In this document: positions 1 through 64,000 of the stretch, one piece after another
How positions within the stretch are numbered: position 1 is the stretch's first letter
Layout of the letters: each line of letters opens with the position of its first letter
Virus record (IMG/VR): IMGVR_UViG_3300047558_000137
Span: 310,001-374,000 of that record
Strand: one strand, 5' to 3'
Length of the DNA: 64,000 bases
Notes under the pieces: model-generated
Databases searched by the model: none
Told to the model about the DNA's origin: nothing
Seen by the model: only the letters and a program-made list of their open reading frames with translations
Made by a program: the position numbers and the translations under genes

Positions 1-18
1 TCTTACTAACGTGAAAGG

Positions 19-1122
19 CTAGTGTCCTAAACCGATAGACGAACCGAGCATGTTTTCTAAATCAAGTCTTTGATAAGGTCTTGTTTTAAACAGTTCCTTA
101 TTGTACTCGATAATTCTTTTATTGTCAATCCACCATTGACGCCATTGATCTATATTGGTGTTTAACAATCTTTTAACTTCATTACTGTATGCGGCCCAAC
201 GTTGGTCATTGTCAGTTATATCATCATAACTGTAATCAATGAACTCCGGGAAAGCAAACCCATAATATGTTTTTAATCTATTAATAAACTTTGCAGTACT
301 AAAAGGCAAAATAAAATGTCCCATAATCAATGGAGAAAAAGTCTTCTCGGTCACCGATATGGTATTGCCATACTCAATTGATTCTCCGTATATAGAAACA
401 AATGTATTCCTATAGTATTCTCTATGTGGTGGTGCGTATACAATTGGTCTGTGACGACTTATACCACGCTCTAATTCTGCAACATCTCTGCACATAGGTC
501 TTTCTGACTGCGGAAATAGTGCTCTTGGAGGGTTGCTGTCAACGCTTCCTATATAGCCACGATCATTAAACGATTGCAAAAGATCAACTAACATAGTCCT
601 GTATTTTCTAGGACGATCTGTATTACGATATGTTGTGTTAGTTGAAACAAAAATTTTGTTTTTCTGCATTGCATCAGGATGATCAACTGATTCATAATCA
701 CTTGGATGACTATAGTGCAATACATGTGAACTATCACTATATTTGTAATGTTCATAATATGATTTGGTCATATTATATAGATAATCCAAGTAGATGATCT
801 TAGGATGTTCTACATTTGGATCATAGGCACTAGTAAATGTTAAATCATGCACTGACCCAGGAATTCTATCTAGAATACGCTGTGCTTGATCTTCTTCTAC
901 GTGTAGATCAAACATGATCATTGAGCGATAACTATAAGTCTTATACAGATCTGCGTCAATACAGTCTGATTTATAAAAATTATTTGCAATCAATATGTCA
1001 ACAGCACCACTATAATCTGTATTTTTACGATACTGATAGTTGGTATTGTTTAGATCAAAGAACCAACCATATTGATTCTTACGTGTGACTTTGTTGAAGT
1101 CTGGGTCTAGTATTGTTAGCAT
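19..1122 (-). CDS. Glycosyltransferase-like protein (GT10/fucosyltransferase-like 'TEKT' family)
   Basis: 367 aa ORF. C-terminal FVSIYGES...VTEKTFSPLIMGHFILP...FIDYSYD resembles the GT10 nucleotide-sugar motif; paralogs at 4256 and 51637. Confidence 0.55.
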   Translation of the reverse strand: MLTILDPDFNKVTRKNQYGWFFDLNNTNYQYRKNTDYSGAVDILIANNFYKSDCIDADLYKTYSYRSMIMFDLHVEEDQAQRILDRIPGSVHDLTFTSAYDPNVEHPKIIYLDYLYNMTKSYYEHYKYSDSSHVLHYSHPSDYESVDHPDAMQKNKIFVSTNTTYRNTDRPRKYRTMLVDLLQSFNDRGYIGSVDSNPPRALFPQSERPMCRDVAELERGISRHRPIVYAPPHREYYRNTFVSIYGESIEYGNTISVTEKTFSPLIMGHFILPFSTAKFINRLKTYYGFAFPEFIDYSYDDITDNDQRWAAYSNEVKRLLNTNIDQWRQWWIDNKRIIEYNKELFKTRPYQRLDLENMLGSSIGLGH

Positions 1123-1136
1123 GTATATATTATATA

Positions 1137-1213
1137 TGGCGACCCCGAATGGATTTGAACCACTGACATTTGGTTTTGGAGACCAACGTTCTGCCGGACT
1201 GAACTACGGAGCC
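1137..1213 (-). tRNA. trnW: tRNA-Trp(CCA)
   Basis: Cloverleaf GGCUCCG/CGGGGUC, anticodon arm UUGGU-CUCCAAA-ACCAA, T loop UUCAAAU, encoded CCA. Confidence 0.95.
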
Positions 1214-1221
1214 ATATTAAA

Positions 1222-1435
1222 TTTGTAAGTAGTGCTACCATCATTATAAGCACCATTCACCCTTTACGTAAAGCCTAGGCTGGGACTCGGTACGTTACTT
1301 GGGATTCATCCAGCCTGTGCGCCACTATGCACCCGAGTCTTCCGACCCGTTGGGAATCGAACCCACGACCTTTTACTGTTTAGGTAGTTCGAACATACCA
1401 TTAACAGCGTGACTTCACTTGCTAACACTTACAAA
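1222..1435 (-). ncRNA. Unidentified ~214-nt structured RNA with an internal T-arm (RNA1)
   Basis: Ends pair (UUUGUAAGU/ACUUACAAA). Internal hairpins include GUGGG-UUCGAUU-CCCA, CGGGUC-GGAA-GACUCG and AGGCUGG/CCAGCCU. Fills the gap between two tRNAs. Confidence 0.7.
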
Positions 1436-1438
1436 ACT

Positions 1439-1530
1439 TGGCGGAAGGCGGAGGAGTCGAACCCCATCCCCGTTAGGAGAACCTGGTTTTCAAGGCCAGT
1501 CGCAGGACCAACCCCGCTGCATCACCTTCC
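1439..1530 (-). tRNA. trnS: tRNA-Ser(UGA), non-canonical 8/4 acceptor/T-stem structure
   Basis: 8-bp acceptor GGAAGGUG/CGCCUUCC, 4-bp T stem GGGG/CCUC, long variable arm UCUCC-UAAC-GGGGA, anticodon loop CUUGAAA, G73, CCA. Confidence 0.88.
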
Positions 1531-1539
1531 ATAATAGAT

Positions 1540-1688
1540 TTTCTGAGTGACCAGCTATCTTTCTCAAGGACTCACTGGCTTGTCTCGTAGAGGAGAGTTT
1601 AAACTACCCGATGTTGCTACTGGTGTGTCAGTCTCAAGAATAGGGACCTAGCGCACCGGGGACTCAATCCAAACGTCTAACTCAGAAA
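1540..1688 (-). ncRNA. Unidentified ~149-nt structured RNA (RNA2)
   Basis: Ends pair (UUUCUGAGU/ACUCAGAAA); nested stems GUUUGGAUU/AGUUUAAAC, CCCGGUG/CAUCGGG, GCCAGU/GCUGGU with G.U pairs on the minus strand. Confidence 0.65.
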
Positions 1689-1690
1689 CT

Positions 1691-1763
1691 TGGTGGATCA
1701 ATGCGGGTTCGAACCGCTACTGAGACCCATAATGGCAATCCCAGTTACTCCTAGACTTGACCC
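1691..1763 (-). ncRNA. tRNA-like mini-RNA resembling the tmRNA tRNA-like domain (G3.U70, A73, no D stem, no canonical anticodon loop)
   Basis: Acceptor GGGUCAA/UUGAUCC-A-CCA, unpaired 11-nt D region, 8-bp stem ACUGGGAU/GUCUCAGU, T arm GCGG-UUCGAAC-CCGC. Confidence 0.7.
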
Positions 1764-1769
1764 ATAACT

Positions 1770-1844
1770 TGGTGGAAGTAGCTAGATTCGAACTAGCGAT
1801 AGTTACCGTATGAAGGTAGTGCATTACCACTTTGCTATACTTCC
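1770..1844 (-). tRNA. trnM: tRNA with CAU anticodon (probably elongator Met)
   Basis: Acceptor GGAAGUA/UACUUCC, anticodon arm UACC-UUCAUAC-GGUA, T arm GCUAG-UUCGAAU-CUAGC, CCA. Confidence 0.88.
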
Positions 1845-1845
1845 A

Positions 1846-1939
1846 GTATTCTAAAACACATTAGTTGCCTAGCTTTGTCCCGGCAGTCGTTACCCGTCAA
1901 AAGGATAAAGAGCGTTTCATCTAATATGCTTTAGAATAC
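1846..1939 (-). ncRNA. Unidentified ~94-nt RNA closed by a 19-bp stem (RNA3)
   Basis: GUAUUCUAAAGCAUAUUAG pairs with CUAAUGUGUUUUAGAAUAC using two G.U pairs; inner stem CUUUAUCC/GGACAAAG. Confidence 0.55.
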
Positions 1940-1952
1940 CCTGCATTTCTGC

Positions 1953-2081
1953 AGGATATGATAGGGTTGATACCCTACCCAGTTATTTGTACTCTGCCGT
2001 TATCGCCAGCATTTCATCCAACTGTCCGCCCGTTTGTGGCATGTTTTAAGTGCGCCACCCAGTCCTCGTTACTGGTATCCT
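1953..2081 (-). ncRNA. Unidentified ~129-nt multi-hairpin RNA (RNA4)
   Basis: AGGAUA/UAUCCU closes hairpins CCAGU/ACUGG, GUGGC/GCCAC, CAGUUG/UAACUG (with inner UGCUG/CGGCA) and GGUAGGGU/ACCCUAUC. Confidence 0.6.
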
Positions 2082-2091
2082 TCACACTACT

Positions 2092-2256
2092 CTACGGTTG
2101 TAAAGTACGTTCTTCCTGAACTTTTCTGGAACGATAGTGCCTTTCGGCCCGTTCCATCTTATCTTGGATCAACTTGTGTAGCTGTTCCTTAGTAAGAGTA
2201 TGTTCAGTTGTGAACTTTACTTCTCGCATACGTTGTTTCAAATTCACTTGTTTCAT
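2092..2256 (-). CDS. Small basic hypothetical protein, 54 aa (MKQVNLKQRM...)
   Basis: AGGA Shine-Dalgarno 7 nt before the ATG at 2256; the ORF-track start at 2274 lies in the terminator U tract. Confidence 0.6.
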   Translation of the reverse strand: MKQVNLKQRMREVKFTTEHTLTKEQLHKLIQDKMERAERHYRSRKVQEERTLQP

Positions 2257-2272
2257 TTTCTTTCCTACAAAC

Positions 2273-2303
2273 AAAAAACCCTAGGGTTTTTAGTCCTAGG
2301 GTT
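2273..2303 (-). terminator. Intrinsic terminator (attenuator)
   Basis: AACCCUAGG-9 nt-CCUAGGGUU followed by a U run; its 5' arm GGAACCCU (2298-2305) is complementary to AGGGUUCC at 2354-2361. Confidence 0.8.
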
Positions 2304-2333
2304 CCTTTTAGTTTAGAATGTAAGTTTGTTTAC

Positions 2334-2477
2334 TTAACCATCCCATCCCTCTCGGAACCCTGTTGTAATCTCTGGTGTGCGATCACTATTTGTATTCGCA
2401 AACAAAGACCAATAGGCTGACATGCCTAGTCCGGGCTGTTGTTGTTTAAGCGAATGACAGAATGTGTGTTGCATCAT
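2334..2477 (-). CDS. Putative 47-aa attenuator leader peptide
   Basis: MMQHTFCHSLKQQQPGLGMSAYWSLFANTNSDRTPEITTGFREGWDG*. ATG is 7 nt after a -10 box and preceded by AGGA; contains the antiterminator sequence. Confidence 0.6.
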   Translation of the reverse strand: MMQHTFCHSLKQQQPGLGMSAYWSLFANTNSDRTPEITTGFREGWDG

Positions 2478-2484
2478 GTTTCCT

Positions 2485-2513
2485 ATTGTATTTTATTTAT
2501 CTCTTTGTGTCAA
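2485..2513 (-). promoter_or_regulatory. Composite sigma70 + late promoter
   Basis: TTGACA-N17-TACAAT with TAAATA inside the spacer. Confidence 0.8.
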
Positions 2514-2547
2514 CCACTATATCAAATAGTGGTAAAATTGTTCATTT

Positions 2548-2638
2548 TGGTAGGAGAGACCGGAGTCGAACCGATATCAGCCAATTATCTGTTGCTACGG
2601 GGTATAAGCCCGCCGTTTTACCATTAAACTACTCTCCC
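2548..2638 (-). tRNA. trnI: tRNA-Ile(UAU) with an atypical long variable arm
   Basis: Anticodon arm GCGGG-CUUAUAC-CCCGU, ~21-nt variable region, T arm AUCGG-UUCGACU-CCGGU, A73, CCA. Confidence 0.85.
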
Positions 2639-2646
2639 AGAAAATT

Positions 2647-2732
2647 TGGTGCGACTGGCCGGAATCGAACCGGCACGCCATTACAGCGGGAGATTTTAAG
2701 TCTCCTGTGGCTACCAATTACACCACAGTCGC
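2647..2732 (-). tRNA. trnL: tRNA-Leu(UAA)
   Basis: Anticodon arm GGAGA-CUUAAAA-UCUCC, long variable arm, A73, CCA. Confidence 0.95.
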
Positions 2733-2740
2733 ATCTACGA

Positions 2741-2791
2741 TCATAACAATCGTATTCGTAACTGGAATGTGTCTAAGGTAAGTTGTTTCAT
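2741..2791 (-). CDS. Putative 16-aa rare-codon minigene / leader peptide (MKQLTLDTFQLRIRLL)
   Basis: ATG 6 nt after a TACAAT -10 box; ends UUA CGA AUA CGA UUG UUA UGA, 8 nt before tRNA-Leu(UAA). Confidence 0.45.
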   Translation of the reverse strand: MKQLTLDTFQLRIRLL

Positions 2792-2797
2792 GATCTA

Positions 2798-2826
2798 ATT
2801 GTAATTTATTTATCTTTTACTGTCAA
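2798..2826 (-). promoter_or_regulatory. Composite sigma70 + late promoter
   Basis: TTGACA-N17-TACAAT with AGATAAATAAA in the spacer; near copy of 2485-2513. Confidence 0.8.
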
Positions 2827-3683
2827 ATGACTTTTGCATCTGTACAGCTCTTGCATAAACTGCCGCTATTGTAGCAAGGTTCTGCATTCAGTGCAAGCAA
2901 TTTGGTAAATTCAGGACCTGTAAACAAATCTTCATACTTTTGTGTTAAAAGATTGCCCAGCACATGCTTGGTATCGTAGTCCATACAGCATAATACTACA
3001 TCTCCATTAGGCAACAAAACGTTTTGGTCATATAGACTTGTTTTACCGCAAACTACGGGCTTTTTGTGTTCTATAGTAAACACAACAGGTTGCTCTTTGA
3101 TCTGCTCTTTGTTTAATGTACCTGCACGATCATGGGCCGCAATACTCCAATCATGACTGACGTATACCCCGGGTAAATGGCGAATTGCTGGATGCACTCC
3201 ATGATCACTCATGGCCATTGCTTCGTAATGTATACCTGCTGCCTGTACAATTTCACGCATACCAATGTAGGCGTATTCCCATTCTTCACTGAGCTTCCAA
3301 CCCTTCATGTTACCTGCTTCGTCAGGAAAGTGTATCTTGAATATGTCAACTTGGCCTGCATGATTTAGTAACAGTTCGCCTACTCTATGTACTGTAGTTT
3401 CGTCCCAGTTGTATAGTGTAGTAAAGATGGCAACTTGCCTATCATTTTCTAGGGCATACTCTAGCATGTCTGTACAGGCCGGATTAACCCAGGGTTCTGC
3501 CATGCCAGAAAAGTCAATACGACAATCCCATGGTAGTCGATCTACTACTGTTTTAAATGTATCCAAGCTCATATACTTGGCATCTTCTTTACCATATGCA
3601 TCACGTAGGTTGTCTTGTGGACAAAACGTACACATTAGGGGACAACCAATCATGGTTGTTATTTCCATTGTTTTGTGGCTCAT
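2823..3683 (-). CDS. Radical SAM protein with SPASM/twitch domain
   Basis: CxxxCxxC (GCPLMCTFC), SGMAEP, C-terminal NGDVVLCCMDY...GNL...CKSC. Confidence 0.85.
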   Translation of the reverse strand: MSHKTMEITTMIGCPLMCTFCPQDNLRDAYGKEDAKYMSLDTFKTVVDRLPWDCRIDFSGMAEPWVNPACTDMLEYALENDRQVAIFTTLYNWDETTVHRVGELLLNHAGQVDIFKIHFPDEAGNMKGWKLSEEWEYAYIGMREIVQAAGIHYEAMAMSDHGVHPAIRHLPGVYVSHDWSIAAHDRAGTLNKEQIKEQPVVFTIEHKKPVVCGKTSLYDQNVLLPNGDVVLCCMDYDTKHVLGNLLTQKYEDLFTGPEFTKLLALNAEPCYNSGSLCKSCTDAKVI

Positions 3684-3922
3684 GACTTATTTAACTGTGC
3701 CCAAGCGAGCCAGGATCTAAAACTTTCATAGACCGCTTGCGCTTCTTTATCATCTTGATCGATTCGTACTCCACGCACATAGAAACCATTATGGCTCACA
3801 CGTAGCATTTCTTCTGAACCTGAATGAAAAATAATGCTATTTTTTGCCGCTTCAATTGCATCTACATCGATACTAAACAACTTTTTTGGGGGTTGTTCGT
3901 AGTTAAACTGAGAGGTGGTCAT
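3680..3922 (-). CDS. Hypothetical protein
   Basis: 80 aa ORF overlapping both neighbours in the operon (ATGA junction at 3680-3683). Confidence 0.65.
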   Translation of the reverse strand: MTTSQFNYEQPPKKLFSIDVDAIEAAKNSIIFHSGSEEMLRVSHNGFYVRGVRIDQDDKEAQAVYESFRSWLAWAQLNKS

Positions 3923-4259
3923 GCTTAATTTCCCTTACTGGATCGCCCAATGCTTCGGCTAGGTTGTTCTTAATTGTAACACGTATGTTATTATAATTAC
4001 GAATTTCAACTGCTCTGCGCCCAATCTCCTCGTAGCCTAGGTTGTCTTCTAGTCCGCGACGTAGATCGCTTTCCAATGCCCAAATGCTTAGATGCACAAC
4101 TTCTAGTCGCTCAAGCAATGGCTGTACAGGTTCTAGATCAAATCTTTTGGCCTGTTCAGCATAGTAATCGTATTCAGCTTGGTTACCTAGACCTTTATCT
4201 AGTTTAATCTTGGCAATTACTAATCGATCTAATAGTTCTACTACTGGGAAAAATATCAT
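3903..4259 (-). CDS. Conserved hypothetical coiled-coil protein (DUF6165-like)
   Basis: ELLDRLVIAKIK...IWALESDLR...NNIRVTIKN pattern; ATGA coupling to the upstream gene. Confidence 0.6.
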   Translation of the reverse strand: MIFFPVVELLDRLVIAKIKLDKGLGNQAEYDYYAEQAKRFDLEPVQPLLERLEVVHLSIWALESDLRRGLEDNLGYEEIGRRAVEIRNYNNIRVTIKNNLAEALGDPVREIKHDHLSV

Positions 4260-5365
4260 ACGTACTTCTTAAATTGTTCTAATGTTAAGTCAGGAAGATT
4301 AATGTAATCTGTGTCTGCATATTGTGGCAGTGCATCAATTAAGATTTTATACAAATCAAAATAGACTTCTTCTGCTAAACGATACATAATCATTCTGTTA
4401 TGCTGACGAATTTCTTGTGTTGGCTCAACAAGTTTTACATCAGATTTAACTAAGCGTTCAACTTCTGCGGCCACTGCACGTAGGCGCTCTCCTGGATACT
4501 CTAGACTATCGTAAGACTCATCTATTAGATCGCCAAACGTTTTAAACCCAAAGGCATGTAAGTGTCTAAGTGTATATTGCCCGCCTACTACAAGAAATGG
4601 ATGCCCAACTAATAACGGCTTGTATGTTTTCTCTGTTACAAAGGTTTCGTTAGGTGCTGTTTCCAATGCTAGACTAAATTCTGTGTGCCAGTAATGCGGC
4701 GGATAGAAGTTTTCAAATCTAAAATCTTCATGGAAGTTTGCATTGGGCCAATCAATGATTGGCTTAACATCTAGTTCAGTACGATCGGGAATTCTGTAAT
4801 CAATGAAGCTGTGGATGCTTTGATTTAAGATATCTCGTTCAATCAGTTCCTTAAACATTTCTTCTCTATTGTGTCGGCGTGTGCCATTTAAGAAAAGATA
4901 TTTAAAAGTCTTTGGAAATGTGCTGATACCATCTGCGGTATATGCAAGTCTAGCACGATTAAACTCTGTAGTTAGTCTATAGACAAAATACTTGTCTAGA
5001 TTGTGTTCAACGAAACCATCAACTGCCCTATTGCCTTGCTTAACCAAGTGAATAGGTATGCGTCTACGCACATAGTCCCTAGTGGGGTAATAACTACTGC
5101 TTAGTGTACTTTCACACTCACTTGGATAGTAGAAAATAATTGGAATGCCCAGGCTAGCACAACGATCAATAATTTGCTTGGCATAGTCGCCATCGTTGCC
5201 CGGGACTTCTTCAACAAAGGCATCTGTTATTACAGCATCGCCTGTAATATCTTCTGGATTTTTTACAATGGTGTAGGGTATGTTATACAGTTCCAGTACT
5301 GTAGTTAATAATCGATTTCTTGCACTACTAGGCCCAAGGGTCTGTCGAATTAAAAAATTTATCAT
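4256..5365 (-). CDS. Glycosyltransferase-like protein (GT10-like 'TEKT' family)
   Basis: FSLALET...FVTEKTYKPLLVGHPFL...GFKTF...IDESYD. Start moved to the ATG at 5365 because the ORF-track N-terminus runs through a tRNA. Confidence 0.6.
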   Translation of the reverse strand: MINFLIRQTLGPSSARNRLLTTVLELYNIPYTIVKNPEDITGDAVITDAFVEEVPGNDGDYAKQIIDRCASLGIPIIFYYPSECESTLSSSYYPTRDYVRRRIPIHLVKQGNRAVDGFVEHNLDKYFVYRLTTEFNRARLAYTADGISTFPKTFKYLFLNGTRRHNREEMFKELIERDILNQSIHSFIDYRIPDRTELDVKPIIDWPNANFHEDFRFENFYPPHYWHTEFSLALETAPNETFVTEKTYKPLLVGHPFLVVGGQYTLRHLHAFGFKTFGDLIDESYDSLEYPGERLRAVAAEVERLVKSDVKLVEPTQEIRQHNRMIMYRLAEEVYFDLYKILIDALPQYADTDYINLPDLTLEQFKKYV

Positions 5366-5371
5366 GTTATA

Positions 5372-5448
5372 TGGTGCGGATGGTGGGACTCGAACCCACA
5401 AAATTTGGCTTCTAAGACCAACACGTATACCAATTCCATCACATCCGC
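5372..5448 (-). tRNA. trnL: tRNA-Leu(UAG), short variable loop
   Basis: Acceptor GCGGAUG/CAUCCGC, anticodon arm UUGGU-CUUAGAA-GCCAA, 5-nt variable loop, A73, CCA. Confidence 0.9.
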
Positions 5449-5459
5449 GTATGTGATCT

Positions 5460-5488
5460 AGTATAGTGTATATATCTTTATTTGTCAA
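5460..5488 (-). promoter_or_regulatory. sigma70 promoter for tRNA-Leu(UAG)
   Basis: TTGACA-N17-TATACT, 11 nt before the tRNA. Confidence 0.8.
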
Positions 5489-7082
5489 GCGGGTATAGCA
5501 TTTTATAAAAATCTTTTGATGCAATACCTGTTAAACTTTGTTCTCTATACTTTTCACCCAGTTGATTAAAATACTCGATTGCCAGTGATTCAGTGTCCGA
5601 ATCTAATTCTGTTAATAATCCCTCTGTCGGTATATCATAGTATGTAGCCTGCGATACCCAAACACTCCTAGACCATAGATACTTTTTATTTCTAGCATCA
5701 ACAACATTTCTTCTACTTGTATTATTAATTAAATCATACAACATTTGAATCGAGTTTTGCTGCCTACCAACTTCTCTCATGTTTTCCCAATAAGGAGTAT
5801 CCTTTTTGCAAAGATGAAAGGCAAAACGAATACGTAGTAGTGTATCTGCCATACGCATATTAACATACTCGTTGAAGTCTTCTTTCCATGTGCAGTCTAA
5901 ATTTGTATCTGTTTTTAGATTGTCTACAACAAATTCAATTTTGCCTAGTGCAGTTGAAAAAGCATTAGCATCATACGCATCTACTAATCCATGACTTAGC
6001 CCTATTGTTATACAATTATTAACAAATGCTTTTTCTTGGTATCCAGGCTCCCATGAAATTAATCTAAAGTCTACATCTGTTTTACCAGTTTTTTGGTAAT
6101 ACTCATCCTTTAGTGATTCAACATTGGTTGTATGGCGAGAATTGAATACATATCCCTCGCCACTACGAACATCCATTGCTACACTAAAATGCCAACCTTG
6201 ATCCATTGCACGAATGTATGCATTGCTAGTTCGTTCGTTATCGTCGGTATATTTGTGTGGCCCAACAATGCATCTATCATTGAATGAATCATCTAGATGC
6301 TTAAACTTGTAGGGTAATTTTTTGCACAAAACTCTAGCGAAGCCAGTGCAGTCAAAATATAGATCTGCTGTTGCATGTGAGTCATCGTCTAATAGTAGAT
6401 AATCAATATCGCCATTTTCTTTTAACACAACATCCTTAATTGCAATAGGTAACTCTTTAACACCGGCTGGCTTGCCTACCATATTATGAACCACTGCCCC
6501 AATTCGCATAGCATTAATATGATATCCAAATGTGCCACGTGGATGATTCCATTGCCCGGTTGTTATATTATAAGGTATTCTATCGTTACGCGAATACCAA
6601 TAAGATTGGCTTGAATGTCCTGTATATAAATCCTTAGGAGTTCTATACTCTAATTGATTTAGTAGGCCTTTATTTTTTAAGTACAACCATACATCGAGCA
6701 TATCATATGGTGTTTGCGATTTATAAAAAGATGAATACTTTACTGCATCTATTCCACTCTCTTTAAAATCATTAAGTATTCCCATGTTAGGAACATCAGC
6801 ATGATTTGTGTAGAAAACTGAATTGCTGTTATCCCAGTCCTGAAACCGAGACCCTACTCGAAATATCGATCCCGATTCTTTAATCCATTTAATATCTTTT
6901 TCAAACCCTAGCACCTTGTTCATAAAAGATGATGAGTTCCATTGTAGTGCTTCTCCTACTCCCACCACTGGAGTTTTTGGATCGTATATAAGTGTTACGT
7001 CTAGATCTGGTCTATTACGCTTAATAGCAGATGATACAAAATTGCCGGCTGCGCCAGCGCCAACAACAATTATTTTTTTCAT
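5478..7082 (-). CDS. Tryptophan-halogenase-family flavoprotein (degenerate catalytic motifs)
   Basis: GAGAAG FAD motif, VGVGEA, GYHINA, ADLYFDCTGF, GYVF, IGLSHG. Start moved to MKKIIVVG at 7082, after the tRNA. Confidence 0.85.
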   Translation of the reverse strand: MKKIIVVGAGAAGNFVSSAIKRNRPDLDVTLIYDPKTPVVGVGEALQWNSSSFMNKVLGFEKDIKWIKESGSIFRVGSRFQDWDNSNSVFYTNHADVPNMGILNDFKESGIDAVKYSSFYKSQTPYDMLDVWLYLKNKGLLNQLEYRTPKDLYTGHSSQSYWYSRNDRIPYNITTGQWNHPRGTFGYHINAMRIGAVVHNMVGKPAGVKELPIAIKDVVLKENGDIDYLLLDDDSHATADLYFDCTGFARVLCKKLPYKFKHLDDSFNDRCIVGPHKYTDDNERTSNAYIRAMDQGWHFSVAMDVRSGEGYVFNSRHTTNVESLKDEYYQKTGKTDVDFRLISWEPGYQEKAFVNNCITIGLSHGLVDAYDANAFSTALGKIEFVVDNLKTDTNLDCTWKEDFNEYVNMRMADTLLRIRFAFHLCKKDTPYWENMREVGRQQNSIQMLYDLINNTSRRNVVDARNKKYLWSRSVWVSQATYYDIPTEGLLTELDSDTESLAIEYFNQLGEKYREQSLTGIASKDFYKMLYPLDK

Positions 7083-7090
7083 AGATAAAA

Positions 7091-7167
7091 TGGTGCGCCC
7101 GGAGGGACTTGAACCCGCGACCAATGGATTATGAGTCCACTGCTCTAACCAACTGAGCTACAGGCGC
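7091..7167 (-). tRNA. trnI: tRNA-Ile2(CAU), lysidine type (Met not excluded)
   Basis: Anticodon arm GUGGA-CUCAUAA-UCCAU; C4-G69 and C5-G68 TilS-type determinants; CCA. Confidence 0.85.
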
Positions 7168-7178
7168 AACAAGTCTCT

Positions 7179-7207
7179 ATTATATAGCAGGCATCTTTTA
7201 ATGTCAA
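7179..7207 (-). promoter_or_regulatory. Consensus sigma70 promoter for tRNA-Ile2
   Basis: TTGACA-N17-TATAAT, 11 nt before the tRNA. Confidence 0.88.
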
Positions 7208-7215
7208 CTTGGTAT

Positions 7216-7968
7216 TTACCGACGCTCGATATCCTCTTCAATACAATCTGTGCCGTACTGTATTTCTACAATTTTGCAAGGTGTATTAAACGGGTTAACT
7301 AAACGATGCCATCCGCCACGTGGGATGTGTATACTCATATGTTCGCTTAGTTCCTGTACTGGCATGAAATATCCATTATCCATTTGCTGTTCGACAATGC
7401 ATTGTCCTTCGCTAACGTGCCAGTATTCAGAACGTTTCCAGTGTCGTTGCATACTTAAACTCTGCCCGGGATTTACTGTTAACTCTTTTACTTTAGTACC
7501 AGCAACTTCGTGTAGTACACGATAGTACCCCCATGCACGTTCAGTCTTAGGCGCTTTCCATTCTTCTAGGATCCAACTGCTACTGTTAGCTTTATTCTCT
7601 CCGCCAACACCAAATTTAAAGACTACATCTTTCTCAGTCATTTCTGGAATATTATCTATTGTTCGGTCACCGCCGTTAGCAAAGATAATTTCATCGTTTG
7701 GATATAATTGTTTGACTAAACGAATAGCATTAGTAGAGCTACCATCATCGTCATTATATGCAATTACATCATCCACCATTGATAAATTTTCAATAATAAC
7801 AGAACGCTCAAACCATGGCATAAAAGCTCGCCCCTTTTTGCGCTCAAGCCAGTCATCGCTGTTAACTCCGACTACAAGACGATCGCCTAACTCTCTGGCG
7901 GCTTTAAAATAGGCAATATGCCCGCTGTGGATAGGATCAAATCCGCCTGTTACTAATACTATTTTCAT
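7216..7968 (-). CDS. Cytidylyltransferase-like (RfaE/HldE domain II) fused to a mannose-6-phosphate-isomerase type II cupin
   Basis: TGGFDPIHSGH, VVGVNSD, ANGGDR; C-terminal RAWGYY...PGQSLSMQRHWKRSEYW...WHRL...EIQYG...EEDIER. Confidence 0.9.
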   Translation of the reverse strand: MKIVLVTGGFDPIHSGHIAYFKAARELGDRLVVGVNSDDWLERKKGRAFMPWFERSVIIENLSMVDDVIAYNDDDGSSTNAIRLVKQLYPNDEIIFANGGDRTIDNIPEMTEKDVVFKFGVGGENKANSSSWILEEWKAPKTERAWGYYRVLHEVAGTKVKELTVNPGQSLSMQRHWKRSEYWHVSEGQCIVEQQMDNGYFMPVQELSEHMSIHIPRGGWHRLVNPFNTPCKIVEIQYGTDCIEEDIERR

Positions 7969-8723
7969 TAATTTGTAATCTTATAAAATTGTTTGTCTAG
8001 CCAACATACAACTAGATCATCTAAACGTGCGTATCCATATTTGTTTACACTGTTTACTAGACTATCATTGATTAAACCAGCATCGGCCAGGTCATACCAA
8101 CTAGTATCAGGACTTAATGGTTCCATGTCCATTGCATAAACTGCTGCATATAACCAAGGACTGTTGTCTTTACGATAGAAGTACGCATCATTGCAATCAA
8201 ATCCATTGATAGCCAACATGTAAATTAAGTTTAAGATATTATACCCAAACCGTTGCTTGTGATGACTTTCAATAACAATACGACCATTATATGCATAGGT
8301 CATTTGTGGAACTGCCAACATTAGCATTCCGTTAACATTTAAAGTCTGTTTCCATGCCTTTAAACATTCATAGGGATCTGTGGCTAACTGTAGACTGTTG
8401 TGGCTCCAAATTAAATCAACCTTAACCGGAAGGGTCCCGTATCGTTCAAAATTTCCCTCAACTGGGATTATATTTGGGTTATCTTTTAGTACGTCTGGAT
8501 CTAGTCTACTAATGTCTTGGTCAACTGCATATACTCGATAGTTCCTTGGCTCAGGTGGATCATCACGAGTATGTAGTGTTGCCCACCACGCAGTATCTAA
8601 CCCGGCGCCACATCCCATATCGGCTATCGTAGTTAAGCTATCTAAAAAACTGTCATAGCCATAGATTAAATTTAGAACTTCTAAACTATGTTCATGACTA
8701 TCGTATGAATTTTTAAACACCAT
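7968..8723 (-). CDS. Class I SAM-dependent methyltransferase
   Basis: IADMGCGAG motif I, VDLIWSH, LNVNGML. Confidence 0.75.
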   Translation of the reverse strand: MVFKNSYDSHEHSLEVLNLIYGYDSFLDSLTTIADMGCGAGLDTAWWATLHTRDDPPEPRNYRVYAVDQDISRLDPDVLKDNPNIIPVEGNFERYGTLPVKVDLIWSHNSLQLATDPYECLKAWKQTLNVNGMLMLAVPQMTYAYNGRIVIESHHKQRFGYNILNLIYMLAINGFDCNDAYFYRKDNSPWLYAAVYAMDMEPLSPDTSWYDLADAGLINDSLVNSVNKYGYARLDDLVVCWLDKQFYKITN

Positions 8724-8961
8724 GTCGTAATACTTCTATAACTATGTTTTCTTTTAACTTTTTAAGTCTGGGCTCAAGTTGATAGTATGCTTCTGTTACT
8801 TCTGCATCTGACCCCCAGGCAATAAGATTGTTTAACTGCCCGGCCCATTTTTCGCAAGTATCTTTTTCTATCTGAAGTCCAATGGCATTATGTTTAGGTT
8901 TAGACCTAACGCAACGATAAAAATCGTCTACTAATTCTGCCGCTTGCTCTCTAGTGATCAT
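8713..8961 (-). CDS. Hypothetical protein
   Basis: 82 aa ORF, ATGA-coupled to uvsY. Confidence 0.65.
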   Translation of the reverse strand: MITREQAAELVDDFYRCVRSKPKHNAIGLQIEKDTCEKWAGQLNNLIAWGSDAEVTEAYYQLEPRLKKLKENIVIEVLRHGV

Positions 8962-9413
8962 GATACGGAAATGTCTTCCATTCCTGCTGTTCTTAGGCGA
9001 ACAACGTGTCCTAACATAAAGTTTTTACTTTCAAGACCTTTCATTACCCCAAGCCATTTATTCCTTAGTAGAGCAACTTCGTTAATAATTGTTTCAAAGT
9101 CAACTACTTCATCTTCGGCTTCGGCATATTTTTCTGCATCCCTGCTAGTAAGAGCACGGGCATAGCCTTCGAGATACTTTTTGTAATGTTTTTGCCTAAT
9201 CTTGCGTAACTGTATATTAAGGTAATTAAGCACCGCTTCAATCTCTTGTAATTGATTAAAACGGTGCTCAGTTATGCCTGGAAGATCGCTAAGTCCTTTC
9301 TCTACTTTACCACGAATAGATATTTCATACTTGGCCGTGGCCAACTCTTTATCGTAATAATCAATAAAGTTTGGTATGTGACTTAGATCCGATACTACCT
9401 TATTATACCACAT
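8958..9413 (-). CDS. uvsY: Recombination mediator UvsY
   Basis: Helical 151 aa protein downstream of uvsX, ending GLESKNFMLGHVVRLRTAG. Confidence 0.8.
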   Translation of the reverse strand: MWYNKVVSDLSHIPNFIDYYDKELATAKYEISIRGKVEKGLSDLPGITEHRFNQLQEIEAVLNYLNIQLRKIRQKHYKKYLEGYARALTSRDAEKYAEAEDEVVDFETIINEVALLRNKWLGVMKGLESKNFMLGHVVRLRTAGMEDISVS

Positions 9414-9415
9414 CG

Positions 9416-9649
9416 TTAATCTTCATATCCGGAATCATCGTCGTAATCTTCTTCGTAGTCGCTAGCATACTCTTTGTATGCTTTACTAAGAGCAGAATCT
9501 GTCCCCGAAAATTCTTTTAATTCAAGATCATTGAGCATGTCAACTAACATGCCCATAATATTATCCGCAGCTTCTTGCCGATCTTTCTGCGGAATATATT
9601 GTTTTAGAGTAGTATATACTTCACTTAATACATCTACTTCAATACTCAT
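9416..9649 (-). CDS. Hypothetical protein with acidic C-terminus
   Basis: 77 aa ORF between uvsX and uvsY, ATGA-coupled. Confidence 0.7.
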   Translation of the reverse strand: MSIEVDVLSEVYTTLKQYIPQKDRQEAADNIMGMLVDMLNDLELKEFSGTDSALSKAYKEYASDYEEDYDDDSGYED

Positions 9650-10725
9650 TCTGTTGCTTCCTCTTCAACTGGTTGTTCAATAGTCGGCGCATCTAACAAA
9701 TGTGGATTAGCCATAATGTCTGCCATTACTTTGTCAAGGCTACCGTTGTCATTACGTTCCCATGCTTTACGGAATTGTTTGATGATTTCACCATCTTTAG
9801 TAGTGTAAACAAGACTGTTACCTTCTTTCTTCAACATGCCTTTGCCTTCAATTAAGTCAGTTAACCCTGAGTAAGGGTTCATGCCTGTTTCATAAGGAAT
9901 CTTAACTTGAACACTTTCAAAAGGTTTAGCATAACGTGTTTTCATGATTTTACATGCGGCACGGATACCTTTAACTTCTGAAATCTTGTTACCGTCTTCA
10001 TCTTCTTTAAGTTTTAACTTACGCATAGCAACAACAATACTTGATGCATAGATAAAGCCTTGACCACCAGAGATCTTATCATCTGGATCAAACATATCTT
10101 GACTAGCGTATGTATGATTAGTTGCAACCAATCCAATATTTAAGTCACCAAACATATTTACACAGTTACGAACAAGTGCTGTAAGTGCTTTAGGCTTACG
10201 GCCCATGTCGCCTTTGAGATCACCTGCTTGGAACTGATTAACGTCTGTGGGAGTCAACAACATGCCTAATGAGTCAAGTACAAACAAGACCTTTGGGCGT
10301 TGATCTTCGGGTAGTGTTTTATATTCTGATACAAACTCACTGATCATTTTAGCCACATCGTCGATCATGGCCATGTTGAGTTTAAGTAGTTTGTCCTCAG
10401 ACGTATCAACTCCGAGGGCATGTAACCACGCTTCATCAAGAGCATTTTCAGTATCGATAAGAATGACATAAATGCCTTGTTCTTGTGCATTTTTAACCAA
10501 GTTGCCCGAACAGATAAAGGATTTACCCGCACCAGATTCTCCAGCAAACACTGTAACCTTACCCATTGGTATACCACGGTTAAAGTCCCCACTAATAAGA
10601 TAGTTAAGAGCGTAGTTGTTTGTTGAGATCCAGTCTGTTGGATCGTTGAAGCCGATGGAGATTCCATCAATGCTTTTAGTAATGCTTTTACGAAATTTGC
10701 TTACGTCGAATGGTTTAGTTGCCAT
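9646..10725 (-). CDS. uvsX: UvsX/RecA-like recombinase
   Basis: Walker A GESGAGKS, IDTENALD, VLDSLG, NHTY, SGGQG. Confidence 0.95.
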   Translation of the reverse strand: MATKPFDVSKFRKSITKSIDGISIGFNDPTDWISTNNYALNYLISGDFNRGIPMGKVTVFAGESGAGKSFICSGNLVKNAQEQGIYVILIDTENALDEAWLHALGVDTSEDKLLKLNMAMIDDVAKMISEFVSEYKTLPEDQRPKVLFVLDSLGMLLTPTDVNQFQAGDLKGDMGRKPKALTALVRNCVNMFGDLNIGLVATNHTYASQDMFDPDDKISGGQGFIYASSIVVAMRKLKLKEDEDGNKISEVKGIRAACKIMKTRYAKPFESVQVKIPYETGMNPYSGLTDLIEGKGMLKKEGNSLVYTTKDGEIIKQFRKAWERNDNGSLDKVMADIMANPHLLDAPTIEQPVEEEATE

Positions 10726-10749
10726 AAAATTATATTCCTTGAAATAGAA

Positions 10750-10812
10750 AAGCCAAGTACGTGATCTGACGCAGTTTATCTTTCTGCCGATCTATATCTT
10801 CGTACTTGGCTT
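10750..10812 (-). promoter_or_regulatory. Long intergenic stem-loop between gp32 and uvsX (terminator or processing site)
   Basis: Perfect 12-bp stem AAGCCAAGUACG/CGUACUUGGCUU followed by UUCUAUUU. Confidence 0.55.
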
Positions 10813-10822
10813 AGGGGCCGTA

Positions 10823-11818
10823 TTATTGCTTACGGCTACGGATCATCGCTAGGATGTCTTCAGCACGTTGGCTGCTAGGTTTAGCAACTGGTGCTTCTGC
10901 TGCTTCTGCGGCATCATCTTCCCATGGAGCAGATTCTGCTACTGGAGCAGGTGCCGGTGTTGCTGGACGAGCTTGTGCTACTGGTGTAGGTGCTTGTGCA
11001 GGTGTTTCACCATCTGTGCCTGTACCTACATTCAAGCCAGCTGGCTTGTAGTAGTTGGCCCAACGATCTGGGTCATATGGTTGGCCATCGACAGATGCTT
11101 CAAACATCTCTTTGATAACTTTCAACTCAACATCACCTGGCTTCTTAGGTAAGAAGTCTGCCAAGTTATGAAGACCATATTGCTCAATTGCTGCCGCTTC
11201 ATCTGCTGTTAGTGCAGACTCTTTACGTGCCCAGCTACTTGTGCTGTAGTCAGCATAGCCGCCTTTGCTTGTTTTCTTGATGCTGAAATCAAGACCAGAC
11301 TGATAGTCAGTAGGCATACTGTCCATGTCAGGATCCATCAATGCATTCTTGATCAAGTTAAAGATTTGTGGGCTGATCACAAATCGACGGATTGGATTTT
11401 CTGGTGTCTTGTCGTCACCAACTGGGTTATCGCGAACAAAGCCTTGGAACAAGTAGCTTTTCTTTTTCCAATATTTGCGACCCATATCTTCGAGGTTAGG
11501 GTCCTTAAACCATGTGCGTACTTCTGCAAGTACCGGACATGCCTCGCCCCACATCTCAACGCACGGTACTTGTACCATAACAGGCTTGCTGTCTGCTTGA
11601 CCTTTGATGCCAGCAAAAGGCAACTTGATCATAAGTCTTTCGACCCAGAAAAAGTCATTCTTTGTATTTGCATCAGGAAGGAATCTTACGCGAGCTGTTG
11701 TGTTTTCTGGAATGTTCCAGTGTGCGTAAATGGCGTTGTCGCCTTGTGGTCTGTTACCGCCACTGCGGTTCTCTTGTGCTTGTAGTTTAGCGCGAATTTC
11801 TGCCAATGTCATAGCCAT
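10823..11818 (-). CDS. gp32: Single-stranded DNA-binding protein gp32
   Basis: VRFLP, CPVL, GYADYSTSSW, Pro/Ala linker; adjacent to uvsX; AAGGAG SD. Confidence 0.9.
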   Translation of the reverse strand: MAMTLAEIRAKLQAQENRSGGNRPQGDNAIYAHWNIPENTTARVRFLPDANTKNDFFWVERLMIKLPFAGIKGQADSKPVMVQVPCVEMWGEACPVLAEVRTWFKDPNLEDMGRKYWKKKSYLFQGFVRDNPVGDDKTPENPIRRFVISPQIFNLIKNALMDPDMDSMPTDYQSGLDFSIKKTSKGGYADYSTSSWARKESALTADEAAAIEQYGLHNLADFLPKKPGDVELKVIKEMFEASVDGQPYDPDRWANYYKPAGLNVGTGTDGETPAQAPTPVAQARPATPAPAPVAESAPWEDDAAEAAEAPVAKPSSQRAEDILAMIRSRKQ

Positions 11819-11838
11819 AATGTTTCTCCTTAATAAAA

Positions 11839-11871
11839 TGTGCCATAATAAATGTGTTTAGCACACAACAT
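11839..11871 (-). promoter_or_regulatory. H-type pseudoknot in the gp32 leader (putative autoregulatory operator)
   Basis: Stem AUGU(U)GU/ACACAU; loop GUGCUA pairs with downstream UGGCAC; AU-rich run before the SD. Confidence 0.5.
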
Positions 11872-11916
11872 GTATTGTGCGCTTTTGTATTTACCTTTGT
11901 CAAAGGTTTTTTAGAA

Positions 11917-13473
11917 TTATTTTGCCAAACCTGCTAAACGACGAATAAATGATAATGAATCATTTTCGTTTACAACTGGTTCATCCATCGTAGTATTACC
12001 AGTTTGGTTTGCGTTGTTAGGTGGTTCCGGACTTACTTGTGCAGTAAAGTTATTTTGATCTTGTGCATAGCTTGGTTCAGGCATAACAATGTCTGCTAAC
12101 AACTCTGGTTGGTTTTGTTCAATCCAAGTTTTTACAATACCACGCACATCAGCATCAGGGCCTTGGCCGCGGTCACTTGCGTAGTTCTGCACTAGCCGTT
12201 GTAATGAATCTTGATTTGGTATTAGCTTTTCTAAAGTAGATGTAGCGTCGATGCCATTGATGCCACCAGGTTGTGCCTGTGCAAAGAAATCACTTAGTGA
12301 TGCCGGTGCTTGTTCCATGTCTTCCAACATAGTCGATGCCCATTCATCTAACTCATAACTTAATTTACTTGCCGCTTCATTTTGTTGTTGCTTGTATGCT
12401 CTATATACATAAGGCAATGCTTCGTCAAAACGGCTATCGTATACTTTCTTAACCCAACGTTCTTTTAATGCTTCTACATCAACATCTTCTTCGATGTCGT
12501 TTGCTGCCACAAAGTTTTCTTTGTAGTCTTTAAAGTAACGTTCACTACGCAAATGACCAAGTGTTTTCTTTAGTTTCTCGTAGTGAGTAACTGCGGCACG
12601 GGTCATGTCGTTTGTTTCTTGGTCTTCAAACTCACGTAGTTTTTGGCTACGAACAAAGTGCTTCATTGCTGCCATCTCATGTACCATATTGTTGATATGG
12701 TTAGAGAAGTCATCATATAACGACCCGCCTTGTGTTAAATGTTCCGCAAGTGCATAGGCACCATTTAAATTTGTATGCTGTAATAGGAAACGTTCGCCAA
12801 GTTCAGTTTCTAAAAAGATGCTTTCAATTTGACGACTACGTGCGCCGCGAATTTCTTCATCTACTTTGTTCTTGTGACGAACTAGAATCTTGCATTTGCC
12901 TTTGTCGGCAAAACTGTTATAAGGGCGGCCTGGTGTGCCATATAACTTGCTTTCAGTAACAGGTGCTTCAGCTGAACTGAATGTATCATCTGTTTTGGCC
13001 TGTTGCTTAATATCTCTTATGTCTAGGTTACTCTTAGTAATATCACGTGTGTCAAAGCTCAATAGATTGCGCTTGGCAAACTGACGTAGATTACGCAGGA
13101 ACTCGTACCAATTTTTACGTTGGTCTTCGTCCATGTCTCTAGTAATGTTTTGTGCAAAATAAATCTTTACACTTGTTTCGTCAATCAAACTGATAGTAAT
13201 TTTACCAAATCCTGTTTCAGCAGCAGGTTTAACTTTTGCATCTGGCATCTTGTTTAGTAACGAATCAAGTTTGCTATCAATGCTACCAAACTCACCTGCT
13301 AGATCTTCGTCGAGTCCATCAACTTTGTTATCCACATAGGTAAAGTTAAAAAAACGTGCTTTTTCTGGATCACTAGTGGCGTTGGCTTTTTCGTCGCCAA
13401 GTACTATGTTAGGGAAACGGCTACGTATTTTATCAAAAAGGGCTGCTGCTACTGATTCAATTTCTTTAGACAT
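11917..13473 (-). CDS. Conserved hypothetical protein, probable prohead/internal virion protein
   Basis: 518 aa, late TAAATA promoter, C-terminus FIRRLAGLAK resembles the gp22 C-terminus. Confidence 0.6.
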   Translation of the reverse strand: MSKEIESVAAALFDKIRSRFPNIVLGDEKANATSDPEKARFFNFTYVDNKVDGLDEDLAGEFGSIDSKLDSLLNKMPDAKVKPAAETGFGKITISLIDETSVKIYFAQNITRDMDEDQRKNWYEFLRNLRQFAKRNLLSFDTRDITKSNLDIRDIKQQAKTDDTFSSAEAPVTESKLYGTPGRPYNSFADKGKCKILVRHKNKVDEEIRGARSRQIESIFLETELGERFLLQHTNLNGAYALAEHLTQGGSLYDDFSNHINNMVHEMAAMKHFVRSQKLREFEDQETNDMTRAAVTHYEKLKKTLGHLRSERYFKDYKENFVAANDIEEDVDVEALKERWVKKVYDSRFDEALPYVYRAYKQQQNEAASKLSYELDEWASTMLEDMEQAPASLSDFFAQAQPGGINGIDATSTLEKLIPNQDSLQRLVQNYASDRGQGPDADVRGIVKTWIEQNQPELLADIVMPEPSYAQDQNNFTAQVSPEPPNNANQTGNTTMDEPVVNENDSLSFIRRLAGLAK

Positions 13474-13486
13474 AATACTATTTAGC

Positions 13487-15046
13487 TCAAATCATTATGA
13501 ACGGCATGGGTTCAATAAAGGTATCTGCACTGTCCCGTAGTTCTTCATCCATTCCAGAATCATAACTTTGTAACATCTGAATCATGCGTATTGCCAGTAA
13601 TGTAGACATAACTAAGTCATCGTGTTCGCCTATTTTGGCTGCATAACTAGTGCCCGCAGCCACAAACGTTTTAAGTTCTGAAATTAATAGCTTACTTGCA
13701 ATAGCAATACGTTTGGTTTCTACTAGACTCTTTAACTTAGCACAGGCTGCTAATTTGGTTTTGTTTGTTGTAGTAAAACCTCTGCGCTGACGGCCTACCC
13801 CCATACGCTTTGGTTCTGTTAAGAATGTTCCTGGAATTGTTTCTTCGCCCAGTTCATTGATAGCAACTAATGCTGCTTCCCCAAGGGTGTTGTTTTCAAC
13901 ACTGTAATAAACGTTTGTTGGTCCTGCAATGTCTGCTAGGTATTGGCAAATTTCTTTCATAATAACAACTTGCCGTTGCACCAGAGTTTTATTATGGCTC
14001 CATTCAGCAACTTGTTTTAAGCCAGGTAATTCGAATACCTGTATAGCAGCCGGATCCGACCCAGTACCTAAACTTGGGTCGAGTGCAACTACGTAAGTAC
14101 AATCCTTACTTGGTTTTTTGTACCAACGAATCTGCCCTTGTTTTTCAATTGGGTCTATGCCAGCCATTTCAACTAGGTGCAAGGGATTAATTAGTGTTTC
14201 ATCAAAGATAATGAATTCACATTCCATTTCACGACGGAAACGTTCGTCCCCTAGTTGGGCCCGCATTTCGTCTGCCCATTTTTCATCACGATCCGGATGC
14301 TCGCGCCAATCACTGCGGAACGCTTTAAATCCATTTTTGCCCAATGGGGTTTCGTTACCATATTCATCAAATGTATTGTTGGCGCCGCGCCAAATTAAAG
14401 CAAATTGATCTTCGTCACTATTCGGAGTACTTGTAATAATACACTTACCACCAGTTGCTAGTGTAGGAGTAATAGCTGTCCAGAATTCGCTGGCAATGTT
14501 TGGTCTAACGAACGCAAACTCGTCACAGTATAGGAGAGAAATAGACATACCCCGTCCTGTGTTTTCTGTTGTAGTTTGGCTTACAATACGGCTACCGTTT
14601 TCAAAGTCCAGTGATCCTTTGTTGTAACTTGTAACACCAGCACGTATAAAGTCCGGGCAGTTCTCGTATGCGTAACGCACCCGTTGCATAATTTCTTGGG
14701 CGCCAATATACTTGTGCGCCGCAACCAAAATAGTCGAGTCTGGAACAAACATAGCATACCAAAGTAAGTAGCCTGCGGCACTTGTCGATTTACCAGTTTG
14801 TCGAGGCATTAGACTGATACTGTACCTATATCCATGATAGCTATCAATTAGTCGTTCTTGGTACTCAAACGGGACATATTGAATACTACCCTTAGTTGGG
14901 TGCTGTATGTAAAAGTAGTTACTCATAAAGTAACGTGGCCCAGTTACTGGATCTGCACACTTAGCAATTTCAATAATCTGCTGTTCAGTGTAAGACATCT
15001 TTTGATAAGGTGTCTTAATAATTGCAGTTTCTAACGGTTTACTCAT
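13487..15046 (-). CDS. gp17: Terminase large subunit gp17
   Basis: PRQTGKST Walker A, LYCDEFAF Walker B, ITSTPN, VALDPS, HDDLVM. Confidence 0.96.
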   Translation of the reverse strand: MSKPLETAIIKTPYQKMSYTEQQIIEIAKCADPVTGPRYFMSNYFYIQHPTKGSIQYVPFEYQERLIDSYHGYRYSISLMPRQTGKSTSAAGYLLWYAMFVPDSTILVAAHKYIGAQEIMQRVRYAYENCPDFIRAGVTSYNKGSLDFENGSRIVSQTTTENTGRGMSISLLYCDEFAFVRPNIASEFWTAITPTLATGGKCIITSTPNSDEDQFALIWRGANNTFDEYGNETPLGKNGFKAFRSDWREHPDRDEKWADEMRAQLGDERFRREMECEFIIFDETLINPLHLVEMAGIDPIEKQGQIRWYKKPSKDCTYVVALDPSLGTGSDPAAIQVFELPGLKQVAEWSHNKTLVQRQVVIMKEICQYLADIAGPTNVYYSVENNTLGEAALVAINELGEETIPGTFLTEPKRMGVGRQRRGFTTTNKTKLAACAKLKSLVETKRIAIASKLLISELKTFVAAGTSYAAKIGEHDDLVMSTLLAIRMIQMLQSYDSGMDEELRDSADTFIEPMPFIMI

Positions 15047-15106
15047 AAGTATTTTTCATATATAATATAAGTATATTTAACTGTTATCAGTCAAAAAGAA
15101 ATCAAA

Positions 15107-15691
15107 ATGTCAAATACTCTTTTACTCAATGCAAACTATGATCCAATTTCGATTCTGCCACTGAGCGTAATCAATTGGCAACATGCACTAAAGTTGTACT
15201 TCTTAGATCGTGTTACGATTATAGAATCCTACGACGATTGGGTAGTACGCAGTGAAAAGCTCACTATCAACGTGCCCAGCGTTTGCGTGACTAAAGAATA
15301 CTTTAACTACAAAAGAGCAGTTAAGTTTAGTCGTGCCAACATGTATCTACGTGATTTGTATACTTGCCAATATTGTGGCGAAGTATTTCAAAGTACAGCA
15401 CTAACCATCGACCACGTGATTCCACGTATGGCTGGCGGTAAGACTAACTTTGAAAACTGTGTAACTAGTTGCAAGCCATGTAACCATCGCAAGGGTAGCA
15501 AGCTGATGAAGCCACTGCGTGAGCCTTATAAGCCTGATTACTATAGTTTGGTTGCTAAATGGAAGGATCGCAAGATCCATGTGCCAAAGGCATCATGGTA
15601 TCAGTATCTAGGTATTAAGAATCCTGCCCTGGCAGAGGACGCTGTTGATACTGAGGGTGCTTATCTAGGTAACTTTCGATTTGACGTCTAA
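15107..15691 (+). CDS. HNH endonuclease (McrA-like)
   Basis: RDLYTCQYCG...LTIDHVIP...GGKTNFENCVTSCKPCNHRKG. Confidence 0.92.
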   Translation: MSNTLLLNANYDPISILPLSVINWQHALKLYFLDRVTIIESYDDWVVRSEKLTINVPSVCVTKEYFNYKRAVKFSRANMYLRDLYTCQYCGEVFQSTALTIDHVIPRMAGGKTNFENCVTSCKPCNHRKGSKLMKPLREPYKPDYYSLVAKWKDRKIHVPKASWYQYLGIKNPALAEDAVDTEGAYLGNFRFDV

Positions 15692-16016
15692 GATCTCTAG
15701 CGTCTGCAAAGTTAATTAAAAACCATAAATCCGTCCCGGTCTTGGCGTTGTATTCACGTTCAAGTTCGCGACGGGTTTTTTCTTTTGGATTCTCTATTGT
15801 TCCAACTGGACTGGCTACACCGTATTCTGTACTGTTAGGAACGTTGTCCATTAAGCCTGCTACTGCACCCTGTAGGCCACCCGGAACTGGTGCTGTTTCA
15901 ACAATACCTGCTAATTTTTTAATTTCAGATAAGTCTGCGGCATCCATAACTGCATCTTGCTCACCTGTTTCTCCAGGCAGAACAAAGTTAGCACTTGTTA
16001 TACGATACTGCTTCAT
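15615..16016 (-). CDS. Hypothetical protein with scaffold-like EIKKLAGI motif
   Basis: 133 aa, ATGA-coupled to the upstream gene; convergent 77-nt overlap with the HNH gene. Confidence 0.65.
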   Translation of the reverse strand: MKQYRITSANFVLPGETGEQDAVMDAADLSEIKKLAGIVETAPVPGGLQGAVAGLMDNVPNSTEYGVASPVGTIENPKEKTRRELEREYNAKTGTDLWFLINFADARDLRRQIESYLDKHPQYQQRPLPGQDS

Positions 16017-16408
16017 TTCTTTTTAGATTTTAATTGAACTGGCCCGGGGTTGCGATGTGGACTATGTTTATGAGTATCTTCTGGCTCAGCACTTTTAGAC
16101 CACGGTTGAATTTTTTTAACATCGCCCGGAATTGTTGCGTCTGCCTGACGAAACATGTTGTATTCTTCTTCTGTATAAGGATGTTCACTGTTATACTTCT
16201 CAATCCAACTATAAGCATCCATATCAACTGGCTTACTAGGATCTTTACCATCAGCCATGGCAGTAGCCATCCATTTACGGTTAGCATAATTAACACGGTC
16301 ATATCCGCCGTCGTCGCGACTAACAGTTATACTTTTTTGCACCGCTTTGTGTTCGGGCTTTACTGTTCCATGGATATTTTCTGTAATGATAATGTCAGTG
16401 ATTTTCAT
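16013..16408 (-). CDS. Hypothetical protein, possible internal head protein
   Basis: N-terminus MKITDIIITE ends in an I-x-E prohead-protease-type site; TAAATA 5 nt upstream. Confidence 0.6.
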   Translation of the reverse strand: MKITDIIITENIHGTVKPEHKAVQKSITVSRDDGGYDRVNYANRKWMATAMADGKDPSKPVDMDAYSWIEKYNSEHPYTEEEYNMFRQADATIPGDVKKIQPWSKSAEPEDTHKHSPHRNPGPVQLKSKKK

Positions 16409-16416
16409 ATAAGTAT

Positions 16417-17175
16417 TTAGCGTAATTTTCTTAAAAAATAATTAGCAATTGCCATATGAGATTCTATAGATAGCTGGGATATTTTTGTACCCTGAGATGG
16501 CAAGTACGTAAACATACCATCAATCGGTTCTCTATTTCTGTTAATGATCAGCTCATGCAGCTCTGAACCAATTGATTTAGCAGTTTGTGCTATTAGCAAT
16601 TGATTTTTTCTATAGTTGTAGTTGTTACTTACCCAATCAATGTGGTCCCACCAATCAGTATAAGGGACTTCATTTATTTCTGAATATATACCGCCTTGAA
16701 ATTTTTTACTAACAAACTCTCTAGTAGAAAATCCGGGCCACAATATGCAAACATGTTTTACTGCCCCATCTAATGCTAACATTGCTTTAGCTAAAATACG
16801 GGCCATTCCATCAGGACTTAAACTAGGTACACTTAAATTAACTACAGTTTCTGATCTTTGATTTTGTATAAGTGATGAAAATATATTATTAAACTCAACG
16901 CCTCGACCCATTCCATCACTGTCACTTATAACTAAAATTAATTCTTTTGTTTTTAAGTCATCTAAGATGTAATCAAAATTTGATCTGTACCCTAGGTTAT
17001 TAAACGTATAGTTGATGCCCGCTTGTTCTAGTGTTATATCGTGTACATCTGGTCCTGTTAGTTGTATTCCATGGCGTGTCACAACTGCCCATGCAGGTGG
17101 AATTTCAGGTTTCCAATGTTCGTTAGGCAAGTGATCTTTGCCTAATAGCTGTTCTATTTGTTCTACTAGATCCAT
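16417..17175 (-). CDS. Degenerate SGNH-like hypothetical protein
   Basis: YTFNNLGYRS...ISDSDGMGRGV...VVNLSVP, same general family as 50772 and 52589. Confidence 0.5.
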   Translation of the reverse strand: MDLVEQIEQLLGKDHLPNEHWKPEIPPAWAVVTRHGIQLTGPDVHDITLEQAGINYTFNNLGYRSNFDYILDDLKTKELILVISDSDGMGRGVEFNNIFSSLIQNQRSETVVNLSVPSLSPDGMARILAKAMLALDGAVKHVCILWPGFSTREFVSKKFQGGIYSEINEVPYTDWWDHIDWVSNNYNYRKNQLLIAQTAKSIGSELHELIINRNREPIDGMFTYLPSQGTKISQLSIESHMAIANYFLRKLR

Positions 17176-17188
17176 GGAGTATTTAAGA

Positions 17189-17214
17189 AAAAAGCGAGCC
17201 CGGGCTCGCTTTTT
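17189..17214. terminator. Palindromic bidirectional terminator
   Basis: AAAAAGCGAGCCCGGGCTCGCTTTTT is a perfect palindrome. Confidence 0.8.
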
Positions 17215-17233
17215 ATTTGGGGCAAGTTAATAA

Positions 17234-19228
17234 TCAATTAACTTTTTTGATACTTTCGTATTCAGCAGCTAATGATGCTTCTAACGCTAGAATCGATTCG
17301 TCTGTTGAACGAACTGGTTTAGCTGGACGGTTTGGTTGCTGTGTCATACGGTTGTCACCTGGGCCACCGTACATGCTCTTTTCACCTGCATCGCCTTCGC
17401 CAGGGCCCATTGTGCTAGCATCCATGCTGTAATAATCTTCTTCTGGCTCATTGGCAAATTCTTCTTCGATGCCTTCGTCACCAATGCTTACCATTTCTGG
17501 TTCAGCTGGTTGAGACATAGCTTGATTGCTATCGCCAGCTAAGCCAGCAATCTTCAACATCTGCATTAGCTCGTCAACTGCACTGCCGTCTGCACTGATA
17601 GTAACATTCTTGTTACCGTCTGTACTTTGGTTTGTGTTAACAGAAATGTTGCCATCTTTTTCCATTCCTGGGACGCCTGGCATATCGCACTCATCCATTT
17701 CGTCGATGTCTACTTGTTTAACAGCATTGGTACCAGGAATCTTTTGACCGATTGCAATGTCGTCATTTTCTAGACCACCAGTGAAACGGTTACCTTCTTC
17801 TACTTCATCAGTGTCAAAAGTTTGACCAAATGCGCTAAATTCGTCACGGCCTGCTTTTTCCGCGGCGTTATCTTGTTGGCTAATGTATTCACCACGACTA
17901 GCTTCGTCCATGTCTGCTTCATCAATGTCTCCACGTAGGCGATCAAAATCGGCTGCTGTTAATTTACCTTTTGGTTCTGCAACATCTAAACGATCTTGAT
18001 TACCAGGTAAGTCGCGGCTTTCAGCAACATTCAATCCTGCTAAACGAGCTAGCTCATTTAGTTCAGCATCTTCCATTGTGCGCTTGTTCATAGTATGACG
18101 AGTTAATGCATCGCCTGTTGGGCCACCTAGTGCATCAATTGCCTTGTTAACACCACCAGCAACTGCGCCTGCAGCACGAGCAACAATACCAGGCTTGGCA
18201 GTAGGTGTTCTGAAGTCTGGGTTTAATGCCATAGCATCTTGACCAGCTGGGCCAGGTGGATATCCACGTGGGTTACCTACGCCGTCTGTAACAATCTTCT
18301 TACCATGATTGTGAATCTTTAAGAAGGCTTCTAGCTTGTCACTGCAATGACCTGTTTTCTTAAATGTGTTGATGTCTTGTTGTAGTTCAGACAACATTTC
18401 GCCAACAGTCATGTCAGTTTCTTTCATCATGTCAGCAAAGTTAATGCCTTCTTTGATGCTCTTAGCAATCTCATGCCCTTTAGAGACTACCTTCTTTGGT
18501 AAGTTATGTGCTGGCTTTGTGCCATAGCCTGCTTGCTTCTTAGCTGCTGCCATACCGATTGCATATTTGTTTTTCGGTGCTTCGTTTACGCTTTCGCCCC
18601 AATGTCCTGCATCGCCGGAGTCATTATGAGGATCTGCTTTACCTTTGATTTTGCGACCTTCTTTGCCACTAGGTGGGGTATCAGGTGTACGACCAAATGG
18701 GTCATTACTCTTAGGGCCGGACATTGGCTTTTCATTTGTGTCTTCTTTGTCGCGGTAACCATAGTCACCTTTGTGTACTTTACCTTCTTCCATGCTGTGC
18801 TCAGTACAAGTACCAGCTTCGCACATTGCACATTCTTCAACACTTTCGGCCCAACCTGCTGCTTGAGCTGCACGAGTCAATGAACCTTTGTCCATCTTAG
18901 AACCTTTAGCAATAGCTTGGTCAGCAACACTGGCTGCTGTTTGTGTTGTGTTTGGCTTCTTAGCCTGTGGCGCCATTGTAACTTTATTCATGTTGCGTGG
19001 ATCTAAATCTGTTGCTACCTTGCTAGCCAATGCGCCAAAGCCTTCAGCAAATTGGTGTGCTAGTTTAGCTTCAATTTTATTAACACCTTCTAGTACGCTA
19101 CCTTTGGCTTCTACGCTTTCACGTATTTGTTGCACCAGGGCATCATGCTTTTCTTGTGGAGTTGGCTTTAAAGATTCCAACTTGCCTAATATACTATAAA
19201 TGTTGTCGTGGGGGAAATTTTTGCTCAT
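17234..19228 (-). CDS. Low-complexity acidic protein, probable prohead core/internal protein
   Basis: 664 aa; many hydrophobic-x-E sites; ELARLAGL and MLKIAGL motifs. Confidence 0.55.
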   Translation of the reverse strand: MSKNFPHDNIYSILGKLESLKPTPQEKHDALVQQIRESVEAKGSVLEGVNKIEAKLAHQFAEGFGALASKVATDLDPRNMNKVTMAPQAKKPNTTQTAASVADQAIAKGSKMDKGSLTRAAQAAGWAESVEECAMCEAGTCTEHSMEEGKVHKGDYGYRDKEDTNEKPMSGPKSNDPFGRTPDTPPSGKEGRKIKGKADPHNDSGDAGHWGESVNEAPKNKYAIGMAAAKKQAGYGTKPAHNLPKKVVSKGHEIAKSIKEGINFADMMKETDMTVGEMLSELQQDINTFKKTGHCSDKLEAFLKIHNHGKKIVTDGVGNPRGYPPGPAGQDAMALNPDFRTPTAKPGIVARAAGAVAGGVNKAIDALGGPTGDALTRHTMNKRTMEDAELNELARLAGLNVAESRDLPGNQDRLDVAEPKGKLTAADFDRLRGDIDEADMDEASRGEYISQQDNAAEKAGRDEFSAFGQTFDTDEVEEGNRFTGGLENDDIAIGQKIPGTNAVKQVDIDEMDECDMPGVPGMEKDGNISVNTNQSTDGNKNVTISADGSAVDELMQMLKIAGLAGDSNQAMSQPAEPEMVSIGDEGIEEEFANEPEEDYYSMDASTMGPGEGDAGEKSMYGGPGDNRMTQQPNRPAKPVRSTDESILALEASLAAEYESIKKVN

Positions 19229-19230
19229 GA

Positions 19231-19815
19231 TTAACCTCTAGGTTTACGATATACTGTATTCTGTGTTGTGCCTACAGGACTTGTAGTACCGACACCTTCA
19301 GTCGACATTGCGCCAGACTTTTCACCTTCAGCAGCAAATTCAAATTTGCGGCTTTCTAATTCTTTTAGTAGACTACCTACACGAACTTGTCCAGATAGTT
19401 CTTGTCCACCTTCTGTTGCTTTTAATTCAGCGTCAGTTAGAATAGCACCTGTGTTACCTTGTCCTAAACCTTCTGCTTCTTCTGTATCAACAGCTTCATT
19501 TAGATTACGTACACAAATCCAATCTGGATTTAACATTGCACGTTCTTTGATTGTTTGACGTATTTGAACAGTGGTTGCAGGATATGTTACTTTAACATCA
19601 AACTGCCAGCACTCACATGCACCCCACTGTGGGAATTCTCTGTGTTCCATAATTGGAAGACTTTTAACTGGACTAACACTTTCTAGCTGATATGTTTCTA
19701 GTGCGTGTTTGATACGGTCCATTACTTCGCCTTTTGGCTCAATTGTTGCCAATTTGATACGAAACTCATATGGCTTGTTAAGCTCAAAAATGTATGACTG
19801 AAATGCTTTCATCAT
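19231..19815 (-). CDS. Hypothetical late protein
   Basis: 194 aa ORF with AGGA SD and upstream TAAATA. Confidence 0.7.
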   Translation of the reverse strand: MMKAFQSYIFELNKPYEFRIKLATIEPKGEVMDRIKHALETYQLESVSPVKSLPIMEHREFPQWGACECWQFDVKVTYPATTVQIRQTIKERAMLNPDWICVRNLNEAVDTEEAEGLGQGNTGAILTDAELKATEGGQELSGQVRVGSLLKELESRKFEFAAEGEKSGAMSTEGVGTTSPVGTTQNTVYRKPRG

Positions 19816-19849
19816 TATAATCCTATATTCTATATTTAGCCAGAAAGGC

Positions 19850-20344
19850 TCATTTATCTTTCTTGCCTAGTATCTGTTTTAGTAGTTCATTGCGATCAAG
19901 CACAACGCCCTGCCCATCAATTGGTTCTTCTGGGTCGGCTGCACCCGTTTTTGCATCTTTTTTAATTTGGTGATCTAGTCTAGCTTTGGCTAGTTGCAGG
20001 TTGATCATACGCAACTTCTTGTCCATTTTGGCTGTTTTAGCTGTAATGGCGTGCCCTAATAGTGTACCTGCTGTTTGAAATATAACGCCACCAAAACGTG
20101 GGTCAACATTCATACCTAAATCAAGTAGGTCTTCGGCTTTGCTTTTTGCCAGCTCTGCTAGTTCATCTAGATCGGAATCGCTTGAGTCCAGATCTGATAC
20201 TAAAGGCAGTGCTGCATCAATTTTATCAATTGCTAGATCTACTTCGGCAATAATTGCTTTGTTTTCTTCAACAGTAGCTTTGGCTTCTTCTGTTGTAATT
20301 GAAGCTTCGGGTAGATTAAATAGTTCTTCGAGTTTTTTGGTCAT
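19850..20344 (-). CDS. Probable terminase small subunit (gp16-like)
   Basis: 164 aa helical-hairpin pattern with C-terminal VLDRNELLKQIL, similar in layout to gp16 of T4-like phages; in the packaging neighbourhood. Confidence 0.45.
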   Translation of the reverse strand: MTKKLEELFNLPEASITTEEAKATVEENKAIIAEVDLAIDKIDAALPLVSDLDSSDSDLDELAELAKSKAEDLLDLGMNVDPRFGGVIFQTAGTLLGHAITAKTAKMDKKLRMINLQLAKARLDHQIKKDAKTGAADPEEPIDGQGVVLDRNELLKQILGKKDK

Positions 20345-20352
20345 ACCAATAT

Positions 20353-20790
20353 TTATTTGGCACGGCCCTGGTGGAAAATATCGTTTTCGGTAACAACTCT
20401 AAACTTTAGTCCCTGTGCCGCACACCAAGCACGGGCCGCTTCCCATTTTGCCATATTTAGAACTGCGGCCGCTTGGGCACGTGGACTACGTCCAGCTTCT
20501 TGTAAACTGGTTTCTTTTGTTGGTTTTACTTCTATTACTTCAGCATGTTGTTTGCCCGCGGCATCTACGTAGACCATTAAAAAGTCTGGTACATAGATGG
20601 TCATTTTATTTGTAAATGGATTGCGGTAACTAATATGTATTGCTTCACTGGCCCATTGTGTAACTGCTGGATTGTTATCACAAAAGGTCATAAACGTATG
20701 TTCCCACCCTGAGCGATAAGTTGGTGCTTTGTTCCCTACATACTTCGCTGGATTTTGTATTTGATATTTGCCTTGGGCGTATTTGCTCAT
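20353..20790 (-). CDS. gp4: Head completion nuclease gp4
   Basis: NPAKYVG...YRSGWE...CDNNP...WASE...YVPDF...IEVKP...KWEAA...FRVVTE. Confidence 0.9.
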   Translation of the reverse strand: MSKYAQGKYQIQNPAKYVGNKAPTYRSGWEHTFMTFCDNNPAVTQWASEAIHISYRNPFTNKMTIYVPDFLMVYVDAAGKQHAEVIEVKPTKETSLQEAGRSPRAQAAAVLNMAKWEAARAWCAAQGLKFRVVTENDIFHQGRAK

Positions 20791-21179
20791 AATAGAATTG
20801 TTCTAGCAACGTAAGGACTAGTCTTTGTAGTTCCTCTGATTCCCAACGTACTTGTTGGTGCTCTGTTGATATTTAAAAAAGCAATTAGATAATTGTTTAA
20901 TTGACCTTTAGGCAAACGCTGGAATTCGCTTAATACATTTAACGGATTTATATTCTGTGCCATTGCTGTATATAAAACTGCTGCCGCTAAATTTTTTGCA
21001 GCCATTTTATTACTAGTATACTGTTCAAAGAATCCTAGAATAGCTGCATCAGTATCCGACGAAACATTAAACGGAATAGAATAAAAATTGTTAAAATATT
21101 TTCTTGCATCTAATTTATCTGTTGCTAGGCTAATGTCTGGACCCGATAAATTTGTTGCTGTAGTTATCTGTGTAGTCAT
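20787..21179 (-). CDS. Hypothetical protein
   Basis: 130 aa ORF, ATGA-coupled to gp4. Confidence 0.7.
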   Translation of the reverse strand: MTTQITTATNLSGPDISLATDKLDARKYFNNFYSIPFNVSSDTDAAILGFFEQYTSNKMAAKNLAAAVLYTAMAQNINPLNVLSEFQRLPKGQLNNYLIAFLNINRAPTSTLGIRGTTKTSPYVARTILL

Positions 21180-21186
21180 AATTTAA

Positions 21187-22683
21187 TTACTCGTAATAGC
21201 CACTGGAGAATACATCAAAAGACATACCAGATGGTGCGTTAAACAGATAATCAGAGTATATATTGGAAGATACTGCACCAGAGAATAGCTCACTTGCTGG
21301 TTTTGCAATATTCTCAGATACAAAACCTCCAATACTGTTAGAAATCTGATCAGATACTTTACCTACGTAGGCATTAATTGCAGTTGATGCATAACCTATT
21401 GCATATTGTGTTGCCATGTTTTGTACTGTTGCTAATGCAGCCTTAGGATTAGCAATAACTGATGCAGCCATACCAACAATAGATTGACCATTACTGCCAA
21501 GGCCCTTAGCAATGCCGCCAATAACCCCGTTAGCCAATGAACTAGCGGCATTATTAACAATTCCATAGCCTGCTGCCTGAAGTTGTTGGCCAACACTTTG
21601 ACTGCTACTTACGCCCCTGGCTAGGCTACCAAAACTAGGAACTGCAATACCACCATTGTTAACAACCGACCCGGCAGCAAATAATGTACTTTGATTAAAC
21701 ACTGAACTAAATGTAGTTGCACCGGTAAATGTTGCTGAAGATGTTGTGCCAGCAACATAGTAATAAGGGTTTCTTGTAGCAGGACTATCTGCTAAGTCCG
21801 TAATAGTGTCCGGTACTTGTTGTGTAGTTCTAGAACTGTTATCATAATGTAAATCAATGAACCCGCCAACGTTGTTTTCTGTAACATACCCTGTTAGATA
21901 TTTTACTGTTTCATATTGCACAGTCATGTCGTGTTGCATGAGATTGTTTTCTCCCATGGTATGATCGCCATGCTTGAAACTTGTAATGATTGGATTTATT
22001 AATTCGTATTCGCTAAACTGTCCTTGATACAAACTATAAATTCTAATAGCTTGTATGTATTGATATTCTTGATAACTGTTAGTTGAAGTGTAATAACTGC
22101 CAACTGGCATTGGGCGAGGAGTATATCCCCATTCGAAATTTGTACGGCTTTGATATTTGTGAGGTGCAGAATATGTTACATCATTATAATCTGGATCTCT
22201 ATAAAAGTAACTGTAGTAGTCATACCAAAAATTTCTCACGTTATCTGCCTGGTCGTCGTGAAATGAAATTGTTACTGGATCGTAATTAATTTTATTCTGT
22301 GTAATATTTTTACGATTGTAGGCATTGTGAATTTTTGTATCGATGCTAAACTTTGGTAGTGTAACGCTCTTAACAATTACACCAAGTTCTTGTGCTGCGT
22401 GATTGCTAACTGTACTAATCAATGGATTAAAATCAAATTCTACATAAAATAGAAATCCATATTTAGGACTTAGTCTAAATTGACTGTCTGTAAATATTCT
22501 AGCAGCGTGTTTGTAATCATGAAGTATTTCTTCTCTAGGGGCCGCGGCTATTGTCGTTTTTGCTGTGCTAGGATAATTATCTATACCTGTCAAAATTCGC
22601 TGAGGAGAGGAAGTTAAGTCGGCTTTAACACCTTTTGCATAGTTGTTAAGTCCAAAGACAGGGTTTAATACTTGGTCGGCCAT
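21187..22683 (-). CDS. Baseplate tail-tube initiator (gp48/gp54-like) with Gly/Ala/Ser-rich C-terminus
   Basis: Tube-family core VKSVTLPKF...YNRK...INYDPVTISFHDD...LINPII; next to gp19. Start set at the ATG 5 nt after TAAATA. Confidence 0.65.
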   Translation of the reverse strand: MADQVLNPVFGLNNYAKGVKADLTSSPQRILTGIDNYPSTAKTTIAAAPREEILHDYKHAARIFTDSQFRLSPKYGFLFYVEFDFNPLISTVSNHAAQELGVIVKSVTLPKFSIDTKIHNAYNRKNITQNKINYDPVTISFHDDQADNVRNFWYDYYSYFYRDPDYNDVTYSAPHKYQSRTNFEWGYTPRPMPVGSYYTSTNSYQEYQYIQAIRIYSLYQGQFSEYELINPIITSFKHGDHTMGENNLMQHDMTVQYETVKYLTGYVTENNVGGFIDLHYDNSSRTTQQVPDTITDLADSPATRNPYYYVAGTTSSATFTGATTFSSVFNQSTLFAAGSVVNNGGIAVPSFGSLARGVSSSQSVGQQLQAAGYGIVNNAASSLANGVIGGIAKGLGSNGQSIVGMAASVIANPKAALATVQNMATQYAIGYASTAINAYVGKVSDQISNSIGGFVSENIAKPASELFSGAVSSNIYSDYLFNAPSGMSFDVFSSGYYE

Positions 22684-22699
22684 AACAATATTTATCAAT

Positions 22700-22727
22700 A
22701 AAAAACCCGGCGTTTTACTGCCGGGTT
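22700..22727 (-). terminator. Intrinsic terminator after gp19
   Basis: AACCCGGC-8 nt-GCCGGGUU plus U run. Confidence 0.8.
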
Positions 22728-22752
22728 AAATTTTTCATTATTCTTTCGAATA

Positions 22753-23370
22753 TTAGTTAATTGCTGATCCAGGTGTCTTTGTAACAACTGTACGGCTACC
22801 AACCCCACCGCCAACTGATTGAACTGCGTTATCAAACTTAATTGTTAATGCAATCTGCACAGGGTCGTTACTGTTGTATGCCATATCGCCCCAATCAACT
22901 TGGCTTAAGAAGCAACCATATAGGTCCCATGCTTCAAGTACGATTGGAGTACTAGCGCCGTTACCGCCGTCTAACACTTCATAGCTCATTTGGAATTTGT
23001 AGTTAATACCAGATGCTGCACTAGCTTGTTCTAAGAAATCGTATTGCTTTTGAACTTGCTCTGCAACAATCTTGCTAACTGCACCAGTAGAATCATCGCG
23101 TAAGTTTACGGTTGTTTCTTGCCATTCTGGTTTACCTTGTAGATATACTTTGCTGTTGTAAACATCAATTGTAATTGGGTTGAAGTTTACGTTCGGGCGC
23201 TTAATATCCACAACTTGTTTAGTTAACTCGTTCGTTTCGTTTGATACACCAAAATTAGTAAATGTTGCACGAAAACGATACTTTAATTTTGGCATCAACA
23301 AACCCTGGCTCTCTGAGCTTTGGTTATTTGCTAGAGGCACTGTAAATTTGCTTAATGATCCTGTTGCCAT
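22753..23370 (-). CDS. gp19: Tail tube protein gp19
   Basis: MPKLKYRFR...GKPEWQETTVNLRDD...WDLYGCF...IALTIKFD; follows the sheath gene. Confidence 0.9.
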   Translation of the reverse strand: MATGSLSKFTVPLANNQSSESQGLLMPKLKYRFRATFTNFGVSNETNELTKQVVDIKRPNVNFNPITIDVYNSKVYLQGKPEWQETTVNLRDDSTGAVSKIVAEQVQKQYDFLEQASAASGINYKFQMSYEVLDGGNGASTPIVLEAWDLYGCFLSQVDWGDMAYNSNDPVQIALTIKFDNAVQSVGGGVGSRTVVTKTPGSAIN

Positions 23371-23407
23371 TTGTTATTCTCCTGTTACTCTTATTTATCC
23401 AAACTTC

Positions 23408-26400
23408 TTAGGTAGAAGCTGCCCCTAAATTAGCGATTGTTCCAGGATTGTACAAGGCTATAGGAATGTAAATAAACTCAACATCACGCATTGGCTCAAC
23501 AGCAACGTCAACATATAGTTGATTGTTTGCAATTGCGCTAGATGTGTTATTGTTAGAGTCACAAATTACTAAGAAGTCATATAGACCGCGCTTGCTTAGA
23601 ACATCGTGTAACGCACTTTCAATTTGACGTGCAATAGTTTTTCTTGTTACAACGTCATTTGGTTCAAACAAGAAACCATTGCTGATTGTCTTGAAGACTG
23701 TGCGTAGATAGTTTTCTAGACGTACAACATTAATCTTGTTTCTAGAAGTTGTGTCGCCACTACGTGTTTCTTGACCCCAGATTACTAAACCTGTACCAGG
23801 CAATTGTGTAATTGGGTTAATATTTAATGAATATAGTGAATCACGTAGACCTTGGTTAATACCGTTGTGTACAAATGCACCAGTAGTTTTATTAATATAA
23901 CCAATGTCACTGATGTTGCTTACTAGACCACGATGTACACCAGCTGGTGCAAACCATTGATAGCTAACATTATCGTTGTACAAGAATGTACGTAGTACTG
24001 CATGACTTGCTGGTACTGCAACTGTATTTCCTGCTAGGTCGTTTGTTAAACCAGCTGGGTAATACACACCTAGGTATGGGCTAGCTGTTGCTAGGCCGTC
24101 ACCATTGGTATTGTTGCTCCAATTTGTAATGTCAGTGGTAGATGGTGCTAATGTCATTGGTGTGTCACCAATGATAAAACCAGTATTACCACGATCATTG
24201 TTTAACGTTACTAAGTTGTCAATTAGCTCTGGATAACCAGGTGCAACTAGCAAGTTAAAGTTGTAAGTTTCTTCACGAACGTCAATGTTACTATCAACTG
24301 CTGACTGTAAAGCTGCTACAACAATAGCACGTTGAGCTGCTGAACCTGCCTTCATAACACCGTTCTCATCTAATCCGCTATCGCTAACCCAAGAGTCAGT
24401 AATAGTTGGTGTGCTTGTTGGCAAACCTAATGTGTTAGAACCAGCTGGGAAACTTGCGGCGTTAAAATAGTCTGCTACAAATTTCTTAACGTTATAACCG
24501 CTGCGGCGTGTGTTAAACAACAAGATACCACGTGGATATAGTTTGTAGTTAGGTGCATCTAGATCTAGATAATCGCTAGTTAGCATATCAACTGTAGATG
24601 GGATGCCTTCATTGATTGGATCCACTGCGCCGTCTGCACTCCAACGTGCGTCAGCAAAAATGATACCATTTGAGCTTACGTGATCGGTGTTGTCTATTGC
24701 TACCCATGCGCTACCGTTATAACGATATAGACTTGGATAGTTTACTAAATCACTGCTGTCTAACCAAATATCGCCAGCTGCTAAAGCAGTACTGTCGCTT
24801 TGGCTTGTTGGCTGACTTGCGCTTACGATAACACCCATTGGGTCAGTGTTTCCTAATACATAACCGCGACTATCTGTGCCGGCACCTTGGTAGCCTTTCC
24901 AACCAGAACTAGTATTAACCATAATATCTACTTCGCTTGGATTGCTGTAATACCACAAAGTTCCGTCAACTGGGTTGCTAGTTGGGGCGCTCGCTTGGTA
25001 TGATATAAAGCGGTTTTGTCCTGTAAAATTACCAATATTTACAACATCGGTAATAGGGTTTACAGTGTATCCTACACGTTGGTATGGTACTAAACTTGTG
25101 TTATCTACTACAAATCCTGCATCTTGCAATGGTGTATCACTTACGTTTGTTAAAGTAACTTGGCCACCTAGTGCATGGCTGATAGTAATAGTTCCATTGC
25201 TATTAACCTCTGCAGATACATAAGGAACGTTGGCCGCTAAAATTGCTGTAACAAAATCTTCAGCTGACCCGCTGCTTAATGCAGGGATAGTTGCACTATT
25301 TGTTACGCCGCCTATTCCTGTTGCGCCAATAGTAAATGATCCAGTGATATCTGTCGGTGTATCACCTGTTCCAGATGAAGACACATTATCTGTTGATCCA
25401 CCTTGTACAGAGAATGTCAACGCATTATATGTAGTATCACCTACTAGATATGTTGCAACTGTTGTACCGTGCGGAATATTTTGGCCACCACCAGCTGGGT
25501 CTAAGTTAGCAATTGCGCTAACAAAACCAGTATACATAGAAACGCCAACTGAAGCCCAGCTGTCAGTTGATGCGTTGTATTTCTTCAATGAAGGATTAAA
25601 ACCGCCACCTGTTGATGTAGTTTTCCACCATACACTTCCTGATGGGCGAGGTTGAGAATCTGATGCGTACCAGCCACCTGTTGGCTGTTGAGCATAAGTG
25701 CCGTAGAAGAAATATGGGCAGTAGTAAGGGTTGCCTGAACCTACTGTAATTCCACAATTGTCCAACGGTGTATTTGTTGAATCAGATTCAACAAGAATTA
25801 GTTTACCGTCGGCTGATCCACCTGTACTTGCAGCTGAACTTGTTACATAGAATGACAAATAGCCGTCATTTACTTTTGCCTTAACACCAGTAATTGCTGC
25901 TGCGTTAACTGCCGCAGCCAACGCTGCTACTGTACCAGTGTTAAATGTAACTGTTGTACCGTTAACAGAAATAGTGCTAGCACCAGCTGTTAATGTTAGT
26001 GTTGGGTTAGCAACTGTACCTGTTGCAACTGGCAATGATAACTGCCACTCTGGGCTACCAACTTGTACCCAAACGTTAGGGCCTGGACCACCTGAGCCTG
26101 TTACAACTGCACTTGAACCAGTTTTGGAAAATAAACGAATGTAACCTAGTGGTTTAACGCTAGTATCTACTGCAACTAATGCATAGTCACCTGGCTTACC
26201 AATTGATGCAACTGGGGTAGCTACATCTGTTGTGCCGTTATATGTGCTATATGTAACCTTGTTACTATCTGTAACTACAATAGGATTAATATGAGTAAAT
26301 CCTGGTGTTGCAGAAGTATTATCTAACTCATACAAACCAAATTCAGTATTTGCTGTGTCTAGCCATAAATCGCCGTCGGCTACACGTCCAGCTGGACGAA

Positions 26401-26764
26401 CTGATGTGCCTGCTAATTGTGCTAAATCAACATCTGCACGGATAGCATACAATTGATTGCCTAAACCCAATGCGCTATATGCTGATAATAGGCCGTATTC
26501 GTTACGTTCGTCGCCGTTAATTGGTGTACCAGCTGAGCTCAATTGGAAGCCCGGTGTGCCCATAGCTGTTACCAAATCACGTTGACTTGTAAACGATAAT
26601 AATTTGCCAGCATTTGCTTTACTTGTGCCTACTGCTGGGCTATTGTTATATGTTTTGTCTTGTGCTGTTGCTAATAGTACCAATGGGACAGAGCCAACAT
26701 TTGAATTTACATATTGGCTTTGGTCATTAATGGAAATTTGAATTCCTGGTGAAACTAGTGCCAT
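23408..26764 (-). CDS. gp18: Tail sheath protein gp18 with large insertion
   Basis: MALVSPG N-terminus; NEYGLL; WFAPAG..RG; INPI; WGQET; INVVRL; FEPND; EFIYI. Confidence 0.93.
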   Translation of the reverse strand: MALVSPGIQISINDQSQYVNSNVGSVPLVLLATAQDKTYNNSPAVGTSKANAGKLLSFTSQRDLVTAMGTPGFQLSSAGTPINGDERNEYGLLSAYSALGLGNQLYAIRADVDLAQLAGTSVRPAGRVADGDLWLDTANTEFGLYELDNTSATPGFTHINPIVVTDSNKVTYSTYNGTTDVATPVASIGKPGDYALVAVDTSVKPLGYIRLFSKTGSSAVVTGSGGPGPNVWVQVGSPEWQLSLPVATGTVANPTLTLTAGASTISVNGTTVTFNTGTVAALAAAVNAAAITGVKAKVNDGYLSFYVTSSAASTGGSADGKLILVESDSTNTPLDNCGITVGSGNPYYCPYFFYGTYAQQPTGGWYASDSQPRPSGSVWWKTTSTGGGFNPSLKKYNASTDSWASVGVSMYTGFVSAIANLDPAGGGQNIPHGTTVATYLVGDTTYNALTFSVQGGSTDNVSSSGTGDTPTDITGSFTIGATGIGGVTNSATIPALSSGSAEDFVTAILAANVPYVSAEVNSNGTITISHALGGQVTLTNVSDTPLQDAGFVVDNTSLVPYQRVGYTVNPITDVVNIGNFTGQNRFISYQASAPTSNPVDGTLWYYSNPSEVDIMVNTSSGWKGYQGAGTDSRGYVLGNTDPMGVIVSASQPTSQSDSTALAAGDIWLDSSDLVNYPSLYRYNGSAWVAIDNTDHVSSNGIIFADARWSADGAVDPINEGIPSTVDMLTSDYLDLDAPNYKLYPRGILLFNTRRSGYNVKKFVADYFNAASFPAGSNTLGLPTSTPTITDSWVSDSGLDENGVMKAGSAAQRAIVVAALQSAVDSNIDVREETYNFNLLVAPGYPELIDNLVTLNNDRGNTGFIIGDTPMTLAPSTTDITNWSNNTNGDGLATASPYLGVYYPAGLTNDLAGNTVAVPASHAVLRTFLYNDNVSYQWFAPAGVHRGLVSNISDIGYINKTTGAFVHNGINQGLRDSLYSLNINPITQLPGTGLVIWGQETRSGDTTSRNKINVVRLENYLRTVFKTISNGFLFEPNDVVTRKTIARQIESALHDVLSKRGLYDFLVICDSNNNTSSAIANNQLYVDVAVEPMRDVEFIYIPIALYNPGTIANLGAAST

Positions 26765-26812
26765 GGTTATATTCCTTTATAATACATGTTATGAATATTT
26801 AGTTTAAAAAGG

Positions 26813-26838
26813 AAAAAAGGCACTACTACAGGTGCCTT
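26813..26838 (-). terminator. Intrinsic terminator upstream of the sheath promoter
   Basis: AAGGCAC/GUGCCUU hairpin followed by a U run. Confidence 0.6.
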
Positions 26839-26865
26839 GGCAAAGGTTTTGCAATAAATAGGTAT

Positions 26866-27216
26866 ATGCTAGAACGTAAATTATGTCCTGTATGCCATAC
26901 TAATCCGGTTGCTGTTAACTATGTTAAAGATGGTGTTACCCATTATCGAAATAGTTGTGCTAGCTGTATCCGAAAAGGGCGTAAATTAAAGCCGACCCCG
27001 CCGGCTTGGGCAAGATCGGGCTATAAGAAAAAAGCAAACTGCGAGAAATGCAATTTCAAATTTAAGTTTCCAGAACAGAGTGTTGTGTTCAATGTAGACG
27101 GAAACTTAAAGAATAATAACTGGGCCAATTTAAAAACGGTTTGCCTTAATTGCCAACAAGAAATTTATAAAAGCAAACTGGGGTGGAAGGCTAGCCCTAT
27201 TGTGCCAGATTTTTAA
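26866..27216 (+). CDS. Zn-finger protein with degenerate HNH-like motif
   Basis: Four CxxC pairs; VFNVDGNLKNNNWANLKTVCLNCQ matches the HNH scaffold without the His residues. Confidence 0.65.
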   Translation: MLERKLCPVCHTNPVAVNYVKDGVTHYRNSCASCIRKGRKLKPTPPAWARSGYKKKANCEKCNFKFKFPEQSVVFNVDGNLKNNNWANLKTVCLNCQQEIYKSKLGWKASPIVPDF

Positions 27217-27808
27217 GTTGGGTATACAACTGTTCGATGCTGCCGTTATTGTCAATTATCGCATCAAACTCTGTTCCAGCCCAACTGTATTCGCTAGCAT
27301 GAATACCTAGTTCTTTTAGTTTAGTCTGTGCAAGTAAGTCACCAGCATTGGCGTTTGCAGCCATAACATACCAGCTAGGTTGTTCGCCACGCTGTATCCA
27401 AACAATCTTTGCCCCACGCTGTTTTAGAACTTTAATTTCATTTGGAAATCGGCAATCTGTAATAACAATGCTGTCTTTACTGGTGCGTAGTTTGTTTTCC
27501 AAACTAGCAATCCACATATCATCGTGGAATTCTTCACGTATAACTTCTGTGCCCCATTGCTGTAGTACATAACGTGGTGTAATAGGCTTGCCCAGTCGTT
27601 CACTCCACCAGGCATCAGGTTGCTCTCGCCATTCGCGGCTTTCTTTAGTACGACCTTCTAGCATTTCCCTGTCCCACCCGAATACTGAGCTCACAGCATC
27701 TTTAAGACTATTAGCAAAACTCTCACGTCTGAACTCGTGGAAGTTTACAAGATAATCTGCCGCTGTATCTTTACCGCTACCAATTAAACCGCAAATGCCA
27801 ATGATCAT
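27197..27808 (-). CDS. gp1: Deoxynucleoside monophosphate kinase (gp1-like)
   Basis: IIGICGLIGSGKDT P-loop, SFANSLKD, TPRYVLQQWGTE, ITDCRFPNE, HASE. Confidence 0.92.
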   Translation of the reverse strand: MIIGICGLIGSGKDTAADYLVNFHEFRRESFANSLKDAVSSVFGWDREMLEGRTKESREWREQPDAWWSERLGKPITPRYVLQQWGTEVIREEFHDDMWIASLENKLRTSKDSIVITDCRFPNEIKVLKQRGAKIVWIQRGEQPSWYVMAANANAGDLLAQTKLKELGIHASEYSWAGTEFDAIIDNNGSIEQLYTQLKNLAQ

Positions 27809-27859
27809 AAAAAATGCCCCTTTCGGAGCATTTTAACATTAACCTGTAATCCAAGTCAA
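27809..27859 (-). promoter_or_regulatory. Terminator hairpin with overlapping sigma70 promoter
   Basis: AAAAUGCUCC-GAAA-GGGGCAUUUU(UU); TTGACT-N18-TAAAAT with extended TG; the -10 lies in the 5' arm. Confidence 0.55.
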
Positions 27860-28750
27860 CGGTTGTGAGCCATCAACATAGGTTTTTAGATCCTCTTCTA
27901 GTTTAATCATTTCTTCTTTGGCTTCTGCTACCATACTGGCACCGTTTAGACTTGCGCCACCTTGAGGGCCGGCAATAGTGCTGAACTTGCTGTATGCTTG
28001 TCCTAACAACATCTTACTGAAGCTGTATGCATACTCCTGTAACCACGGAAATGCGTAAGTATCATTAAAGATCATTTGATCTGGTTTGGTGTTATAAATC
28101 CATAACAAGACATCTTCTTGCTGATCTAACGGGGGGTTTGCGCCTTGATAAGGCATCTTACGCACAACAACCAGCTTTTTAGTAACTGGGTTGAATGTAA
28201 AGTTCATAAAGCCACCGAACATACGCATAGCCAACTTCTGATAGTCAACAAATAGTTCATAGTTAGTCAGGCCACCCACACGACCTGCTGTTAGCATATA
28301 AGTGTTTAAATAGCCCGAAGCAAAGGGTTCAAATTGACTTGCTGTTGTGCCTGTTACGCTACCAATACCTCGACGATAAATTGCACGTACTGTTTGTACT
28401 TCTTTAGGCAATATGTATTCTTGTGTTTCGGGCAATAGCTTTAAGTGTGCATAGCTTTCTTCAACGCTGTTTTGAGCACGTTGGCGGTACTTAACTAGGG
28501 CCTGTGTAATAGCCATTTCATAATGCTCTTTTTCCAACTCAACATCAACAATGCCATCACCTAAACGCATACGAACGTAGTCAGTTATAGCCGCACGTTG
28601 TGCATCAGATGAAGTATAGTCAGTCGGGTCGTAGGCAATGTGTCCTGCGCCCGATCCTGTGTTTGCATTGAAAAGGCTAGCAGTTTCTATGTTCTGATGT
28701 GCGTCAAAACCCGATTCTGCTGTTGGGGTATTTGGATATGGTGTTGGCAT
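27839..28750 (-). CDS. gp13: Neck protein gp13
   Basis: MRLGDGIVDVELEKEH...WLQEYA...GQAYSKFSTIAGPQGGASLNG. Start set at 28750 (AGGA SD). Confidence 0.85.
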   Translation of the reverse strand: MPTPYPNTPTAESGFDAHQNIETASLFNANTGSGAGHIAYDPTDYTSSDAQRAAITDYVRMRLGDGIVDVELEKEHYEMAITQALVKYRQRAQNSVEESYAHLKLLPETQEYILPKEVQTVRAIYRRGIGSVTGTTASQFEPFASGYLNTYMLTAGRVGGLTNYELFVDYQKLAMRMFGGFMNFTFNPVTKKLVVVRKMPYQGANPPLDQQEDVLLWIYNTKPDQMIFNDTYAFPWLQEYAYSFSKMLLGQAYSKFSTIAGPQGGASLNGASMVAEAKEEMIKLEEDLKTYVDGSQPLTWITG

Positions 28751-28776
28751 CGCTGTTCCTATATCCAATATTTATG

Positions 28777-29031
28777 CTAATCCCGAAGCAGATCCCAAAT
28801 CCCATACTTCTCGTAATTGGCCCATTCGGGACCTTTGTATGCTAGTTCAAGCTCGCTTCTACGTAATTGATACTCTAGATCACGTATCTCTGCTATAGCA
28901 CCTGGCTTGTACGGCAGTTTTTTAGCGCGAACTTGACCAATCTTGTTACGGATCCATTCTTGTTCGCGCTGTAATCTACCGACATACTCAGGCTTTGTGT
29001 TAGGCGGTTCTAAGTAATACGACATCTTCAC
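28777..29031 (-). CDS. Hypothetical protein
   Basis: 84 aa ORF overlapping the upstream gene end; exact start uncertain. Confidence 0.5.
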   Translation of the reverse strand: MKMSYYLEPPNTKPEYVGRLQREQEWIRNKIGQVRAKKLPYKPGAIAEIRDLEYQLRRSELELAYKGPEWANYEKYGIWDLLRD

Positions 29032-30166
29032 TAATCCTACCGTTTAATTTGGTTTCTGTAGCTTTGATATCTTCGATAAACTTACGCAACTGCACTTTAC
29101 CAGCTTTGGCAAACTCTTTTAGCTTTTCATCTGGCTTGCGTAGGGTTTTACTGATTGACTTGTCAGTATCAAATCCAATAATTGTGGTCCCTTTGATTCC
29201 CAGGGTTTGATAGCTTGCAGACACATATTTTCCCAGCTTGCGAGTTTTAATGTTATAGACCCAGAGCTCTGCGGCTCCAATAATGTCTGCAGGATTGATT
29301 GACACGATCTTAAGAGCGGCATCTGTTTTACAATATTTGAGCTTGGCAACCAGTTTTTCTTTACTTGGAGCCTTCTTAACTCGTGCTTTCTTAGTAGCTT
29401 TTTTAACGCCTCTGTACTGCTCAACTGCACCAAGTAGGTCATCGATCCAACCAATGATGCGTTTGAAGTCAGCGGTTTTAAGATAACTGTAAGCCTCTTT
29501 AAGTTGTTCATCCTTTTTACCTTGTGCTTCTTCAAGTTCTGCTTTGCGCTTTTTGTAAACAGCTTCATACTTGCTCAATTGGCTCTGTACAACGCTGTTA
29601 GACTGCAACCAGTCGTAGGGCTTGAACTTATCTGCTGTATTTGCGACAACATCATCAAACAGGCCTTCAAGTTCGCCGATCAACTCGCTTGTTTTTTCGT
29701 TAAGGCGATCCTGGATAGTTGGCACGTATGCTTTAGGCTTGTCGTCCTCAGCAGTCTCAACAACTTCCGGCTCAGCTTTTTCAATAACTTCAAGGATACA
29801 CTTGTCAATAAACTCAATGTGGTTGCCACGGAACTGCATACCTTTGCGGTGTGCCATAATCAAACTGCATACGGTCATCGGTAGCAGGCGATCGCTAGCA
29901 CGGATAAAGGCTCGTACTTCATCTTTAGTAAACTCGCTGTTGCCTTGCATCCACTCTACAACATGCTTTTTACAGTCTTTTTGGCTGTAGTAGTAATTGT
30001 AGTAATAAAAGCTCTTACGCAAGCGGTTATCAAAACGCTCTTGGTCCCACTCTTTAGCTTCTTCGGGCCATTCAGGCTCAGCACCTGTGTACTTTTCATC
30101 TGCAAATGCAGCCAAACGCACTTTGGGCTGTTTGGTTTTAATCTTGATACCAGCAACTGTTGCCAT
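29000..30166 (-). CDS. Basic hypothetical protein
   Basis: Lys-rich; C-terminus KTLRKP...LNGRISEDVVLL; GGAG SD and TAATG coupling at 30166. Confidence 0.75.
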   Translation of the reverse strand: MATVAGIKIKTKQPKVRLAAFADEKYTGAEPEWPEEAKEWDQERFDNRLRKSFYYYNYYYSQKDCKKHVVEWMQGNSEFTKDEVRAFIRASDRLLPMTVCSLIMAHRKGMQFRGNHIEFIDKCILEVIEKAEPEVVETAEDDKPKAYVPTIQDRLNEKTSELIGELEGLFDDVVANTADKFKPYDWLQSNSVVQSQLSKYEAVYKKRKAELEEAQGKKDEQLKEAYSYLKTADFKRIIGWIDDLLGAVEQYRGVKKATKKARVKKAPSKEKLVAKLKYCKTDAALKIVSINPADIIGAAELWVYNIKTRKLGKYVSASYQTLGIKGTTIIGFDTDKSISKTLRKPDEKLKEFAKAGKVQLRKFIEDIKATETKLNGRISEDVVLLRTA

Positions 30167-30393
30167 TAGATTCTCCGTTTTTTCCAATCATATGTGTTAC
30201 CGTCGGGCAACACGCCTTCTTTAATACTGTCCACGCCTTGTTTGCCCACTAGGTTAGGGTTCTCTGTTGCAATAACAACAAAGGTGCCGCCGGCATCACG
30301 GGCGTCTTTGGCCACGTTCAATGCTTCGCCTAGTTCTGTTCGGAACAAACTGTGTTCGCGACCAATTTTGTCTGTCCAGTATATTTTATGCAT
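30166..30393 (-). CDS. Hypothetical protein
   Basis: 75 aa ORF overlapping both neighbours. Confidence 0.7.
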   Translation of the reverse strand: MHKIYWTDKIGREHSLFRTELGEALNVAKDARDAGGTFVVIATENPNLVGKQGVDSIKEGVLPDGNTYDWKKRRI

Positions 30394-30844
30394 TTTCTAA
30401 TATTTTGTAAAATAATTGTTCGAATTTTACAGTGAGCAGTTTTTCTCGGCTCCATGCCTCACGTTCCCATGGGCGGTCCCAATACTCTGCGTTGACCTGT
30501 TTGCCTAACCAAAAATGTGTGTCACCGTCATACTCGTCAACAAAGAACCAGTAGTGCCCTTTGACCATTTGCTTAACATGAATCATTTCATGTGCTAGTA
30601 CTTGAATCAATGAGTCAAACTTCAATGAGCTGTCTACAAATATCACAATCTGCTTACGGCCCTTAACAGGATCGTCCATTTGGCACATGCCCCGGGCACC
30701 TTGATCTTTAATCAAACCCTTGACAGAGTATACATAAAGATCAAATTTGTTGTTTAACAACTTGAGTTCTTCTGCATAGAATGGCACAGCCATGTCAATG
30801 ATCTGAAACAAACGATTAGTTTTTGCGCGGATGTGTAAGTTCAT
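30386..30844 (-). CDS. Putative zinc metallopeptidase (HExxH)
   Basis: LAHEMIHVKQ and PWEREA; extended -10 TGcTATAAT just upstream. Confidence 0.75.
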   Translation of the reverse strand: MNLHIRAKTNRLFQIIDMAVPFYAEELKLLNNKFDLYVYSVKGLIKDQGARGMCQMDDPVKGRKQIVIFVDSSLKFDSLIQVLAHEMIHVKQMVKGHYWFFVDEYDGDTHFWLGKQVNAEYWDRPWEREAWSREKLLTVKFEQLFYKILENA

Positions 30845-30869
30845 AGCTTAATTATAGCACAGTTTTGGA

Positions 30870-31136
30870 TTAGCTGTATGTTAGCACAGCAATTAAACTA
30901 TATTGCTGGAAATGTTTAATACTTTCGTTAAACTTTTCCTCAATTTCCCGGTATTTTGTTGTAAAAACGCCACGGCGCCTGCAGGCAATCATTTCTGTGT
31001 CTAGCTCTGCCCAGTACTTTCGTACTACATTGTAGAACTTCCACATTGCACTTTTAGCACGTATATCAGATATTGACTGTAGTGCTGTTAAACACTCGTC
31101 CAATTTAAGGTGATTTTGGTGGTGGTGCGCTTGCAT
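30870..31136 (-). CDS. Hypothetical early protein
   Basis: 88 aa; ATG 6 nt after a TATAAT box. Confidence 0.65.
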   Translation of the reverse strand: MQAHHHQNHLKLDECLTALQSISDIRAKSAMWKFYNVVRKYWAELDTEMIACRRRGVFTTKYREIEEKFNESIKHFQQYSLIAVLTYS

Positions 31137-31142
31137 GTCAGC

Positions 31143-31171
31143 ATTATACGATAAAATGGATAAACTGCCAA
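31143..31171 (-). promoter_or_regulatory. sigma70 early promoter
   Basis: TTGGCA-N17-TATAAT, back-to-back with a + strand TAAATA. Confidence 0.7.
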
Positions 31172-31200
31172 GCCCATAAATACAACATTAGGGACTAAAC

Positions 31201-32376
31201 ATGGCAAGATTAAGTCTTTGGAAAGACGGTCGTCACAGTAACGATTATAAATTTATTGATCGCAGAATTAGCGAGATGTTTACCATTGGCGGTACAGGCA
31301 TTTTGGTTAACAAATATCTAGGACCAGTAGAACAAACTGGTAGCACAGATCCTACGAAACCCGATTATACAAATCAAAGCGAATTAAACATTCAAGACTT
31401 GCTTTGGATAGAAAACCGAGATCGCAAATATGATCCGGATGTTTATAAAATGCGTGGCATCTATCAACGTGCCGACAGTGACTTTGATTTAAGTCAGTTT
31501 GGACTGTTTTTACAAACTGGTACACTGTTTATGGTGTTTCATTTGCGAGACATGGTAGATATTTTAGGTCGCAAACTAATGTCAGGTGACGTATTAGAAC
31601 TACAACACTTGAAAGATTACGACTCTTTGGATCAGGACGTTCCAGCAGCACTAAAACGTTACTATGTTGTTGCTGATACTAGCTTTGCTAGCGAAGGTTT
31701 TAGTCCGACTTGGTGGCCACACTTGTGGCGTGTTAAGCTGAATCCGTTAGTGGATAGCCAAGAATACAAAGACATTATTGATAATATTGCTGCCGGTCCC
31801 AACACTACTACTCCAGTTGGTCAGATTTTAAGTACATTAGACAAATACCAAGCAATTAATGATGCTATTGTGGCACAGGCCGAACTAGATGTTCCAAAGT
31901 CTGGCTATAGCACAGAGCCATTCTATACATTGCCTACTACAGAAGATTCTGCTAATCCAATTGGTCCAATAATTAGCGCAGATACATTGGCAATTACTGC
32001 CGACAACACCGGCACAACTGTTAATTCAGGTGTATCTAGTCCTTTGGACAAGATAAAAGGATACCTAACAGGCGATGGTATTGCACCAAATGGTTTAGTT
32101 ACCGGATCAGGTATATCATTTCCTCCTGATGCTAACCAAGGTGATTATTTCCTACGCTTAGATTATCTACCTAATCGACTATTTAGATTTAACGGCACAC
32201 GCTGGTCTAAAGTAGAAGATGTACAACGCACTAACTTAACACCTGGTGCAACAAATAACACCACACAACGTAGCGGCTATGTTAACAATTCAAACACATA
32301 TACTGACGCTCAAGGTAATACATATAATGAATTACAACCGTTAAGCAGTATATTAAATCCTAAGGCAGACAATTAA
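31201..32376 (+). CDS. gp14: Neck protein gp14-like
   Basis: DLLWIENRDRKY...FDLSQFGLFL...GRKLMSGDVLEL; precedes the gp15-like gene. Confidence 0.65.
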   Translation: MARLSLWKDGRHSNDYKFIDRRISEMFTIGGTGILVNKYLGPVEQTGSTDPTKPDYTNQSELNIQDLLWIENRDRKYDPDVYKMRGIYQRADSDFDLSQFGLFLQTGTLFMVFHLRDMVDILGRKLMSGDVLELQHLKDYDSLDQDVPAALKRYYVVADTSFASEGFSPTWWPHLWRVKLNPLVDSQEYKDIIDNIAAGPNTTTPVGQILSTLDKYQAINDAIVAQAELDVPKSGYSTEPFYTLPTTEDSANPIGPIISADTLAITADNTGTTVNSGVSSPLDKIKGYLTGDGIAPNGLVTGSGISFPPDANQGDYFLRLDYLPNRLFRFNGTRWSKVEDVQRTNLTPGATNNTTQRSGYVNNSNTYTDAQGNTYNELQPLSSILNPKADN

Positions 32377-33755
32377 TGGCAGCGGTACAGTTTACATACG
32401 ACGGACAACTGCGTCGATTCGTGACACAATTTATTAGAATGGTGTCAAACTTTCAAGTTGAGTTTGGAAAAGATGCACAAGGCAATAGAACATTACAAAC
32501 TGTTCCTGTCTATTATGGAGATGCAAGTCGTCAAGCATCAATGATCCTACGCAACAACAGCGAAAACATGATGAATGCTGTTCCTGCTATGGCTGCATAC
32601 ATATCATCACTAGATTATGATCGTGAACGTATGCAAAATCCATACCACGAAAGTGTAATGCGTGTTAGAGAACGTAGTTTCGATACAGTCAATCATGAAT
32701 TTACTACAACACAAGACGGAATCTACACTGTAGAACGTTTAATGCCGGCGCCATACAAACTAACAATGAAGTTAGATATATGGACTAGTAACACAGAACA
32801 GAAGCATCAATTGATTGAACAGATGATTCCTTTGTTTAATCCTGGATTTGAAATACAAAGTACAGATAACTATCTTGATTGGGCCAGTTTAAGTGTAGCA
32901 TTGTTAACCAATGTACAATATACCAGCAGAACAGTACCAATGGGTGCAGACGAAAGCATTGATATTGCAACCCTAACGTTTGAATTACCAATTTGGATAA
33001 CACTACCTGCTAAGGTTAAGAAGATGGGCGTTGTTGCACAGATCCTTGCAAACATTTACGATGCAAATGGTGATCTAAGCGAAGACTTTATTACTGCATC
33101 ACAAGGATTAATTAGCCAACAACGCTTTACACCAATGAATTACAAAGTATTGTATATCGGAAATACATTAACATTGTATAAGAGTTCGGCAACAGATGCA
33201 GGTGGCGTAGTACACGGCAACAAAGTTCGTTGGAGAGACATGGCTAACCTATACGGAACCATTGTTAATGGTATAAGCCAAGTTCGTTTAACGTTTGATT
33301 ATCCAGACGGTCCACACGAAATTGTAGGAACCGTTGCATTTGATCCTAGTGATGATAGTAAATTGCTGTACACGCCGATACCAGCAACACTTCCTGCAAA
33401 CACAATGTCGCCAGTTGATGCCATCATTGATCCACAGAACATTAGTAATGACAATCTCGGACTATTATCTCCAAGTACAGGCACACGTTATTTGATACTA
33501 AATCCAATCGGTGCAGCAAATAGCGAGTCGGCAGTGGCCTGGGCAGGAACAGCGGGAACTAACTTAATTGCTAACGCCAATGATATTATCCAATGGAACG
33601 GAAATTACTGGACTGTCTCTTTTGATTCTAGAGAATCTAGTGTACAATATGTAACAAACTTAAATACAACCACACAATATCGTTGGACCGGTAATGAATG
33701 GGTTAAGAGTTACGAAGGTCTATACGATTCAGGCTACTGGAGCCTAGTAATATAA
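32376..33755 (+). CDS. gp15: Tail sheath stabilizer / tail completion protein gp15-like
   Basis: FTYDGQLRRF...VPVYYG...PAPYKL...QLIEQMIPLFNP...TLTF. Confidence 0.8.
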   Translation: MAAVQFTYDGQLRRFVTQFIRMVSNFQVEFGKDAQGNRTLQTVPVYYGDASRQASMILRNNSENMMNAVPAMAAYISSLDYDRERMQNPYHESVMRVRERSFDTVNHEFTTTQDGIYTVERLMPAPYKLTMKLDIWTSNTEQKHQLIEQMIPLFNPGFEIQSTDNYLDWASLSVALLTNVQYTSRTVPMGADESIDIATLTFELPIWITLPAKVKKMGVVAQILANIYDANGDLSEDFITASQGLISQQRFTPMNYKVLYIGNTLTLYKSSATDAGGVVHGNKVRWRDMANLYGTIVNGISQVRLTFDYPDGPHEIVGTVAFDPSDDSKLLYTPIPATLPANTMSPVDAIIDPQNISNDNLGLLSPSTGTRYLILNPIGAANSESAVAWAGTAGTNLIANANDIIQWNGNYWTVSFDSRESSVQYVTNLNTTTQYRWTGNEWVKSYEGLYDSGYWSLVI

Positions 33756-33756
33756 A

Positions 33757-34182
33757 ATGGAACACACAGAAGGCGTTGGTGCATTAGTCTATGCACAGTC
33801 AACCAACCGTTACTTATTCTTGTTACGGAATAAAAGCAAACATGCAGGTGTTTGGGGCATCGTGGGCGGCAAAGTTGATGCCGGGGAAACAGTAATACAA
33901 GGGCTTGTTAGAGAAATACAAGAAGAAATCGATCGAGATTTCTCTCATAAGAAATTTATTCCATTAGAAACATTTACTGCCGATAATCAGAAGTTTGTTT
34001 ACTACACATTTCTAGTAAGTGTAGACGATGAGTTTATTCCTAAACTCAATGATGAGCATCGTGGATATTGCTGGGTAGAACTAAATGATCATCCAAAGCC
34101 CTTACATCCGGGCCTTTGGAGAAGTTTTAACTTTGAAATAGTTAAAAAGAAAATTAAGACTTTAGAAAATATTCTTAATTAG
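33757..34182 (+). CDS. NUDIX hydrolase
   Basis: Nudix box GGKVDAGETVIQGLVREIQEEI; LNDEH...W. Confidence 0.9.
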   Translation: MEHTEGVGALVYAQSTNRYLFLLRNKSKHAGVWGIVGGKVDAGETVIQGLVREIQEEIDRDFSHKKFIPLETFTADNQKFVYYTFLVSVDDEFIPKLNDEHRGYCWVELNDHPKPLHPGLWRSFNFEIVKKKIKTLENILN

Positions 34183-34919
34183 CCAATATCAGCTTCAACT
34201 ACAAATTCTCTAGTGTCAATTTGACGGAAGTTTGGTAACGCTTGTAATTCCGTTGGTAACCAATATTCCTTAGTTGGCATAACCCTAACAAAATCAACTG
34301 CTGGGTAAGTTTTTATCACTTCTATTAATGTCATTGCCCAGAATTTTGTATTATCCTGCATTTCTGCAGATGATGCATATCCTCTAGTATCTTTGTATAT
34401 ATTATTTGTCGGTTCAACGCCATGGTTAAAGTCGTAGCCTAGTAAATAAACTTTTGTGTGACCGTCAAAACAAGCTAGATAGGCTGCAATAGCACCAGCA
34501 TTATAAGATGGATTCTGTGGAATTAAATAGAATTTATCAGGATAATCAATGATATGTTGACCATTGGTATAGACAATGTGTGATACACAATATCCTGATT
34601 CGGCAAGTTCTTGCACCATGCTGCTAGTGGCAACTAAAAAATCTGGAGGGAATTCACGATATAATGCATTGCATCCATAACTCTGCAATTTATCAGCACC
34701 AAGAATACCTCCGCGGTGTCTTGCAATAAGATTTAAATCAAACCCTAACCGGCTTTCTCCATTGCCAATACAAACAGCTTGACTAGTGGTGTGAGTGTTA
34801 AAAACTCTGTTTGGAACGTGTTCTGTTACTGGATCCCAGTTATTGTCACTAAGAGTCAAACTAGTAACTACGTTTTCCCCGGCGTATGTTTCGCGATAGA
34901 TTTGTTTTAGTTTATGCAT
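34179..34919 (-). CDS. Hypothetical Rossmann-like protein (possibly GT29/Maf-related)
   Basis: CIGNGESR, YGCNALYR, PDFLVA, VYLLGYD motifs. Confidence 0.5.
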   Translation of the reverse strand: MHKLKQIYRETYAGENVVTSLTLSDNNWDPVTEHVPNRVFNTHTTSQAVCIGNGESRLGFDLNLIARHRGGILGADKLQSYGCNALYREFPPDFLVATSSMVQELAESGYCVSHIVYTNGQHIIDYPDKFYLIPQNPSYNAGAIAAYLACFDGHTKVYLLGYDFNHGVEPTNNIYKDTRGYASSAEMQDNTKFWAMTLIEVIKTYPAVDFVRVMPTKEYWLPTELQALPNFRQIDTREFVVEADIG

Positions 34920-34955
34920 ACCATTATCCTATAGCGTATTTATGGACTTTTTCTA

Positions 34956-36266
34956 TTAGAATCGCCCAACTACTACTTCGATGATTGCAAATTCGTTATC
35001 TGCAACTTCTCCCAATGACTTACCAAGAATACAGCCAGGTTGGTATAAATTTTTGTTTATACGTTCTGCATATTCTGTATATGCGCTTGTTACCAGTACA
35101 TCACCTTTTGTTACAGGGCCGTGTACTTTACAAGGAACACGACCTGTAAATGCCACCGGCATGCCTTTTGCTTCACTATTCATCAAATAAGCAGGATTTG
35201 TAGATATAACACCGGCTACTCTAGTGTCATGGGTTTTATTTGTTGATGTAATTTCTTTTGTACCGCCAAATATTACCACAGTCCCGGGCTCATACACTCG
35301 GTCCGATTCATATATTTCTGCCAAGTCCGCATATTGTGCTGTTGTTGCCTTAGCAAACACGGTGTTAAATGCTGCACCAGTAGCACCAATATTACCGGTG
35401 CCAGTTGTACCACCATTGGCAATAGCAACTGTCTGGTTTTGTATGCCTACAGTAAATACACCTAGGTTATTGAAACTACCAAGTACTGTGCTATTCGATT
35501 CATTGATGTTTGCAACAAAACGTAAAGTAGATGATGCTGCATCAATACCAAAATTTTGATTGTTTGCATAATAAAAGTTTACACCCGGGCTATCTGTAGT
35601 ACCATTGTCAAAGTTAACTTCACCTTGTGCAGTCGCAGACCCTTTTAAGAAGGTACCGGTGCCGTGTTGTGTTTGTCCACCAATGCGTAAGTTACCAGCA
35701 ATACCGGCGCCGCCAGATACAACTAATGCACCGGTTGTTGTGCTTGTGCTAGTAGTTGTGTTAGAAACTGTTAACGAACCAGCTTTTACAGCATCGTAAA
35801 TAATACCTGCATCGGACCAGTTAATTGTAGCCGCCGGCTCTGATTGTACGTTACTAAAGAATGTCCAAGTACCTGTAGAATAATTTCTAACAGCACCATG
35901 GTGAGCGTAGACGTTAGCTGGGCCACCAATACTGTCACTAAACAAACCAGTATCATAGTTCCATGGGTATAGTGTATTGGATACCAAATAGACCATTGGG
36001 TCTGTGATAGTTAACTGTGAAGTAGAAGATGCAATTAAGTTTGCAGTATAGATATTTCCACCAACACGCAAATCGCCGGTGATCCCTGTACCGCCCTGAA
36101 CTACTAAAGCACCTGTGGTTGTACTTGTACTTGTAACTGTTCCGTTGCCGATAACAATATTACCACCTACAGTTCGAGTCCAAGCGTTGTTAGCAGTTGA
36201 ATAGATGTAGGCAATGTTATTAACTGTTACAACTTGATTATTCGTTGGACTTGCCGGGAATGCCAT
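34956..36266 (-). CDS. Fibre-like virion protein with C-terminal ADLAE chaperone-like domain
   Basis: STTTGALVV repeats; YADLAE...VAGVISTNPAYLMN...GRVPCKV...KGDVLV. Confidence 0.7.
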   Translation of the reverse strand: MAFPASPTNNQVVTVNNIAYIYSTANNAWTRTVGGNIVIGNGTVTSTSTTTGALVVQGGTGITGDLRVGGNIYTANLIASSTSQLTITDPMVYLVSNTLYPWNYDTGLFSDSIGGPANVYAHHGAVRNYSTGTWTFFSNVQSEPAATINWSDAGIIYDAVKAGSLTVSNTTTSTSTTTGALVVSGGAGIAGNLRIGGQTQHGTGTFLKGSATAQGEVNFDNGTTDSPGVNFYYANNQNFGIDAASSTLRFVANINESNSTVLGSFNNLGVFTVGIQNQTVAIANGGTTGTGNIGATGAAFNTVFAKATTAQYADLAEIYESDRVYEPGTVVIFGGTKEITSTNKTHDTRVAGVISTNPAYLMNSEAKGMPVAFTGRVPCKVHGPVTKGDVLVTSAYTEYAERINKNLYQPGCILGKSLGEVADNEFAIIEVVVGRF

Positions 36267-36287
36267 TATTTGTTCCTTATGCTATAT

Positions 36288-39047
36288 TTATTGGCCCTGG
36301 AAAGCCGACGTAGGAGGCGTAAAGTTTGCTGTGTATCGTGCAAAACCTTTAGTTATCCTTATGTCATCTAGATATCCACTGAAATAACTAGATGAGGCGT
36401 TAGTATCTCGACCAACATAAAGAGAATATGGAACACTATAATTTCTACTATCTGAGTATGTAGAACCTACCTGTGTACCGTTGACAAACAATTTAGAACT
36501 ACCCGAAGCTCTAGACAACGCTATGTGATACCAAGTTCCTGTGCTAGGAGTTGCGGGACCAGAAATAGCGGCAGCAACAGTCGGTGAAATATAATAGGTA
36601 AAATTACCAGCAACTTGATTCCATAGAATACCCATACGGTCAGTTGCGGCATTTGTAGTAGATAACCAAAGTAGGTCTTGTCTACCCGTGGTACTGTTAA
36701 AGTTGACCCAAAACTCAACAGTAAAGTCTCCAGTTCCAAACGCATACAACGGAGTAGATGCCAAATTAGTAAGATAATCAGTAGTGCCATTGAAACTCAT
36801 ACTGGCAGTGCCAAATTTTGTAGTTGCTGTACTTAATTTTGCACTACCTACTGTTACTATGTCGCCTGAAGCGTGTGCATCAACAATACCACCGTTGGTC
36901 ATATTCATAAGCAGACCGGTTCCTGCCACTGCTGTTAGCGGAGCAGTAGGGGGTGTAAATGCTGCCGTATATAATGCTGTTCCTTTAACTACTCTGGCAT
37001 CAGTGACATAGCCTTGAGTTGAAGTATTTGTTTCGCCCGGCGATAGTCCTAAATTAAATGTGCCAGTATTACTAAACGAAGACGAATTAGTGTAGGTATA
37101 AGTTTGAGTACCATTTAAGAATATCCTATTAGTAGATCCACTACGGCTAAATGCAAAGTGATACCATTGCCCTGCTGTAATACCAGATGCAACAGTAGTA
37201 GCATTGATAATATCCCAACTACCATTGTTAGAACTAGAATACATTGTAATAGTAGTGGTCCCGCCACTAGCTGCACCAGTCCAGAACAGATACGGAACGT
37301 ATGGGGTAGTGCTGCTACGTTGTGTAAAAATAATCTGCTGACTGTTTGTTAAACTTGTGAGATAAAACCAAGCTTCAACAGTAAAATCTCCCGGTAATGT
37401 TGCCCAAGCAGCGTTATTAGCCACTGAAGTGTAGTCAGTGCCAGCGCCGTTATAATATGCACTGCCACCATTAGTTGCAGGTGCATAAGAGTTTGCGGGT
37501 GCAAATGGACTAAATGCCTGTGCCGAAATACTACCAGTTGGAGTAATTGCAAAATTGTTTGTTGAATTATCTATTAATCTATTAGATTGTAGCCCTAAGA
37601 ACACTGTGTTTGCAATTGCCGTTAATGGCCCAGTTGGCGGAGTAAAGTTGGCTGTTACGGTGTTCGAGCCACTGTATAGAGCCGTTCCCCTAACAATACG
37701 AAAATTAGATATGGATCCTCCGCTAAATGGGTAGCCTGTACTATAGTATGCCCCAATAGACAAATAAGTTGTAGATGTATAGTTGGTAGTGTCGGCTGCA
37801 GAATATATCTGAATACCGTTGATATAGGTCTTAAAGGTGCTACCCGATTTAACCATTGCAAAATGATACCACTGATTTATTGCAGGGGTGGTGCCAATCC
37901 CACTGGGATCACCACTATTTCCTTGAAAAAGGTGCCATAAATTATTATACGTTGACAATGCTACTGCATTAGTAGAGTTACTTGGTAGATATCCACCAGA
38001 TGATATTTGAAAGATACCATTATTGCTACCTATAACACTAAACATTACCCAGCCTTCTATTGTAAAATCTCCCGCTCCGAGCCCGCCGGTTATAGATGCA
38101 TTTAAGTATGATGTAGTAGAAGGAGTATAATATTGACTCCATCCTGTGGCACTGAATGGACTAAATGTTCCTTGTGTTGCACTTCCTGCACGAGTAACTG
38201 TTAAGTTATTTGTGCTACTATCTAAGAAAGTATTGTTAGTTGCAGCATTGGCAGTATTATTACCAGTGTCGCCGTTTAACAAAAGTGTGGTATAATTAAA
38301 CTGTGGGTCAGATACTGCAACAGTCCAAGTAATAGTTTGCTGTGTAGCCTGCCCTTCTTGGTCAGTTGCAATAAGAACAATTGTACCTGTTGTATTTGCA
38401 ACATATCCTGTTGGTGTACCGCTTAAATAACCGGCACTTACTAAGCTGATTCCAGTGGGCAATGTACTACCTGCCTGTAGTGTATACGTTAACGTGCTAT
38501 CACTTGATGCTACCAATGAAACGTTACCTGCTGCCCCGTTTTGAAAACTTACTGCGGCTGTGGTCCAACTCGGAACACCAGAATACCGTACACCGTTTGT
38601 GGTAATTGTTCCAACGTTGGTTGGCGAAAAAATCATCAAATTAACGTTACCTGCACTTGCTGCGGGACAAATAGCACGTATCTGAGATGAGCTAATAAAT
38701 GTGTTTGATACCAGAGTATTATTAATATAGACATTACTATTGGCAACAAAGTTAGTGCCATTAATTAATATATTTCCGCCTGCTGTGCTCACCGCAATAT
38801 AGCCAACAATAACAGCATTGTTAGAGTCTAAATACTGAACGTTAGCAATAGTTGGGCCACTTGCAACTGTAACCGTTGAAACTGAAGCACTAGTGCCCGG
38901 AGCCACTACTCCCAAATTAATTGTTGACGAAGCATTTATCTTAGCTCCAGACACCGAAATACCAGTAGGCGTGTAGATATCTACTGTTTGCCCACTAATA
39001 GCACTAGCAGCCTGTGTTCTACGTGTACTAGATGCTCGAACACCCAT
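36288..39047 (-). CDS. Virion protein with Ig/IPT-like and three LamG (ConA-like) domains
   Basis: Three GDFT(I/V)E.W...WYH.A...NG repeats ending in YLDDIRITKG.ARY. Confidence 0.8.
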   Translation of the reverse strand: MGVRASSTRRTQAASAISGQTVDIYTPTGISVSGAKINASSTINLGVVAPGTSASVSTVTVASGPTIANVQYLDSNNAVIVGYIAVSTAGGNILINGTNFVANSNVYINNTLVSNTFISSSQIRAICPAASAGNVNLMIFSPTNVGTITTNGVRYSGVPSWTTAAVSFQNGAAGNVSLVASSDSTLTYTLQAGSTLPTGISLVSAGYLSGTPTGYVANTTGTIVLIATDQEGQATQQTITWTVAVSDPQFNYTTLLLNGDTGNNTANAATNNTFLDSSTNNLTVTRAGSATQGTFSPFSATGWSQYYTPSTTSYLNASITGGLGAGDFTIEGWVMFSVIGSNNGIFQISSGGYLPSNSTNAVALSTYNNLWHLFQGNSGDPSGIGTTPAINQWYHFAMVKSGSTFKTYINGIQIYSAADTTNYTSTTYLSIGAYYSTGYPFSGGSISNFRIVRGTALYSGSNTVTANFTPPTGPLTAIANTVFLGLQSNRLIDNSTNNFAITPTGSISAQAFSPFAPANSYAPATNGGSAYYNGAGTDYTSVANNAAWATLPGDFTVEAWFYLTSLTNSQQIIFTQRSSTTPYVPYLFWTGAASGGTTTITMYSSSNNGSWDIINATTVASGITAGQWYHFAFSRSGSTNRIFLNGTQTYTYTNSSSFSNTGTFNLGLSPGETNTSTQGYVTDARVVKGTALYTAAFTPPTAPLTAVAGTGLLMNMTNGGIVDAHASGDIVTVGSAKLSTATTKFGTASMSFNGTTDYLTNLASTPLYAFGTGDFTVEFWVNFNSTTGRQDLLWLSTTNAATDRMGILWNQVAGNFTYYISPTVAAAISGPATPSTGTWYHIALSRASGSSKLFVNGTQVGSTYSDSRNYSVPYSLYVGRDTNASSSYFSGYLDDIRITKGFARYTANFTPPTSAFQGQ

Positions 39048-39376
39048 TATGACAACTCGCTTCCAAATGCACTTATTGATACATTACCAATACCAGCGTT
39101 TGCACTCAATACATCAGTATTACCTAGAGTCATACCAATGGTCAGCGTAATTGTATCGTTGCCTGGCAAAGGAGTATTGTAGTTAATATAGTGTTTGCTT
39201 GAGATAGCAGCATTTCCTGGCTGTACTGCTATACTAAATGTTGTTGCGTTGGCGCTTTGATTACATACTGCAATGGTACTAATCACTGTTTGTGTTGCCG
39301 CGGGTACTGTATATACCGTAGTTAATATGTTTGCCGTTGGGTTAATCTGTCCCAGTACTTTATATGTTGTTGCCAT
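39047..39376 (-). CDS. Small virion structural protein
   Basis: MATTYKVLGQ...YTVPA...ISAFGSE; TAATG-coupled. Confidence 0.7.
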   Translation of the reverse strand: MATTYKVLGQINPTANILTTVYTVPAATQTVISTIAVCNQSANATTFSIAVQPGNAAISSKHYINYNTPLPGNDTITLTIGMTLGNTDVLSANAGIGNVSISAFGSELS

Positions 39377-39384
39377 TTTCTTCC

Positions 39385-40089
39385 TTATGTCCCCATTAAC
39401 AAGAATGGGCTAAGTACATCCCCGCCGGGTATAGTAACTGTTCCGCTACTTATAGTTGGGCTTGTTATATCAACCCAAAAACTACCAGTACTAACGTTTT
39501 GATATTCATACAAAATATCACCTGTTGTGTAATACCATTGATCTCCGGTCTTTGGACTTGTTGGTGCTGTTGTTGATGCAGTATATGTAATGCCACTGCC
39601 GCCGCCACTGCCACTACTATAAGGACTGCCGTTAGCCCAATATACGCCACTGGTAGTCACTAGATTAGCAACTGTAGTAGTTGTGCCTGCTGTGTTAGCA
39701 TATATGTTACCACCAAACGTTACTGTATTAACATTGGCGGCTAAGTTAGCTAACATCTGAACGTTACCATAGCTACTGCTTACAAACGGAGTACCATTTG
39801 CAAAATAGAAAGCATTGGCACTGATATTTCCCACAGTGACGTTTGCGTAGCTAGTTGCTGATACATTAGTATTAGTTACGCCGGCATTGTTTGTATAGGC
39901 TACAACCATGCTTTGAGCACTCTCGCTCCAGTATAGTGCTACATTGCTAACTAGACCATTTGCTCGATTAAACAAGAATCCAACGTCGACGTTGGCACTG
40001 GTTGCACCTTGATGCAGAACTGTAATTGGGTCAGTAAATCCAATTATACTTGTGTCAATATCCTTAATTTTTGGTCTTGTTAATGCCAT
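39385..40089 (-). CDS. Fibre-associated virion protein
   Basis: Thr/Asn-rich; PTSPKTGDQWY; ends SPFLLMG. Confidence 0.65.
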   Translation of the reverse strand: MALTRPKIKDIDTSIIGFTDPITVLHQGATSANVDVGFLFNRANGLVSNVALYWSESAQSMVVAYTNNAGVTNTNVSATSYANVTVGNISANAFYFANGTPFVSSSYGNVQMLANLAANVNTVTFGGNIYANTAGTTTTVANLVTTSGVYWANGSPYSSGSGGGSGITYTASTTAPTSPKTGDQWYYTTGDILYEYQNVSTGSFWVDITSPTISSGTVTIPGGDVLSPFLLMGT

Positions 40090-40119
40090 AGCTTATCCAC
40101 TAATACTCAGTATTTAGTT

Positions 40120-40143
40120 AAAAAGAAAAGGGCCGAAGCCCTT
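40120..40143 (-). terminator. Intrinsic terminator
   Basis: AAGGGC-UUCG-GCCCUU plus U run. Confidence 0.8.
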
Positions 40144-40163
40144 CATCTTTTAGTATGAGTTGT

Positions 40164-41258
40164 TTATACTCTTCCGATAACTACTTCGATTTGGCCTTTT
40201 GCGCCACCAAAATCTGCAAGTGCTTTACCGATAACTTGTCCAATTTGGGCATTGTTATTTGTTTTAGCGTAACCAAATCCTGCACTAACCATTAAGTCAC
40301 CTTTGGCAACTGGGCCAATTACATTACATGGTACACGACCTGTTAGAGCCAATGGAACTACGTTTGTACCTTGTAAGCCACCATTCATCAAGTGAGCAGG
40401 GTTTGTAGATACAACACCAGCTACTCGCTTTGTATCCGGTGTTGCTAATGTAACTTCTGCTGTACCGCCAAATTCAAGTACCTGTCCTGCGGCATATTGA
40501 GCATCAGCTTGATAGTTTTCTGCCAAGTCAGCATATTTGGCCTGGGTAGCAATACCATAGAATGTATTCCACCAAGTAGTAGATGATCCTAAGTTATAGG
40601 TTACGTTAGCACCAGGTAAAATGTGTCCTGCTTTAATTGTGTCCCAAACTAAACCTGCGTCAGACCAGTTAACTGTGCCTGTTGGTTCACTTGCCACGTT
40701 GCTAAAAAAGTTCCAGGTATTACTAGAGAAAGCTCGTACAACACCAGTGTGTTGGTAAATGTTTGACCCACCGCCAACAAAGTGACTGTACATACCAATA
40801 TCAAAGTTATATGGATATGCGTTGGCTGCTAAGTAAACCAATGGTGCAGTAACGTTTAATTGAGAAGAACTTACAGTGTTCAAACTTGCTGCATATAAGT
40901 TGCCGCCAACACGCAAATCACCCCCAATACCTGCACCGCCGGCAACTACTAAAGCACCTGTAGTGGTACTTGATGTTGCTGTTGTTGATGCTGCTACAAC
41001 GTTACCTGATACTGTTGCTATACCACCTATGTTTACTGCTCCGGATACACCAGCACCACCAACTACTACTAAAGCACCTGTAGTTGTACTCGAACTGGTT
41101 GTGCCCGATCCTGCTACTAAGTTTGCTGATCCAATTACTGTTGGACTTGTACTAGTAGAAGTTATCGGGCCTGATGTACTTAAACTGCCATCTGTTGCGC
41201 TAATTGTCAACGCACCTACTTGAAGTCCGTTTTGTACTACGAAATTACCATTTGCCAT
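40164..41258 (-). CDS. Fibre-like virion protein with C-terminal ADLAE domain
   Basis: Paralog of 34956-36266; YADLAENY...VAGVVSTNPAHLMN...GRVPC. Confidence 0.7.
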   Translation of the reverse strand: MANGNFVVQNGLQVGALTISATDGSLSTSGPITSTSTSPTVIGSANLVAGSGTTSSSTTTGALVVVGGAGVSGAVNIGGIATVSGNVVAASTTATSSTTTGALVVAGGAGIGGDLRVGGNLYAASLNTVSSSQLNVTAPLVYLAANAYPYNFDIGMYSHFVGGGSNIYQHTGVVRAFSSNTWNFFSNVASEPTGTVNWSDAGLVWDTIKAGHILPGANVTYNLGSSTTWWNTFYGIATQAKYADLAENYQADAQYAAGQVLEFGGTAEVTLATPDTKRVAGVVSTNPAHLMNGGLQGTNVVPLALTGRVPCNVIGPVAKGDLMVSAGFGYAKTNNNAQIGQVIGKALADFGGAKGQIEVVIGRV

Positions 41259-41297
41259 TTTTTATTTTCCTTCGGTTCCATATTCCCCGTTAAAGGT

Positions 41298-44200
41298 TTA
41301 GATTGCTATATAATCTTTCTGGATTCTTACTGTGTTAGTTGCATTAGTTGCAATAAAGCTCAACGTTGTTGTTGACCCAGATTGCGATGCAGCAACTACA
41401 CCTAAGTTTCCGCTTGTCTGTACCACAGCGTATGTTACTTGTGTGGCTGTTGTTCCGTCTGTTACAACTAGAACTTCTTGTGCTTGATAGTTTGCACCAT
41501 TCTTAACTTGAATAATGTACTTAGCAGTTCTATAACTGTTGCTGCTAAAGCTGTCAAGTGTAGTTACGGTATTTGCACTAGCAACACTTACGTTGGCTAT
41601 AGCACTAACTTGTCCACCTGTGGTATCCCAGTACGTTGTTGCTGTAGTACTAGAACTACCTGTGTATACGTATGCACCATTGTTATCAACTTGGAACTGC
41701 ATGTAACCGTTAACACTAGCAATACCAGTCACGGTTTGTGTAGTTGTTAATCTACGTACATCGATTGTGTCACCTATTGATGGAGCTTCTGTAAATGTTA
41801 ATGTTGCACCACTTACACTATATGCAACAGTAGGTTGTTGTAACACACCGTTGATTGCAACCATAACTGCGGCAGTAGTAGAACTACCTGCCATAGTAAA
41901 GGCCACTGTGCTACCATCGCCTGTAAATGTATCAACTGCAATAACAGTAAACTGACTACTTACCAAGTTCCATCCAGGGGTAGATCCACCGTAGTATTCG
42001 ATTGCACCTAGTGTAGTGTTATAACGGAACATACCAACTGTATCTGTTCCGCCGGCACTACCAGGACGCTGAGCACTTGTACCTGTTGGTAGCAAGATTG
42101 AGTCTGTTGTGTTGATCTGTAATTTTGCACCAGTTACAAACGTACTTGCTGTTGCACTGTTACCGATTAAAACTTGATCGTAAGTTGCGCTTGGACGAGC
42201 CCATAACAGCGTAGTATCGTTCTTACCTCGGATAATAGTATCGTACCCAGCAGTTTGACTGCCGTTTAGTACGGTTGCACCACCGTGATATGTGTTACCA
42301 CTTATACTTGTGCCACCCCATACTTGGAACGCACCAGTATTGGCTGTATTAGTATTGTTTGTTGGCAATTTAACAACAAATGTACCACTGTTGCTTGAGT
42401 TGCCATGGAAACGTGCAACTTCTGCGTTGGCGTGGAATGATCCGGAACCAATTACAATGTCTTTGTAACTACCAAAATCACTAGTACTAATTACTAAGTT
42501 GCCGCCATATGAATTATCAGTTGGCTTAGTAAACAAATAACCATCATGTGGTTTAGTAATTGTATAGTTGCCGTCGTTAAATCCAGAACCAGCAACACCC
42601 ATGTCAACCCAACCACCGGCGTCTGTACCAATGTCAGAGTAGGCAGCATAGTCTGAAGAACCATAACTGTTAGTGTTCTTTAATGCAATTTGAGCATAGT
42701 TAACACCGTTGTCTGTTGCAATAATTGTTGGAGTGCCAACATTTACGTTATAAGAAGCAGAACCAATGTATAGGTTGTTACCAATGTATGCGTTACCTGC
42801 AATGCTTGCACCACCAGCAGATACAACTAATGCACCAATACCAATACCAGTGTTCTCTGTTGCACTTGCGGCAACTAGGTTACCATTGAATACGCCAGTC
42901 TGCGTGAATGTTGCAGCTTGAGCTACACTTAATGTAGAATTTAATGTAGTTGTACCAGTAACTGTTAGAGTATTACCTACTAATACTTCTTTACCAGTAA
43001 CAATGTTACCGCTAACACCGATGCCACCTTTAACAACTAATGCACCTGTTGTATCACTGGTACTAGCTGTTCCGCTGACTGCAACAATATTGCCACCGGA
43101 GATAAATGTACCGCTTGATGTTAATGTAGTAAATGCACCAGATTCTGGAGTAACGTTACCAATTACACCTTGGATACCACCACCAACGTTTAACGCACCA
43201 GCAATTCCGGTGCCACCTGATACTACTAACGCACCCGATGAAGTACTTGTTGATACTGTTGTGTTGGCTGCTATAAATTGGCCAGTTTTTATTGTACCAT
43301 ATGTGCCGGTGATAATGTTACCATTTTCACCAGTTACTGGACTAACAAATTCATACCATTCAAAGTGGCCAGTGTCTGCTGTACGACCAAAGAACGCAGA
43401 TGACTCATCACTGATTGCCGGATTCCAGAAATGCACTCTCATACCAGAATCAAAGAATTTCACATTGCTGGCTATGGCTGCGCCGTTGGCTCCAGTATTC
43501 AATTCAATAATCGGATCTTGAATTGTTACCTTTGTACTATTAATATGCGTACCCACGCCATTGACATATAAGTTACCACCGATTACTGCTGTGCCGCCAG
43601 CATTAATTGCACCAGATACACCAATGCCACCTGATACTACTAGGGCACCTGTTGTAGTGCCACCGCTAGCTGTGCCGCTGGCTGCAACAATGTTACCGCC
43701 TGTTTGTAAAACACCGCCGATGCCAACACCACCTGTTACTACTAATGCACCTGTAGTTGTGCTTGTGCTTGCAGTGCTGTTACTAAATGATGCGCCTGTA
43801 CCAATTAATTGTTTGTTTAGGTTCCAACTGTCTGTTGCAGAAGTATATAACAATGTAGCACTTGCGCCATCAACTGTTAGCCCTGCGCCGTTTGCAGCGG
43901 CAGCACTCGCTGCACCTTTGGCTACTGTAATATTCAAGTCCGTTACATCAAGTGTAGTAGATTGAATAGCAGTCATTGTACCTTGAACTGTTAGGTTACC
44001 TGCAATAATTGCATTGCCACCGACGTTCAAGTTTTTAGTAATGCCAGCACCACCGGAAACAATTAATGCACCATTGGAACTAGTAGTCGATTCAGTTGCG
44101 TTAGTTACTGAGGCTACGCCTCCTACATTAATTGCACCGGATATGCCTGCCCCGCCAACTACTACTAAAGCGCCTGTAGTTGTGTTTGTACTTGCCGTAC

Positions 44201-45995
44201 CACTGGCTGCTACAACGTTTCCACTTAGTGTGGATATGCCAGTTACGCCTAGTGTTGATTGTAATGTCGCGGCTCCTGCTACGTTAATAACGCCGCCGAT
44301 ATATGCGGCTCCTGCTACACCTATACCACCAGTTGATACAATTGCTCCCGTGGTTGTACTTGAACTACTTGTTCCGCTGGCAGCAACAATATTACCAGTG
44401 CTGGTAAATGAACTGCTAGCAGTTAATGTTGTAAATGCACCAGTGCTTGCTGTACTAGACCCAATTGGTGTATTTTGAATACTACCGGCATAAATTGCAC
44501 CACTAACACCGGCGCCGCCTGCAACTACTAATGCACCTGTGGTTGTATTTGTACTTGCTGTACCACTGGCTGCTACAACGTTACCACTAGCAGTTATGGT
44601 AGAACCAAATGTTGCAGCACCAGTCTGTGAACTAGTACCACCGACGTTTAATGCGCCACTAATGCCAGCTCCACCTGCAACTACTAATGCACCTGTAGTT
44701 GTACTTGAACTAGTTGTGCCACTTGCTGCCACAATGTTGCCAGCGGCATTAATTATTCCGCCTGTGTATAATGCGCCCGATATACCAGCGCCTCCAGTGA
44801 CACGCAATGCACCAGTTGTTGAACTAGTTGCTGCTGTAGTTTGCTTTAATATTAAATAACCGCCATTACTTACGTTGCCATGGAAACGTGCAACTTCGGC
44901 GTTTGAGAAAAATGATCCTACACTAATTGCAATATCGTTATAGCTACCTGCTTCGCTGGTACCGATTACTAAATTACCGCCGTATGTGCTGCTTAACGGA
45001 CGAGTAATTAAATATCCGTCTTGTGGTGCTGTAATTGTATAGTTGCCATCGCTAAATGTTGATCCGGCTATACCAACATCAACCCAGCCCCCAGAATCAG
45101 TTCCGTTATCAGCATAGGCTGCAAAGTCAGATGATCCTGATCCTGCACTGTTAACCATTGCTATTTGAGCGTATGTTGACCCGTTGTCAACTGCAATAAT
45201 AGCCGGAGCAGTTAAGTTTTTACTAAATGATGTACTACCAATATACATGTTGTTGCCAACATATAAATTACTTGCAATAGATGCACCGCCGGTGCCAGTA
45301 ATTATTAATGCGCCAGTGGTTGCACTTGTTGTATCTACACTACTTGAAAGTATTACGTTACCACCCAAGTTTGTTCTTCCGGCTACACCCATGCCACCAA
45401 CTACTACTAGCGCACCAGTAGTAGAACTTGTGCTTACTGCACTGCTTGCAGCAACAATATTACCTGTGCCTGTTAACACACCGGAAATATTTGTTGTATC
45501 CAAAGTAGATGTGCCAGTTACACCTAGTGTTGTGCCAACCGTTAAACTATTTGTTACTGTACCAGAAACTACTGTTGTATTACCAAGTTTTGCGTTAGCA
45601 AATCCAGTGTTATTAATAGCACCAGCGGTTGTGCCAGTTTCAGTGGTCATTATGGCTTCAAACGCTGCATCTGCTTCTTTCCATACCCATGCTGCGTTTA
45701 CAGAACCATATGGCGCTAAACTGCTTAGGTTACGGTTAACCAACATACCAATATCGTATGTTGGAGACCCAGCATAATTGTTGTTAAACACAACAATCGG
45801 GTCATTAATGTAGGTGTTAATTGAGTTTAGCTGTGCAAAGCTATTTGCCACAGTTAAGTTACCAAGGATAGTAACGTTTGAGTTTAATGTTAGGTTTGCA
45901 TTAAATACAGATCCAACTAAGGTACCCGGTGCCAATTTGACATAGGTAATTGTTGAGTCTGTAATCTGATTATTCTTAATTCTGGTAACGGCCAT
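41298..45995 (-). CDS. Long repetitive tail fibre-like protein (~1565 aa)
   Basis: At least 12 (S/T)TTGALVVxGGxGIxG repeats and an internal duplicated domain; start set at MAVTRIK. Confidence 0.75.
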   Translation of the reverse strand: MAVTRIKNNQITDSTITYVKLAPGTLVGSVFNANLTLNSNVTILGNLTVANSFAQLNSINTYINDPIVVFNNNYAGSPTYDIGMLVNRNLSSLAPYGSVNAAWVWKEADAAFEAIMTTETGTTAGAINNTGFANAKLGNTTVVSGTVTNSLTVGTTLGVTGTSTLDTTNISGVLTGTGNIVAASSAVSTSSTTGALVVVGGMGVAGRTNLGGNVILSSSVDTTSATTGALIITGTGGASIASNLYVGNNMYIGSTSFSKNLTAPAIIAVDNGSTYAQIAMVNSAGSGSSDFAAYADNGTDSGGWVDVGIAGSTFSDGNYTITAPQDGYLITRPLSSTYGGNLVIGTSEAGSYNDIAISVGSFFSNAEVARFHGNVSNGGYLILKQTTAATSSTTGALRVTGGAGISGALYTGGIINAAGNIVAASGTTSSSTTTGALVVAGGAGISGALNVGGTSSQTGAATFGSTITASGNVVAASGTASTNTTTGALVVAGGAGVSGAIYAGSIQNTPIGSSTASTGAFTTLTASSSFTSTGNIVAASGTSSSSTTTGAIVSTGGIGVAGAAYIGGVINVAGAATLQSTLGVTGISTLSGNVVAASGTASTNTTTGALVVVGGAGISGAINVGGVASVTNATESTTSSNGALIVSGGAGITKNLNVGGNAIIAGNLTVQGTMTAIQSTTLDVTDLNITVAKGAASAAAANGAGLTVDGASATLLYTSATDSWNLNKQLIGTGASFSNSTASTSTTTGALVVTGGVGIGGVLQTGGNIVAASGTASGGTTTGALVVSGGIGVSGAINAGGTAVIGGNLYVNGVGTHINSTKVTIQDPIIELNTGANGAAIASNVKFFDSGMRVHFWNPAISDESSAFFGRTADTGHFEWYEFVSPVTGENGNIITGTYGTIKTGQFIAANTTVSTSTSSGALVVSGGTGIAGALNVGGGIQGVIGNVTPESGAFTTLTSSGTFISGGNIVAVSGTASTSDTTGALVVKGGIGVSGNIVTGKEVLVGNTLTVTGTTTLNSTLSVAQAATFTQTGVFNGNLVAASATENTGIGIGALVVSAGGASIAGNAYIGNNLYIGSASYNVNVGTPTIIATDNGVNYAQIALKNTNSYGSSDYAAYSDIGTDAGGWVDMGVAGSGFNDGNYTITKPHDGYLFTKPTDNSYGGNLVISTSDFGSYKDIVIGSGSFHANAEVARFHGNSSNSGTFVVKLPTNNTNTANTGAFQVWGGTSISGNTYHGGATVLNGSQTAGYDTIIRGKNDTTLLWARPSATYDQVLIGNSATASTFVTGAKLQINTTDSILLPTGTSAQRPGSAGGTDTVGMFRYNTTLGAIEYYGGSTPGWNLVSSQFTVIAVDTFTGDGSTVAFTMAGSSTTAAVMVAINGVLQQPTVAYSVSGATLTFTEAPSIGDTIDVRRLTTTQTVTGIASVNGYMQFQVDNNGAYVYTGSSSTTATTYWDTTGGQVSAIANVSVASANTVTTLDSFSSNSYRTAKYIIQVKNGANYQAQEVLVVTDGTTATQVTYAVVQTSGNLGVVAASQSGSTTTLSFIATNATNTVRIQKDYIAI

Positions 45996-46079
45996 TTCCC
46001 ACTGCTCCAATTATAGTGTATTTAGCCAAAAGGAAAGGTTTATAGCTTGCGGGCTATAAAATAATTAAGTTGATTGATT

Positions 46080-47693
46080 TTAGTAGCCGCCAGTTAACGG
46101 GCTACGTTTCCATGTATTTGTAGCTGTACAAACATAGATATAATTAGCATCCCAGCAAATTTGTCCCGTTGTGCCAGGTGCTGTGCTTGTTTTTGTTGCT
46201 TGTGGTGCCGATAATATACCACTAAGTGTAATATTACCTGATACTGTTAAATCATCAGACAATGTTGTATTCATACTTACAACACCACCTAAGAATCTAA
46301 TGTCAATTACGTCAGTTGATGTTGGTACTTCAGCAAAAGTAATTTGTGTTCCACTAACTGTATAAGCCACACCGGGCTGTTGTATAGTACCGTTAATGCT
46401 TACTAGAATACTAGTATTTGTAGCTGTTTGATCTAACGTGAATACATTATTTGTGTCGTCGCCGGTAATTGTTTGATCTGTTACGGTGTTTGTAACTGAT
46501 ATCCACACACTACCGTTGTAATACTCAACTGTTGAATTATCTGTGTTAAATCTAGTATATCCTGGTACCCCTGAAGGTCTATGTGCAGTATCTCCCACTG
46601 GTAACTTAATTGCACTTGATCCAACAAAACTAACAGATGATGTTACATTAGATCCAATATAATCAGTATGCAAGTTGCCGCTTAACATTACATTACCGGC
46701 ATTGATATTTCCGTTGAATATTGTTAGATAACTAGCAACGTTTGCGTTTGAATATACCTGTGTTTGTAATGTTGCGATTGCTGCGTTGGCTGCAGAGACG
46801 TTAGCATTTAATAAATTAATACTAGTTGCCTGTGTAGCAGCATTACTAAACAATGTAGTAATGTTTGTTGTTGCTGTGCCCAGGTTAGCATCTAAATTAC
46901 CTAACCACGTGGCCTGTACTGCGGCATTACTAAACAATGTTGAAACATTTGATTGTAATGTTGATATTGCAGAATTAGCTGCTGTTACATTGGCATCGAT
47001 ATTATTAATTGCAGTAGCCTGCGTGGCTGCATTACTAAACAATGTAGTAATGTTTGTAGTAGTTGTACCTAGGTTTGCATCTAAGTTACCTAGCCATGTT
47101 GTATGTACTGCGGTTGTTGCTTGTAAGGCGCTTACGTTAGAGGCTGTTGAACTTAAATTGCTGTAAACATCAACGCCGTTTACTGTTGCAGATGCAACAT
47201 GAATAGTTGTACCAGAGCTGTCGGTAATATTACCTAGCAGTTCATTTAATCCTGCAATAGCATCAGTAATCTTTGTTGTTGTAGTAAATGTTAATGCATT
47301 ACTAAAAGAACCTGTTGTGTTAGTTCCTAAGGGGATATTATCGCCCTCAAATCCTTCAAGGTTTGTTAGAGTTTGTAAGTTACCCCAACTTAAATTACCG
47401 TTACCATCTGTATATACAATATCATACGCATTACCGCCAGTGACAATTACATTACTAATTGATCCTAGTCCTACTTTACCAGTATTACTAGTAATTGTAT
47501 TACCAAGTATTATAAGGTTAGCAAGTTTAACATTACCGGGACTATCAAAACTATAGGCAGGGCTAGAATTATTAATGCCAACACGACGTGAAGACACATC
47601 AGCATATATTAAATTCCCGTCAATAGCAAGATTAACACCCTGGCGTTCCAGGTTGCTAAACAACATTGGTCCGGTAATGCGCCCTATTGCCAT
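46080..47693 (-). CDS. Virion structural protein with central coiled-coil repeats
   Basis: MAIGRITGPML; repeated TTNITTLFSNAATQAT / TWLGNLDANLG; shared VSINGTIQQP domain. Confidence 0.7.
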   Translation of the reverse strand: MAIGRITGPMLFSNLERQGVNLAIDGNLIYADVSSRRVGINNSSPAYSFDSPGNVKLANLIILGNTITSNTGKVGLGSISNVIVTGGNAYDIVYTDGNGNLSWGNLQTLTNLEGFEGDNIPLGTNTTGSFSNALTFTTTTKITDAIAGLNELLGNITDSSGTTIHVASATVNGVDVYSNLSSTASNVSALQATTAVHTTWLGNLDANLGTTTTNITTLFSNAATQATAINNIDANVTAANSAISTLQSNVSTLFSNAAVQATWLGNLDANLGTATTNITTLFSNAATQATSINLLNANVSAANAAIATLQTQVYSNANVASYLTIFNGNINAGNVMLSGNLHTDYIGSNVTSSVSFVGSSAIKLPVGDTAHRPSGVPGYTRFNTDNSTVEYYNGSVWISVTNTVTDQTITGDDTNNVFTLDQTATNTSILVSINGTIQQPGVAYTVSGTQITFAEVPTSTDVIDIRFLGGVVSMNTTLSDDLTVSGNITLSGILSAPQATKTSTAPGTTGQICWDANYIYVCTATNTWKRSPLTGGY

Positions 47694-47702
47694 TTACACT
47701 CC

Positions 47703-48125
47703 TTATGCAGCATCAGTGCTGTTAATATTGTGTATAATGGTAATGCGGTTTGGGTTTACTCCTGGGGCCGGCGGTGGGCTTGTGAATGTTATGTTAGTTG
47801 TGCCGTTAACATTGTAGTTAGTAACCGGCTGTTGATATACACCACCAATGAATACTGCAATTGCACTAGCATCTGACTCAGCTTGTGCCATAGTAAAGTC
47901 AACAGAGCTTCCGTCTCCAGTTAAGTCATCAACAACTAGCTGTACTGTACCAATCTTGGCAATTTGATTCCATGATCCGTTGTAATAAAATTCAACCTTA
48001 TTGTTAGTTTGGTTAAATCGAACCACTCCATCTACTGGTGCATCACCTAGAGCAGATGTTGCAATAGGAAGTCTAACACCAAGTACACCTGGGGTGATGT
48101 CTGGGTTTTTAAGTAGTCGTCCCAT
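47703..48125 (-). CDS. Virion structural protein
   Basis: GDGSSVDFT...VFIGGVYQQP domain shared with neighbouring fibre genes. Confidence 0.7.
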   Translation of the reverse strand: MGRLLKNPDITPGVLGVRLPIATSALGDAPVDGVVRFNQTNNKVEFYYNGSWNQIAKIGTVQLVVDDLTGDGSSVDFTMAQAESDASAIAVFIGGVYQQPVTNYNVNGTTNITFTSPPPAPGVNPNRITIIHNINSTDAA

Positions 48126-48127
48126 TA

Positions 48128-48442
48128 TTAAATTCCAATCGAACTTACTGTTGCTGTTACACTGTCACCTGCGCTACAATTTGCACGAATGCTATCACCG
48201 TTTGCTAAAATAAATTTTTCAGCGTAAATGATGTATGTATTTTGTGCTGTGATACTTACGTTGGTGTAAATGGCATTGTTAGCGTTAGCAATAACGCCAG
48301 ACCCTGTTACCATGTATACGTTGCAGGTCACTGTTGCACCTGTTGTATTGCACAAATGAATTGTTGTAATTGCACTGCTACCAGAGCTAGCATAAATGTT
48401 AGCTGCGGTTCCGCTTGTTAATCTGGTATTTTGTATAGCCAT
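48128..48442 (-). CDS. Small virion structural protein
   Basis: 104 aa beta-rich ORF similar to 39047-39376. Confidence 0.7.
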   Translation of the reverse strand: MAIQNTRLTSGTAANIYASSGSSAITTIHLCNTTGATVTCNVYMVTGSGVIANANNAIYTNVSITAQNTYIIYAEKFILANGDSIRANCSAGDSVTATVSSIGI

Positions 48443-48452
48443 TTAATTTACC

Positions 48453-49025
48453 TTATCCAAAAATAATACTGTACTTAATTGCTGCGGCCTGCGTGGCCAA
48501 CTCTTGTGCAGCCAATGTTGTGTTTGTTACATATAGTCCCGAACCGCCGCCGCCCGGTGTCTGACTATAAACTACGTTGTATCCACTTACTGCTGTGGGA
48601 ACAACTGCGGTGTTTTGTATAGCAAGATTGCTGTCAACGGTTACATTGGCTGCGGTTGATGAATATAATGTGTACCCTAACATATCTAGGTTAGAGTTTA
48701 ATGTTAACCCGCCAGTTGAGCTAGATGTAGCGATATTAGCAAATGTTGATCCATCTGTAGTTAACTGCCATTGATCATATGCTTCATTCCATCTAATAGA
48801 TGTTGTAGCAGATGACCCCCTGTCAATTTCAATACCCGAGTATACCGCAGTAACTCCGGCGCCCGTTTCGCCTTTGTTCAGTGTAATAATGTTATCATCT
48901 ACAGACGTATTTGTACTGGCCACAGTGGTCTGTGTCCCTGTAACTGTCAAGTTACCAACAATAGTGACATTTCCACCAATACTTTGTATTGTGTAATCAC
49001 CTGCGACTTTTTTGTACGTTGCCAT
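48453..49025 (-). CDS. Virion structural protein
   Basis: GNLTVTGTQT...DNIITLNKG...GIEIDRG...WNE motif shared with the long fibre. Confidence 0.7.
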   Translation of the reverse strand: MATYKKVAGDYTIQSIGGNVTIVGNLTVTGTQTTVASTNTSVDDNIITLNKGETGAGVTAVYSGIEIDRGSSATTSIRWNEAYDQWQLTTDGSTFANIATSSSTGGLTLNSNLDMLGYTLYSSTAANVTVDSNLAIQNTAVVPTAVSGYNVVYSQTPGGGGSGLYVTNTTLAAQELATQAAAIKYSIIFG

Positions 49026-49077
49026 TCTGAAAACCCTGTTTTAGTATATTTAGCCCAAACAAACAGAATAAAATTTC

Positions 49078-49106
49078 AAAAAAATAGCAGCCGAAGCTGC
49101 TATTTT
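49078..49106. terminator. Intrinsic terminator
   Basis: AAAAUAGCAGC-UUCG-GCUGCUAUUUUUUU on the minus strand. Confidence 0.85.
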
Positions 49107-49125
49107 GATTTTACAGTTTAAACGA

Positions 49126-50208
49126 TTAGAAACCGCCCGTTGCTGTGTTATAAGCCCATGTTAGTTCGCTACCTGCAAACTTGGCGCCGTTGGCACCTTG
49201 TGCATATACTTGTGCTTTACATCCGCCAGTGTGTTCACTGAACCAAATACGAACTGGATACCATTGACCTGCTGTTAGTGTTACAGAGTTAGCACCGTAT
49301 ACACCCGATGTGGCTGCATTGCTGGGCATTGACTTGTTGTTGCTGCCTAACAAACGTGTGGCGTTAGCCGGTGTTCCGGTTGCGGCTGTGCCAATCCACA
49401 TAGCTATATGATCGTCTGATTCGGCGTAGAAGTTATAGTTTTGTGTAGTTGGAACTTGCACATACCCTTTCCATTCCATACTGAACAAACTTTCGCCTAG
49501 GCCCGGACCGTCTGATTGTTGTCCCCAACTTACATAGGTATCAGCGATAGATTTGATTGCTGTTGCTGTATCAAAGAAACTATAGTTCCATGTTGCTGGA
49601 AGTGAGTTACTTGCGGCAGTAAAGTTACCATCATATTTGGTTCTCCACAATCCCGATGCAGAGTTAGATACACTCGCAACGTTTCCACCTGGGTTGTATG
49701 GTGTACCAATGTTTGCGTATGTAACACCTGATAAGGCGGCTGCACCAAGTTGATATGGCGTATCGCCGGATCCGGGGACTGGGTAGTCACCGTTTATGTC
49801 ATCACCTTCTAAATCAGTGGCACTTGCCATTGCAGAGTTAGTACCAGCTTCTTCAACTTGCCAATACCCGTCAGTGGTACTTGTGCTAAAGTTCCATGGG
49901 AAACTTTGGCGGCTTCCACCATATACTACCGTAATACGATGACGGTTAATTTTTGTTGCTTGTTGAACTGTGCCATCATCATATTTAAACGAAATAGACA
50001 TTTCACCTGGTTGCAAGTCTGCACTTGCTTTGTCTTTTAAATAGCAAACGGCAGTATTACCGTTGGTGTCGATACACTTAAATCTCTTAGAGCCTGTCTG
50101 CTCAAGAATATAACCTTTCACGCTGGCTGTACCGTTGTGAAATTGTACTTTAAGGTTATTACCTGAATCTGCACCGAATAATTGTTGTTTACTTAAAGGG
50201 CGTCCCAT
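49126..50208 (-). CDS. Probable capsid decoration protein with C-terminal PA14 domain
   Basis: FSMEWKGY...YNFYAESDDHIAMWIG...WYPVRIWFSEHTGG; N-domain paralogous to 50220-50693. Confidence 0.7.
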   Translation of the reverse strand: MGRPLSKQQLFGADSGNNLKVQFHNGTASVKGYILEQTGSKRFKCIDTNGNTAVCYLKDKASADLQPGEMSISFKYDDGTVQQATKINRHRITVVYGGSRQSFPWNFSTSTTDGYWQVEEAGTNSAMASATDLEGDDINGDYPVPGSGDTPYQLGAAALSGVTYANIGTPYNPGGNVASVSNSASGLWRTKYDGNFTAASNSLPATWNYSFFDTATAIKSIADTYVSWGQQSDGPGLGESLFSMEWKGYVQVPTTQNYNFYAESDDHIAMWIGTAATGTPANATRLLGSNNKSMPSNAATSGVYGANSVTLTAGQWYPVRIWFSEHTGGCKAQVYAQGANGAKFAGSELTWAYNTATGGF

Positions 50209-50219
50209 TCTTAGACTCC

Positions 50220-50693
50220 TTAAGCGTATGCTACTTGTACAAAACCAGTTGTACCGGCGGCGTAATCTGTAACATATTTGTTACTAGTTGTTGCTGCGGC
50301 TAGGTGATAACGATATTTGTTACCAGACCAGTCCCATACAAATTTGTTAGTGATACGTGCTGCATAGAAAGTGCTTGCATCGGCCAATGTAACTAAAATG
50401 TACATTTGACCTGCGGCCAATGTACCAGAGTTAACTAGTTGACATTGTCCTGTACGTGTACCATCGGTTACTAAGAAATCTTTGCGACCTTTTTGTGCTT
50501 TAATAGAACCGTTACCAGATGATCCGCCAGTTAGAAAAACCTGTGGTTGAATCTGACGGCCAGTTTGGCTAGTTAGACCACCTGTACCACCTACGTAAGT
50601 ACCAGCTGGAATTTGTGTTGGCATAACATAACGGTCATGCATCTGCCCGTTTGCAGATTCTGTTTTTGTAATTTTTAATGCGCCTCTTGCCAT
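50220..50693 (-). CDS. Probable capsid decoration/structural protein
   Basis: Strong AAGGAG SD, late promoter, GSIKAQKGRKDFLVTDG motif. Confidence 0.6.
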   Translation of the reverse strand: MARGALKITKTESANGQMHDRYVMPTQIPAGTYVGGTGGLTSQTGRQIQPQVFLTGGSSGNGSIKAQKGRKDFLVTDGTRTGQCQLVNSGTLAAGQMYILVTLADASTFYAARITNKFVWDWSGNKYRYHLAAATTSNKYVTDYAAGTTGFVQVAYA

Positions 50694-50711
50694 TTTATTT
50701 CTCCTTAAGTT

Positions 50712-50774
50712 GGCGTTCTAGGCCTACGCAGTGGCGCTGCGTAAACTCTCAATTAAGAGCGAACATTATATTTA
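50712..50774 (-). promoter_or_regulatory. Late promoter plus three-way-junction 5' UTR
   Basis: TAAATA at 50769-50774; GUUC/GAAC closes CUCU/AGAG and UUUACGCAG/CUGCGUAGG hairpins before the SD. Confidence 0.55.
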
Positions 50775-51644
50775 CCGTAATTTGGAGAAAAGATAGTCGG
50801 CCCAAAGTGCGTGTCCTGCAGAGTTAGGATGGCAGGTGCTGCCTTTGAGGTTGTATTCGCTAGTGCCCAGAAAGTTCCAACGTGTGCCCACACGATCCAT
50901 GATATCTAAGAACTCAGCTTTACGAGTTACATCATCTTTAATAAACTTTTCAGTCAGAGGAGTAATGCTCATTTGCCCAATAAACGGCACAGGCTTTTGA
51001 TAGTTGTCAAAGTCAACCCGATCCTGTATCACATCGCACCAGGTTTTATCTAATAGAAATAGTTTAGGATTTTCTGCCCAACTATCTGTAAACGCCCTAC
51101 TTACATACCAATCGATCATTGGATGTCTATTAAATATTGCTTCTAGATTGTTAAACAAGTATTGTTCAACTTGCACTAGAAATTGTTTGAGGCTGTTGCT
51201 TGAATCCCAGAATTTTGTATATTGCGGTGTTAGGTCTACTACACGGTTGTAAGTGGCTTCGCGTAGATCTTCTGTTAAGGTAATAACAACATGAACTTCT
51301 TTATAGTCGTAAAGATATGGTTCTATTGCTCCTAGCTGTTCTAGCATCCAATAGTTGCTACAGCCGGGTTTAGCAATATTAACCCAACTTGCGCCCATTT
51401 GATCTGCTAACTTACGCCCGAATATTTGTGTAAGGCGAACAGGATCGTCACTTGCCCGTTCCCAGTCGATGCAACCTAGGTGGTCTCCCCAGGTCCAGCT
51501 ATCGCCTATTGTAATTAGTAATTTATCATTATGTATATCTTCGTGATACCATCGACGATAGGTATACGGGTTAGCAGGGTCATAGTCTTTCTGTCGATGA
51601 TCTATGGCCTGTTCAGGAGTCAACGATTGATAAAATTTATACAT
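50772..51644 (-). CDS. SGNH/GDSL-like hydrolase or acyltransferase
   Basis: IGDSWTWG, NIAKPGCSN, CHPNSAGHALWA. Confidence 0.65.
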   Translation of the reverse strand: MYKFYQSLTPEQAIDHRQKDYDPANPYTYRRWYHEDIHNDKLLITIGDSWTWGDHLGCIDWERASDDPVRLTQIFGRKLADQMGASWVNIAKPGCSNYWMLEQLGAIEPYLYDYKEVHVVITLTEDLREATYNRVVDLTPQYTKFWDSSNSLKQFLVQVEQYLFNNLEAIFNRHPMIDWYVSRAFTDSWAENPKLFLLDKTWCDVIQDRVDFDNYQKPVPFIGQMSITPLTEKFIKDDVTRKAEFLDIMDRVGTRWNFLGTSEYNLKGSTCHPNSAGHALWADYLFSKLR

Positions 51645-52623
51645 TGAATATTTTTTTTATTCTATTGTCGTAAGGTATAACATTCAAACATCTTTGATTG
51701 TATATAAAGATATCTTGATAGTCATTATATAGTTTAGGAATGTCTAGTGTCAACAGTCTATTAAATTCTCTAGTTAATGCCGAGAATCTTTCGGCCGGAT
51801 CTTCTATAGTATCAAAACTGTAATTAACAAATGGTGCTAGTTCAAAGCCTAGTTCTCGCACACGCTGTACACTACCAGGGTTAGCAAATGGTAAAATTAT
51901 ATGCCCTTTTACTAATGGATCGAATGTTTTTTCCGTTATGTGTATTAAATCTGATTCTACACAATTACTTTCTACGTAGATACTTATGTAACTATCTAGA
52001 TAAAAATGATTAGGCACTGGACTAAACGCACCAACTACACTTTCAGGTTCTAGAAACTTTCCTTGGCTGCGATTAGAAACGTAGCCATCTAGATCTTTTA
52101 CAAAGTTATATAATTCTTTTCGCCAGCCGTATTCTCTACCTAGCAAACTCATGAACATCTTAGATCTAGTGTTAATAAAATCTAAGTCAGGTAAGCGATA
52201 GCCTTGATATTTGTAGTGATGAAGATATAAGTTCTCTGGTACAGACTCTGTGTAATAGGCTTTAAATCTATTCCACATAAAATCCCATGCAATAACTTTT
52301 ACGCCGTCTATTGCAAAATCAGGACTTTGATTTACAGTCAAATAATATTTGTTTGGATGCTTAAACTCTGAAACAAATTTATAAAATCTTCTATGATCGT
52401 AATCACTTATATTAACTAGGTCGTAAAACACAACAGCACGAGATTCATCTGCTAAATGTGCGGCTGTAGTTTCCCATATTAACTTGTGTGTATTGTAATG
52501 GTCCACTAGTGGATAAAAGTACACATCGTTGGGTAGATTGTTTACGTCTAGTCCAAGTATTTGTAAATGATAAGGTAGGTCGTCGCCTTCAATACCTTGT
52601 GTAACGTTCGGTATATAATGCAT
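51637..52623 (-). CDS. Glycosyltransferase-like protein (GT10-like 'TEKT' family)
   Basis: YISIYVES...ITEKTFDPLVKGHIILP...FVNYSFD. Confidence 0.55.
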   Translation of the reverse strand: MHYIPNVTQGIEGDDLPYHLQILGLDVNNLPNDVYFYPLVDHYNTHKLIWETTAAHLADESRAVVFYDLVNISDYDHRRFYKFVSEFKHPNKYYLTVNQSPDFAIDGVKVIAWDFMWNRFKAYYTESVPENLYLHHYKYQGYRLPDLDFINTRSKMFMSLLGREYGWRKELYNFVKDLDGYVSNRSQGKFLEPESVVGAFSPVPNHFYLDSYISIYVESNCVESDLIHITEKTFDPLVKGHIILPFANPGSVQRVRELGFELAPFVNYSFDTIEDPAERFSALTREFNRLLTLDIPKLYNDYQDIFIYNQRCLNVIPYDNRIKKIFNV

Positions 52624-53299
52624 TGAGAATGTCTGCTATCTGTATGTGCCCTTGTTGATTAGGGTGAAATAATTTGCCTAGAAAAAATTGATTAGTTGTT
52701 ATATCGGGTAAACGGTATTCTTGTCCTGTTAGTAAGTATGTTATTGTGTCCCTAATAACTGTACGCATACTAACAATGTCAATATATTTGCTCAAATCCA
52801 CTGATTCAAAGTAACTAAAGAATAAACAGTCAATGTCGTTATTTTCACAATAGTTTTGAAATGCAAATATTGTTTGTGCTGCAACAAAACTATTATATTC
52901 ATTGCACTCGACCATACGATACATTTCGCCGGCTAGAGTATTAAAATCTCTAACTACCTCCGGTGGTCTGCCTGACTGATGTATGTCGCCGGTGCGGTAA
53001 TTTGCTTCAGGAGTAATATTAACAAATTCGTTTAATCTGTTGCTATAGGTTAGATATCGGGTGGGGCCAGACAATCCTACCATGAATATTTTTTTAGTAT
53101 CTTGATACTGTTCTGCCTGTTGTATGTAGTCAAACAATTGAACTGTTAAATGCCCAACACCGCTAGCAGGACAACTTAAATTTAATGTTTCTGCGTTACG
53201 TTTTCTGCCTAGATGTGCTAACCAATTTTGTTCGTCGGGTCTATCTAGTTCTGATCCAAAAGTCCAACTATCGCCGAACCCTACTATTAGAGTTTTCAT
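52589..53299 (-). CDS. SGNH/GDSL-like hydrolase or acyltransferase
   Basis: FGDSWTFG, NLSCPASG, FHPNQQGHIQIA. Confidence 0.65.
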   Translation of the reverse strand: MKTLIVGFGDSWTFGSELDRPDEQNWLAHLGRKRNAETLNLSCPASGVGHLTVQLFDYIQQAEQYQDTKKIFMVGLSGPTRYLTYSNRLNEFVNITPEANYRTGDIHQSGRPPEVVRDFNTLAGEMYRMVECNEYNSFVAAQTIFAFQNYCENNDIDCLFFSYFESVDLSKYIDIVSMRTVIRDTITYLLTGQEYRLPDITTNQFFLGKLFHPNQQGHIQIADILNALYTERYTRY

Positions 53300-53316
53300 A
53301 ACATTACTTAGCCAAC

Positions 53317-53341
53317 AAAAAAGGCTCCGAAGAGCCTTTTT
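53317..53341. terminator. Terminator after the major capsid gene
   Basis: AAAAAGGCUC-UUCG-GAGCCUUUUUU on the minus strand. Confidence 0.88.
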
Positions 53342-53373
53342 GTCCTTCCCATCCCTTGGGTTGGTATTCCGAA

Positions 53374-54552
53374 TTACTGGAATGATAGGTTAGATACAGT
53401 GATCTCACCAACGTAGTCGCCAGCGTTACCTAGAGACGATGCTGTGTTTGTCAACTCAACATAGCCGTAACGTGTCATGAACGATACTACTGGTTCGAAT
53501 GTTGTTGGATCTAAAACAACACCAGAACTCATCAATGGGATGTATGGGCAATAGAATGCCGCTGCATCAGCTTCAGAAGAGCCTTTGTAACCAACTAGAA
53601 CTGGTTGGCTGTCACCAGCGTAACCGTCTACATAAATCTTCATTGCACCGTTCAATGTACCAACAAACTTAGTGTTTGTAGGTGCTTCGAATGTACCTTC
53701 TGTTGTACGAGCAAATGCAGAAGTAGTTGCAGATTGCAATACTGTCAATGCAGCTGGACTTACAACTGCCCAGTTACCTGCGCCACGACGTGTACGTTGT
53801 GCGATCAAGTTAGCTGTACGGTTGATCAATACTGCTAGAGCAGCGTGTTCATCACCAACGAATGTTGCTGTACCAGAAACGGCAGCTTGGTCGTATGCGT
53901 AGTCTGTAGCAGCCAACGCACGTAGAGAACCTAGGATCTCTTGGTCGATTTCAACTGTGATTTCTTGTGCCAAAGCAGCCATAATTTCAGCTTCAACGTC
54001 TAGACCGTGCATAGATTGTGCATCTTGTGCAGCTTCAAATGTCCAACGTGCTGACAACTTACGTGTCTTAGCTTCAACAACTTGTTTCAAGATTTGAACG
54101 TTGATACGGTTACCTGCAACGCCTTCTAGGGCTGCGGTAGAAGTAGCTTGTCCAGTTGTGTTGCTACCAGAGTATGCAACAGCAATCTTGAATGGGCTCA
54201 ATGCCTCGTCACCGGCTGTAGTACTTGTACCATAGCCGCTACCGTCAGCTACGCTATCAGCGTAACGAACACGTAGAGTGTGAATTTGTGCTACTGGGCC
54301 AGTCATTGGCTGAACGCCAACGATTTCGTTAGCAATAACAGTAGGCATAACACGACGGATAACTGGTAGAATTACACGGTTAAGTGTAGCTACGTTACCT
54401 GCTTGAGTTGCGCCGCCTGATGCATTTTCTGCCAACATCTTGCGTGTGTTTTCTAAGATCACACCCATAGTAGTGCGCTTAGATCCGTTTAAGCCTTCTA
54501 ACAGGGCTTCTTTTGTTTCGCCCCAACGGCTTTCTAATAATGCTTGTGTCAT
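53374..54552 (-). CDS. gp23: Major capsid protein gp23
   Basis: GVQPMTGP, VEAKTRKLSARWTFEAAQD, EITVEIDQEI, TRRGAGN, FYCPYIPL, FMTRYG. Confidence 0.97.
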   Translation of the reverse strand: MTQALLESRWGETKEALLEGLNGSKRTTMGVILENTRKMLAENASGGATQAGNVATLNRVILPVIRRVMPTVIANEIVGVQPMTGPVAQIHTLRVRYADSVADGSGYGTSTTAGDEALSPFKIAVAYSGSNTTGQATSTAALEGVAGNRINVQILKQVVEAKTRKLSARWTFEAAQDAQSMHGLDVEAEIMAALAQEITVEIDQEILGSLRALAATDYAYDQAAVSGTATFVGDEHAALAVLINRTANLIAQRTRRGAGNWAVVSPAALTVLQSATTSAFARTTEGTFEAPTNTKFVGTLNGAMKIYVDGYAGDSQPVLVGYKGSSEADAAAFYCPYIPLMSSGVVLDPTTFEPVVSFMTRYGYVELTNTASSLGNAGDYVGEITVSNLSFQ

Positions 54553-54577
54553 AATACCTTTTTCTCCTATTTAGGGT

Positions 54578-55699
54578 TTATTTAAGCCCTGCTAAACGTT
54601 TGATTTCAAACACATTGTCTTGCGACTCTGTTTTTGCAACTTCAACGGCAGTTTTAGCAGTTTTATCACCAGTAACTTCTACTACACGACTTTCTGTCAA
54701 CATAGCTGCTTTAGGGGCAGACTCTTTAACAGTAGTTGTATTATTTAGAACTGCTGGTAGATACTTTTCGTATGCACTCTGTAATTTATCAGTTTGCACA
54801 CTTTCTAGTAAATCACGCATAACAGTGGCTTTTTCCTTGTTCAATGGCTTCAACATTTCTGCAAGTTTTTCCTTGCGTTCTGCTGATTCCTTGATAATGC
54901 GGATTTCTTTCTCTTTACTCTCAACTACGGCTTGTTTGCTTTCAATTACCTGAACTGCTTCAGACAATTTGTTAGTTACTTTAGCTACAGTAGCTTGTAA
55001 CTCACGGATTTGCTTGTTCTCATTTAGATGAGTACCAGCGAATTCGCTTGCAAACGCTTCAAATAGACGACGACCAAACATGTTCTCACGAGCAACTTGG
55101 ATGTCTTCTTTTAGTTGAGTCAACTCTGACTCTAACGAACTGGATACGGCCTCTTTAACAGCCTGTGCAGATTGAGTAATGAACTTGCTTTGTAGTTCAG
55201 CTAGTTTAGCCTTACCTTCAGCAACAAGTTTAACCTTAGCTTCCACTACGGCACGCTTGTCTGATTCAAACTCTTTAATTTCTTCTGCCAGAGCGCGGAT
55301 TACAAATTGTTCTAATTTGCCAACTGCATTTTCGTAAGTTTTACGATCTGCACGTAGTTCTTTGATTTCTTCGGCTAGTTTAGTAACCATGAAACTGTTG
55401 AACTTTTCTGCGCTTTCATTCATGTGTGACTTGAATTTCACACGATCTTCTGCTAATTTTTTCTTTTCGTCTGCGAACTCAGAAAGTTCAGCAGTGAGAG
55501 ACTCAGTAACCATTTTGTCTAGAGCTTCAACCATAACTTGTTTGTCATGTTGGTAACGTTGTGCGAATTCTTCACGTAGCTCAGCACGTACAGATTCTTT
55601 AGCTTCGGCAATACGAGATTCCCAAGCCTCAGCAATAGCTGTGCGTGTGTCTTCGTTAATAATTCCGTTATCCAACAATGGTTTGATAGCATCTAACAT
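54578..55699 (-). CDS. gp22: Prohead core scaffold gp22
   Basis: Long Glu/Lys coiled coil between gp21 and gp23; GRRLFEAF. Confidence 0.88.
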   Translation of the reverse strand: MLDAIKPLLDNGIINEDTRTAIAEAWESRIAEAKESVRAELREEFAQRYQHDKQVMVEALDKMVTESLTAELSEFADEKKKLAEDRVKFKSHMNESAEKFNSFMVTKLAEEIKELRADRKTYENAVGKLEQFVIRALAEEIKEFESDKRAVVEAKVKLVAEGKAKLAELQSKFITQSAQAVKEAVSSSLESELTQLKEDIQVARENMFGRRLFEAFASEFAGTHLNENKQIRELQATVAKVTNKLSEAVQVIESKQAVVESKEKEIRIIKESAERKEKLAEMLKPLNKEKATVMRDLLESVQTDKLQSAYEKYLPAVLNNTTTVKESAPKAAMLTESRVVEVTGDKTAKTAVEVAKTESQDNVFEIKRLAGLK

Positions 55700-55713
55700 C
55701 TGGATATTTCTCC

Positions 55714-56352
55714 TTAAATTTTTAGGTCTTTGATGAGGCGTTTAACTTCCTCTTGCAAGTACTTTTGTACTCTTTGATTTTCCTTGGCTTCACGTGCCAT
55801 TTCAAAAACCTGTTGCCCACCGCGCATATTCATTAAGCCCTCATAGATTGCTTTTGGATATGCATTCGGAGCACTAGGTTGTGCTACGATGTCCACAGTA
55901 ATGATTTCAAAATCACTAACGTGGCCTGATCCTTCATTAACATTACCTGATCCACGTGAACTTACACCTAGCTTAACACCGCTTGTTAGCATTGCTTCAA
56001 CTAGATTGCCCATCGGAGTAGGTAATACTTTTAATTTTCCAAAACCACAAGGACCGTCCATCCACATTTTTTCAATCATGTGGCTAACACGGTCCAAGTT
56101 AATCTTTAAATCGTCTGGATGATCTAACTCACCCAATACGCTATAGCCCTCAGAAAGTTGGCTATTGATTGCGGTAACAGCTCGTTCAATTTCATGAACG
56201 GGATACACCCTTTGGTTAGCGTTCTTCACGCCACCTTGGATGAATATCCCTTCCATTTTAAGCGTCTTACCTTTTCCGTCAGCAGAGTCTTCGGATAAGA
56301 CCTTAATCCCTGCCCGGTCAAAAGTTAAGTGCTCTTTTAGGTACAAAGCCAT
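55714..56352 (-). CDS. gp21: Prohead protease gp21
   Basis: EGIFIQ...NANQRVYP, GELDHP, TPMG, GVSSRGSG, DIVAQPSAPNA. Confidence 0.96.
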   Translation of the reverse strand: MALYLKEHLTFDRAGIKVLSEDSADGKGKTLKMEGIFIQGGVKNANQRVYPVHEIERAVTAINSQLSEGYSVLGELDHPDDLKINLDRVSHMIEKMWMDGPCGFGKLKVLPTPMGNLVEAMLTSGVKLGVSSRGSGNVNEGSGHVSDFEIITVDIVAQPSAPNAYPKAIYEGLMNMRGGQQVFEMAREAKENQRVQKYLQEEVKRLIKDLKI

Positions 56353-56364
56353 TATCGTTCCTAA

Positions 56365-57420
56365 TTATTTACGGCCTGTGTTCTGTACTTGTACAGACTT
56401 CTTGGCTACTGGTACGCTACCGCTTGTAGTTTGGCCTTCTTTACCATGTTCAGTGCTATATTCACCTTCTTTAGTTTTGAAAGCACCACCAGCTTTACCA
56501 CCTGGAACGTTGATGTTACCAGATTTGATTTCGCCTTGGCCTTTTGTATATTCGTTGTTTGGTTTTGGTGTTGGCTTACCGTCAGCAGCTTCTTCGTTAC
56601 CCTTACCGTTAACGATGTTACCGTTGTCACCACCAAAGTCAGCACCTGGGCCATTAGGAGATTTGCCGTTAATAGGAGCCTTCTTACCGGCTGCACCAAC
56701 TGCATCACCTTCGCTAGCACCTGTTAGATTCATGTCTTGAATCTTGTCTACGTATTCGCGCATTAATTCTGCTGTAGACTTACGGCCTTCCATTTTACCG
56801 GAACCGCTCTTGCCAGATTGTGCAGAACCAGACTTACCTGATTGTGCGCTACCAGCTTTACCGCTAGCTGCTGATCCAGACTTGCCAGAACCTTTAGCAA
56901 ATGGGTTTTCACCTTCTGCAATTGGATTTTCTTCACCAGCTGGCTCTTCTTCGCCACCGAATGGGTTTCCACCTTCTTCGCCACCTTGATCTGGCTCAAC
57001 GTCACCAGCATTTAGCTCGTCGTCTCCACCTAGGATGCTGTCGAACTTAGCTAGCAATTCGTCAACTTTGTCTTCGATTGTGCTAACTTTAGATTCTAGA
57101 TCTTGTTCGCCGCCCATGTCGCCACCTGCGTCCATGCCGTGTTCACCATCAGCTGGGAAATCACCAGAAGCTTCGCCGTCATCGCCGGCTGCATCTAGAT
57201 CAAATTCGCCTTCGCCTTCGCCCATAGCTTCTTCGTCAGCTAGTTGGTTGTTTAGGTCTTGTACTTGTGCGCCATGGATGTTTTCTTCCATAGACTCTTC
57301 GTCCATGATAGATTCATAAATGTCGCGGCTCTTTTCTACAACGATGTTATGGAAAAGCTCGCGAGCTTTTTCGTTTTCATCATTGATGATGTATTCAATT
57401 AGTTTTTCAAACTTGTTCAT
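56365..57420 (-). CDS. Acidic low-complexity prohead core protein
   Basis: Between portal and protease; Asp/Glu/Gly-rich; tandem SGKSGSAQ repeats. Confidence 0.6.
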   Translation of the reverse strand: MNKFEKLIEYIINDENEKARELFHNIVVEKSRDIYESIMDEESMEENIHGAQVQDLNNQLADEEAMGEGEGEFDLDAAGDDGEASGDFPADGEHGMDAGGDMGGEQDLESKVSTIEDKVDELLAKFDSILGGDDELNAGDVEPDQGGEEGGNPFGGEEEPAGEENPIAEGENPFAKGSGKSGSAASGKAGSAQSGKSGSAQSGKSGSGKMEGRKSTAELMREYVDKIQDMNLTGASEGDAVGAAGKKAPINGKSPNGPGADFGGDNGNIVNGKGNEEAADGKPTPKPNNEYTKGQGEIKSGNINVPGGKAGGAFKTKEGEYSTEHGKEGQTTSGSVPVAKKSVQVQNTGRK

Positions 57421-57517
57421 AAGAACTCCTTAATATGTTTGGCTTTGTAAAGTTATTTACAAAACTATGTATATTTCGGGGTTAAATGGGTGTTTTTTGA
57501 AGGATTTTGCGGAATAA

Positions 57518-57751
57518 TTATAGAACGCCCGGTGCAGCACCTGGTTCTGGAGCAGGTGTGTATTGATTTGCAACGTCTTTTAATTTCTTCTCGTGCTCAA
57601 GTTTACGCACGTCATGACTGATTCGTAACTGGTGCAGGTGCCCTAGAGTAATACGGTTAGTACGGCTATCCGTGGGTTTCTTTACACTTTGGTCAGCTTT
57701 TTGGTCTTGATAACCATATGGTGCCGGATCAAATAATTCAGTTACAAACAT
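57518..57751 (-). CDS. Hypothetical late protein
   Basis: 77 aa; TAAATA 5 nt before the ATG. Confidence 0.65.
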   Translation of the reverse strand: MFVTELFDPAPYGYQDQKADQSVKKPTDSRTNRITLGHLHQLRISHDVRKLEHEKKLKDVANQYTPAPEPGAAPGVL

Positions 57752-57771
57752 AATACTATTTAACCTTTTGG

Positions 57772-59481
57772 TTATAAAACTGGGCCAGCGCCAGCTGGTG
57801 CTACTGCACCTGGCATTCCGCCCATTCCTGGAGCACCTTGTCCCATATCTGCGCCCGGAGGTCCTGCAGGAGTTTCTGGACCCAATGCTTCCATATCGCT
57901 TTGGATACCACCTGGGCTAATTCCTACACTACGCAAGCCCGGGCTTTCAACTGGTGCTGTCTCAACATTACCACGTTCTTCGTTCCATGCTGTTTCGTTT
58001 TCACTAATCTCCTGCTCAGTCATACCTAAATAACGCTTCATTAAGAAACGCTTACTTAGATAAGGGATAGGTTCTAGCTGTGTAAATGTAGCAATACGTG
58101 CAGAGTCAATGTCTGCTTGACGGTATTGTGCAAAGTTTTGTGGCTCATTAAACGTTAGATCAAACAGACTTCCATCAATATTAAAGCCTCTCCAGCGCAT
58201 AAACAGCTTGAATTCGTTGTCTAATTTGTCTGCAACCATGGACTGTAGACGTTGGCAATACTGGTTAAAGCGCCATTCTTGGATAAGTGCTGTACCTACA
58301 CGGCCGTCTGTATATGCTTGACTACCGTCATCTGCTGTAGTAGGCAAATAGCTACTAGGAATACGCAAACCACGGAATAACTTGTTAGTAAAGAAGCGCA
58401 AATCAGTAATTTCGCCTAGGTTTGCGCCGCCAGGCAATACATCTACGCTAGACCCACGACCGTCTGCTGTAGTAGGGAAGAAGTAATCTTCGTTTGTGCT
58501 TAATGGATTATATGTAGCATCCATCATGTTTTGTGCGCCCGCACCAGTTTGTGTAGGAATACGGCGCTGATGAATTTCGTTTTTAATACGTTCAACAAAT
58601 GCCATAGCCATGTGACTTGGCATGTTACCTACGTCAATCTTAAAGATTCTACGCTCCGGAGCACGTTGTACACGATAGATAATAATACTATCTTCTAGCA
58701 GTTCTTTCTGCTTAAAGACCTTAAAAATGTTCTCTAATACACTGTTACCGAAAGGCCAAAATACGTCCAGACCCTCTGTTAAACTCAGGTGTAAAATGTG
58801 TTCTGCGGCAATTGCAGCTTCGTTTTTAGCATGAGTAAAGCGACTTCCGCCACCGTACGGTGCTTGTGGCTGCACGTATGCACCCGACGGACCACCCGTT
58901 TGTGGGTGGTTAGTATAGGTATCTGTAGTAGCCACAGCGGTCATTGTTAGGTTTTGGAAGTTAGGATTTAGGTCCTTAATTAAGTATTGCTCGGGCTTTT
59001 TGCCTTCACCTTCGTTAACAATAACCTTGGTAACCTTACTCATTTCGGTCCACATTAACTTAAAGTTTTCTGGATCACGAATAAAAACTTGGTCCCCGTA
59101 CTTGATAGTATTACGGAAGATTTTGAAGATACGCTTGTTAAAATCATTAAGTGCTACCCATTGTTGTAGCTGTTCTTTAATGATTTTTACTTCGTTATCA
59201 CTTGGTTGTTCTTTATACTTGATAGTAAATGCTGTGTGATTTTCTTGGTTCTTTTGTGTACAGAACTCAGCTAAAATATCTAGAGCCGCGTTAACTTCAC
59301 TATCCATATCCATTTGTTCGTATTGGTTGTAACGCTCAACACGGTTAGGGTGCCCAATATATACTTCAGGCAACTGGCTTTGATAGTTACGGAATCCAGG
59401 ATCTGGTGCGCGGCCATTGCCCAGTGTACTCACGTTACTAGGTAAATTACTGGTCTTAAAATACTTTTTCCATCCGGCCAT
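57772..59481 (-). CDS. gp20: Portal vertex protein gp20
   Basis: LLEDSIIIYRVQRAPERRIFKIDVGNMP, EDYFFP, LPGGANLGEITD, LRIPSS. Confidence 0.97.
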   Translation of the reverse strand: MAGWKKYFKTSNLPSNVSTLGNGRAPDPGFRNYQSQLPEVYIGHPNRVERYNQYEQMDMDSEVNAALDILAEFCTQKNQENHTAFTIKYKEQPSDNEVKIIKEQLQQWVALNDFNKRIFKIFRNTIKYGDQVFIRDPENFKLMWTEMSKVTKVIVNEGEGKKPEQYLIKDLNPNFQNLTMTAVATTDTYTNHPQTGGPSGAYVQPQAPYGGGSRFTHAKNEAAIAAEHILHLSLTEGLDVFWPFGNSVLENIFKVFKQKELLEDSIIIYRVQRAPERRIFKIDVGNMPSHMAMAFVERIKNEIHQRRIPTQTGAGAQNMMDATYNPLSTNEDYFFPTTADGRGSSVDVLPGGANLGEITDLRFFTNKLFRGLRIPSSYLPTTADDGSQAYTDGRVGTALIQEWRFNQYCQRLQSMVADKLDNEFKLFMRWRGFNIDGSLFDLTFNEPQNFAQYRQADIDSARIATFTQLEPIPYLSKRFLMKRYLGMTEQEISENETAWNEERGNVETAPVESPGLRSVGISPGGIQSDMEALGPETPAGPPGADMGQGAPGMGGMPGAVAPAGAGPVL

Positions 59482-59512
59482 ATATGTTCTCTTTTATGCT
59501 ATATTTACCGCA

Positions 59513-62011
59513 TTATGCGCTTACACGATATATCTTCTCTAGTTCGCTAGCTTGGTCTTTGTTTACTTTTACTAGTTCTTCCATCTTTTCAATCATGGTT
59601 GCAAACAGCCTTGCAGTTTCATTTACACCTGTGACTTGTGCTGGTCCACTGATTAGTTCTGCACCTGCTTCACCAACAATCCCTAATTCCCCGGCACCTA
59701 ATCTTCCGCCTTTTTTCATTAGCTCAACGTGTACATGCTCACCATTTCCGCTAGCGTTAGGATGTGCTTCTGCTTTAGCTAACCCATTTAATATTTGATT
59801 AATAGCTGCTAATGTTGCATCCCGGGTACGTGGATCATTAAATTCAGCAATGTTAAGATCCGCAGCTTTACCTTGTGTGTGCTTACTATTTTTATTATTA
59901 TCTTGATGCCATTTATCATTTAATGCATTAATTGCATTAATGTGTAGGCCCGGCATACTACGTATCCTTTTAACAACTTCTACTAGTCGTTGTTCTGCGG
60001 CACCGCCGGCTGTAGCTTCACCAGGCTTACTTCCACGTAGTAAATCTGTTAGTCCTTCGTAATTGGTAGTCATACTTCCCAATGGACTAAGTTCTGCTAC
60101 TTCTAACGGCTTAGTGCTGCCGGCCATTTTTTGCGCGGCTTCCTTTTTACGTGCTTCTCTATATGCTCTAGCTTCGTTAGCCAATGCTTCATCTTGTTCT
60201 CGACGTGCTTTTGCTTTTCTTGCCGCAGCTTCTCTTTGTGCCGCTGGATCGGGCCCAGCAACCGTAGCGGCATCTTGTGCTGCTCTTACTTCTTGATTTG
60301 CCAATCGTGTTCGTTCAGCTGCACGTATTTCTTCGGCTGTTTGTGGCTTCTTGCCAGTTAATTTTTCTACTAGCTCTAGAATAACTCCAGAAAATTTATC
60401 AACAGCATCACCGAATGTTGGGCCAAATTTAGTAACTAATGTTTCATTGAAGTCTACCATCCTGGTAGCAATATTAGCCATCTTAGGTAAACTCTCGACT
60501 GTAATTTCGTCCATACGCTTTTTAAACTTTTGTATAGACTCTAATAGAGCATCGTATTCAGTTGTTGCTTTATCTGTACCAGACTTACGCTTTTTATCTT
60601 GTTCAGCTAGTTCCTTTAAGGTACTTCCTTCAAGGTTAACACGCTTGTCTGTTGCTGATACAATTTGAGATGTATTTTTGTTTAATCTAGAAACATACTC
60701 GTTTTGCGTAGCAAATGCTAATCTTGATACGTTAGCACCTTGATCTGTAAATTGCTTTAATGCACTTTCGTTGCCTTTTAATACTTCTGCAGTTGATTGA
60801 TAAAACTGTTCTTTAGTATTACGTGTGGCAGCAACCATTTCTTGTGCCATTTTTACAAATAAGCCATTACTCTGTGCATTTGCTTCTAAGCCAGCTTGAC
60901 TAATTACAGTACCGTTAACTGCAATTTCTTCAACAATATCAGCAAAATCATCGCCCATCATTGATTTAGCAATTAGAATTTGATTCTTAAGATTTTCTGC
61001 ATAGTTAGTGCCATTTCTAGCATCCTCTGCTGATAGACGATTAATAGTGGCCTGTGTTGCAGCATGTTTTAACCGTTCTTCTATTTCTTTCTTCTGTTGT
61101 GCCGCGGTCATGCCAGTTATGGCTGTCATTTCCTTAAGAGTTACTAGATAAGCGCCGGATCCTTTTTCTAAGAACTGGTAATTCTTAACCGTATCTATAC
61201 CAGCTTTTGCGGCCAGCTCTGCATATTGTGCCGCAGCTCCGTTAACAGCTTCAAACGAGCCATACATAACCAGCAGGCCTTTTTCATTATTTCTTGCTTC
61301 TCGGCCCATGGCCATAACTCTGTTGGTAGCTTGTTGTATAGTGCCGCCTAGTGTAGATAGCCCTTCAACGTTTTCTGTAACAAATTTACTATATTGAGCT
61401 ATAGACATGCCACCGGCGTGTGCAGCTTTACCCATTTCTGTTAAGTTGCCGCCAAAGGTGACACCAACTTTGCTTAGATTATTGTAATTGTCGACAAGAG
61501 CCTGGCTGTTCTCCATCATCATCTTGCCAACTTGTAGACTCATGTCTATAGCAACAGATGTGATTTTATCTACGCCAGCAATAGCTGCACCAAGGAAAGG
61601 AATACCCGAGAACATTGAGCTTAATGCGCCAGTTATAGACTTAATTGCATTTCCAAGCAAATTCATTGTAGGAATTACAGAAGTAAATGCCTTGTCGGAA
61701 GTATATATAGCCTGTGACGAATCTATAGCACCGCTAGCAAATTGATGTAATCCGCCTAATACTTTCTTAATACCCTCGGCAATGGCCTTTTCACGATCTT
61801 CTTCGTATTTTTGCTGTTTCTTTTGAGTTTCGATTAAATCAAGTTTGGCTTTAATTTCCTGCTCGGAAACTTTGTGTAACTGGGCCAGCTTCTTAATAAA
61901 GGCTTCTTCTTGTAGCTGAGCCTTTGCCATCATGCGGGCTTGGCTTTCATAGCCAGAGTTAACCGTTCCTAAAATCGAATCAAGTTTGTCTAATCTATCT
62001 TCTACAGCCAT
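59513..62011 (-). CDS. Tape-measure-like protein with C-terminal M15/LAS-type peptidase motif
   Basis: Ala/Gln-rich helical body; SKHTQGKAAD...HVHVE; tail GGRL...GIVGEAGAELI. Confidence 0.7.
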   Translation of the reverse strand: MAVEDRLDKLDSILGTVNSGYESQARMMAKAQLQEEAFIKKLAQLHKVSEQEIKAKLDLIETQKKQQKYEEDREKAIAEGIKKVLGGLHQFASGAIDSSQAIYTSDKAFTSVIPTMNLLGNAIKSITGALSSMFSGIPFLGAAIAGVDKITSVAIDMSLQVGKMMMENSQALVDNYNNLSKVGVTFGGNLTEMGKAAHAGGMSIAQYSKFVTENVEGLSTLGGTIQQATNRVMAMGREARNNEKGLLVMYGSFEAVNGAAAQYAELAAKAGIDTVKNYQFLEKGSGAYLVTLKEMTAITGMTAAQQKKEIEERLKHAATQATINRLSAEDARNGTNYAENLKNQILIAKSMMGDDFADIVEEIAVNGTVISQAGLEANAQSNGLFVKMAQEMVAATRNTKEQFYQSTAEVLKGNESALKQFTDQGANVSRLAFATQNEYVSRLNKNTSQIVSATDKRVNLEGSTLKELAEQDKKRKSGTDKATTEYDALLESIQKFKKRMDEITVESLPKMANIATRMVDFNETLVTKFGPTFGDAVDKFSGVILELVEKLTGKKPQTAEEIRAAERTRLANQEVRAAQDAATVAGPDPAAQREAAARKAKARREQDEALANEARAYREARKKEAAQKMAGSTKPLEVAELSPLGSMTTNYEGLTDLLRGSKPGEATAGGAAEQRLVEVVKRIRSMPGLHINAINALNDKWHQDNNKNSKHTQGKAADLNIAEFNDPRTRDATLAAINQILNGLAKAEAHPNASGNGEHVHVELMKKGGRLGAGELGIVGEAGAELISGPAQVTGVNETARLFATMIEKMEELVKVNKDQASELEKIYRVSA

Positions 62012-62072
62012 TTAAAATACCCAGTTAATTATGTGATAAGTACATATATCAATTATTTATGGAGTACTTTAT

Positions 62073-62918
62073 ATGAGTAGTTTATCCCCTAATCCATTGG
62101 CCAAACATTTTAGACAGCCTGCACTTTATATCAAACTTCCTAGCCACGGGCGCTGGTATCCTGAGGGCGAAATTGACATTAGTGCAACTAACGAAATCCC
62201 TGTTTACCCAATGACTGCCCGGGATGAGATCATGATGAAAACTCCCGATGCATTAATGAATGGTGCTAGCACAACACAGGTTATTAAAAGTTGCTGCCCA
62301 AGCATTAAAAACCCCGAAAATATGCCTATTGTAGATTTAGATGCAGTATTGCTAGGCATACGTCTGGCTACATATGGCCCAGAAATGGAATTTACAACGG
62401 CATGCCCTCACTGCAATACAAAAGCAGAAAAAGCCCTCAATGTATCTATTCTACTAGATAAAATTGTTTCCGGCGACTGGACGTATCCTATAAAGTATAA
62501 CGGATTGGAAATTACATTAAAGCCGCAAACATATAAAGACTTCAACGACAATAACCTAATGAACTTTGATGAGCAACGTCTATTGCAAGTAATGCAAAAC
62601 GATACAATGGATGAAGATGAAAAAGTTAAAAAATTCGACGAGATGTTTGCTAAACTAGTTGCAACCGGGATTAGTCAAGTTAGCAAAAACATTGCAAGTA
62701 TTAAAACTGCTGAAGGGGTTATAGTTGACAACCCGGACTTTATCAGAGAATTCTTAGATAATTGTGAAAAAGGCGTTTGGAATGCTATCAAAGAACGTTT
62801 AGATGCTATTAGACGTGAAAACAATTACAACGAAATAGCATTAACCTGTGAAAATGAACAATGCGGCAAAGACTTTATTGCGCCGTTTGTATTCGAGCAA
62901 TCAAATTTTTTCGTATAA
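62073..62918 (+). CDS. gp26: Baseplate hub assembly protein gp26-like (tail assembly chaperone)
   Basis: IKLPSHG, PMTARDE, DLDAVLLGIRLATYG, CPHC, ends SNFFV; GGAG SD. Confidence 0.8.
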   Translation: MSSLSPNPLAKHFRQPALYIKLPSHGRWYPEGEIDISATNEIPVYPMTARDEIMMKTPDALMNGASTTQVIKSCCPSIKNPENMPIVDLDAVLLGIRLATYGPEMEFTTACPHCNTKAEKALNVSILLDKIVSGDWTYPIKYNGLEITLKPQTYKDFNDNNLMNFDEQRLLQVMQNDTMDEDEKVKKFDEMFAKLVATGISQVSKNIASIKTAEGVIVDNPDFIREFLDNCEKGVWNAIKERLDAIRRENNYNEIALTCENEQCGKDFIAPFVFEQSNFFV

Positions 62919-63142
62919 GGCTTTTGACATTAAGCAATCAAGAGATCGTTGAATTAATTGATTCAATGAGTAAAGATGCAAAAGCCATTAAAGAAGAGCT
63001 CTTAACATTATGCTGGTATATGAGGGGCAGTGTTAGTTATGACGATTCTATGATGTTATCTCCCGAAGAAAGAGATATTATTAACAGCATTATTAAAAAG
63101 AACTTAGAAGCCACTAAGGAAACAGGATTACCATTCTTTTAA
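62903..63142 (+). CDS. gp51-like ORF, probably reached by a -1 frameshift from gp26
   Basis: Open -1 frame (RIRLLTL...LCWYMRG...LSPEER...GLPFF) entered at slippery A AAT TTT TTC; no SD before the internal ATG. Confidence 0.6.
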   Translation, partial: KFFRIRLLTLSNQEIVELIDSMSKDAKAIKEELLTLCWYMRGSVSYDDSMMLSPEERDIINSIIKKNLEATKETGLPFF

Positions 63143-63209
63143 GATCACTACGTGATCTGTTGTTTCACTTCGTTCACAACATTTATTTTATTATTACAAG
63201 AGCGAAGCG

Positions 63210-63567
63210 ATGTAGTATTCATCTAGATTAAGTGGTCACACTTTGCCCGCACAGGGCAAAAAATGACTTCATCTGAGTTGCACAGTCACTTAGCGTTACA
63301 TCAATTACAGAGGCGGTTGTCCGGTACCTCGAGATGCGTCTTATCACAACGGCGGGCTAATATCTATACGCTAACATACATATTAACCGTGCTCAATCAC
63401 TTGAGCGTCTTTTTAGCTTTTATTACTCTATTCAAATAACCAAACCGTAGCATTTACGATCGACGTCCTGTTAAGGATGGTGGTTAAGCACTCTAGTCAG
63501 CATAGAGATTTCCGTCCCCCTTTTTATCGGGTTGTCACTAGGCACCTGAACTTAGCCGGTGCGAGCC
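63210..63567 (-). ncRNA. Unidentified ~360-nt highly structured RNA downstream of the GIY-YIG gene
   Basis: About a dozen helices, a GUGA tetraloop, a 7-bp pseudoknot UUAGCGU/ACGCUAA, G.U pairs indicating the minus strand; no long ORF. Confidence 0.65.
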
Positions 63568-64000
63568 TTAAACTGATAACTTGTTTATAATGTGGGAGCC
63601 ATGGACACGGACTGATATTTGTCCGTTATAGTAATCTGTTGATTCCAAAACTTTGTGTGTAAATTGTTCTCGAGCCTCAACGTAGCTACATTCTGCTTTA
63701 CTTTTACATAGGTATAGTATTTCCCGTGTAAATTTGTCAGCACCTAATGCTTCTACATCTTTGTTTAATTGATCATTTGAGCCATAATATTCGCGCCAAT
63801 CAGAGTCCACTTTGCTGCGGATTTTCTTTTTCTTTTTGGTGCCGTTTTTTAATTTTACTGTTTTGGTAGATGTTTTACTAAATTTTGCTAGTTTTTTGCC
63901 TATGTATTTGCGCCCTGATACAAGGTTTGTGATTAGATAGACAAAGCCCACACAGTCTTCTGGTAATTCATTGATTGTGTTGCCTTGATAAATCCATGTC
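63568..64000 (-). CDS. Stand-alone GIY-YIG (Seg-like) nuclease domain protein, 5' end just outside the window
   Basis: GFVYLITN...RKYIGKK, WREYYGS, REIL, YVEAREQF, YYN. The frame stays open to the window edge (TWIYQGNTINELPEDCV). Confidence 0.85.
   Translation of the reverse strand, partial: TWIYQGNTINELPEDCVGFVYLITNLVSGRKYIGKKLAKFSKTSTKTVKLKNGTKKKKKIRSKVDSDWREYYGSNDQLNKDVEALGADKFTREILYLCKSKAECSYVEAREQFTHKVLESTDYYNGQISVRVHGSHIINKLSV

What the first reader, a model, noticed from the sequence alone, without database searches (positions are those of the whole stretch)
1137..2513. Attenuator-gated operon in which tRNAs alternate with unknown structured RNAs
Seen, in transcription order: composite promoter, 47-codon leader, terminator, 54-aa ORF, RNA4, RNA3, tRNA-Met, TLD-like RNA, RNA2, 8/4 tRNA-Ser, RNA1, tRNA-Trp. 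Spacers within the RNA array are only 1-13 nt, and every gap is a discrete RNA closed by an end-to-end helix. Known: host tRNA processing releases sequences flanked by tRNAs, and phage tRNAs can offset host anticodon-nuclease defences. Inference: an inducible translation-rescue or counter-defence RNA cassette that uses tRNAs as punctuation. I do not recognise this as a described system.
Basis: partly seen in the sequence, partly recalled or inferred. Interest (0 to 1): 0.85.

Follow-up and report, generated by a model that had tools for sequence, protein, structure and literature searches.

The report
Attenuator-gated phage tRNA and ncRNA operon
A giant uncultured phage puts a ribosome-sensing on/off switch in front of a long string of tRNA genes, and three widespread, uncatalogued families of folded RNAs sit flush between those tRNAs; this suggests the phage makes its own translation kit mainly when protein synthesis falters.

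Summary
All listed parts are on the minus strand of window 1137-2513: sigma-70 promoter, 47-codon ORF, intrinsic terminator, 54-aa ORF, structured RNA (RNA4+RNA3, one family), tRNA-Met, a tRNA-Ala-like RNA without an anticodon loop, RNA2, an 8/4 tRNA-Ser(UGA), RNA1 and tRNA-Trp.

Relatives from IMG/VR show three things.

1. The leader and terminator form a real attenuator. A segment inside the leader ORF pairs with the 5' arm of the terminator. It covaries with that arm, including at positions outside the terminator stem. The ORF is kept in one frame, with its stop between the two segments. The module heads tRNA arrays even in loci fetched by the terminator pattern alone.
2. RNA1, RNA2 and RNA4+3 are conserved families with strong covariation. 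RNA1 and RNA2 each matched at least 120 viral contigs. They lie flush between tRNAs. They have no Rfam 15 match and no match in cultured phages.
3. RNA1 carries a circularly permuted tRNA-like module of the bacterial Y-RNA (YrlA) type.

The 8/4 tRNA-Ser is already published. T4 rnaC/rnaD and GOLLD/ROOL are precedents for stable RNAs in or near phage tRNA clusters. What the three RNAs do, and any counter-defence role, remain untested.

The parts
2485..2544 (-). Promoter region. Strong sigma-70-type promoter (-35 TTGACA 2513-2508, 17-nt spacer, -10 TACAAT 2490-2485), overlapped upstream by a weaker match (2544-2516). The -10 box ends 7 nt before the leader ATG, so the leader mRNA is nearly leaderless.
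   Evidence: 11 of 12 and 9 of 12 matches. The same TTGACA-17-TAYAAT arrangement precedes the leader in L008, L044, L088 and L049.
2334..2477 (-). Leader ORF, 47 codons (MMQHTFCHSLKQQQPGLGMSAYWSLFANTNSDRTPEITTGFREGWDG*). The conserved W and D-R-T-P-E codons (2384-2370) lie just upstream of antiterminator region 2.
   Evidence: There are 82 distinct homologous peptides. In 55 of 60 modules an ATG ORF of at least 25 codons ends between regions 2 and 3, against 2 of 88 in the other frames. Arg and Pro codons show synonymous variation.
2354..2361 (-). Attenuator region 2 (AGGGUUCC), inside the leader ORF. Its 3' end is 17 nt before the stop codon. It pairs with region 3 to form the antiterminator.
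   Evidence: Perfect 8-bp complement in the window. Covariation across 83 modules: A-U 42, G-C 15, G.U 12 at one position; C-G 47, U-A 19, U.G 11 at a second; C-G 57, U-A 19 at a third.
2317..2345 (-). Small hairpin that contains the leader stop codon (UAAGU...ACUUA core). It lies in the loop of the antiterminator and may be an RNA polymerase pause element.
   Evidence: The stem changes compensatorily between window, L044 and L088. The pause role is inference.
2272..2305 (-). Intrinsic terminator: region 3 (GGAACCCUAGG, 2305-2295), loop, then region 4 plus U-tract (CCUAGGGUUUUUUG, 2285-2272).
   Evidence: With region 2 masked, the segment folds into a 13-bp hairpin followed by the U-tract. The terminator stretch (GAACCCUAGG...CCCUAGGGUUUUUUG) is identical in L008.
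2092..2256 (-). ORF2, 54 aa, basic and helical. Conserved in some relatives (for example L088), replaced by a different small coiled-coil ORF in others (L008, L044), and absent in arrays where tRNAs follow the terminator directly.
   Evidence: No Pfam or PHROG hit.
1845..2091 (-). RNA4+RNA3, one structured-RNA family (model covers 2074-1845). It has conserved-loop hairpins (AACGAGG; GCACUNUAAACAU), the conserved stretch AAACGGGCGGACAG, two further hairpins, and a 19-bp helix that closes the 3' domain. It always heads the array and is never preceded by a tRNA.
   Evidence: z = -5.25; 27 of 41 pairs with compensatory changes in 26 sequences. No Rfam hit at E<=10.
1770..1844 (-). tRNA-Met (CAU)
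   Evidence: 64.9 bits
1691..1763 (-). tRNA-Ala-like RNA ('TLD-like'), 73 nt. It has a 7-bp acceptor stem with G3:U70, A73 and CCA, a 4-bp T arm with loop UUCGAAC, and no canonical anticodon stem-loop.
   Evidence: Not called by ARAGORN or Rfam. No exact homologue in IMG/VR. Similar anticodon-less G3:U70/ACCA genes occur in L248, L341, L375, L219 and L254.
1531..1690 (-). RNA2, about 160 nt: three-way junction closed by an end-to-end helix. Invariant stretches are UAGACG, GAGUCCC, UAAACU, CGAGACA and GAGUCC...GAUAG.
   Evidence: 95.8% of cells paired; covariation 0.419 against 0.173 in shuffles, 0 of 500 as high; 165.5 bits to model R1. No Rfam hit.
1439..1530 (-). (8/4) tRNA-Ser(UGA): 8-bp acceptor stem, 4-bp T stem, long variable arm, G73, CCA.
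   Evidence: Published class. 83% identical to an unannotated copy in Pseudomonas phage PHB09.
1214..1438 (-). RNA1, about 225 nt. It has an end-to-end helix, two long-range helices and a UUCGAA hairpin. It also has a circularly permuted tRNA-like module, in the order V-like, T arm, GNRA-capped acceptor-like hairpin, D-like hairpin with GG.
   Evidence: 97.8% paired; covariation 0.410 against 0.145, 0 of 500; 206 bits to model R2. The only Rfam signal is the T arm.
1137..1213 (-). tRNA-Trp (CCA). The array continues beyond the window start, after a 367-aa ORF (1122-19), with at least 14 more tRNAs.
   Evidence: L001

Best explanation
This is the regulated head of the phage's large tRNA operon.

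Transcription starts at a strong sigma-70 promoter and immediately enters a 47-codon leader ORF. Near the 3' end of that ORF, a short segment (region 2, AGGGUUCC) can pair with the 5' arm of the downstream terminator hairpin (region 3). That pairing excludes the terminator (regions 3:4).

- If a ribosome translates through region 2 to the stop codon while RNA polymerase makes regions 3-4, region 2 is masked. The terminator forms and transcription stops.
- If leader translation is absent, slow or stalled upstream (the conserved Y/N-D-R-T-P-E codons lie just 5' of region 2), the antiterminator forms. Polymerase then reads into ORF2, RNA4+3 and the array.

So phage tRNA output would be coupled inversely to translational capacity.

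The read-through transcript is a polycistronic precursor. Host tRNA-processing enzymes cut it: RNase P at each tRNA 5' end, and 3' trimming or RNase E in the conserved CCA-AGUU context. This releases the tRNAs, including an (8/4) tRNA-Ser(UGA) and an alanine-identity tRNA-like RNA. It also releases three autonomous structured RNAs.

RNA1 contains a YrlA-type permuted tRNA mimic, so it most likely binds a protein or RNA that recognises the tRNA elbow and acceptor. The activities of RNA2 and RNA4+3 are unknown.

Shown: the sequence elements, their conservation, the covariation, and the position relative to tRNAs. Inferred: ribosome coupling, the direction of regulation, processing, accumulation, and all trans functions.
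For: Attenuator:
- The window leader folds by MFE into the antiterminator. With region 2 masked it folds into a 13-bp terminator.
- 61 of 85 distinct modules have a perfect Watson-Crick complement of at least 7 nt to region 3, at a fixed upstream position. Shuffled upstream sequence gives a mean of 2.5 nt.
- Anchored pair counts show compensatory changes. These include positions i=3..5, which lie outside the terminator stem.
- Divergent members carry 9-13-bp antiterminators of different sequence, for example L154, L049, L155 and L070.
- 55 of 60 modules keep an ATG ORF of at least 25 codons whose stop lies between regions 2 and 3, against 2 of 88 in other frames. The median gap is 17 nt from region 2 to the stop and 26 nt from the stop to region 3.
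- C-termini differ by frame-shifting indels while the nucleotides AGGGUYC persist.
- Of 54 loci fetched by the terminator pattern alone, 50 have a same-strand tRNA within 1 kb downstream. The median is 12.5 same-strand tRNAs downstream.

RNAs:
- Covariation statistics are strong for all three families.
- RNA1 and RNA2 each matched at least 120 IMG/VR contigs.
- 89 of 119 RNA1 copies start within 10 nt of an upstream tRNA 3' end, and 79 of 119 end within 10 nt of the next tRNA. The neighbouring tRNAs vary.
- The tRNA-like module of RNA1 is recurrent: 58 of 75 show the two hairpins, with an acceptor-like loop of GGAA in 39, and the D-like loop contains GG in 58 of 75. The order V-T-AS-D is as described for YrlA (PMC4201824).
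- T4 has two stable RNAs flush with tRNA-Arg.
Against: - There are no expression, end-mapping or ribosome-profiling data.
- No region-1 (anti-antiterminator) helix was found. The device therefore differs from trp-type attenuators, and read-through would be its default state. Efficient termination then needs tight transcription-translation coupling on a nearly leaderless mRNA, which is unproven.
- A ribosome paused at the stop codon only abuts region 2 (17 nt).
- The leader peptide is more conserved (W, DRTPE) than classical leader peptides. It could therefore have a role of its own, for example as an arrest peptide. It could also be a substrate of the radical-SAM enzymes that are frequent near these arrays.
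- RNA1 does not match the Rfam YrlA model, and no TROVE/Ro60 gene was seen among neighbouring ORFs.
- The TLD-like RNA is unique in sequence.
- Most loci for the first association test were fetched through tRNA-array features. Only remove that bias.
Confidence: 0.7

Rival explanations
1. The leader is an ordinary small-protein gene with its own terminator. It might encode a RiPP-type precursor or an arrest peptide linked to the neighbouring radical-SAM/SPASM and halogenase genes. The tRNA array would then be expressed by constitutive leak-through or from upstream promoters, and the region 2:3 complementarity would be incidental.
For: - The peptide motifs W and DRTPE are conserved in 82 variants.
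- A radical-SAM/SPASM gene lies directly upstream.
- 29 of 105 ORFs near such arrays are radical-SAM enzymes.
- A second identical-type promoter lies upstream at 2826-2798, with no terminator before the leader.
Against: - Region 2 covaries with region 3 at positions that the terminator stem does not constrain.
- The C-terminal reading frame drifts while the RNA segment is kept.
- The stop codon is always placed between regions 2 and 3.
- The module is tied to tRNA arrays rather than to radical-SAM genes.
- The two readings are not exclusive.
Confidence: 0.15
2. The inter-tRNA RNAs are cis-acting parts of the precursor (folding, spacing, or RNase entry or protection elements that help tRNA maturation). 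They would be degraded after processing, with no trans function.
For: - They are flush with tRNAs, and a conserved AGUU follows the upstream CCA.
- There is no associated protein gene.
- Their neighbouring tRNAs vary.
Against: - Sizes of 160-230 nt, long invariant single-stranded stretches, long-range helices and a tRNA-mimic module are far more than spacing needs.
- Most tRNA junctions in the same arrays are only 2-10 nt with no such element.
- T4 rnaC/rnaD are annotated in the T4 record as small, stable RNAs.
Confidence: 0.15
3. The spacers are decayed tRNA genes, or divergent members of known families (tmRNA, RNase P RNA, GOLLD/ROOL, group I intron, Y RNA).
For: - T-arm-like hairpins occur in RNA1.
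- GOLLD and ROOL lie near phage tRNA islands.
- The arrays contain many aberrant tRNA-like genes.
Against: - There are no Rfam 15 matches at E<=10 when each RNA is searched alone.
- The conserved non-tRNA architecture, closed by end-to-end helices, covaries.
- RNA1 has no CCA end.
- There is no tag reading frame.
- Models R1 and R2 do not find T4 rnaC/rnaD.
Confidence: 0.05
4. The RNAs are counter-defence decoys. These would be tRNA mimics or ligands that sequester host tRNA-targeting nucleases or sensors, made together with replacement tRNAs when the host attacks translation.
For: - The attenuator logic switches the array on when translation falters.
- RNA1 and the TLD-like RNA mimic tRNA parts while lacking an anticodon loop.
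- Published cases exist of phage tRNAs countering tRNA-cleaving defences (abstract of PMC13096335).
Against: - There is no direct evidence.
- RNA2 and RNA4+3 show no tRNA-like features.
- No defence or anti-defence genes were identified next to the array.
Confidence: 0.25

Closest known systems
Ribosome-dependent (leader-peptide) transcription attenuators of amino-acid operons (trp, his, phe, leu, thr)
   Same: A short leader ORF, an intrinsic terminator, and a mutually exclusive antiterminator that uses the terminator's 5' arm. The ribosome's position on the leader decides which helix forms.
   Different: It controls a tRNA/ncRNA array of a phage rather than biosynthetic genes. No 1:2 (protector/pause) helix was found, so the untranslated RNA defaults to read-through. 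The leader is long (median 48 codons), nearly leaderless, and has a conserved peptide motif instead of a run of one codon.
Phage T4 stable RNAs rnaC (species 1) and rnaD (species 2) in the T4 tRNA cluster
   Same: Non-tRNA stable RNAs encoded flush (1-6 nt) with a tRNA at the end of a phage tRNA cluster. rnaC contains a T-arm-like hairpin. The window phage has T4-type structural genes.
   Different: No sequence or covariance-model similarity to RNA1 or RNA2. The RNAs here are larger and sit between tRNAs, not only at the end.
GOLLD and ROOL large ornate RNAs of phages and prophages
   Same: Large structured RNAs of unknown function, encoded in phages and often near tRNA islands. tRNAs sometimes lie inside GOLLD (PMC12286853).
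   Different: No match to the Rfam models. The RNAs here are 160-230 nt (GOLLD often exceeds 800 nt; ROOL is about 580 nt from my own recollection). They occur independently of one another.
Bacterial Y RNA YrlA (Ro60/Rsr-associated tRNA mimic)
   Same: RNA1 has 5' and 3' ends paired in a stem. It also has an internal module in the order V-like, T arm, closed acceptor-like stem-loop and D-like arm, which is the YrlA topology (PMC4201824).
   Different: RNA1 is about twice as long, with extra conserved domains. It does not hit Rfam YrlA. The GNCGAA(N)G Ro-binding motif was not recognised by eye. No TROVE gene was seen nearby. It is embedded in tRNA arrays rather than next to rsr.
(8/4) tRNA-Ser / allo-tRNA class (Mukai et al. 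2017)
   Same: The gene at 1530-1439 has an 8-bp acceptor stem, a 4-bp T stem, a long variable arm, G73 and a serine anticodon, and sits in a phage tRNA cluster, exactly as published.
   Different: Nothing essential. This part of the finding is already known.
tmRNA tRNA-like domain and alanine minihelices
   Same: The TLD-like RNA has G3:U70, A73, CCA and a T arm but no anticodon loop. This is the acceptor-stem signature that marks tRNA-Ala and tmRNA for alanylation by AlaRS (established knowledge).
   Different: It is only 73 nt, with no mRNA-like part and no pseudoknots. ARAGORN and Rfam tmRNA do not call it.

Membership tests
Ribosome-dependent transcription attenuator | Translatable leader ORF upstream of the terminator | tested here: met
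   ATG ORF of 47 codons in the window. 55 of 60 modules keep an ORF of at least 25 codons in one frame, against 2 of 88 in other frames. Translation itself was not shown.
Ribosome-dependent transcription attenuator | Intrinsic terminator (G+C-rich hairpin plus U-tract) before the regulated genes | tested here: met
   107 of 111 modules have a hairpin followed by T5 or more.
Ribosome-dependent transcription attenuator | Alternative antiterminator helix that shares a strand with the terminator and is supported by covariation | tested here: met
   Compensatory changes include positions outside the terminator stem.
Ribosome-dependent transcription attenuator | Region 1:2 protector/pause helix and a run of regulatory codons for one amino acid | tested here: not met
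   No conserved upstream complement to region 2 was seen by inspecting the window fold and the leader alignment; this was not a dedicated search. The conserved codons are D-R-T-P-E and W, not a homocodon run.
Ribosome-dependent transcription attenuator | Read-through responds to ribosome stalling | not testable with these tools
   Needs reporter or in vitro transcription-translation assays.
(8/4) tRNA-Ser (allo-tRNA group) | 12-bp acceptor branch split 8/4, long variable arm, G73, serine anticodon | tested here: met
   The 8th pair covaries between G-C and A-U, the T stem between GGGG/CCUC and GGAG/CUUC, and the anticodon loop is CUUGAAA. Definition from PMC5389517.
Y RNA / YrlA | Stem formed by the 5' and 3' ends, plus a tRNA-like module in the order V, T, acceptor-like stem-loop, D | tested here: met
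Y RNA / YrlA | Match to the family covariance model (Rfam RF02553) | tested here: not met
   no YrlA hit at E<=10 on RNA1
Y RNA / YrlA | Encoded next to, and bound by, a Ro60/TROVE protein | tested here: inconclusive
   TROVE is not among the 25 most frequent Pfam families in 105 neighbouring ORFs. Only 15 kb or less per contig was examined, and binding is not testable here.
GOLLD / ROOL | Match to the family models RF01998 / RF03087 (accession numbers from memory) and a length of about 580-800 nt | tested here: not met
   no hits. The RNAs are 160-230 nt.
tmRNA | tRNA-like domain plus a tag reading frame and pseudoknots | tested here: not met
   ARAGORN finds none. Rfam tmRNA matches only a 15-nt T arm in RNA1. 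The TLD-like RNA is 73 nt with no coding part.
T4 rnaC / rnaD | Sequence or structure homology to the T4 RNAs | tested here: not met

The most novel reading that the evidence does not exclude
A widespread group of uncultured phages, with large tRNA arrays and genome contigs of up to about 370 kb, may run an autonomous, feedback-controlled 'translation kit'. In this reading a leader-peptide attenuator senses ribosome progress on codons read by the phage's own tRNAs. When translation falters, it opens an operon that supplies a near-complete tRNA set. The same operon supplies three new classes of trans-acting structured RNAs. RNA1 would be a Y-RNA-like tRNA mimic. An alanine-accepting, anticodon-less tRNA-like RNA accompanies them. 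These RNAs would act on the host translation or tRNA-surveillance machinery.
Probability: 0.3. Interest if true: 0.9.

Novelty: new variant of a known kind. Interest (0 to 1): 0.8.

Why it matters
Why phages carry tRNA genes, and how those genes are regulated, is still debated. I found no described attenuator in front of a phage tRNA operon.

A ribosome-sensing switch would make one idea directly testable: that phage tRNAs are a conditional response to translational stress, such as codon demand, host tRNA loss or anticodon nucleases.

The three RNA families are abundant (RNA1 and RNA2 each in at least 120 viral contigs), structurally complex, and absent from Rfam 15 and from cultured phages. 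They are good candidates for new RNA biology, in the same open category as T4 rnaC/rnaD, GOLLD and ROOL. RNA1 would extend Y-RNA-type tRNA mimicry to phage tRNA arrays.

Practically, covariance models for these RNAs, for the 8/4 tRNA-Ser and for the other tRNA-like genes that ARAGORN misses would improve phage genome annotation.

Tried and rejected
- **Rfam.** Gathering and permissive searches of the whole region and of each RNA alone gave nothing beyond tRNAs, a sub-threshold tRNA-Sec hit for the 8/4 tRNA, and a 15-nt T arm.
- **blastn against 50,697 phage records.** Only the 8/4 tRNA (PHB09) and tRNA-Trp matched. RNA1 and RNA2 had no match.
- **RNase P idea for RNA1.** GAAAGUCAC...GCU resembles CR-I as I recall it, and GGGUGAAUGG resembles the J11/12 region. 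I dropped it. The putative P4 pairing does not covary. The varying base pairs instead with GUGUYAGC, and Rfam RNase P models do not hit.
- **Two-piece or permuted tmRNA for TLD+RNA2.** Rejected. The TLD closes its own acceptor stem, and the apparent reading frame in RNA2 lies in covarying helices.
- **Antitermination (lambda N/nut-like or put-like) role for ORF2 and RNA4.** Not pursued, because they lie downstream of the terminator.
- **Exact-pattern search for the TLD.** It found only the window's own contig.
- **Neighbouring proteins.** The 367-aa ORF (19-1122) has no Pfam or PHROG hit and only weak glycosyltransferase-like leads.
- **TROVE/Ro60 search** among 105 neighbouring ORFs was inconclusive.
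- **Supplement of the 10,006-csRNA paper** is not held, so I could not check whether these motifs are listed there.
- **Single-sequence folding z-scores** for RNA1 and TLD+RNA2 were not significant.


Full report
**Source and orientation.** The window is part of IMGVR_UViG_3300047558_000137, a 374-kb viral contig. It carries T4-type structural genes: tail sheath, portal, terminase, gp15-like and baseplate proteins. No close relative exists among 50,697 GenBank phage records. Everything in the finding lies on the minus strand and is read from 2544 down to 1137.

**Checking the observation.**
- ARAGORN and Rfam confirm tRNA-Met (1844-1770) and tRNA-Trp (1213-1137).
- A near-consensus sigma-70 promoter (TTGACA-17-TACAAT, 2513-2485) overlaps a weaker one (2544-2516).
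- A 47-codon ORF (2477-2334) starts 7 nt after the -10 box.
- A G+C-rich hairpin with a U6 tract follows (2305-2272), then a 54-aa ORF (2256-2092).
- The '8/4 tRNA-Ser' (1530-1439) is missed by ARAGORN and scores below threshold for Rfam tRNA-Sec. By hand it folds with an 8-bp acceptor stem, a 4-bp T stem, a long variable arm, anticodon loop CUUGAAA, G73 and CCA.
- A 30-nt core pattern of this tRNA matched at least 120 IMG/VR stretches. In 95 distinct sequences the eighth acceptor pair switches between G-C and A-U, and the T stem between GGGG/CCUC and GGAG/CUUC.
- In the arrays it usually sits beside tRNA-Ser(GCU), and usually no other Ser(UGA) gene is present. It is therefore the array's tRNA-Ser(UGA).
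- This class was published by Mukai et al. 2017, who found (8/4) tRNA-Ser in phage tRNA clusters. An unannotated copy exists in Pseudomonas phage PHB09.

**The inter-tRNA RNAs are real families.** The loci fetched through the 8/4 tRNA turned out to contain homologues of RNA1, RNA2, RNA4+3 and the leader/terminator. Dedicated pattern scans found at least 120 stretches each for RNA1 and RNA2. Profile searches over 380 loci gave 104, 70 and 28 distinct full-length sequences of RNA1, RNA2 and RNA4+3.

| Family | Alignment | Support |
|---|---|---|
| RNA1 | 74 sequences, 35 pairs | 97.8% of cells paired; 22 pairs with double changes; covariation 0.410 against 0.145 in shuffles (0 of 500) and at most 0.069 when partners are slid |
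| RNA2 | 45 sequences, 32 pairs | 95.8% paired; covariation 0.419 against 0.173 in shuffles (0 of 500) and at most 0.105 slid |
| RNA4+3 | 26 sequences, 41 pairs | 27 pairs with compensatory changes |

Position also supports discrete RNAs. Of 119 RNA1 copies with an upstream tRNA in the locus, 89 begin within 10 nt of its 3' end, and 79 of 119 end within 10 nt of the next tRNA. For RNA2 the figures are 46 of 79 and 56 of 76. The neighbouring tRNA identities vary. RNA4+3 is never preceded by a tRNA and always heads the array.

None of the RNAs matches any of 4,227 Rfam 15 families, even at E<=10 when searched alone. blastn finds none in cultured phages. In 185,579 species genomes the RNA1 pattern occurs only on three MAG contigs, which look like phage DNA.

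**Anatomy of the RNAs.**
- *RNA1 (about 225 nt).* It has an end-to-end helix. A long-range helix joins GUGUYAGC to AAGURACG; the Y/R pair covaries 39 C-G to 29 U-A. There is a second long-range helix, a UUCGAA-loop hairpin and two 3' hairpins.
- *The tRNA-like module of RNA1.* Between those elements lies a module in the order V-like segment, T arm (GGGUUCRAYNCCC), a 6-8-bp hairpin, two nucleotides, and a D-like hairpin. The 6-8-bp hairpin is capped mostly by GGAA (39 cases). The loop of the D-like hairpin contains GG in 58 of 75.
- *What that module resembles.* It is a circularly permuted tRNA whose acceptor stem is closed by a loop. That is the topology described for the bacterial Y RNA YrlA. 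Membership in that family is not established. The Rfam model does not hit, and no TROVE gene was found among neighbouring ORFs.
- *RNA2 (about 160 nt).* A three-way junction with long invariant stretches.
- *RNA4+3.* Two hairpins whose stems change completely while the loops (AACGAGG, GCACUNUAAACAU) stay fixed, the invariant stretch AAACGGGCGGACAG, and a long closing helix in the 3' domain. Relatives such as L008 and L044 carry an extra inserted domain.
- *TLD-like RNA (1763-1691).* It has G3:U70, A73, CCA and a T arm, but no canonical anticodon stem-loop. It has no sequence relatives. A scan for cloverleaf ends that ARAGORN missed found 149 distinct non-canonical tRNA-like genes in these loci. 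They include a recurrent anticodon-less G3:U70/ACCA type.

**The attenuator.** The leader/terminator module was found in 111 loci, with 82 distinct peptides. The peptides share a W and a (S/N)(Y/N)DRTPE motif. Their C-termini differ by frame-shifting indels while the nucleotides AGGGUYC are retained. That pointed to an RNA-level constraint.

- *The pairing.* This segment (window 2361-2354, AGGGUUCC) is the perfect complement of GGAACCCU, the 5' arm of the terminator plus two upstream bases. In 85 distinct modules the longest perfect complement to that arm averages 6.4 nt, against 2.5 nt for shuffled upstream sequence, and 61 have 7 nt or more.
- *Covariation.* Anchored pair counts over 83 modules give a 7-bp core. 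One position shows A-U 42, G-C 15, G.U 12. Another shows C-G 47, U-A 19, U.G 11. A third shows C-G 57, U-A 19. The last two positions lie outside the terminator stem, so they are not explained by terminator conservation.
- *Divergent members.* They carry antiterminators of different sequence, 9-13 bp long.
- *Reading frame.* In 55 of 60 modules an ATG ORF of at least 25 codons ends between the two segments, against 2 of 88 in the other frames. The median distance is 17 nt from region 2 to the stop and 26 nt from the stop to region 3.
- *Folding.* The untranslated window leader folds into the antiterminator. With region 2 masked, a 13-bp terminator forms.
- *Association with tRNA arrays.* Most loci had been fetched through tRNA-array features, so I repeated the association test on 67 new loci fetched by the terminator pattern alone. 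Of 54 with at least 1 kb downstream, 50 have a same-strand tRNA within 1 kb, and the median is 12.5 tRNAs downstream.

**Mechanism.**
- *Shown:* a leader ORF, a terminator and a mutually exclusive, covarying antiterminator whose upstream strand lies inside the ORF. The module is specifically placed before tRNA arrays.
- *Inferred:* a ribosome translating the last third of the leader masks region 2, so that the terminator forms. Absent, slow or stalled translation lets the antiterminator form and opens the array. Stalling might occur at the conserved D-R-T-P-E codons, which start 20-29 nt before region 2.
- *Difference from trp-type attenuators:* I found no protector (1:2) helix, so read-through would be the default state.
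- *Further inference:* processing of the read-through transcript by RNase P and 3' maturation enzymes would free the tRNAs and the three RNAs. The conserved AGUU after each CCA may be a cleavage context.

**Comparison with what is known.**
- The closest regulatory relatives are the leader-peptide attenuators.
- For the RNAs, the closest relatives are T4 rnaC/rnaD, which lie 1 and 6 nt from their neighbours at the end of the T4 tRNA cluster. They are not homologous. GOLLD and ROOL near tRNA islands are a second precedent, and YrlA for RNA1 a third.
- Literature searches found no attenuator described for phage tRNA operons. These RNAs may be among the 10,006 unnamed candidate structured RNAs predicted from IMG/VR. 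I could not check this.

**Verdict.**
- The attenuator interpretation is supported by comparative evidence.
- The counter-defence and translation-rescue function is plausible but untested.
- One component, the 8/4 tRNA-Ser, is already known.
- The combination of a ribosome-sensing gate on a phage tRNA operon with three uncatalogued, widespread structured RNA families is a new variant of known kinds. It deserves experimental follow-up.

Noticed in passing
window 2548-2638 (-): A 91-nt 'tRNA-Ile(UAU)' with a long variable arm and A73 (class II shape). 91-96-nt copies recur in many arrays, next to tRNA-Ser(GCU) and the 8/4 tRNA-Ser. Its amino-acid identity is unclear. Compare the allo-tRNA(UAU) group of Mukai et al. 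2017.
   Followed up: partly
window 63434-63567 (-): Full-length match to the orphan Polynucleobacter-1 RNA motif (RF01718, 79.8 bits against a threshold of 37). This hints at a freshwater betaproteobacterial host range.
   Followed up: no
window 2823-7088 (-), and loci L008-L043: A radical-SAM/SPASM enzyme, two small ORFs, a weak peptidase-like ORF and a tryptophan halogenase lie just upstream, interleaved with tRNAs. In a Pfam survey of 105 non-redundant ORFs near such tRNA arrays, 29 are radical-SAM enzymes, and there are also 5 B12-binding, 3 halogenase and 2 TauD hits. This is a possible peptide- or RNA-modification theme. A link to the conserved leader peptide is not excluded.
   Followed up: partly
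many loci, e.g. L341:1799-1887, L139:6691-6779, L248:7126-7200, L047:2758-2843: ARAGORN misses 149 distinct cloverleaf-ended genes in these arrays. They include an 87-89-nt tRNA-Tyr(GUA) variant with a CCCC...GGGG pairing between the D and variable regions. There is also a recurrent anticodon-less G3:U70/ACCA tRNA-Ala-like RNA, and several unannotated tRNA-like genes in cultured Pseudomonas phage PHB09.
   Followed up: partly
window 2798-2826 (-) and 2485-2513 (-): Two copies of the same promoter type (TTGACA, a 17-nt spacer containing GATAAATAAA, then TACAAT). One lies before tRNA-Leu/tRNA-Ile(UAU) and one before the leader. The same spacer motif appears in L008, L044 and L088, which suggests a phage-specific early-promoter signature.
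   Followed up: no
L384:1909-2172 (T4 rnaC, rnaD): The two classical T4 stable RNAs have no Rfam family. rnaC contains a perfect T-arm hairpin and gets only a 17.5-bit tRNA-Sec hit. rnaD ends in CACCA.
   Followed up: partly
L381, L382, L383 (genome contigs): The only 'bacterial genome' matches to RNA1 are short or phage-like contigs in MAGs labelled Bifidobacterium, Aquiluna and Kapaibacterium. L381 also carries RNA2. These are probably phage contigs binned into MAGs.
   Followed up: partly
window 5372-5448 and 7091-7167 (-): tRNA-Leu(UAG) and a second tRNA-Met lie between protein genes. The mechanical ORF list extends TTG-started ORFs (4256-5524 and 5478-7124) across them, which is an artefact to avoid in annotation.
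   Followed up: yes
window 15107-15691 (+): An HNH endonuclease gene lies on the opposite strand, next to the terminase large subunit gene, in an otherwise minus-strand block.
   Followed up: no

What the first reader, a model, noticed from the sequence alone, without database searches (positions are those of the whole stretch)
2548..2638. tRNA-Ile(UAU) with a class-II-like extra arm, redundant with a lysidine-type Ile2
Seen: anticodon UAU and a ~21-nt variable region (AGC-AA-CAG-AUAA-UUG-GCU); a CAU Ile2-type tRNA also lies at 7091. Known: bacteria normally read AUA with TilS-modified CAU, UAU anticodons are rare, and Ile tRNAs have short variable loops. Inference: two independent routes to decode AUA, one of them TilS-independent. 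The long arm could also change which synthetase charges it.
Basis: partly seen in the sequence, partly recalled or inferred. Interest (0 to 1): 0.6.

Follow-up and report, generated by a model that had tools for sequence, protein, structure and literature searches.

The report
Isoleucine tRNA with second anticodon-like arm
A giant phage carries a real transfer RNA that should read the rare isoleucine codon AUA, and its extra arm is a conserved copy of the ordinary isoleucine (GAU) anticodon arm; the same design recurs in about 100 phage and bacterial sequences, and I found no paper that describes it.

Summary
Window 2548-2638 (- strand) is a high-scoring tRNA with anticodon UAU, an encoded CCA end and a 21-nt variable region. 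An Ile2-type CAU tRNA lies at 7091-7167.

It is not a one-off. The window belongs to a 374-kb jumbo phage with 34 tRNAs. The same tRNA design occurs in T5-like Vibrio phages, about 80 uncultured viral contigs and about 40 bacterial genomes.

Across 75 distinct copies, every stem covaries. The extra arm is a short hairpin whose 7-nt loop is C-A-G-A-U-A-A. GAU is invariant in the loop (75/75), although the search did not impose it. The third stem pair from the loop is C-G.

The arm therefore supplies G34, A38 and C29-G41. These are listed or recalled IleRS determinants that the real UAU arm lacks.

The coupling runs both ways:
- Every viral hit with this UAU arm has the long arm (56/56).
- Every viral hit with the arm module has a UAU anticodon (67/67).

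Thirteen of 15 carrier bacteria have the Trp/Phe-type IleRS, the type that charges UAU tRNAs poorly in E. coli.

My best explanation is a TilS-independent AUA decoder whose extra arm presents the Ile identity signal to IleRS. This is inferred, not shown. I found no description in the literature I could search.

The parts
2548..2638 (-). Whole tRNA(UAU) gene, 91 nt including the encoded CCA
   Evidence: ARAGORN; Rfam RF00005 at 62.3 bits; sequence read
2597..2613 (-). Anticodon arm GCGGG-CUUAUAC-CCCGU; the anticodon UAU lies at 2604-2606
   Evidence: The stem pairs are invariant or G-C/G.U in 75 family members, but the retrieval pattern largely fixed this arm.
2576..2596 (-). 21-nt variable region A-GCAACAGAUAAUUGGC-UGAU
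2580..2595 (-). Extra-arm hairpin: G-C, a bulged G, then C-A-A/U-U-G closing a 7-nt loop
   Evidence: Covariation: 6, 25 and 33 double changes in the three inner pairs. RNAalifold predicts the same stem.
2585..2591 (-). Extra-arm loop CAGAUAA, with GAU at 2587-2589. It copies the tRNA-Ile(GAU) anticodon loop except that A replaces U33.
   Evidence: G, A and U are invariant in 75/75 members, the last A in 74/75 and the sixth position is A in 67/75. The search pattern did not impose this.
2647..2732 (-). tRNA-Leu(UAA), 8 nt upstream of the tRNA(UAU); probably the same transcript
2798..2826 (-). Sigma-70-like promoter TTGACA-17-TACAAT (11/12) about 65 nt upstream of tRNA-Leu(UAA)
   Evidence: This is a consensus match only; the total count is not above the shuffles.
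7091..7167 (-). Ile2-type tRNA(CAU), the lysidine-dependent second route to AUA

Best explanation
This is a functional elongator tRNA of a jumbo phage. It is probably transcribed together with tRNA-Leu(UAA). It decodes the isoleucine codon AUA through an unmodified-C-independent UAU anticodon, so it needs no TilS.

It belongs to a mobile family of tRNAs found in phages, tRNA arrays and scattered bacterial chromosomes. In this family the variable region holds a near-complete mimic of the tRNA-Ile(GAU) anticodon arm: a 7-nt loop C-A-G-A-U-A-A on a short stem whose third pair from the loop is C-G.

I propose that the host's bacterial-type IleRS reads the Ile signals (G34, A35, U36, A37, A38, C29-G41) on this extra arm, together with A73 and U12-A23 of the body. 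That type of IleRS stacks a Trp on base 34 and charges UAU anticodons poorly. The ribosome meanwhile reads the real UAU arm. Identity and decoding would then sit on two separate arms.

Shown here: the gene, its fold, the conservation and covariation, the strict coupling of arm and anticodon, the distribution, and the IleRS type of the carriers.

Inferred: charging with Ile, recognition of the arm by IleRS, and AUA-specific decoding.
For: 1. It is a genuine tRNA.
- Searches detect it.
- In 75 distinct homologues, 97.3% of cells are paired and the covariation score is 0.647 against 0.187 in shuffles (0/500 shuffles as high).
- The tertiary Levitt pair covaries: A15-U48 in 54 members, G15-C48 in 20, one exception.

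2. The arm is a selected module.
- Its stem covaries while the loop GAU is 75/75.
- The window's arm is identical to that of Vibrio phage Thalassa, although their acceptor, D and T arms differ.

3. The coupling runs both ways.
- With the arm left free in the pattern, all 56 viral hits with this UAU arm carry the long arm.
- With the anticodon arm left free, all 67 viral hits with the arm module carry UUAU.

4. The arm supplies what the real anticodon arm lacks.
- The real arm has U34, C38 and G29-C41.
- The mimic has G34, A38 and C-G at the 29-41-equivalent pair (69/75).
- These features, with A73 (69/75) and U12-A23 (73/75), fit the E. coli Ile identity set. PMC9976931 lists the anticodon, t6A37, the discriminator and the stem pairs; A38 is from my memory of Nureki 1994.

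5. There is a need for it.
- E. coli IleRS charges UAU tRNA inefficiently because of W905 (PMC3575796).
- Of 15 carrier bacteria, 13 have the Zn-domain IleRS with W (12) or F (1) at that site.
- Both bacteria found with an ordinary short-loop tRNA-Ile(UAU) lack that domain.

6. No partner protein travels with the gene.

7. The phage uses AUA heavily (22.6% of Ile codons) and has no TilS.
Against: - There is no biochemical or RNA evidence.
- Geometry is unsolved. In known class II tRNAs the extra arm does not sit where the anticodon arm sits, so IleRS would need a different docking mode, or the two hairpins would have to swap stacking on the D stem.
- The mimic has A rather than U at loop position 2.
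- Its sixth position is U or C in 8/75 members, although t6A37 is said to matter for bacterial IleRS.
- Two of 15 carriers have an IleRS without the Zn domain.
- The carrier census is small and not corrected for phylogeny.
- The family was collected with sequence patterns, so the constancy of the anticodon arm is partly imposed.
- The conserved C-G pair could simply stabilise the stem next to the bulge.
Confidence: 0.5

Rival explanations
1. The tRNA is a working Ile/AUA decoder, but the extra arm is read by something other than IleRS. Candidates are a modification enzyme (for U34 or t6A), the ribosome (to limit AUG misreading), or a tRNA-cleaving defence nuclease, for which the GAU loop would act as bait or shield.
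For: The loop is conserved at the sequence level while its stem covaries, which shows that some factor reads it but not which one. Phage tRNA sets are known to counter tRNA-targeting defences (general knowledge). RtcB RNA ligase lies directly upstream of the tRNA in two alphaproteobacterial loci, and about 5 kb from it in one viral contig.
Against: This does not explain why the loop is specifically the Ile anticodon GAU(A)A, why the 29-41-equivalent pair is C-G, or why the module is found only with UAU. No protein co-occurs consistently. RtcB is near the tRNA in only 3 of about 100 loci.
Confidence: 0.25
2. The long arm redirects charging to a class II synthetase (LeuRS or SerRS). AUA would then be partly read as Leu or Ser, as with nematode nev-tRNA-Ile(UAU) or bacterial allo-tRNAs.
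For: There are precedents. nev-tRNAs with UAU are leucylated in vitro (PMC3333845, PMC4300185), and UAU is among the commonest allo-tRNA anticodons (PMC5389517). The family has A73 and mostly A15-U48, which I recall as E. coli Leu features.
Against: The body is class I: a 4-bp D stem, a 7-8-nt D loop and a 7/5 acceptor/T arrangement. The extra stem has only 3-4 pairs, too short for SerRS by established knowledge. U12-A23, A73 and a GAU loop all point to Ile.
Confidence: 0.07
3. The gene is a decaying or non-functional tRNA-like relic, or the 18-nt insert is removed from the transcript, so the arm has no role in the mature RNA.
For: Related jumbo phages carry several oversized or odd tRNA-like genes. 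A few family members look broken: L043, L050 and L053 have a mismatched acceptor stem, and L160 has lost its 5' half.
Against: Compensatory changes occur in all five helices and in the Levitt pair across 75 sequences, and CCA and A73 are kept. The insert itself is under selection. No bacterial splicing system is known for such a site.
Confidence: 0.04

Closest known systems
Bacterial tRNA-Ile(UAU) ('tRNAIle3') of Mycoplasma mobile, Bifidobacterium, Neorickettsia and Lactobacillus casei/plantarum (PMC3575796)
   Same: It has a UAU anticodon and is expected to read AUA without lysidine. It can coexist with TilS and tRNA-Ile2, as in L. casei.
   Different: The known examples are ordinary class I tRNAs with a short variable loop. 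They rely on an adapted IleRS (Arg or Lys at the W905 site, or the eukaryote-like enzyme). Here the tRNA carries a 20-26-nt arm with a GAU loop, and 13/15 carriers keep a Trp/Phe-type IleRS.
Nematode nev-tRNA-Ile(UAU) and bacterial allo-tRNAs with UAU anticodons (PMC3333845, PMC4300185, PMC5389517)
   Same: A long variable arm is combined with the UAU anticodon.
   Different: Those have Leu- or Ser-type class II bodies (or 8/4 and 9/3 branches). Their arm works by shape, and they are charged with Leu or Ser. This family has a class I 7/5 body and a short arm with a sequence-conserved Ile-anticodon-like loop.
Anticodon-arm mimics read by synthetases outside tRNAs, such as the E. coli thrS mRNA operator (my own knowledge) and the anticodon mimics in synthetase mRNAs cited in PMC9976931
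   Same: A hairpin that copies the cognate anticodon loop serves as a docking site for the synthetase.
   Different: Those mimics sit in mRNAs and regulate translation. Here the mimic is inside a tRNA, next to a different real anticodon.
tRNA-Ile2(CAU) with lysidine (E. coli ileX/ileY type)
   Same: It has the same job, reading AUA as Ile, and the same phage carries one at 7091-7167.
   Different: It needs TilS both for identity and for decoding. The UAU tRNA does not.

Membership tests
Canonical elongator tRNA (Rfam RF00005) | Cloverleaf with 7-bp acceptor, D, anticodon and 5-bp T arms that score above the family threshold | tested here: met
   62.3 bits against a gathering score of 29. 97.3% of cells are paired across 75 homologues.
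Canonical elongator tRNA (Rfam RF00005) | Tertiary signature: U8, A14, G18G19, R15-Y48 Levitt pair, T loop UUCRA | tested here: met
   U8, A14, GG and GGTTCRA are invariant, although GGTTCRANTCC was part of every retrieval pattern. The 15-48 pair covaries: A-U in 54, G-C in 20, one exception.
Known bacterial tRNA-Ile(UAU) (M. mobile type) | UAU anticodon in a 7-nt loop with U33 and A37 | tested here: met
   The loop is CUUAUAC.
Known bacterial tRNA-Ile(UAU) (M. mobile type) | Short (4-5 nt) variable loop | tested here: not met
   The variable region is 21 nt here and 20-26 nt in all family members.
Known bacterial tRNA-Ile(UAU) (M. mobile type) | Partner IleRS adapted to U34 (Arg/Lys at E. coli W905, or an IleRS without the Zn domain) | tested here: not met
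   Of 15 carrier bacteria, 12 have W, 1 has F and 2 lack the Zn domain. The phage's own host is unknown.
Known bacterial tRNA-Ile(UAU) (M. mobile type) | Charged with isoleucine | not testable with these tools
   This needs an aminoacylation assay. Indirect signs only: A73 in 69/75, U12-A23 in 73/75, and the GAU loop.
Class II tRNA (Leu/Ser/Tyr) | Long variable arm | tested here: met
   The variable region is 21 nt with a hairpin.
Class II tRNA (Leu/Ser/Tyr) | Bacterial class II core (3-bp D stem, enlarged D loop) and a Leu, Ser or Tyr anticodon | tested here: not met
   The D stem has 4 bp, all four pairs covarying, and the D loop has 7-8 nt. The anticodon is UAU.
allo-tRNA (8/4 or 9/3) | 8- or 9-bp acceptor stem with a 4- or 3-bp T stem | tested here: not met
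   The arrangement is 7/5 in all 75 members.
Intron-containing tRNA | Group I intron in the anticodon loop, or a bulge-helix-bulge motif at the insert | tested here: not met
   The insert is 18 nt, lies in the variable region, forms a simple hairpin, and gives no Rfam intron hit.
tRNA-Ile2 (lysidine type), for the gene at 7091-7167 | CAU anticodon with TilS determinants C4-G69 and C5-G68, and similarity to ileX/ileY | tested here: met
   Sequence. The best E. coli matches are annotated tRNA-Ile at 84-85% identity. The TilS determinants are from my memory of Ikeuchi 2005.

The most novel reading that the evidence does not exclude
A natural tRNA that separates its two readings in space. The synthetase would recognise an Ile(GAU) anticodon-arm copy in the variable region, while the ribosome reads a different anticodon (UAU) on the canonical arm. 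This would be a portable answer to the problem that bacterial IleRS rejects U34, and it would spread on phages and mobile elements. A more extreme form is that the two equal-sized hairpins swap places on the D stem, giving one molecule two conformers.
Probability: 0.45. Interest if true: 0.9.

Novelty: new variant of a known kind. Interest (0 to 1): 0.72.

Why it matters
Textbook tRNA identity for isoleucine rests on the anticodon itself. That is why bacteria need lysidine, and why UAU tRNAs are thought to need a changed IleRS.

A tRNA family that carries the Ile anticodon signal on a spare arm would be a third solution to the AUA problem. It would need no change in the host, which suits phages and mobile elements that move between hosts.

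It would also be a natural template for engineering tRNAs whose decoding can be changed without losing charging.

Cultured systems exist for testing it: T5-like Thalassavirus phages on Vibrio harveyi and V. campbellii.

Practically, these genes are currently annotated as plain tRNA-Ile, and the arm goes unremarked.

Tried and rejected
Rejected by family counts.
- **Single-sequence folding.** Uninformative: z-score 0.09, and the minimum-energy fold is not a cloverleaf.
- **Homology with the neighbouring tRNA-Leu(UAA) or with odd tRNAs of related jumbo phages.** XbC2, GAP32, CBB and fHe-Yen9-04 share the Leu gene but not this tRNA.
- **A co-travelling protein.** Neighbours differ from locus to locus. 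Pfam on ten flanking ORFs gave unrelated families. RtcB lies next to the tRNA in only two loci, and about 5 kb away in one viral contig.
- **A native, vertically inherited bacterial gene.** Rejected: only 4 of 58 Microbulbifer species have it.
- **A replacement for TilS.** Rejected: 5 of 5 carriers tested have TilS.
- **A phage-encoded TilS.** None found.
- **Literature.** Six full-text searches and eight papers gave no description of the family. Subscription-only papers are not covered.

Full report
**What is there**

ARAGORN finds six tRNAs in the first 7.2 kb of the window, all on the - strand. One of them is tRNA-Ile(tat) at exactly 2548-2638. Rfam's tRNA model scores it 62.3 bits (threshold 29) and places an 18-nt insertion in the variable region.

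Read directly, the RNA is GGGAGAG-UA-GUUU-AAUGGUA-AAAC-G-GCGGG-CUUAUAC-CCCGU-A-GCAACAGAUAAUUGGC-UGAU-AUCGG-UUCGACU-CCGGU-CUCUCCU-A-CCA.

It lies 8 nt after tRNA-Leu(UAA). A near-consensus sigma-70-like promoter sits upstream of that pair (a pattern match only).

**Setting**

The window is bases 310001-374000 of a single 374,314-bp viral contig with 40.7% GC.
- The genes are phage genes: terminase, SSB and a RecA/UvsX-like recombinase.
- The terminase is 55% identical to that of Pseudomonas jumbo phage PA5oct.
- The tRNA-Leu resembles those of the Mimasvirus and Eneladusvirus jumbo phages.

The genome encodes 34 tRNAs. They include:
- Ile(GAU);
- an initiator-like CAU tRNA with a C1xA72 mismatch;
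- an elongator-like CAU tRNA (window 1770);
- an Ile2-like CAU tRNA (window 7091), with C4-G69, C5-G68 and 84-85% identity to E. coli tRNA-Ile genes.

No TilS-family gene is present. AUA makes up 22.6% of Ile codons.

**It is a family**

A BLAST search with the tRNA alone hit 43 T5-like Vibrio phage records (Thalassavirus and relatives). There, a 93-nt gene is annotated simply as tRNA-Ile(tat).

In the alignment, the anticodon arm and the whole insert are nearly identical to the window's, while the acceptor, D and T arms differ.

I then ran three pattern scans.
- **Exact arm:** 21 viral contigs.
- **UAU arm plus T loop, variable region free (4-30 nt):** 56 viral contigs, every one with a 20-26-nt region. 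The same pattern gave 60 bacterial contigs. About 40 of these are the same long-arm tRNA, two are ordinary short-loop tRNA-Ile(UAU), and the rest are an unrelated match inside tRNA-Ser or similar class II tRNA genes.
- **Arm module plus T loop, anticodon arm free:** 67 viral contigs, all with UUAU in the anticodon position.

The arm and the UAU anticodon are therefore coupled in both directions.

**Structure**

I aligned 75 distinct sequences.
- My cloverleaf has 97.3% of cells paired and a covariation score of 0.647, against 0.187 in shuffles (0/500 shuffles as high). Sliding the partners by 1-3 columns drops pairing to 35-50%.
- RNAalifold predicts the same structure without my input.
- The acceptor stem takes many forms: its seven pairs show 7-45 double changes each.
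- The Levitt pair covaries: A15-U48 in 54 members, G15-C48 in 20.

The extra arm is G-C, a bulged G, then three pairs. The outermost of the three is C-G in 69/75; the other two covary freely, with 25 and 33 double changes. They close a 7-nt loop.

The loop is C(68)/U(7), A(68), G(75), A(75), U(75), A(67), A(74). That is CAGAUAA, the tRNA-Ile(GAU) anticodon loop with A in place of U33. One member has exactly CUGAUAA.

**Reading the arm**

The real anticodon arm has U34, C38 and G29-C41. The extra arm has G, A and C-G at the equivalent places.

The review PMC9976931 lists the E. coli isoleucine identity elements as the anticodon, t6A37, the discriminator, C4-G69, U12-A23 (printed as U12-G23 in the review) and C29-G41. 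A38 is from my memory of Nureki 1994.

The family keeps A73 (69/75) and U12-A23 (73/75), while the neighbouring D-stem pairs vary.

Taniguchi et al. (PMC3575796) showed that E. coli IleRS charges a UAU tRNA poorly, because Trp905 of the Zn-binding domain stacks on base 34. Arg or Lys at that site fixes this. They noted as a puzzle that some Trp-type bacteria still carry a tRNA-Ile(TAT) gene.

The eukaryote-like IleRS reads a carbonyl group common to several bases at position 34 (PMC11685878).

**Census of carriers**

I located ileS in 15 bacteria that carry the long-arm tRNA.
- 12 have C-x-R-C-W at the W905 site.
- 1 has F there.
- 2 lack the Zn domain: a Eubacterium MAG and a Flavobacteriales MAG. 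In the latter the tRNA sits in a 21-tRNA array on an 11-kb contig.

Both bacteria with a short-loop tRNA-Ile(UAU) lack the Zn domain.

PMC13752280 says that nearly half of bacteria use the other IleRS type. So 13/15 is suggestive, but it is not corrected for phylogeny.

All five carriers tested also have TilS. Only 4 of 58 Microbulbifer species have the gene. Its neighbours differ between loci: it is solitary in some and part of a tRNA array in others. It is therefore an accessory, mobile gene, and no partner protein travels with it.

**Explanation**

The simplest account of all this is that the tRNA decodes AUA with its UAU arm, and that the extra arm presents the Ile identity signal to a host IleRS that would otherwise reject U34. 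The gene would then work in any host with the common IleRS, without TilS.

This part is inference. The main difficulty is geometric: the extra arm of class II tRNAs does not lie where the anticodon arm lies.

Two features of the sequence would allow the extra arm to take the anticodon arm's place on the D stem, but nothing here tests that.
- The two hairpins are the same size: five stem layers plus a 7-nt loop.
- The extra arm is tied to the T arm by an unusually long 4-5-nt linker.

Rival explanations are another reader of the loop, mischarging as in nev-tRNAs, and a relic gene.

**Novelty**

tRNA-Ile(UAU) is known. So are long-arm tRNAs with UAU anticodons that are charged with Leu or Ser, and so are anticodon-arm mimics in mRNAs. 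I found no description of a tRNA that carries an anticodon-arm mimic of its own amino acid family in its variable region. A 2026 IleRS paper still treats tRNA-Ile(UAU) as a rare case resolved by the ribosome.

I rate it a new variant of a known kind, with high interest because cultured phage-host pairs make it directly testable.

Noticed in passing
window 1440-1530 (- strand): A tRNA-like gene that ARAGORN missed. It has an 8-bp acceptor stem, a 4-bp T stem, a long extra arm, anticodon UGA (Ser), G73 and an encoded CCA. Rfam tRNA-Sec scores it 37.9 bits, below the threshold of 47. It looks like the (8/4) tRNA-Ser type reported from phages in PMC5389517, and it would fill the genome's missing Ser(UGA).
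   Followed up: partly
own genome 176114-176189 (outside the window); L001:529-602, L002:409-484, L003:2925-2997, L004:319-391: A tRNA with the amber-reading anticodon CUA (labelled tRNA-Pyl or Sup) occurs in this phage and in all four related jumbo phages I looked at. In those four relatives it lies within about 3 kb of a tRNA-Leu(UAA) gene.
   Followed up: no
L001:1097-1186; L004:697-806; L002:5807-5920: Related jumbo phages carry other oversized tRNA-like genes. XbC2 has a 90-nt tRNA(CAU) with a long variable region. CBB has a 110-nt 'tRNA-Val(GAC)' directly after tRNA-Leu(UAA), with an enlarged anticodon loop. fHe-Yen9-04 has a 114-nt 'pseudo' tRNA. None is homologous to the UAU family.
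   Followed up: partly
window 63434-63567 (- strand): A strong match to the Rfam Polynucleobacter-1 RNA motif: 79.8 bits against a threshold of 37.
   Followed up: no
window 2798-2826 and 2485-2513 (- strand): Two sigma-70-like promoters with the same hexamers (TTGACA-17-TACAAT, 11/12) bracket the Leu(UAA)-Ile(UAU) pair.
   Followed up: no
L110:1067-2275 and L122:2504-3709: An RtcB RNA ligase gene ends about 70 nt upstream of the long-arm tRNA(UAU) in two alphaproteobacterial MAGs. A distant RtcB also lies about 5 kb from it in viral contig L046.
   Followed up: partly
L064, L065, L068, L074, L080, L083, L085, L087, L089, L090, L096, L107, L109, L111, L116: The hairpin CGGGCUUAUACCCCG is the core of this family's UAU anticodon arm. 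In Clostridia and other Bacillota MAGs it occurs as the variable arm of tRNA-Ser(GGA)-like genes. This is another variable arm whose 7-nt loop looks like an anticodon loop.
   Followed up: no
window 1770-1844 (- strand): A CAU tRNA with the unusual anticodon loop UUCAUAC (C38, as in the UAU tRNA) and a C27-A43 mismatch. I took it for elongator Met, but its identity (Met or a second Ile2) is not settled.
   Followed up: partly
L137-L162 (for example L139, L142, L146): Family members found through the arm module show variants in the anticodon arm: an A31-C39 mismatch that leaves a 4-bp stem, G37 instead of A37, and U38 or A38. A sub-group (L028, L029, L033, L045, L048) has discriminator C73 with arm loop CAGAUUA.
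   Followed up: no
window 4256-5524 and 5372-5448: The mechanical ORF 4256-5524 (TTG start) runs across tRNA-Leu(UAG) at 5372-5448, so its real start is probably further downstream. ORF 5478-7124, which resembles a tryptophan halogenase (phrog_2928), likewise overlaps the tRNA at 7091.
   Followed up: no

Follow-up and report, generated by a model that had tools for sequence, protein, structure and literature searches.

How RaK2-like jumbo phages fill their T=28 heads with dozens of uncharacterized virion proteins is not known, and the locus examined here raises the question of whether such proteins could carry a common peptide signal for loading into the head. The window analyzed is a 64,000-nt stretch (positions 310,001 to 374,000) of the 374,314-bp jumbo phage genome IMGVR_UViG_3300047558_000137. 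An earlier note, made from the sequence alone, observed that a motif of the form (I/L)x(R/K)LAG(L/I) recurs at the end of a gp22-like scaffolding protein and in three other proteins encoded at 11917-19228, and, noting that C-terminal scaffold helices bind the coat protein in HK97-fold phages, proposed that it is a portable prohead-targeting signal that loads unrelated proteins into the head. In the current study, we asked whether the recurrence is real, whether it is conserved, and what it most likely means.

Results

The recurrence held on re-examination, as all five peptides that the note had described are present in four proteins. The scaffolding protein (373 aa; 54578-55699, minus strand) ends with NVFEIKRLAGLK, and its C-terminal tag, SQDNVFEIKRLAGL (54584-54625, minus), is followed by K and the stop codon. 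This gene does not lie within 11917-19228, but 35 kb away, between a gp21-type prohead serine protease (212 aa; 55714-56352, minus; PF03420, phrog_207) and a gp23-type major capsid protein (392 aa; 53374-54552, minus; PF07068, E 1e-97). With the gp20-type portal protein (57772-59481, minus; PF07230), these genes form a head module, so the scaffold gene occupies the position expected of a T4 gp22-type prohead core scaffold. The protein itself has no Pfam family, but it matches phrog_10922, its homologues are annotated as scaffolding protein in phage records, the UniRef name 'Scaffolding protein' is given for P0042, and at least 7,888 relatives occur in metagenomes. The 518-aa protein (11917-13473, minus), which belongs to a virion structural protein family (phrog_13484) and is encoded immediately downstream of the large terminase subunit (TerL; 13487-15046, minus; PF03237, phrog_36964), ends with LSFIRRLAGLAK; its tag, ENDSLSFIRRLAGL (11926-11967, minus), is followed by AK and the stop codon. 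The 133-aa protein (15615-16016, minus), encoded upstream of TerL, contains DLSEIKKLAGI at residues 28-38, within the tag DAADLSEIKKLAGI (residues 25-38; 15903-15944, minus), which is followed by I-V-E, a candidate protease site. The 664-aa protein (17234-19228, minus) is acidic (net charge -35), is the positional equivalent of PA5oct 0203 and of CBB_213 / RaK2 ORF050, and has two tags. Copy A, EDAELNELARLAGL (residues 386-399; 18032-18073, minus), includes ELNELARLAGL (389-399) and is followed by N-V-A-E, whereas copy B, AVDELMQMLKIAGL (residues 550-563; 17540-17581, minus), includes ELMQMLKIAGL (553-563); ELMQMLKLAGM recurs in orthologues.

To estimate how often such a motif would arise by chance, we searched the whole genome for [ILMV]x[RK][LI]AG[LI], which occurs 5 times in called genes, and only in these four proteins, against 0.23 +/- 0.46 (maximum 2) in 300 residue shuffles. 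A sixth match lies in a 56-aa ORF that was not retained in our gene call and that we take to be spurious. Since the pattern was defined after seeing the data, these numbers are inflated, and the independent evidence is conservation in orthologues. A 14-column profile built from 20 instances scored the five sites at 8.3-16.4 bits. The next hit in the genome, a 65-aa ORF with LAE in place of LAG, scored 8.0 bits, and everything else was below 4 bits. Because a profile search with the 14-column alignment missed the PA5oct instances, its first filter being too coarse for so short a profile, whole genomes were scanned directly. The frequency of the motif in non-virion proteins had been named beforehand as a test of the idea, and in genome-wide scans of seven phages the motif was absent from non-structural proteins.

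The tail closes the scaffold in seven distant isolate or reference genomes (this phage, PA5oct, Atu_ph07, Vibrio 2.275.O, XaC1, CBB, and RaK2). In the 120 listed close metagenomic homologues it is kept as NVxExx[RK]LAGL[KN], with variants in the six distant phages. It is conserved in homologues that are 33% to 100% identical, while the residues just upstream vary. In 80 related IMG/VR loci, the motif is kept in 34/34 orthologues of the 664-aa protein (322-1070 aa) and in 21/21 orthologues of the 133-aa protein, where A36 and G37 are invariant and L35 is nearly invariant in 22 sequences. In the 518 family it is kept in 54/75 by strict regular expression; a C-terminal [AS]G[LIMV] tail is kept in 60 of 72 distinct orthologue tails by inspection, whereas a profile threshold of 7 bits undercounts this family (18/75). 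By comparison, the motif matches 2 of 553 proteins from 20 neighboring gene families. The 518-family homologues of PA5oct, RaK2, CBB, and XaC1 lack the tail, so it was gained or lost as a module.

Apart from the motif, the carriers share nothing detectable. There is no cross-family BLAST similarity, and a profile-profile alignment (hhalign) of the 133 family with Atu_ph07 gp111 aligned only the motif. Megablast of 11917-19228 against phage records found no match, nor did tblastn of the 664-aa and 133-aa proteins, the relatives of which were found only by gene position and by the motif. The 133-, 131-, and 252-aa proteins are not pieces of a split terminase. In the AlphaFold (AF2) model of the 518-aa protein, residues 1-467 are folded, 468-505 are disordered, and 508-513 form a helix. 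A Foldseek search of the PDB with this fold gave nothing, a wide structural alignment search (VIA-align) gave Z up to 6.3 on generic alpha/beta domains, and BFVD gave only uncharacterized jumbo-phage proteins. The model of the 133-aa protein shows a helix at 26-35, disorder at 39-75, and a helical C-terminal domain at 77-119. In these modeled carriers, which did not include the scaffold, the tag is predicted to be a single helix of 6-10 residues, ending just before the Ala-Gly, on a disordered tether (pLDDT below 50 at 468-505 and 43-65), and not a helix-turn-helix domain of the P22 type.

All six non-scaffold carriers with published virion proteomics are virion proteins. PA5oct 0203 and 0235 carry the ESI-MS/MS flag, CBB_213 had 5 peptides (PMC5259590), and RaK2 ORF050 is annotated as a virion structural protein. 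Atu_ph07 gp111 had 2 peptides, and Atu_ph07 gp257, a NUDIX hydrolase (PF00293, E 6e-11) whose first 14 residues closely resemble that phage's scaffold tail, had 4 peptides and 43% coverage. The base rate of virion proteins is 93/461 in PA5oct and 131/714 in Atu_ph07. However, these data come from relatives only, do not separate head from tail, and derive from preparations that also contain terminase and other likely contaminants.

Finally, we observed T4-type (L/I/V)-x-E protease sites flanking the tag, a feature the earlier note did not see and which suggests that the tag is a removable propeptide. [LIVM]xE sites are enriched on the mature-protein side: 86% observed against 12% expected downstream in the 133 family and 55% against 20% upstream in the 518 family, with 100% at position -7 in scaffolds. 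This enrichment is not corrected for relatedness of the sequences, and these proteins are Glu-rich. Some tags, such as those of Atu_ph07 gp257 and gp111, have no nearby site of this type, and the scaffold itself is detected in CBB virions with 4 peptides (PMC5259590), so removal would not be complete. The capsid protein has a likely propeptide cleavage at KMLAE|NASGG, inferred by analogy with the T4 L/I-x-E site (PMC9026906), which would give a propeptide of 42 residues. In some relatives the protease is fused in frame to the scaffold and so acquires the same tail.

Discussion

Our results partly support the interpretation offered in the earlier note. The motif is a real, conserved, and position-independent module shared by the scaffold tail and otherwise unrelated proteins, but binding to the coat protein, residence of the carriers inside the head rather than elsewhere in the virion, and sufficiency of the tag for loading all remain inferences. 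We consider the motif to be a short linear docking peptide with the consensus h-x-x-h-x-[RK]-L-A-G-h, i.e., an amphipathic helix with hydrophobic residues at -9, -6, and -3, usually basic residues at -5/-4, then Ala-Gly and a final Leu/Ile/Val that caps the helix. It is the conserved C-terminal tail of the gp22-like scaffolding protein of the RaK2 / PA5oct / Atu_ph07 jumbo-phage group, and copies of it sit at the N-terminus, at the C-terminus, or inside several unrelated proteins. We infer that the tail makes the contact that holds the scaffold in the prohead, most likely with the inner face or N-terminal propeptide of the gp23-type capsid protein, and that proteins carrying a copy would be co-assembled into the prohead by mimicry. 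A complex prediction of the capsid protein with scaffold residues 324-373 gave ipSAE values of 0.07 and 0.04, which is evidence neither for nor against binding. In this view, the (L/I/V)-x-E sites that lie between the tag and the mature part of the carriers, and inside the scaffold's own tail, would let the gp21-type protease cut the passengers and the scaffold loose at maturation. What the analysis itself establishes is the motif, its conservation and specificity, its context in AlphaFold models, the enrichment of candidate protease sites beside it, and the virion presence of carriers in relatives; prohead targeting, the identity of the partner, and the cleavage are deduced from these. We give this reading a probability of roughly 0.6.

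An alternative, which we consider unlikely but which differs only in the partner, is that the tag binds the scaffolding core through scaffold-scaffold or scaffold-protease contacts, and that carriers co-polymerize with the core, as T4 internal proteins are thought to do through their capsid targeting sequence (CTS). T4 internal proteins co-purify with gp22 and are built into the core before the shell (PMC9026906), the protease's own C-terminus (EEVKRLIKDLKI) is a similar amphipathic helix, and protease-scaffold fusions exist in relatives. On the other hand, the extreme C-terminal tail of the scaffold is the capsid-protein contact in 80alpha (PMC6893505), as it is in P22 and herpesviruses, although nothing in our data discriminates between the two partners. 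It is less likely still that the motif is mainly a recognition or docking element for the gp21-type protease (a substrate exosite or degron) with no part in incorporation. An hxE site (h, hydrophobic) does lie at -9 to -7 inside the motif in 100% of the listed close scaffolds, 68% of the 133 family, and 41% of the 664 family, and flanking sites are enriched. However, the best-conserved residues are L-A-G-(L/I) and not the Glu, the 518 family has Phe at -7, the capsid protein, which is the main protease substrate, has no such motif, and T4-type proteases need only L/I-x-E (PMC9026906).

A role in DNA packaging, with the motif docking proteins on the portal or terminase, is also improbable. It is suggested by gene order, since the 133-aa gene and Atu_ph07 gp111 lie directly upstream of TerL, and the 518-aa gene directly downstream, and the small tagged protein could be a packaging factor or small terminase; in addition, the P22 scaffold also contacts the portal. 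Yet other carriers (PA5oct 0235, the Atu_ph07 gp257 NUDIX hydrolase, and CBB_213) lie far from TerL and are virion proteins, and the 133-aa protein had no small-terminase match in searches of Pfam and PHROG families. Chance recurrence of a common helix-capping sequence is already contradicted by the conservation data. LAGL-like tetrapeptides are indeed common (16 observed against 11 expected in this genome), and a DnaB-like helicase ends with KSMLAGLKKSD, but this end lacks the upstream hydrophobic pattern and falls below the profile threshold, and we treat it as chance. The extended motif, in contrast, is 20-fold enriched, is restricted to four proteins, is conserved in hundreds of orthologues inside otherwise hypervariable or disordered segments, and tracks virion proteins in four other phages.

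Shared or portable signals for head assembly have precedents. The CTS of the T4 internal proteins IPI-III and Alt is a short peptide that directs unrelated, rapidly evolving proteins into a gp20/gp21/gp22/gp23-type prohead and lies next to L/I-x-E sites of the gp21 protease (PMC9026906); the present tag would do the same, also occurs on rapidly evolving proteins, and lies next to candidate sites of this type. The T4 CTS is strictly N-terminal, about 10 residues long, and is not reported to be shared with the scaffold. The present tag, which is the scaffold's own tail, is N-terminal in the 133 family, the 69-80 aa proteins, Atu_ph07 gp111 and gp257, and PA5oct 0203, internal in the 664 family, and C-terminal in the scaffold and the 518 family, sometimes with 2-3 copies. 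In the staphylococcal phage 80alpha, the scaffold shares a C-terminal RIIK motif with the unrelated SaPI1 CpmB, which binds the same capsid-protein site (PMC6893505); there, the copy belongs to a parasite element and redirects capsid size, and the sequence is different, whereas here the copies are on the phage's own genes and the proteins end up in virions. In herpesviruses, the scaffold (UL26.5) and protease (UL26) share a C-terminal tail that binds the major capsid protein, brings both into the procapsid, and is then cut off by the protease. The protease-scaffold fusions in relatives of this phage repeat that layout, although the herpesvirus sharing comes from nested in-frame genes and not from independent copies on unrelated proteins. 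Encapsulin cargo-loading peptides target diverse enzymes to the inside of an HK97-fold shell by a short terminal peptide on a flexible linker, the same domain-linker-peptide architecture as in our models, but the consensus differs, the shell here is a gp23-type phage capsid with portal and terminase, encapsulins have no scaffold, protease, or DNA, and no evolutionary link is shown. PhiKZ-like jumbo phages carry many internal head proteins processed by a prohead protease, and 121Q, a member of the present group, gives a phiKZ-like bubblegram that suggests an inner body (PMC5646251; PMC7247149). No shared targeting motif is known to us in phiKZ-like phages, and their lineage and protease specificity (S/A/G-x-E) differ. 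Text searches of the literature for the peptide and for scaffold-tail or targeting motifs in these phages found no description.

A conserved tag shared with the scaffold tail would provide a concrete rule that predicts which ORFs are head cargo, link scaffold release and cargo release to the same protease, and offer a small handle for packaging reporters or enzymes into cultivable members such as PA5oct, CBB, RaK2, and Atu_ph07. Given the at least 7,888 metagenomic relatives of the scaffold, the rule would apply to a large and abundant environmental phage group. More tentatively, and at slightly less than even odds, the helix may be a general, position-independent head-loading tag of the whole RaK2 / PA5oct / Atu_ph07 group that works by copying the scaffold's capsid-binding tail and is released by the prohead protease. 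If so, the internal head proteome, including enzymes such as the Atu_ph07 NUDIX hydrolase, could be read from sequence, and foreign proteins could be loaded into these very large heads with a peptide of about 14 residues. Co-variation between scaffold and carrier tags was also considered as evidence, since RaK2 has LSGI in both its scaffold and ORF050, but it was rejected because environmental loci mix LAG and LSG within one genome.

Results

Genomic context

The window (bases 310001-374000) belongs to a single 374,314-bp IMG/VR virus record that CheckV rates 100% complete; the GC content is 40.7%. A T4-type head module is carried on the minus strand and comprises a portal (57772-59481; PF07230), a 351-aa acidic low-complexity protein (56365-57420), a gp21-type prohead protease (55714-56352; PF03420), a 373-aa protein in the gp22 position (54578-55699; phrog_10922) and a gp23-type major capsid protein (53374-54552; PF07068). 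The strongly acidic 351-aa protein contains Gly/Ser repeats (SGKSGSAQ repeats), and the genes at the same position in CBB (CBB_254) and PA5oct (0151) encode virion proteins by mass spectrometry. By the scaffold protein, the nearest cultured relatives are Pseudomonas phage PA5oct (42% identity), the RaK2-like phages CBB, RaK2, 121Q and GAP32 (33-35%), Agrobacterium phage Atu_ph07, Vibrio phage 2.275.O and Xanthomonas phage XaC1. The scaffold family has at least 7,888 relatives in the metagenomic protein collection, many of them 76-88% identical.

The large terminase (TerL) lies at 13487-15046 and is a single 519-aa ORF here and in PA5oct, whereas it is split into two ORFs in CBB, Atu_ph07 and XaC1 and carries an insertion of about 270 aa in RaK2 (889 aa). 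An HNH endonuclease gene (15107-15691, plus strand) lies between TerL and the gene for the 133-aa protein, with which it is convergent and whose 3' end it overlaps by 77 nt; it is present in about half of the related loci (44 of 80). An unusually long tail sheath (1118 aa) and two tail-tube paralogues (205 and 503 aa) lie next to the head-completion gene (21187-26764, minus strand). Six tRNA genes (Trp, Met x2, Ile-tat, Leu-taa and Leu-tag) occur at 1137-7167 on the minus strand, among which the tRNA-Ile(tat) call is unusually long at 91 nt.

Occurrence of the motif

An earlier note had claimed that a scaffold-type motif is shared by the gp22-like scaffold and by proteins of 518, 133 and 664 aa, and this observation held, since all five peptides on which it was based are present. 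However, the scaffold gene lies outside the interval that the note gave (11917-19228), while the other three carriers are inside it. In the whole genome, the pattern [ILMV]x[RK][LI]AG[LI] occurs five times in called genes, against 0.23 expected from shuffles, and all five instances also share hydrophobic residues at -9 and -6, counted from the last motif residue. A 14-column profile built from 20 instances separates the five sites (8.3-16.4 bits) from nearly all the rest of the proteome. The one exception is a 65-aa ORF at 8.0 bits that has LAE in place of LAG, and everything else scores below 4 bits. A DnaB-like replicative helicase (259076-260515 of contig C1 in the genome record G000, corresponding to 4076-5515 of locus L206; minus strand) ends ..KLKSMLAGLKKSD. 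This partial look-alike, with MLAGLKKSD at its terminus, does not fit the extended pattern and falls below the profile threshold, and we therefore take it as chance.

Conservation of the motif

The C-terminus of the scaffold was compared among seven distant phages. It reads ..FEIKRLAGLK in this phage, ..EELRRLAGIK in PA5oct, ..NDLKRLAGIKK in Atu_ph07, ..DRLTKIAGIRK in Vibrio 2.275.O, ..EMLASRAGIRK in XaC1, ..NEISRNAGISKNR in CBB and ..EELSILSGIIKK in RaK2. All 120 listed close metagenomic homologues end in NVxExx[RK]LAGL, followed by K or N in all but one, while the residues just upstream vary freely.

To examine the other carriers, we retrieved 80 IMG/VR loci around TerL homologues of 66-87% identity and counted complete proteins only. 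The motif is present in 34/34 orthologues of the 664-aa protein, which range from 322 to 1070 aa in length with 30-70% identity and usually carry two copies, ELNELA[RK]LAGL and ELMQMLKLAGM. It is likewise present in 21/21 orthologues of the 133-aa protein. In the 518-aa family, it was found in 54/75 orthologues by the strict pattern, and 60/72 distinct tails carry [AS]G[LIMV] within six residues of the end. By comparison, it was found in 2/553 proteins of 20 neighbouring gene families, both of them doubtful. Two orthologues of the 518-aa protein (12142-13542 of locus L125 and 1972-3396 of locus L185) stop at ..NITY / ..NMTY, exactly where the others continue into the tag-bearing tail, which is either natural loss of the tag or a stop or frameshift. 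The same loci hold further carriers with no homologue in this window, namely 69-80 aa proteins that begin MDDLDQIKQLAGI.. and large proteins with ELDEIAKLAGL. In the alignment of the 133-aa family, A36 and G37 are invariant and L35 is nearly so, next to a gap-rich, variable linker. In the 518-aa family, L513 and G515 are the only conserved columns in the last 130 residues.

Carriers in cultured relatives

Whole genomes of six cultured relatives were scanned, and in each the scaffold and one to three other proteins stand out from the background. These are 0203 (three copies, one at the N-terminus) and 0235 in PA5oct, CBB_213 in CBB, ORF050 (variant LSGI) in RaK2, XaC1_284 and XaC1_442 in XaC1, two proteins in Vibrio 2.275.O, and gp111 and gp257 in Atu_ph07. 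CBB_213, RaK2 ORF050, XaC1_284 and the Vibrio 411-aa protein are homologous and very acidic, with a net charge of -59 to -83. They sit after the head-completion gene, as do PA5oct 0203 (-68) and the 664-aa protein of this phage (-35). Across families there is no similarity other than the motif. The 518-family homologues of PA5oct, RaK2, CBB and XaC1 lack the tail, and the tag therefore behaves as a module that is gained and lost.

Predicted structure

The AlphaFold2 model of the 133-aa protein, built with 22 sequences, shows a helix at residues 26-35, which covers the first eight residues of the DLSEIKKLAGI motif and ends just before the Ala-Gly, followed by a disordered stretch at 39-75 and a confident helical domain at 77-119. 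The 518-aa protein, modelled with 54 sequences, is folded from 1 to 467, disordered from 468 to 505, and ends in a helix at 508-513, which is again the motif. In these models the tag is thus a tethered amphipathic helix, in which L-A-G-h looks like a glycine-based helix C-cap. Structural searches with the folded part of the 518-aa protein returned no informative relative.

Presence in virions

Every non-scaffold carrier for which proteomic data exist is a virion protein. PA5oct 0203 and 0235 are flagged ESI-MS/MS in the record of that phage, where 93 of 461 proteins are virion-associated (PMC7318152). CBB_213 was detected with 5 peptides and 18.9% coverage, and the scaffold CBB_256 gave 4 peptides (PMC5259590). 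RaK2 ORF050 is annotated as a virion structural protein. In Atu_ph07, where 131 of 714 proteins are virion-associated, gp111 was detected with 2 peptides (23.9% coverage) and gp257 with 4 peptides (43.3% coverage) (PMC6102473 supplement). The latter (2074-2520 of locus L207) is a NUDIX hydrolase (PF00293, E 6e-11, domain residues 49-128) whose first 14 residues, MNIDKLKKLAGIKK, closely resemble the scaffold tail of that phage (..NDLKRLAGIKK), and it is a candidate packaged enzyme. Absence of the carriers from proheads had been named in the earlier note as a refutation of the targeting idea, and six out of six in virions, against base rates of 10-20%, answers that test, although CBB_213 and ORF050 are orthologues and these preparations also contain terminase.

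Candidate protease sites

The N-terminus of the capsid protein reads ..RKMLAE/NASGG.. (slash, candidate cleavage point) just before the conserved gp23 core. This fits the T4 rule L/I-x-E (PMC9026906) as well as the 42 to 37 kDa processing reported for the 121Q capsid protein (PMC5646251). Around the tags, [LIVM]xE is enriched on the side facing the mature protein. In the 133-aa family it occurs within +2..+9 downstream in 86% of instances, against 12% expected, and the site in this phage is AGIVE/T. In the 518-aa family it occurs within -16..-10 upstream in 55%, against 20% expected, the site in this phage being PVVNE/NDSL, and in the 664-aa family it occurs downstream in 41%, against 20% expected. 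A further hxE sits inside the motif at -9..-7 in 100% of the 120 scaffolds, 68% of the 133-aa family and 41% of the 664-aa family. These figures are not corrected for shared ancestry, and the sites are inferred from sequence alone.

Discussion

We take the motif to be a prohead-loading tag that copies the scaffold's own tail and is probably removable by the gp21-type protease, a reading to which we assign a probability of about 0.6. The earlier note's interpretation, that the motif is a portable prohead-targeting signal that loads unrelated proteins into the head, is thereby partly supported. The motif, its conservation and the virion presence of carriers in relatives are shown, whereas loading into the prohead, the binding partner and cleavage are inferred. 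As to the partner, the capsid protein is favoured by analogy with the shared RIIK tail of the 80alpha scaffold and CpmB (PMC6893505). The single complex prediction returned no verdict. The tails of P22 and herpesvirus scaffolds offer a similar analogy. The main alternative is that the tag binds the scaffold core, as for the T4 capsid targeting sequence.

The principle is already known from the T4 capsid targeting sequence, shared scaffold tails and encapsulin loading peptides. What appears to be new is this particular motif, its sharing between the scaffold and several unrelated virion proteins, its freedom of position and its spread over a very large jumbo-phage group, none of which was found in the literature searched. 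Since 121Q shows an inner-body-like bubblegram (PMC5646251), the acidic multi-tag proteins are candidates for that structure.

The arrangement of the protease and scaffold genes in relatives also fits a targeting role. In four 90%-identity clusters of proteins related to window 54578-56352 (P0015, P0043, P0054 and P0064), the prohead protease reads in frame through a five-residue linker (QEKYP) into the scaffold's Met (..LIKDLKL-QEKYP-MLDAIKPLL..), giving a 587-588 aa protease-scaffold fusion that ends in the same LAGL tail. This matches the arrangement in herpesviruses and lambda. In this window, the two genes are separate and in different frames. The protease's own C-terminus (55714-56352, minus strand), ..YLQEEVKRLIKDLKI, resembles the first half of the tag (E-h-K-R-L) but lacks the Ala-Gly; the protease of PA5oct ends in a similar helix, and it may be a separate targeting helix.
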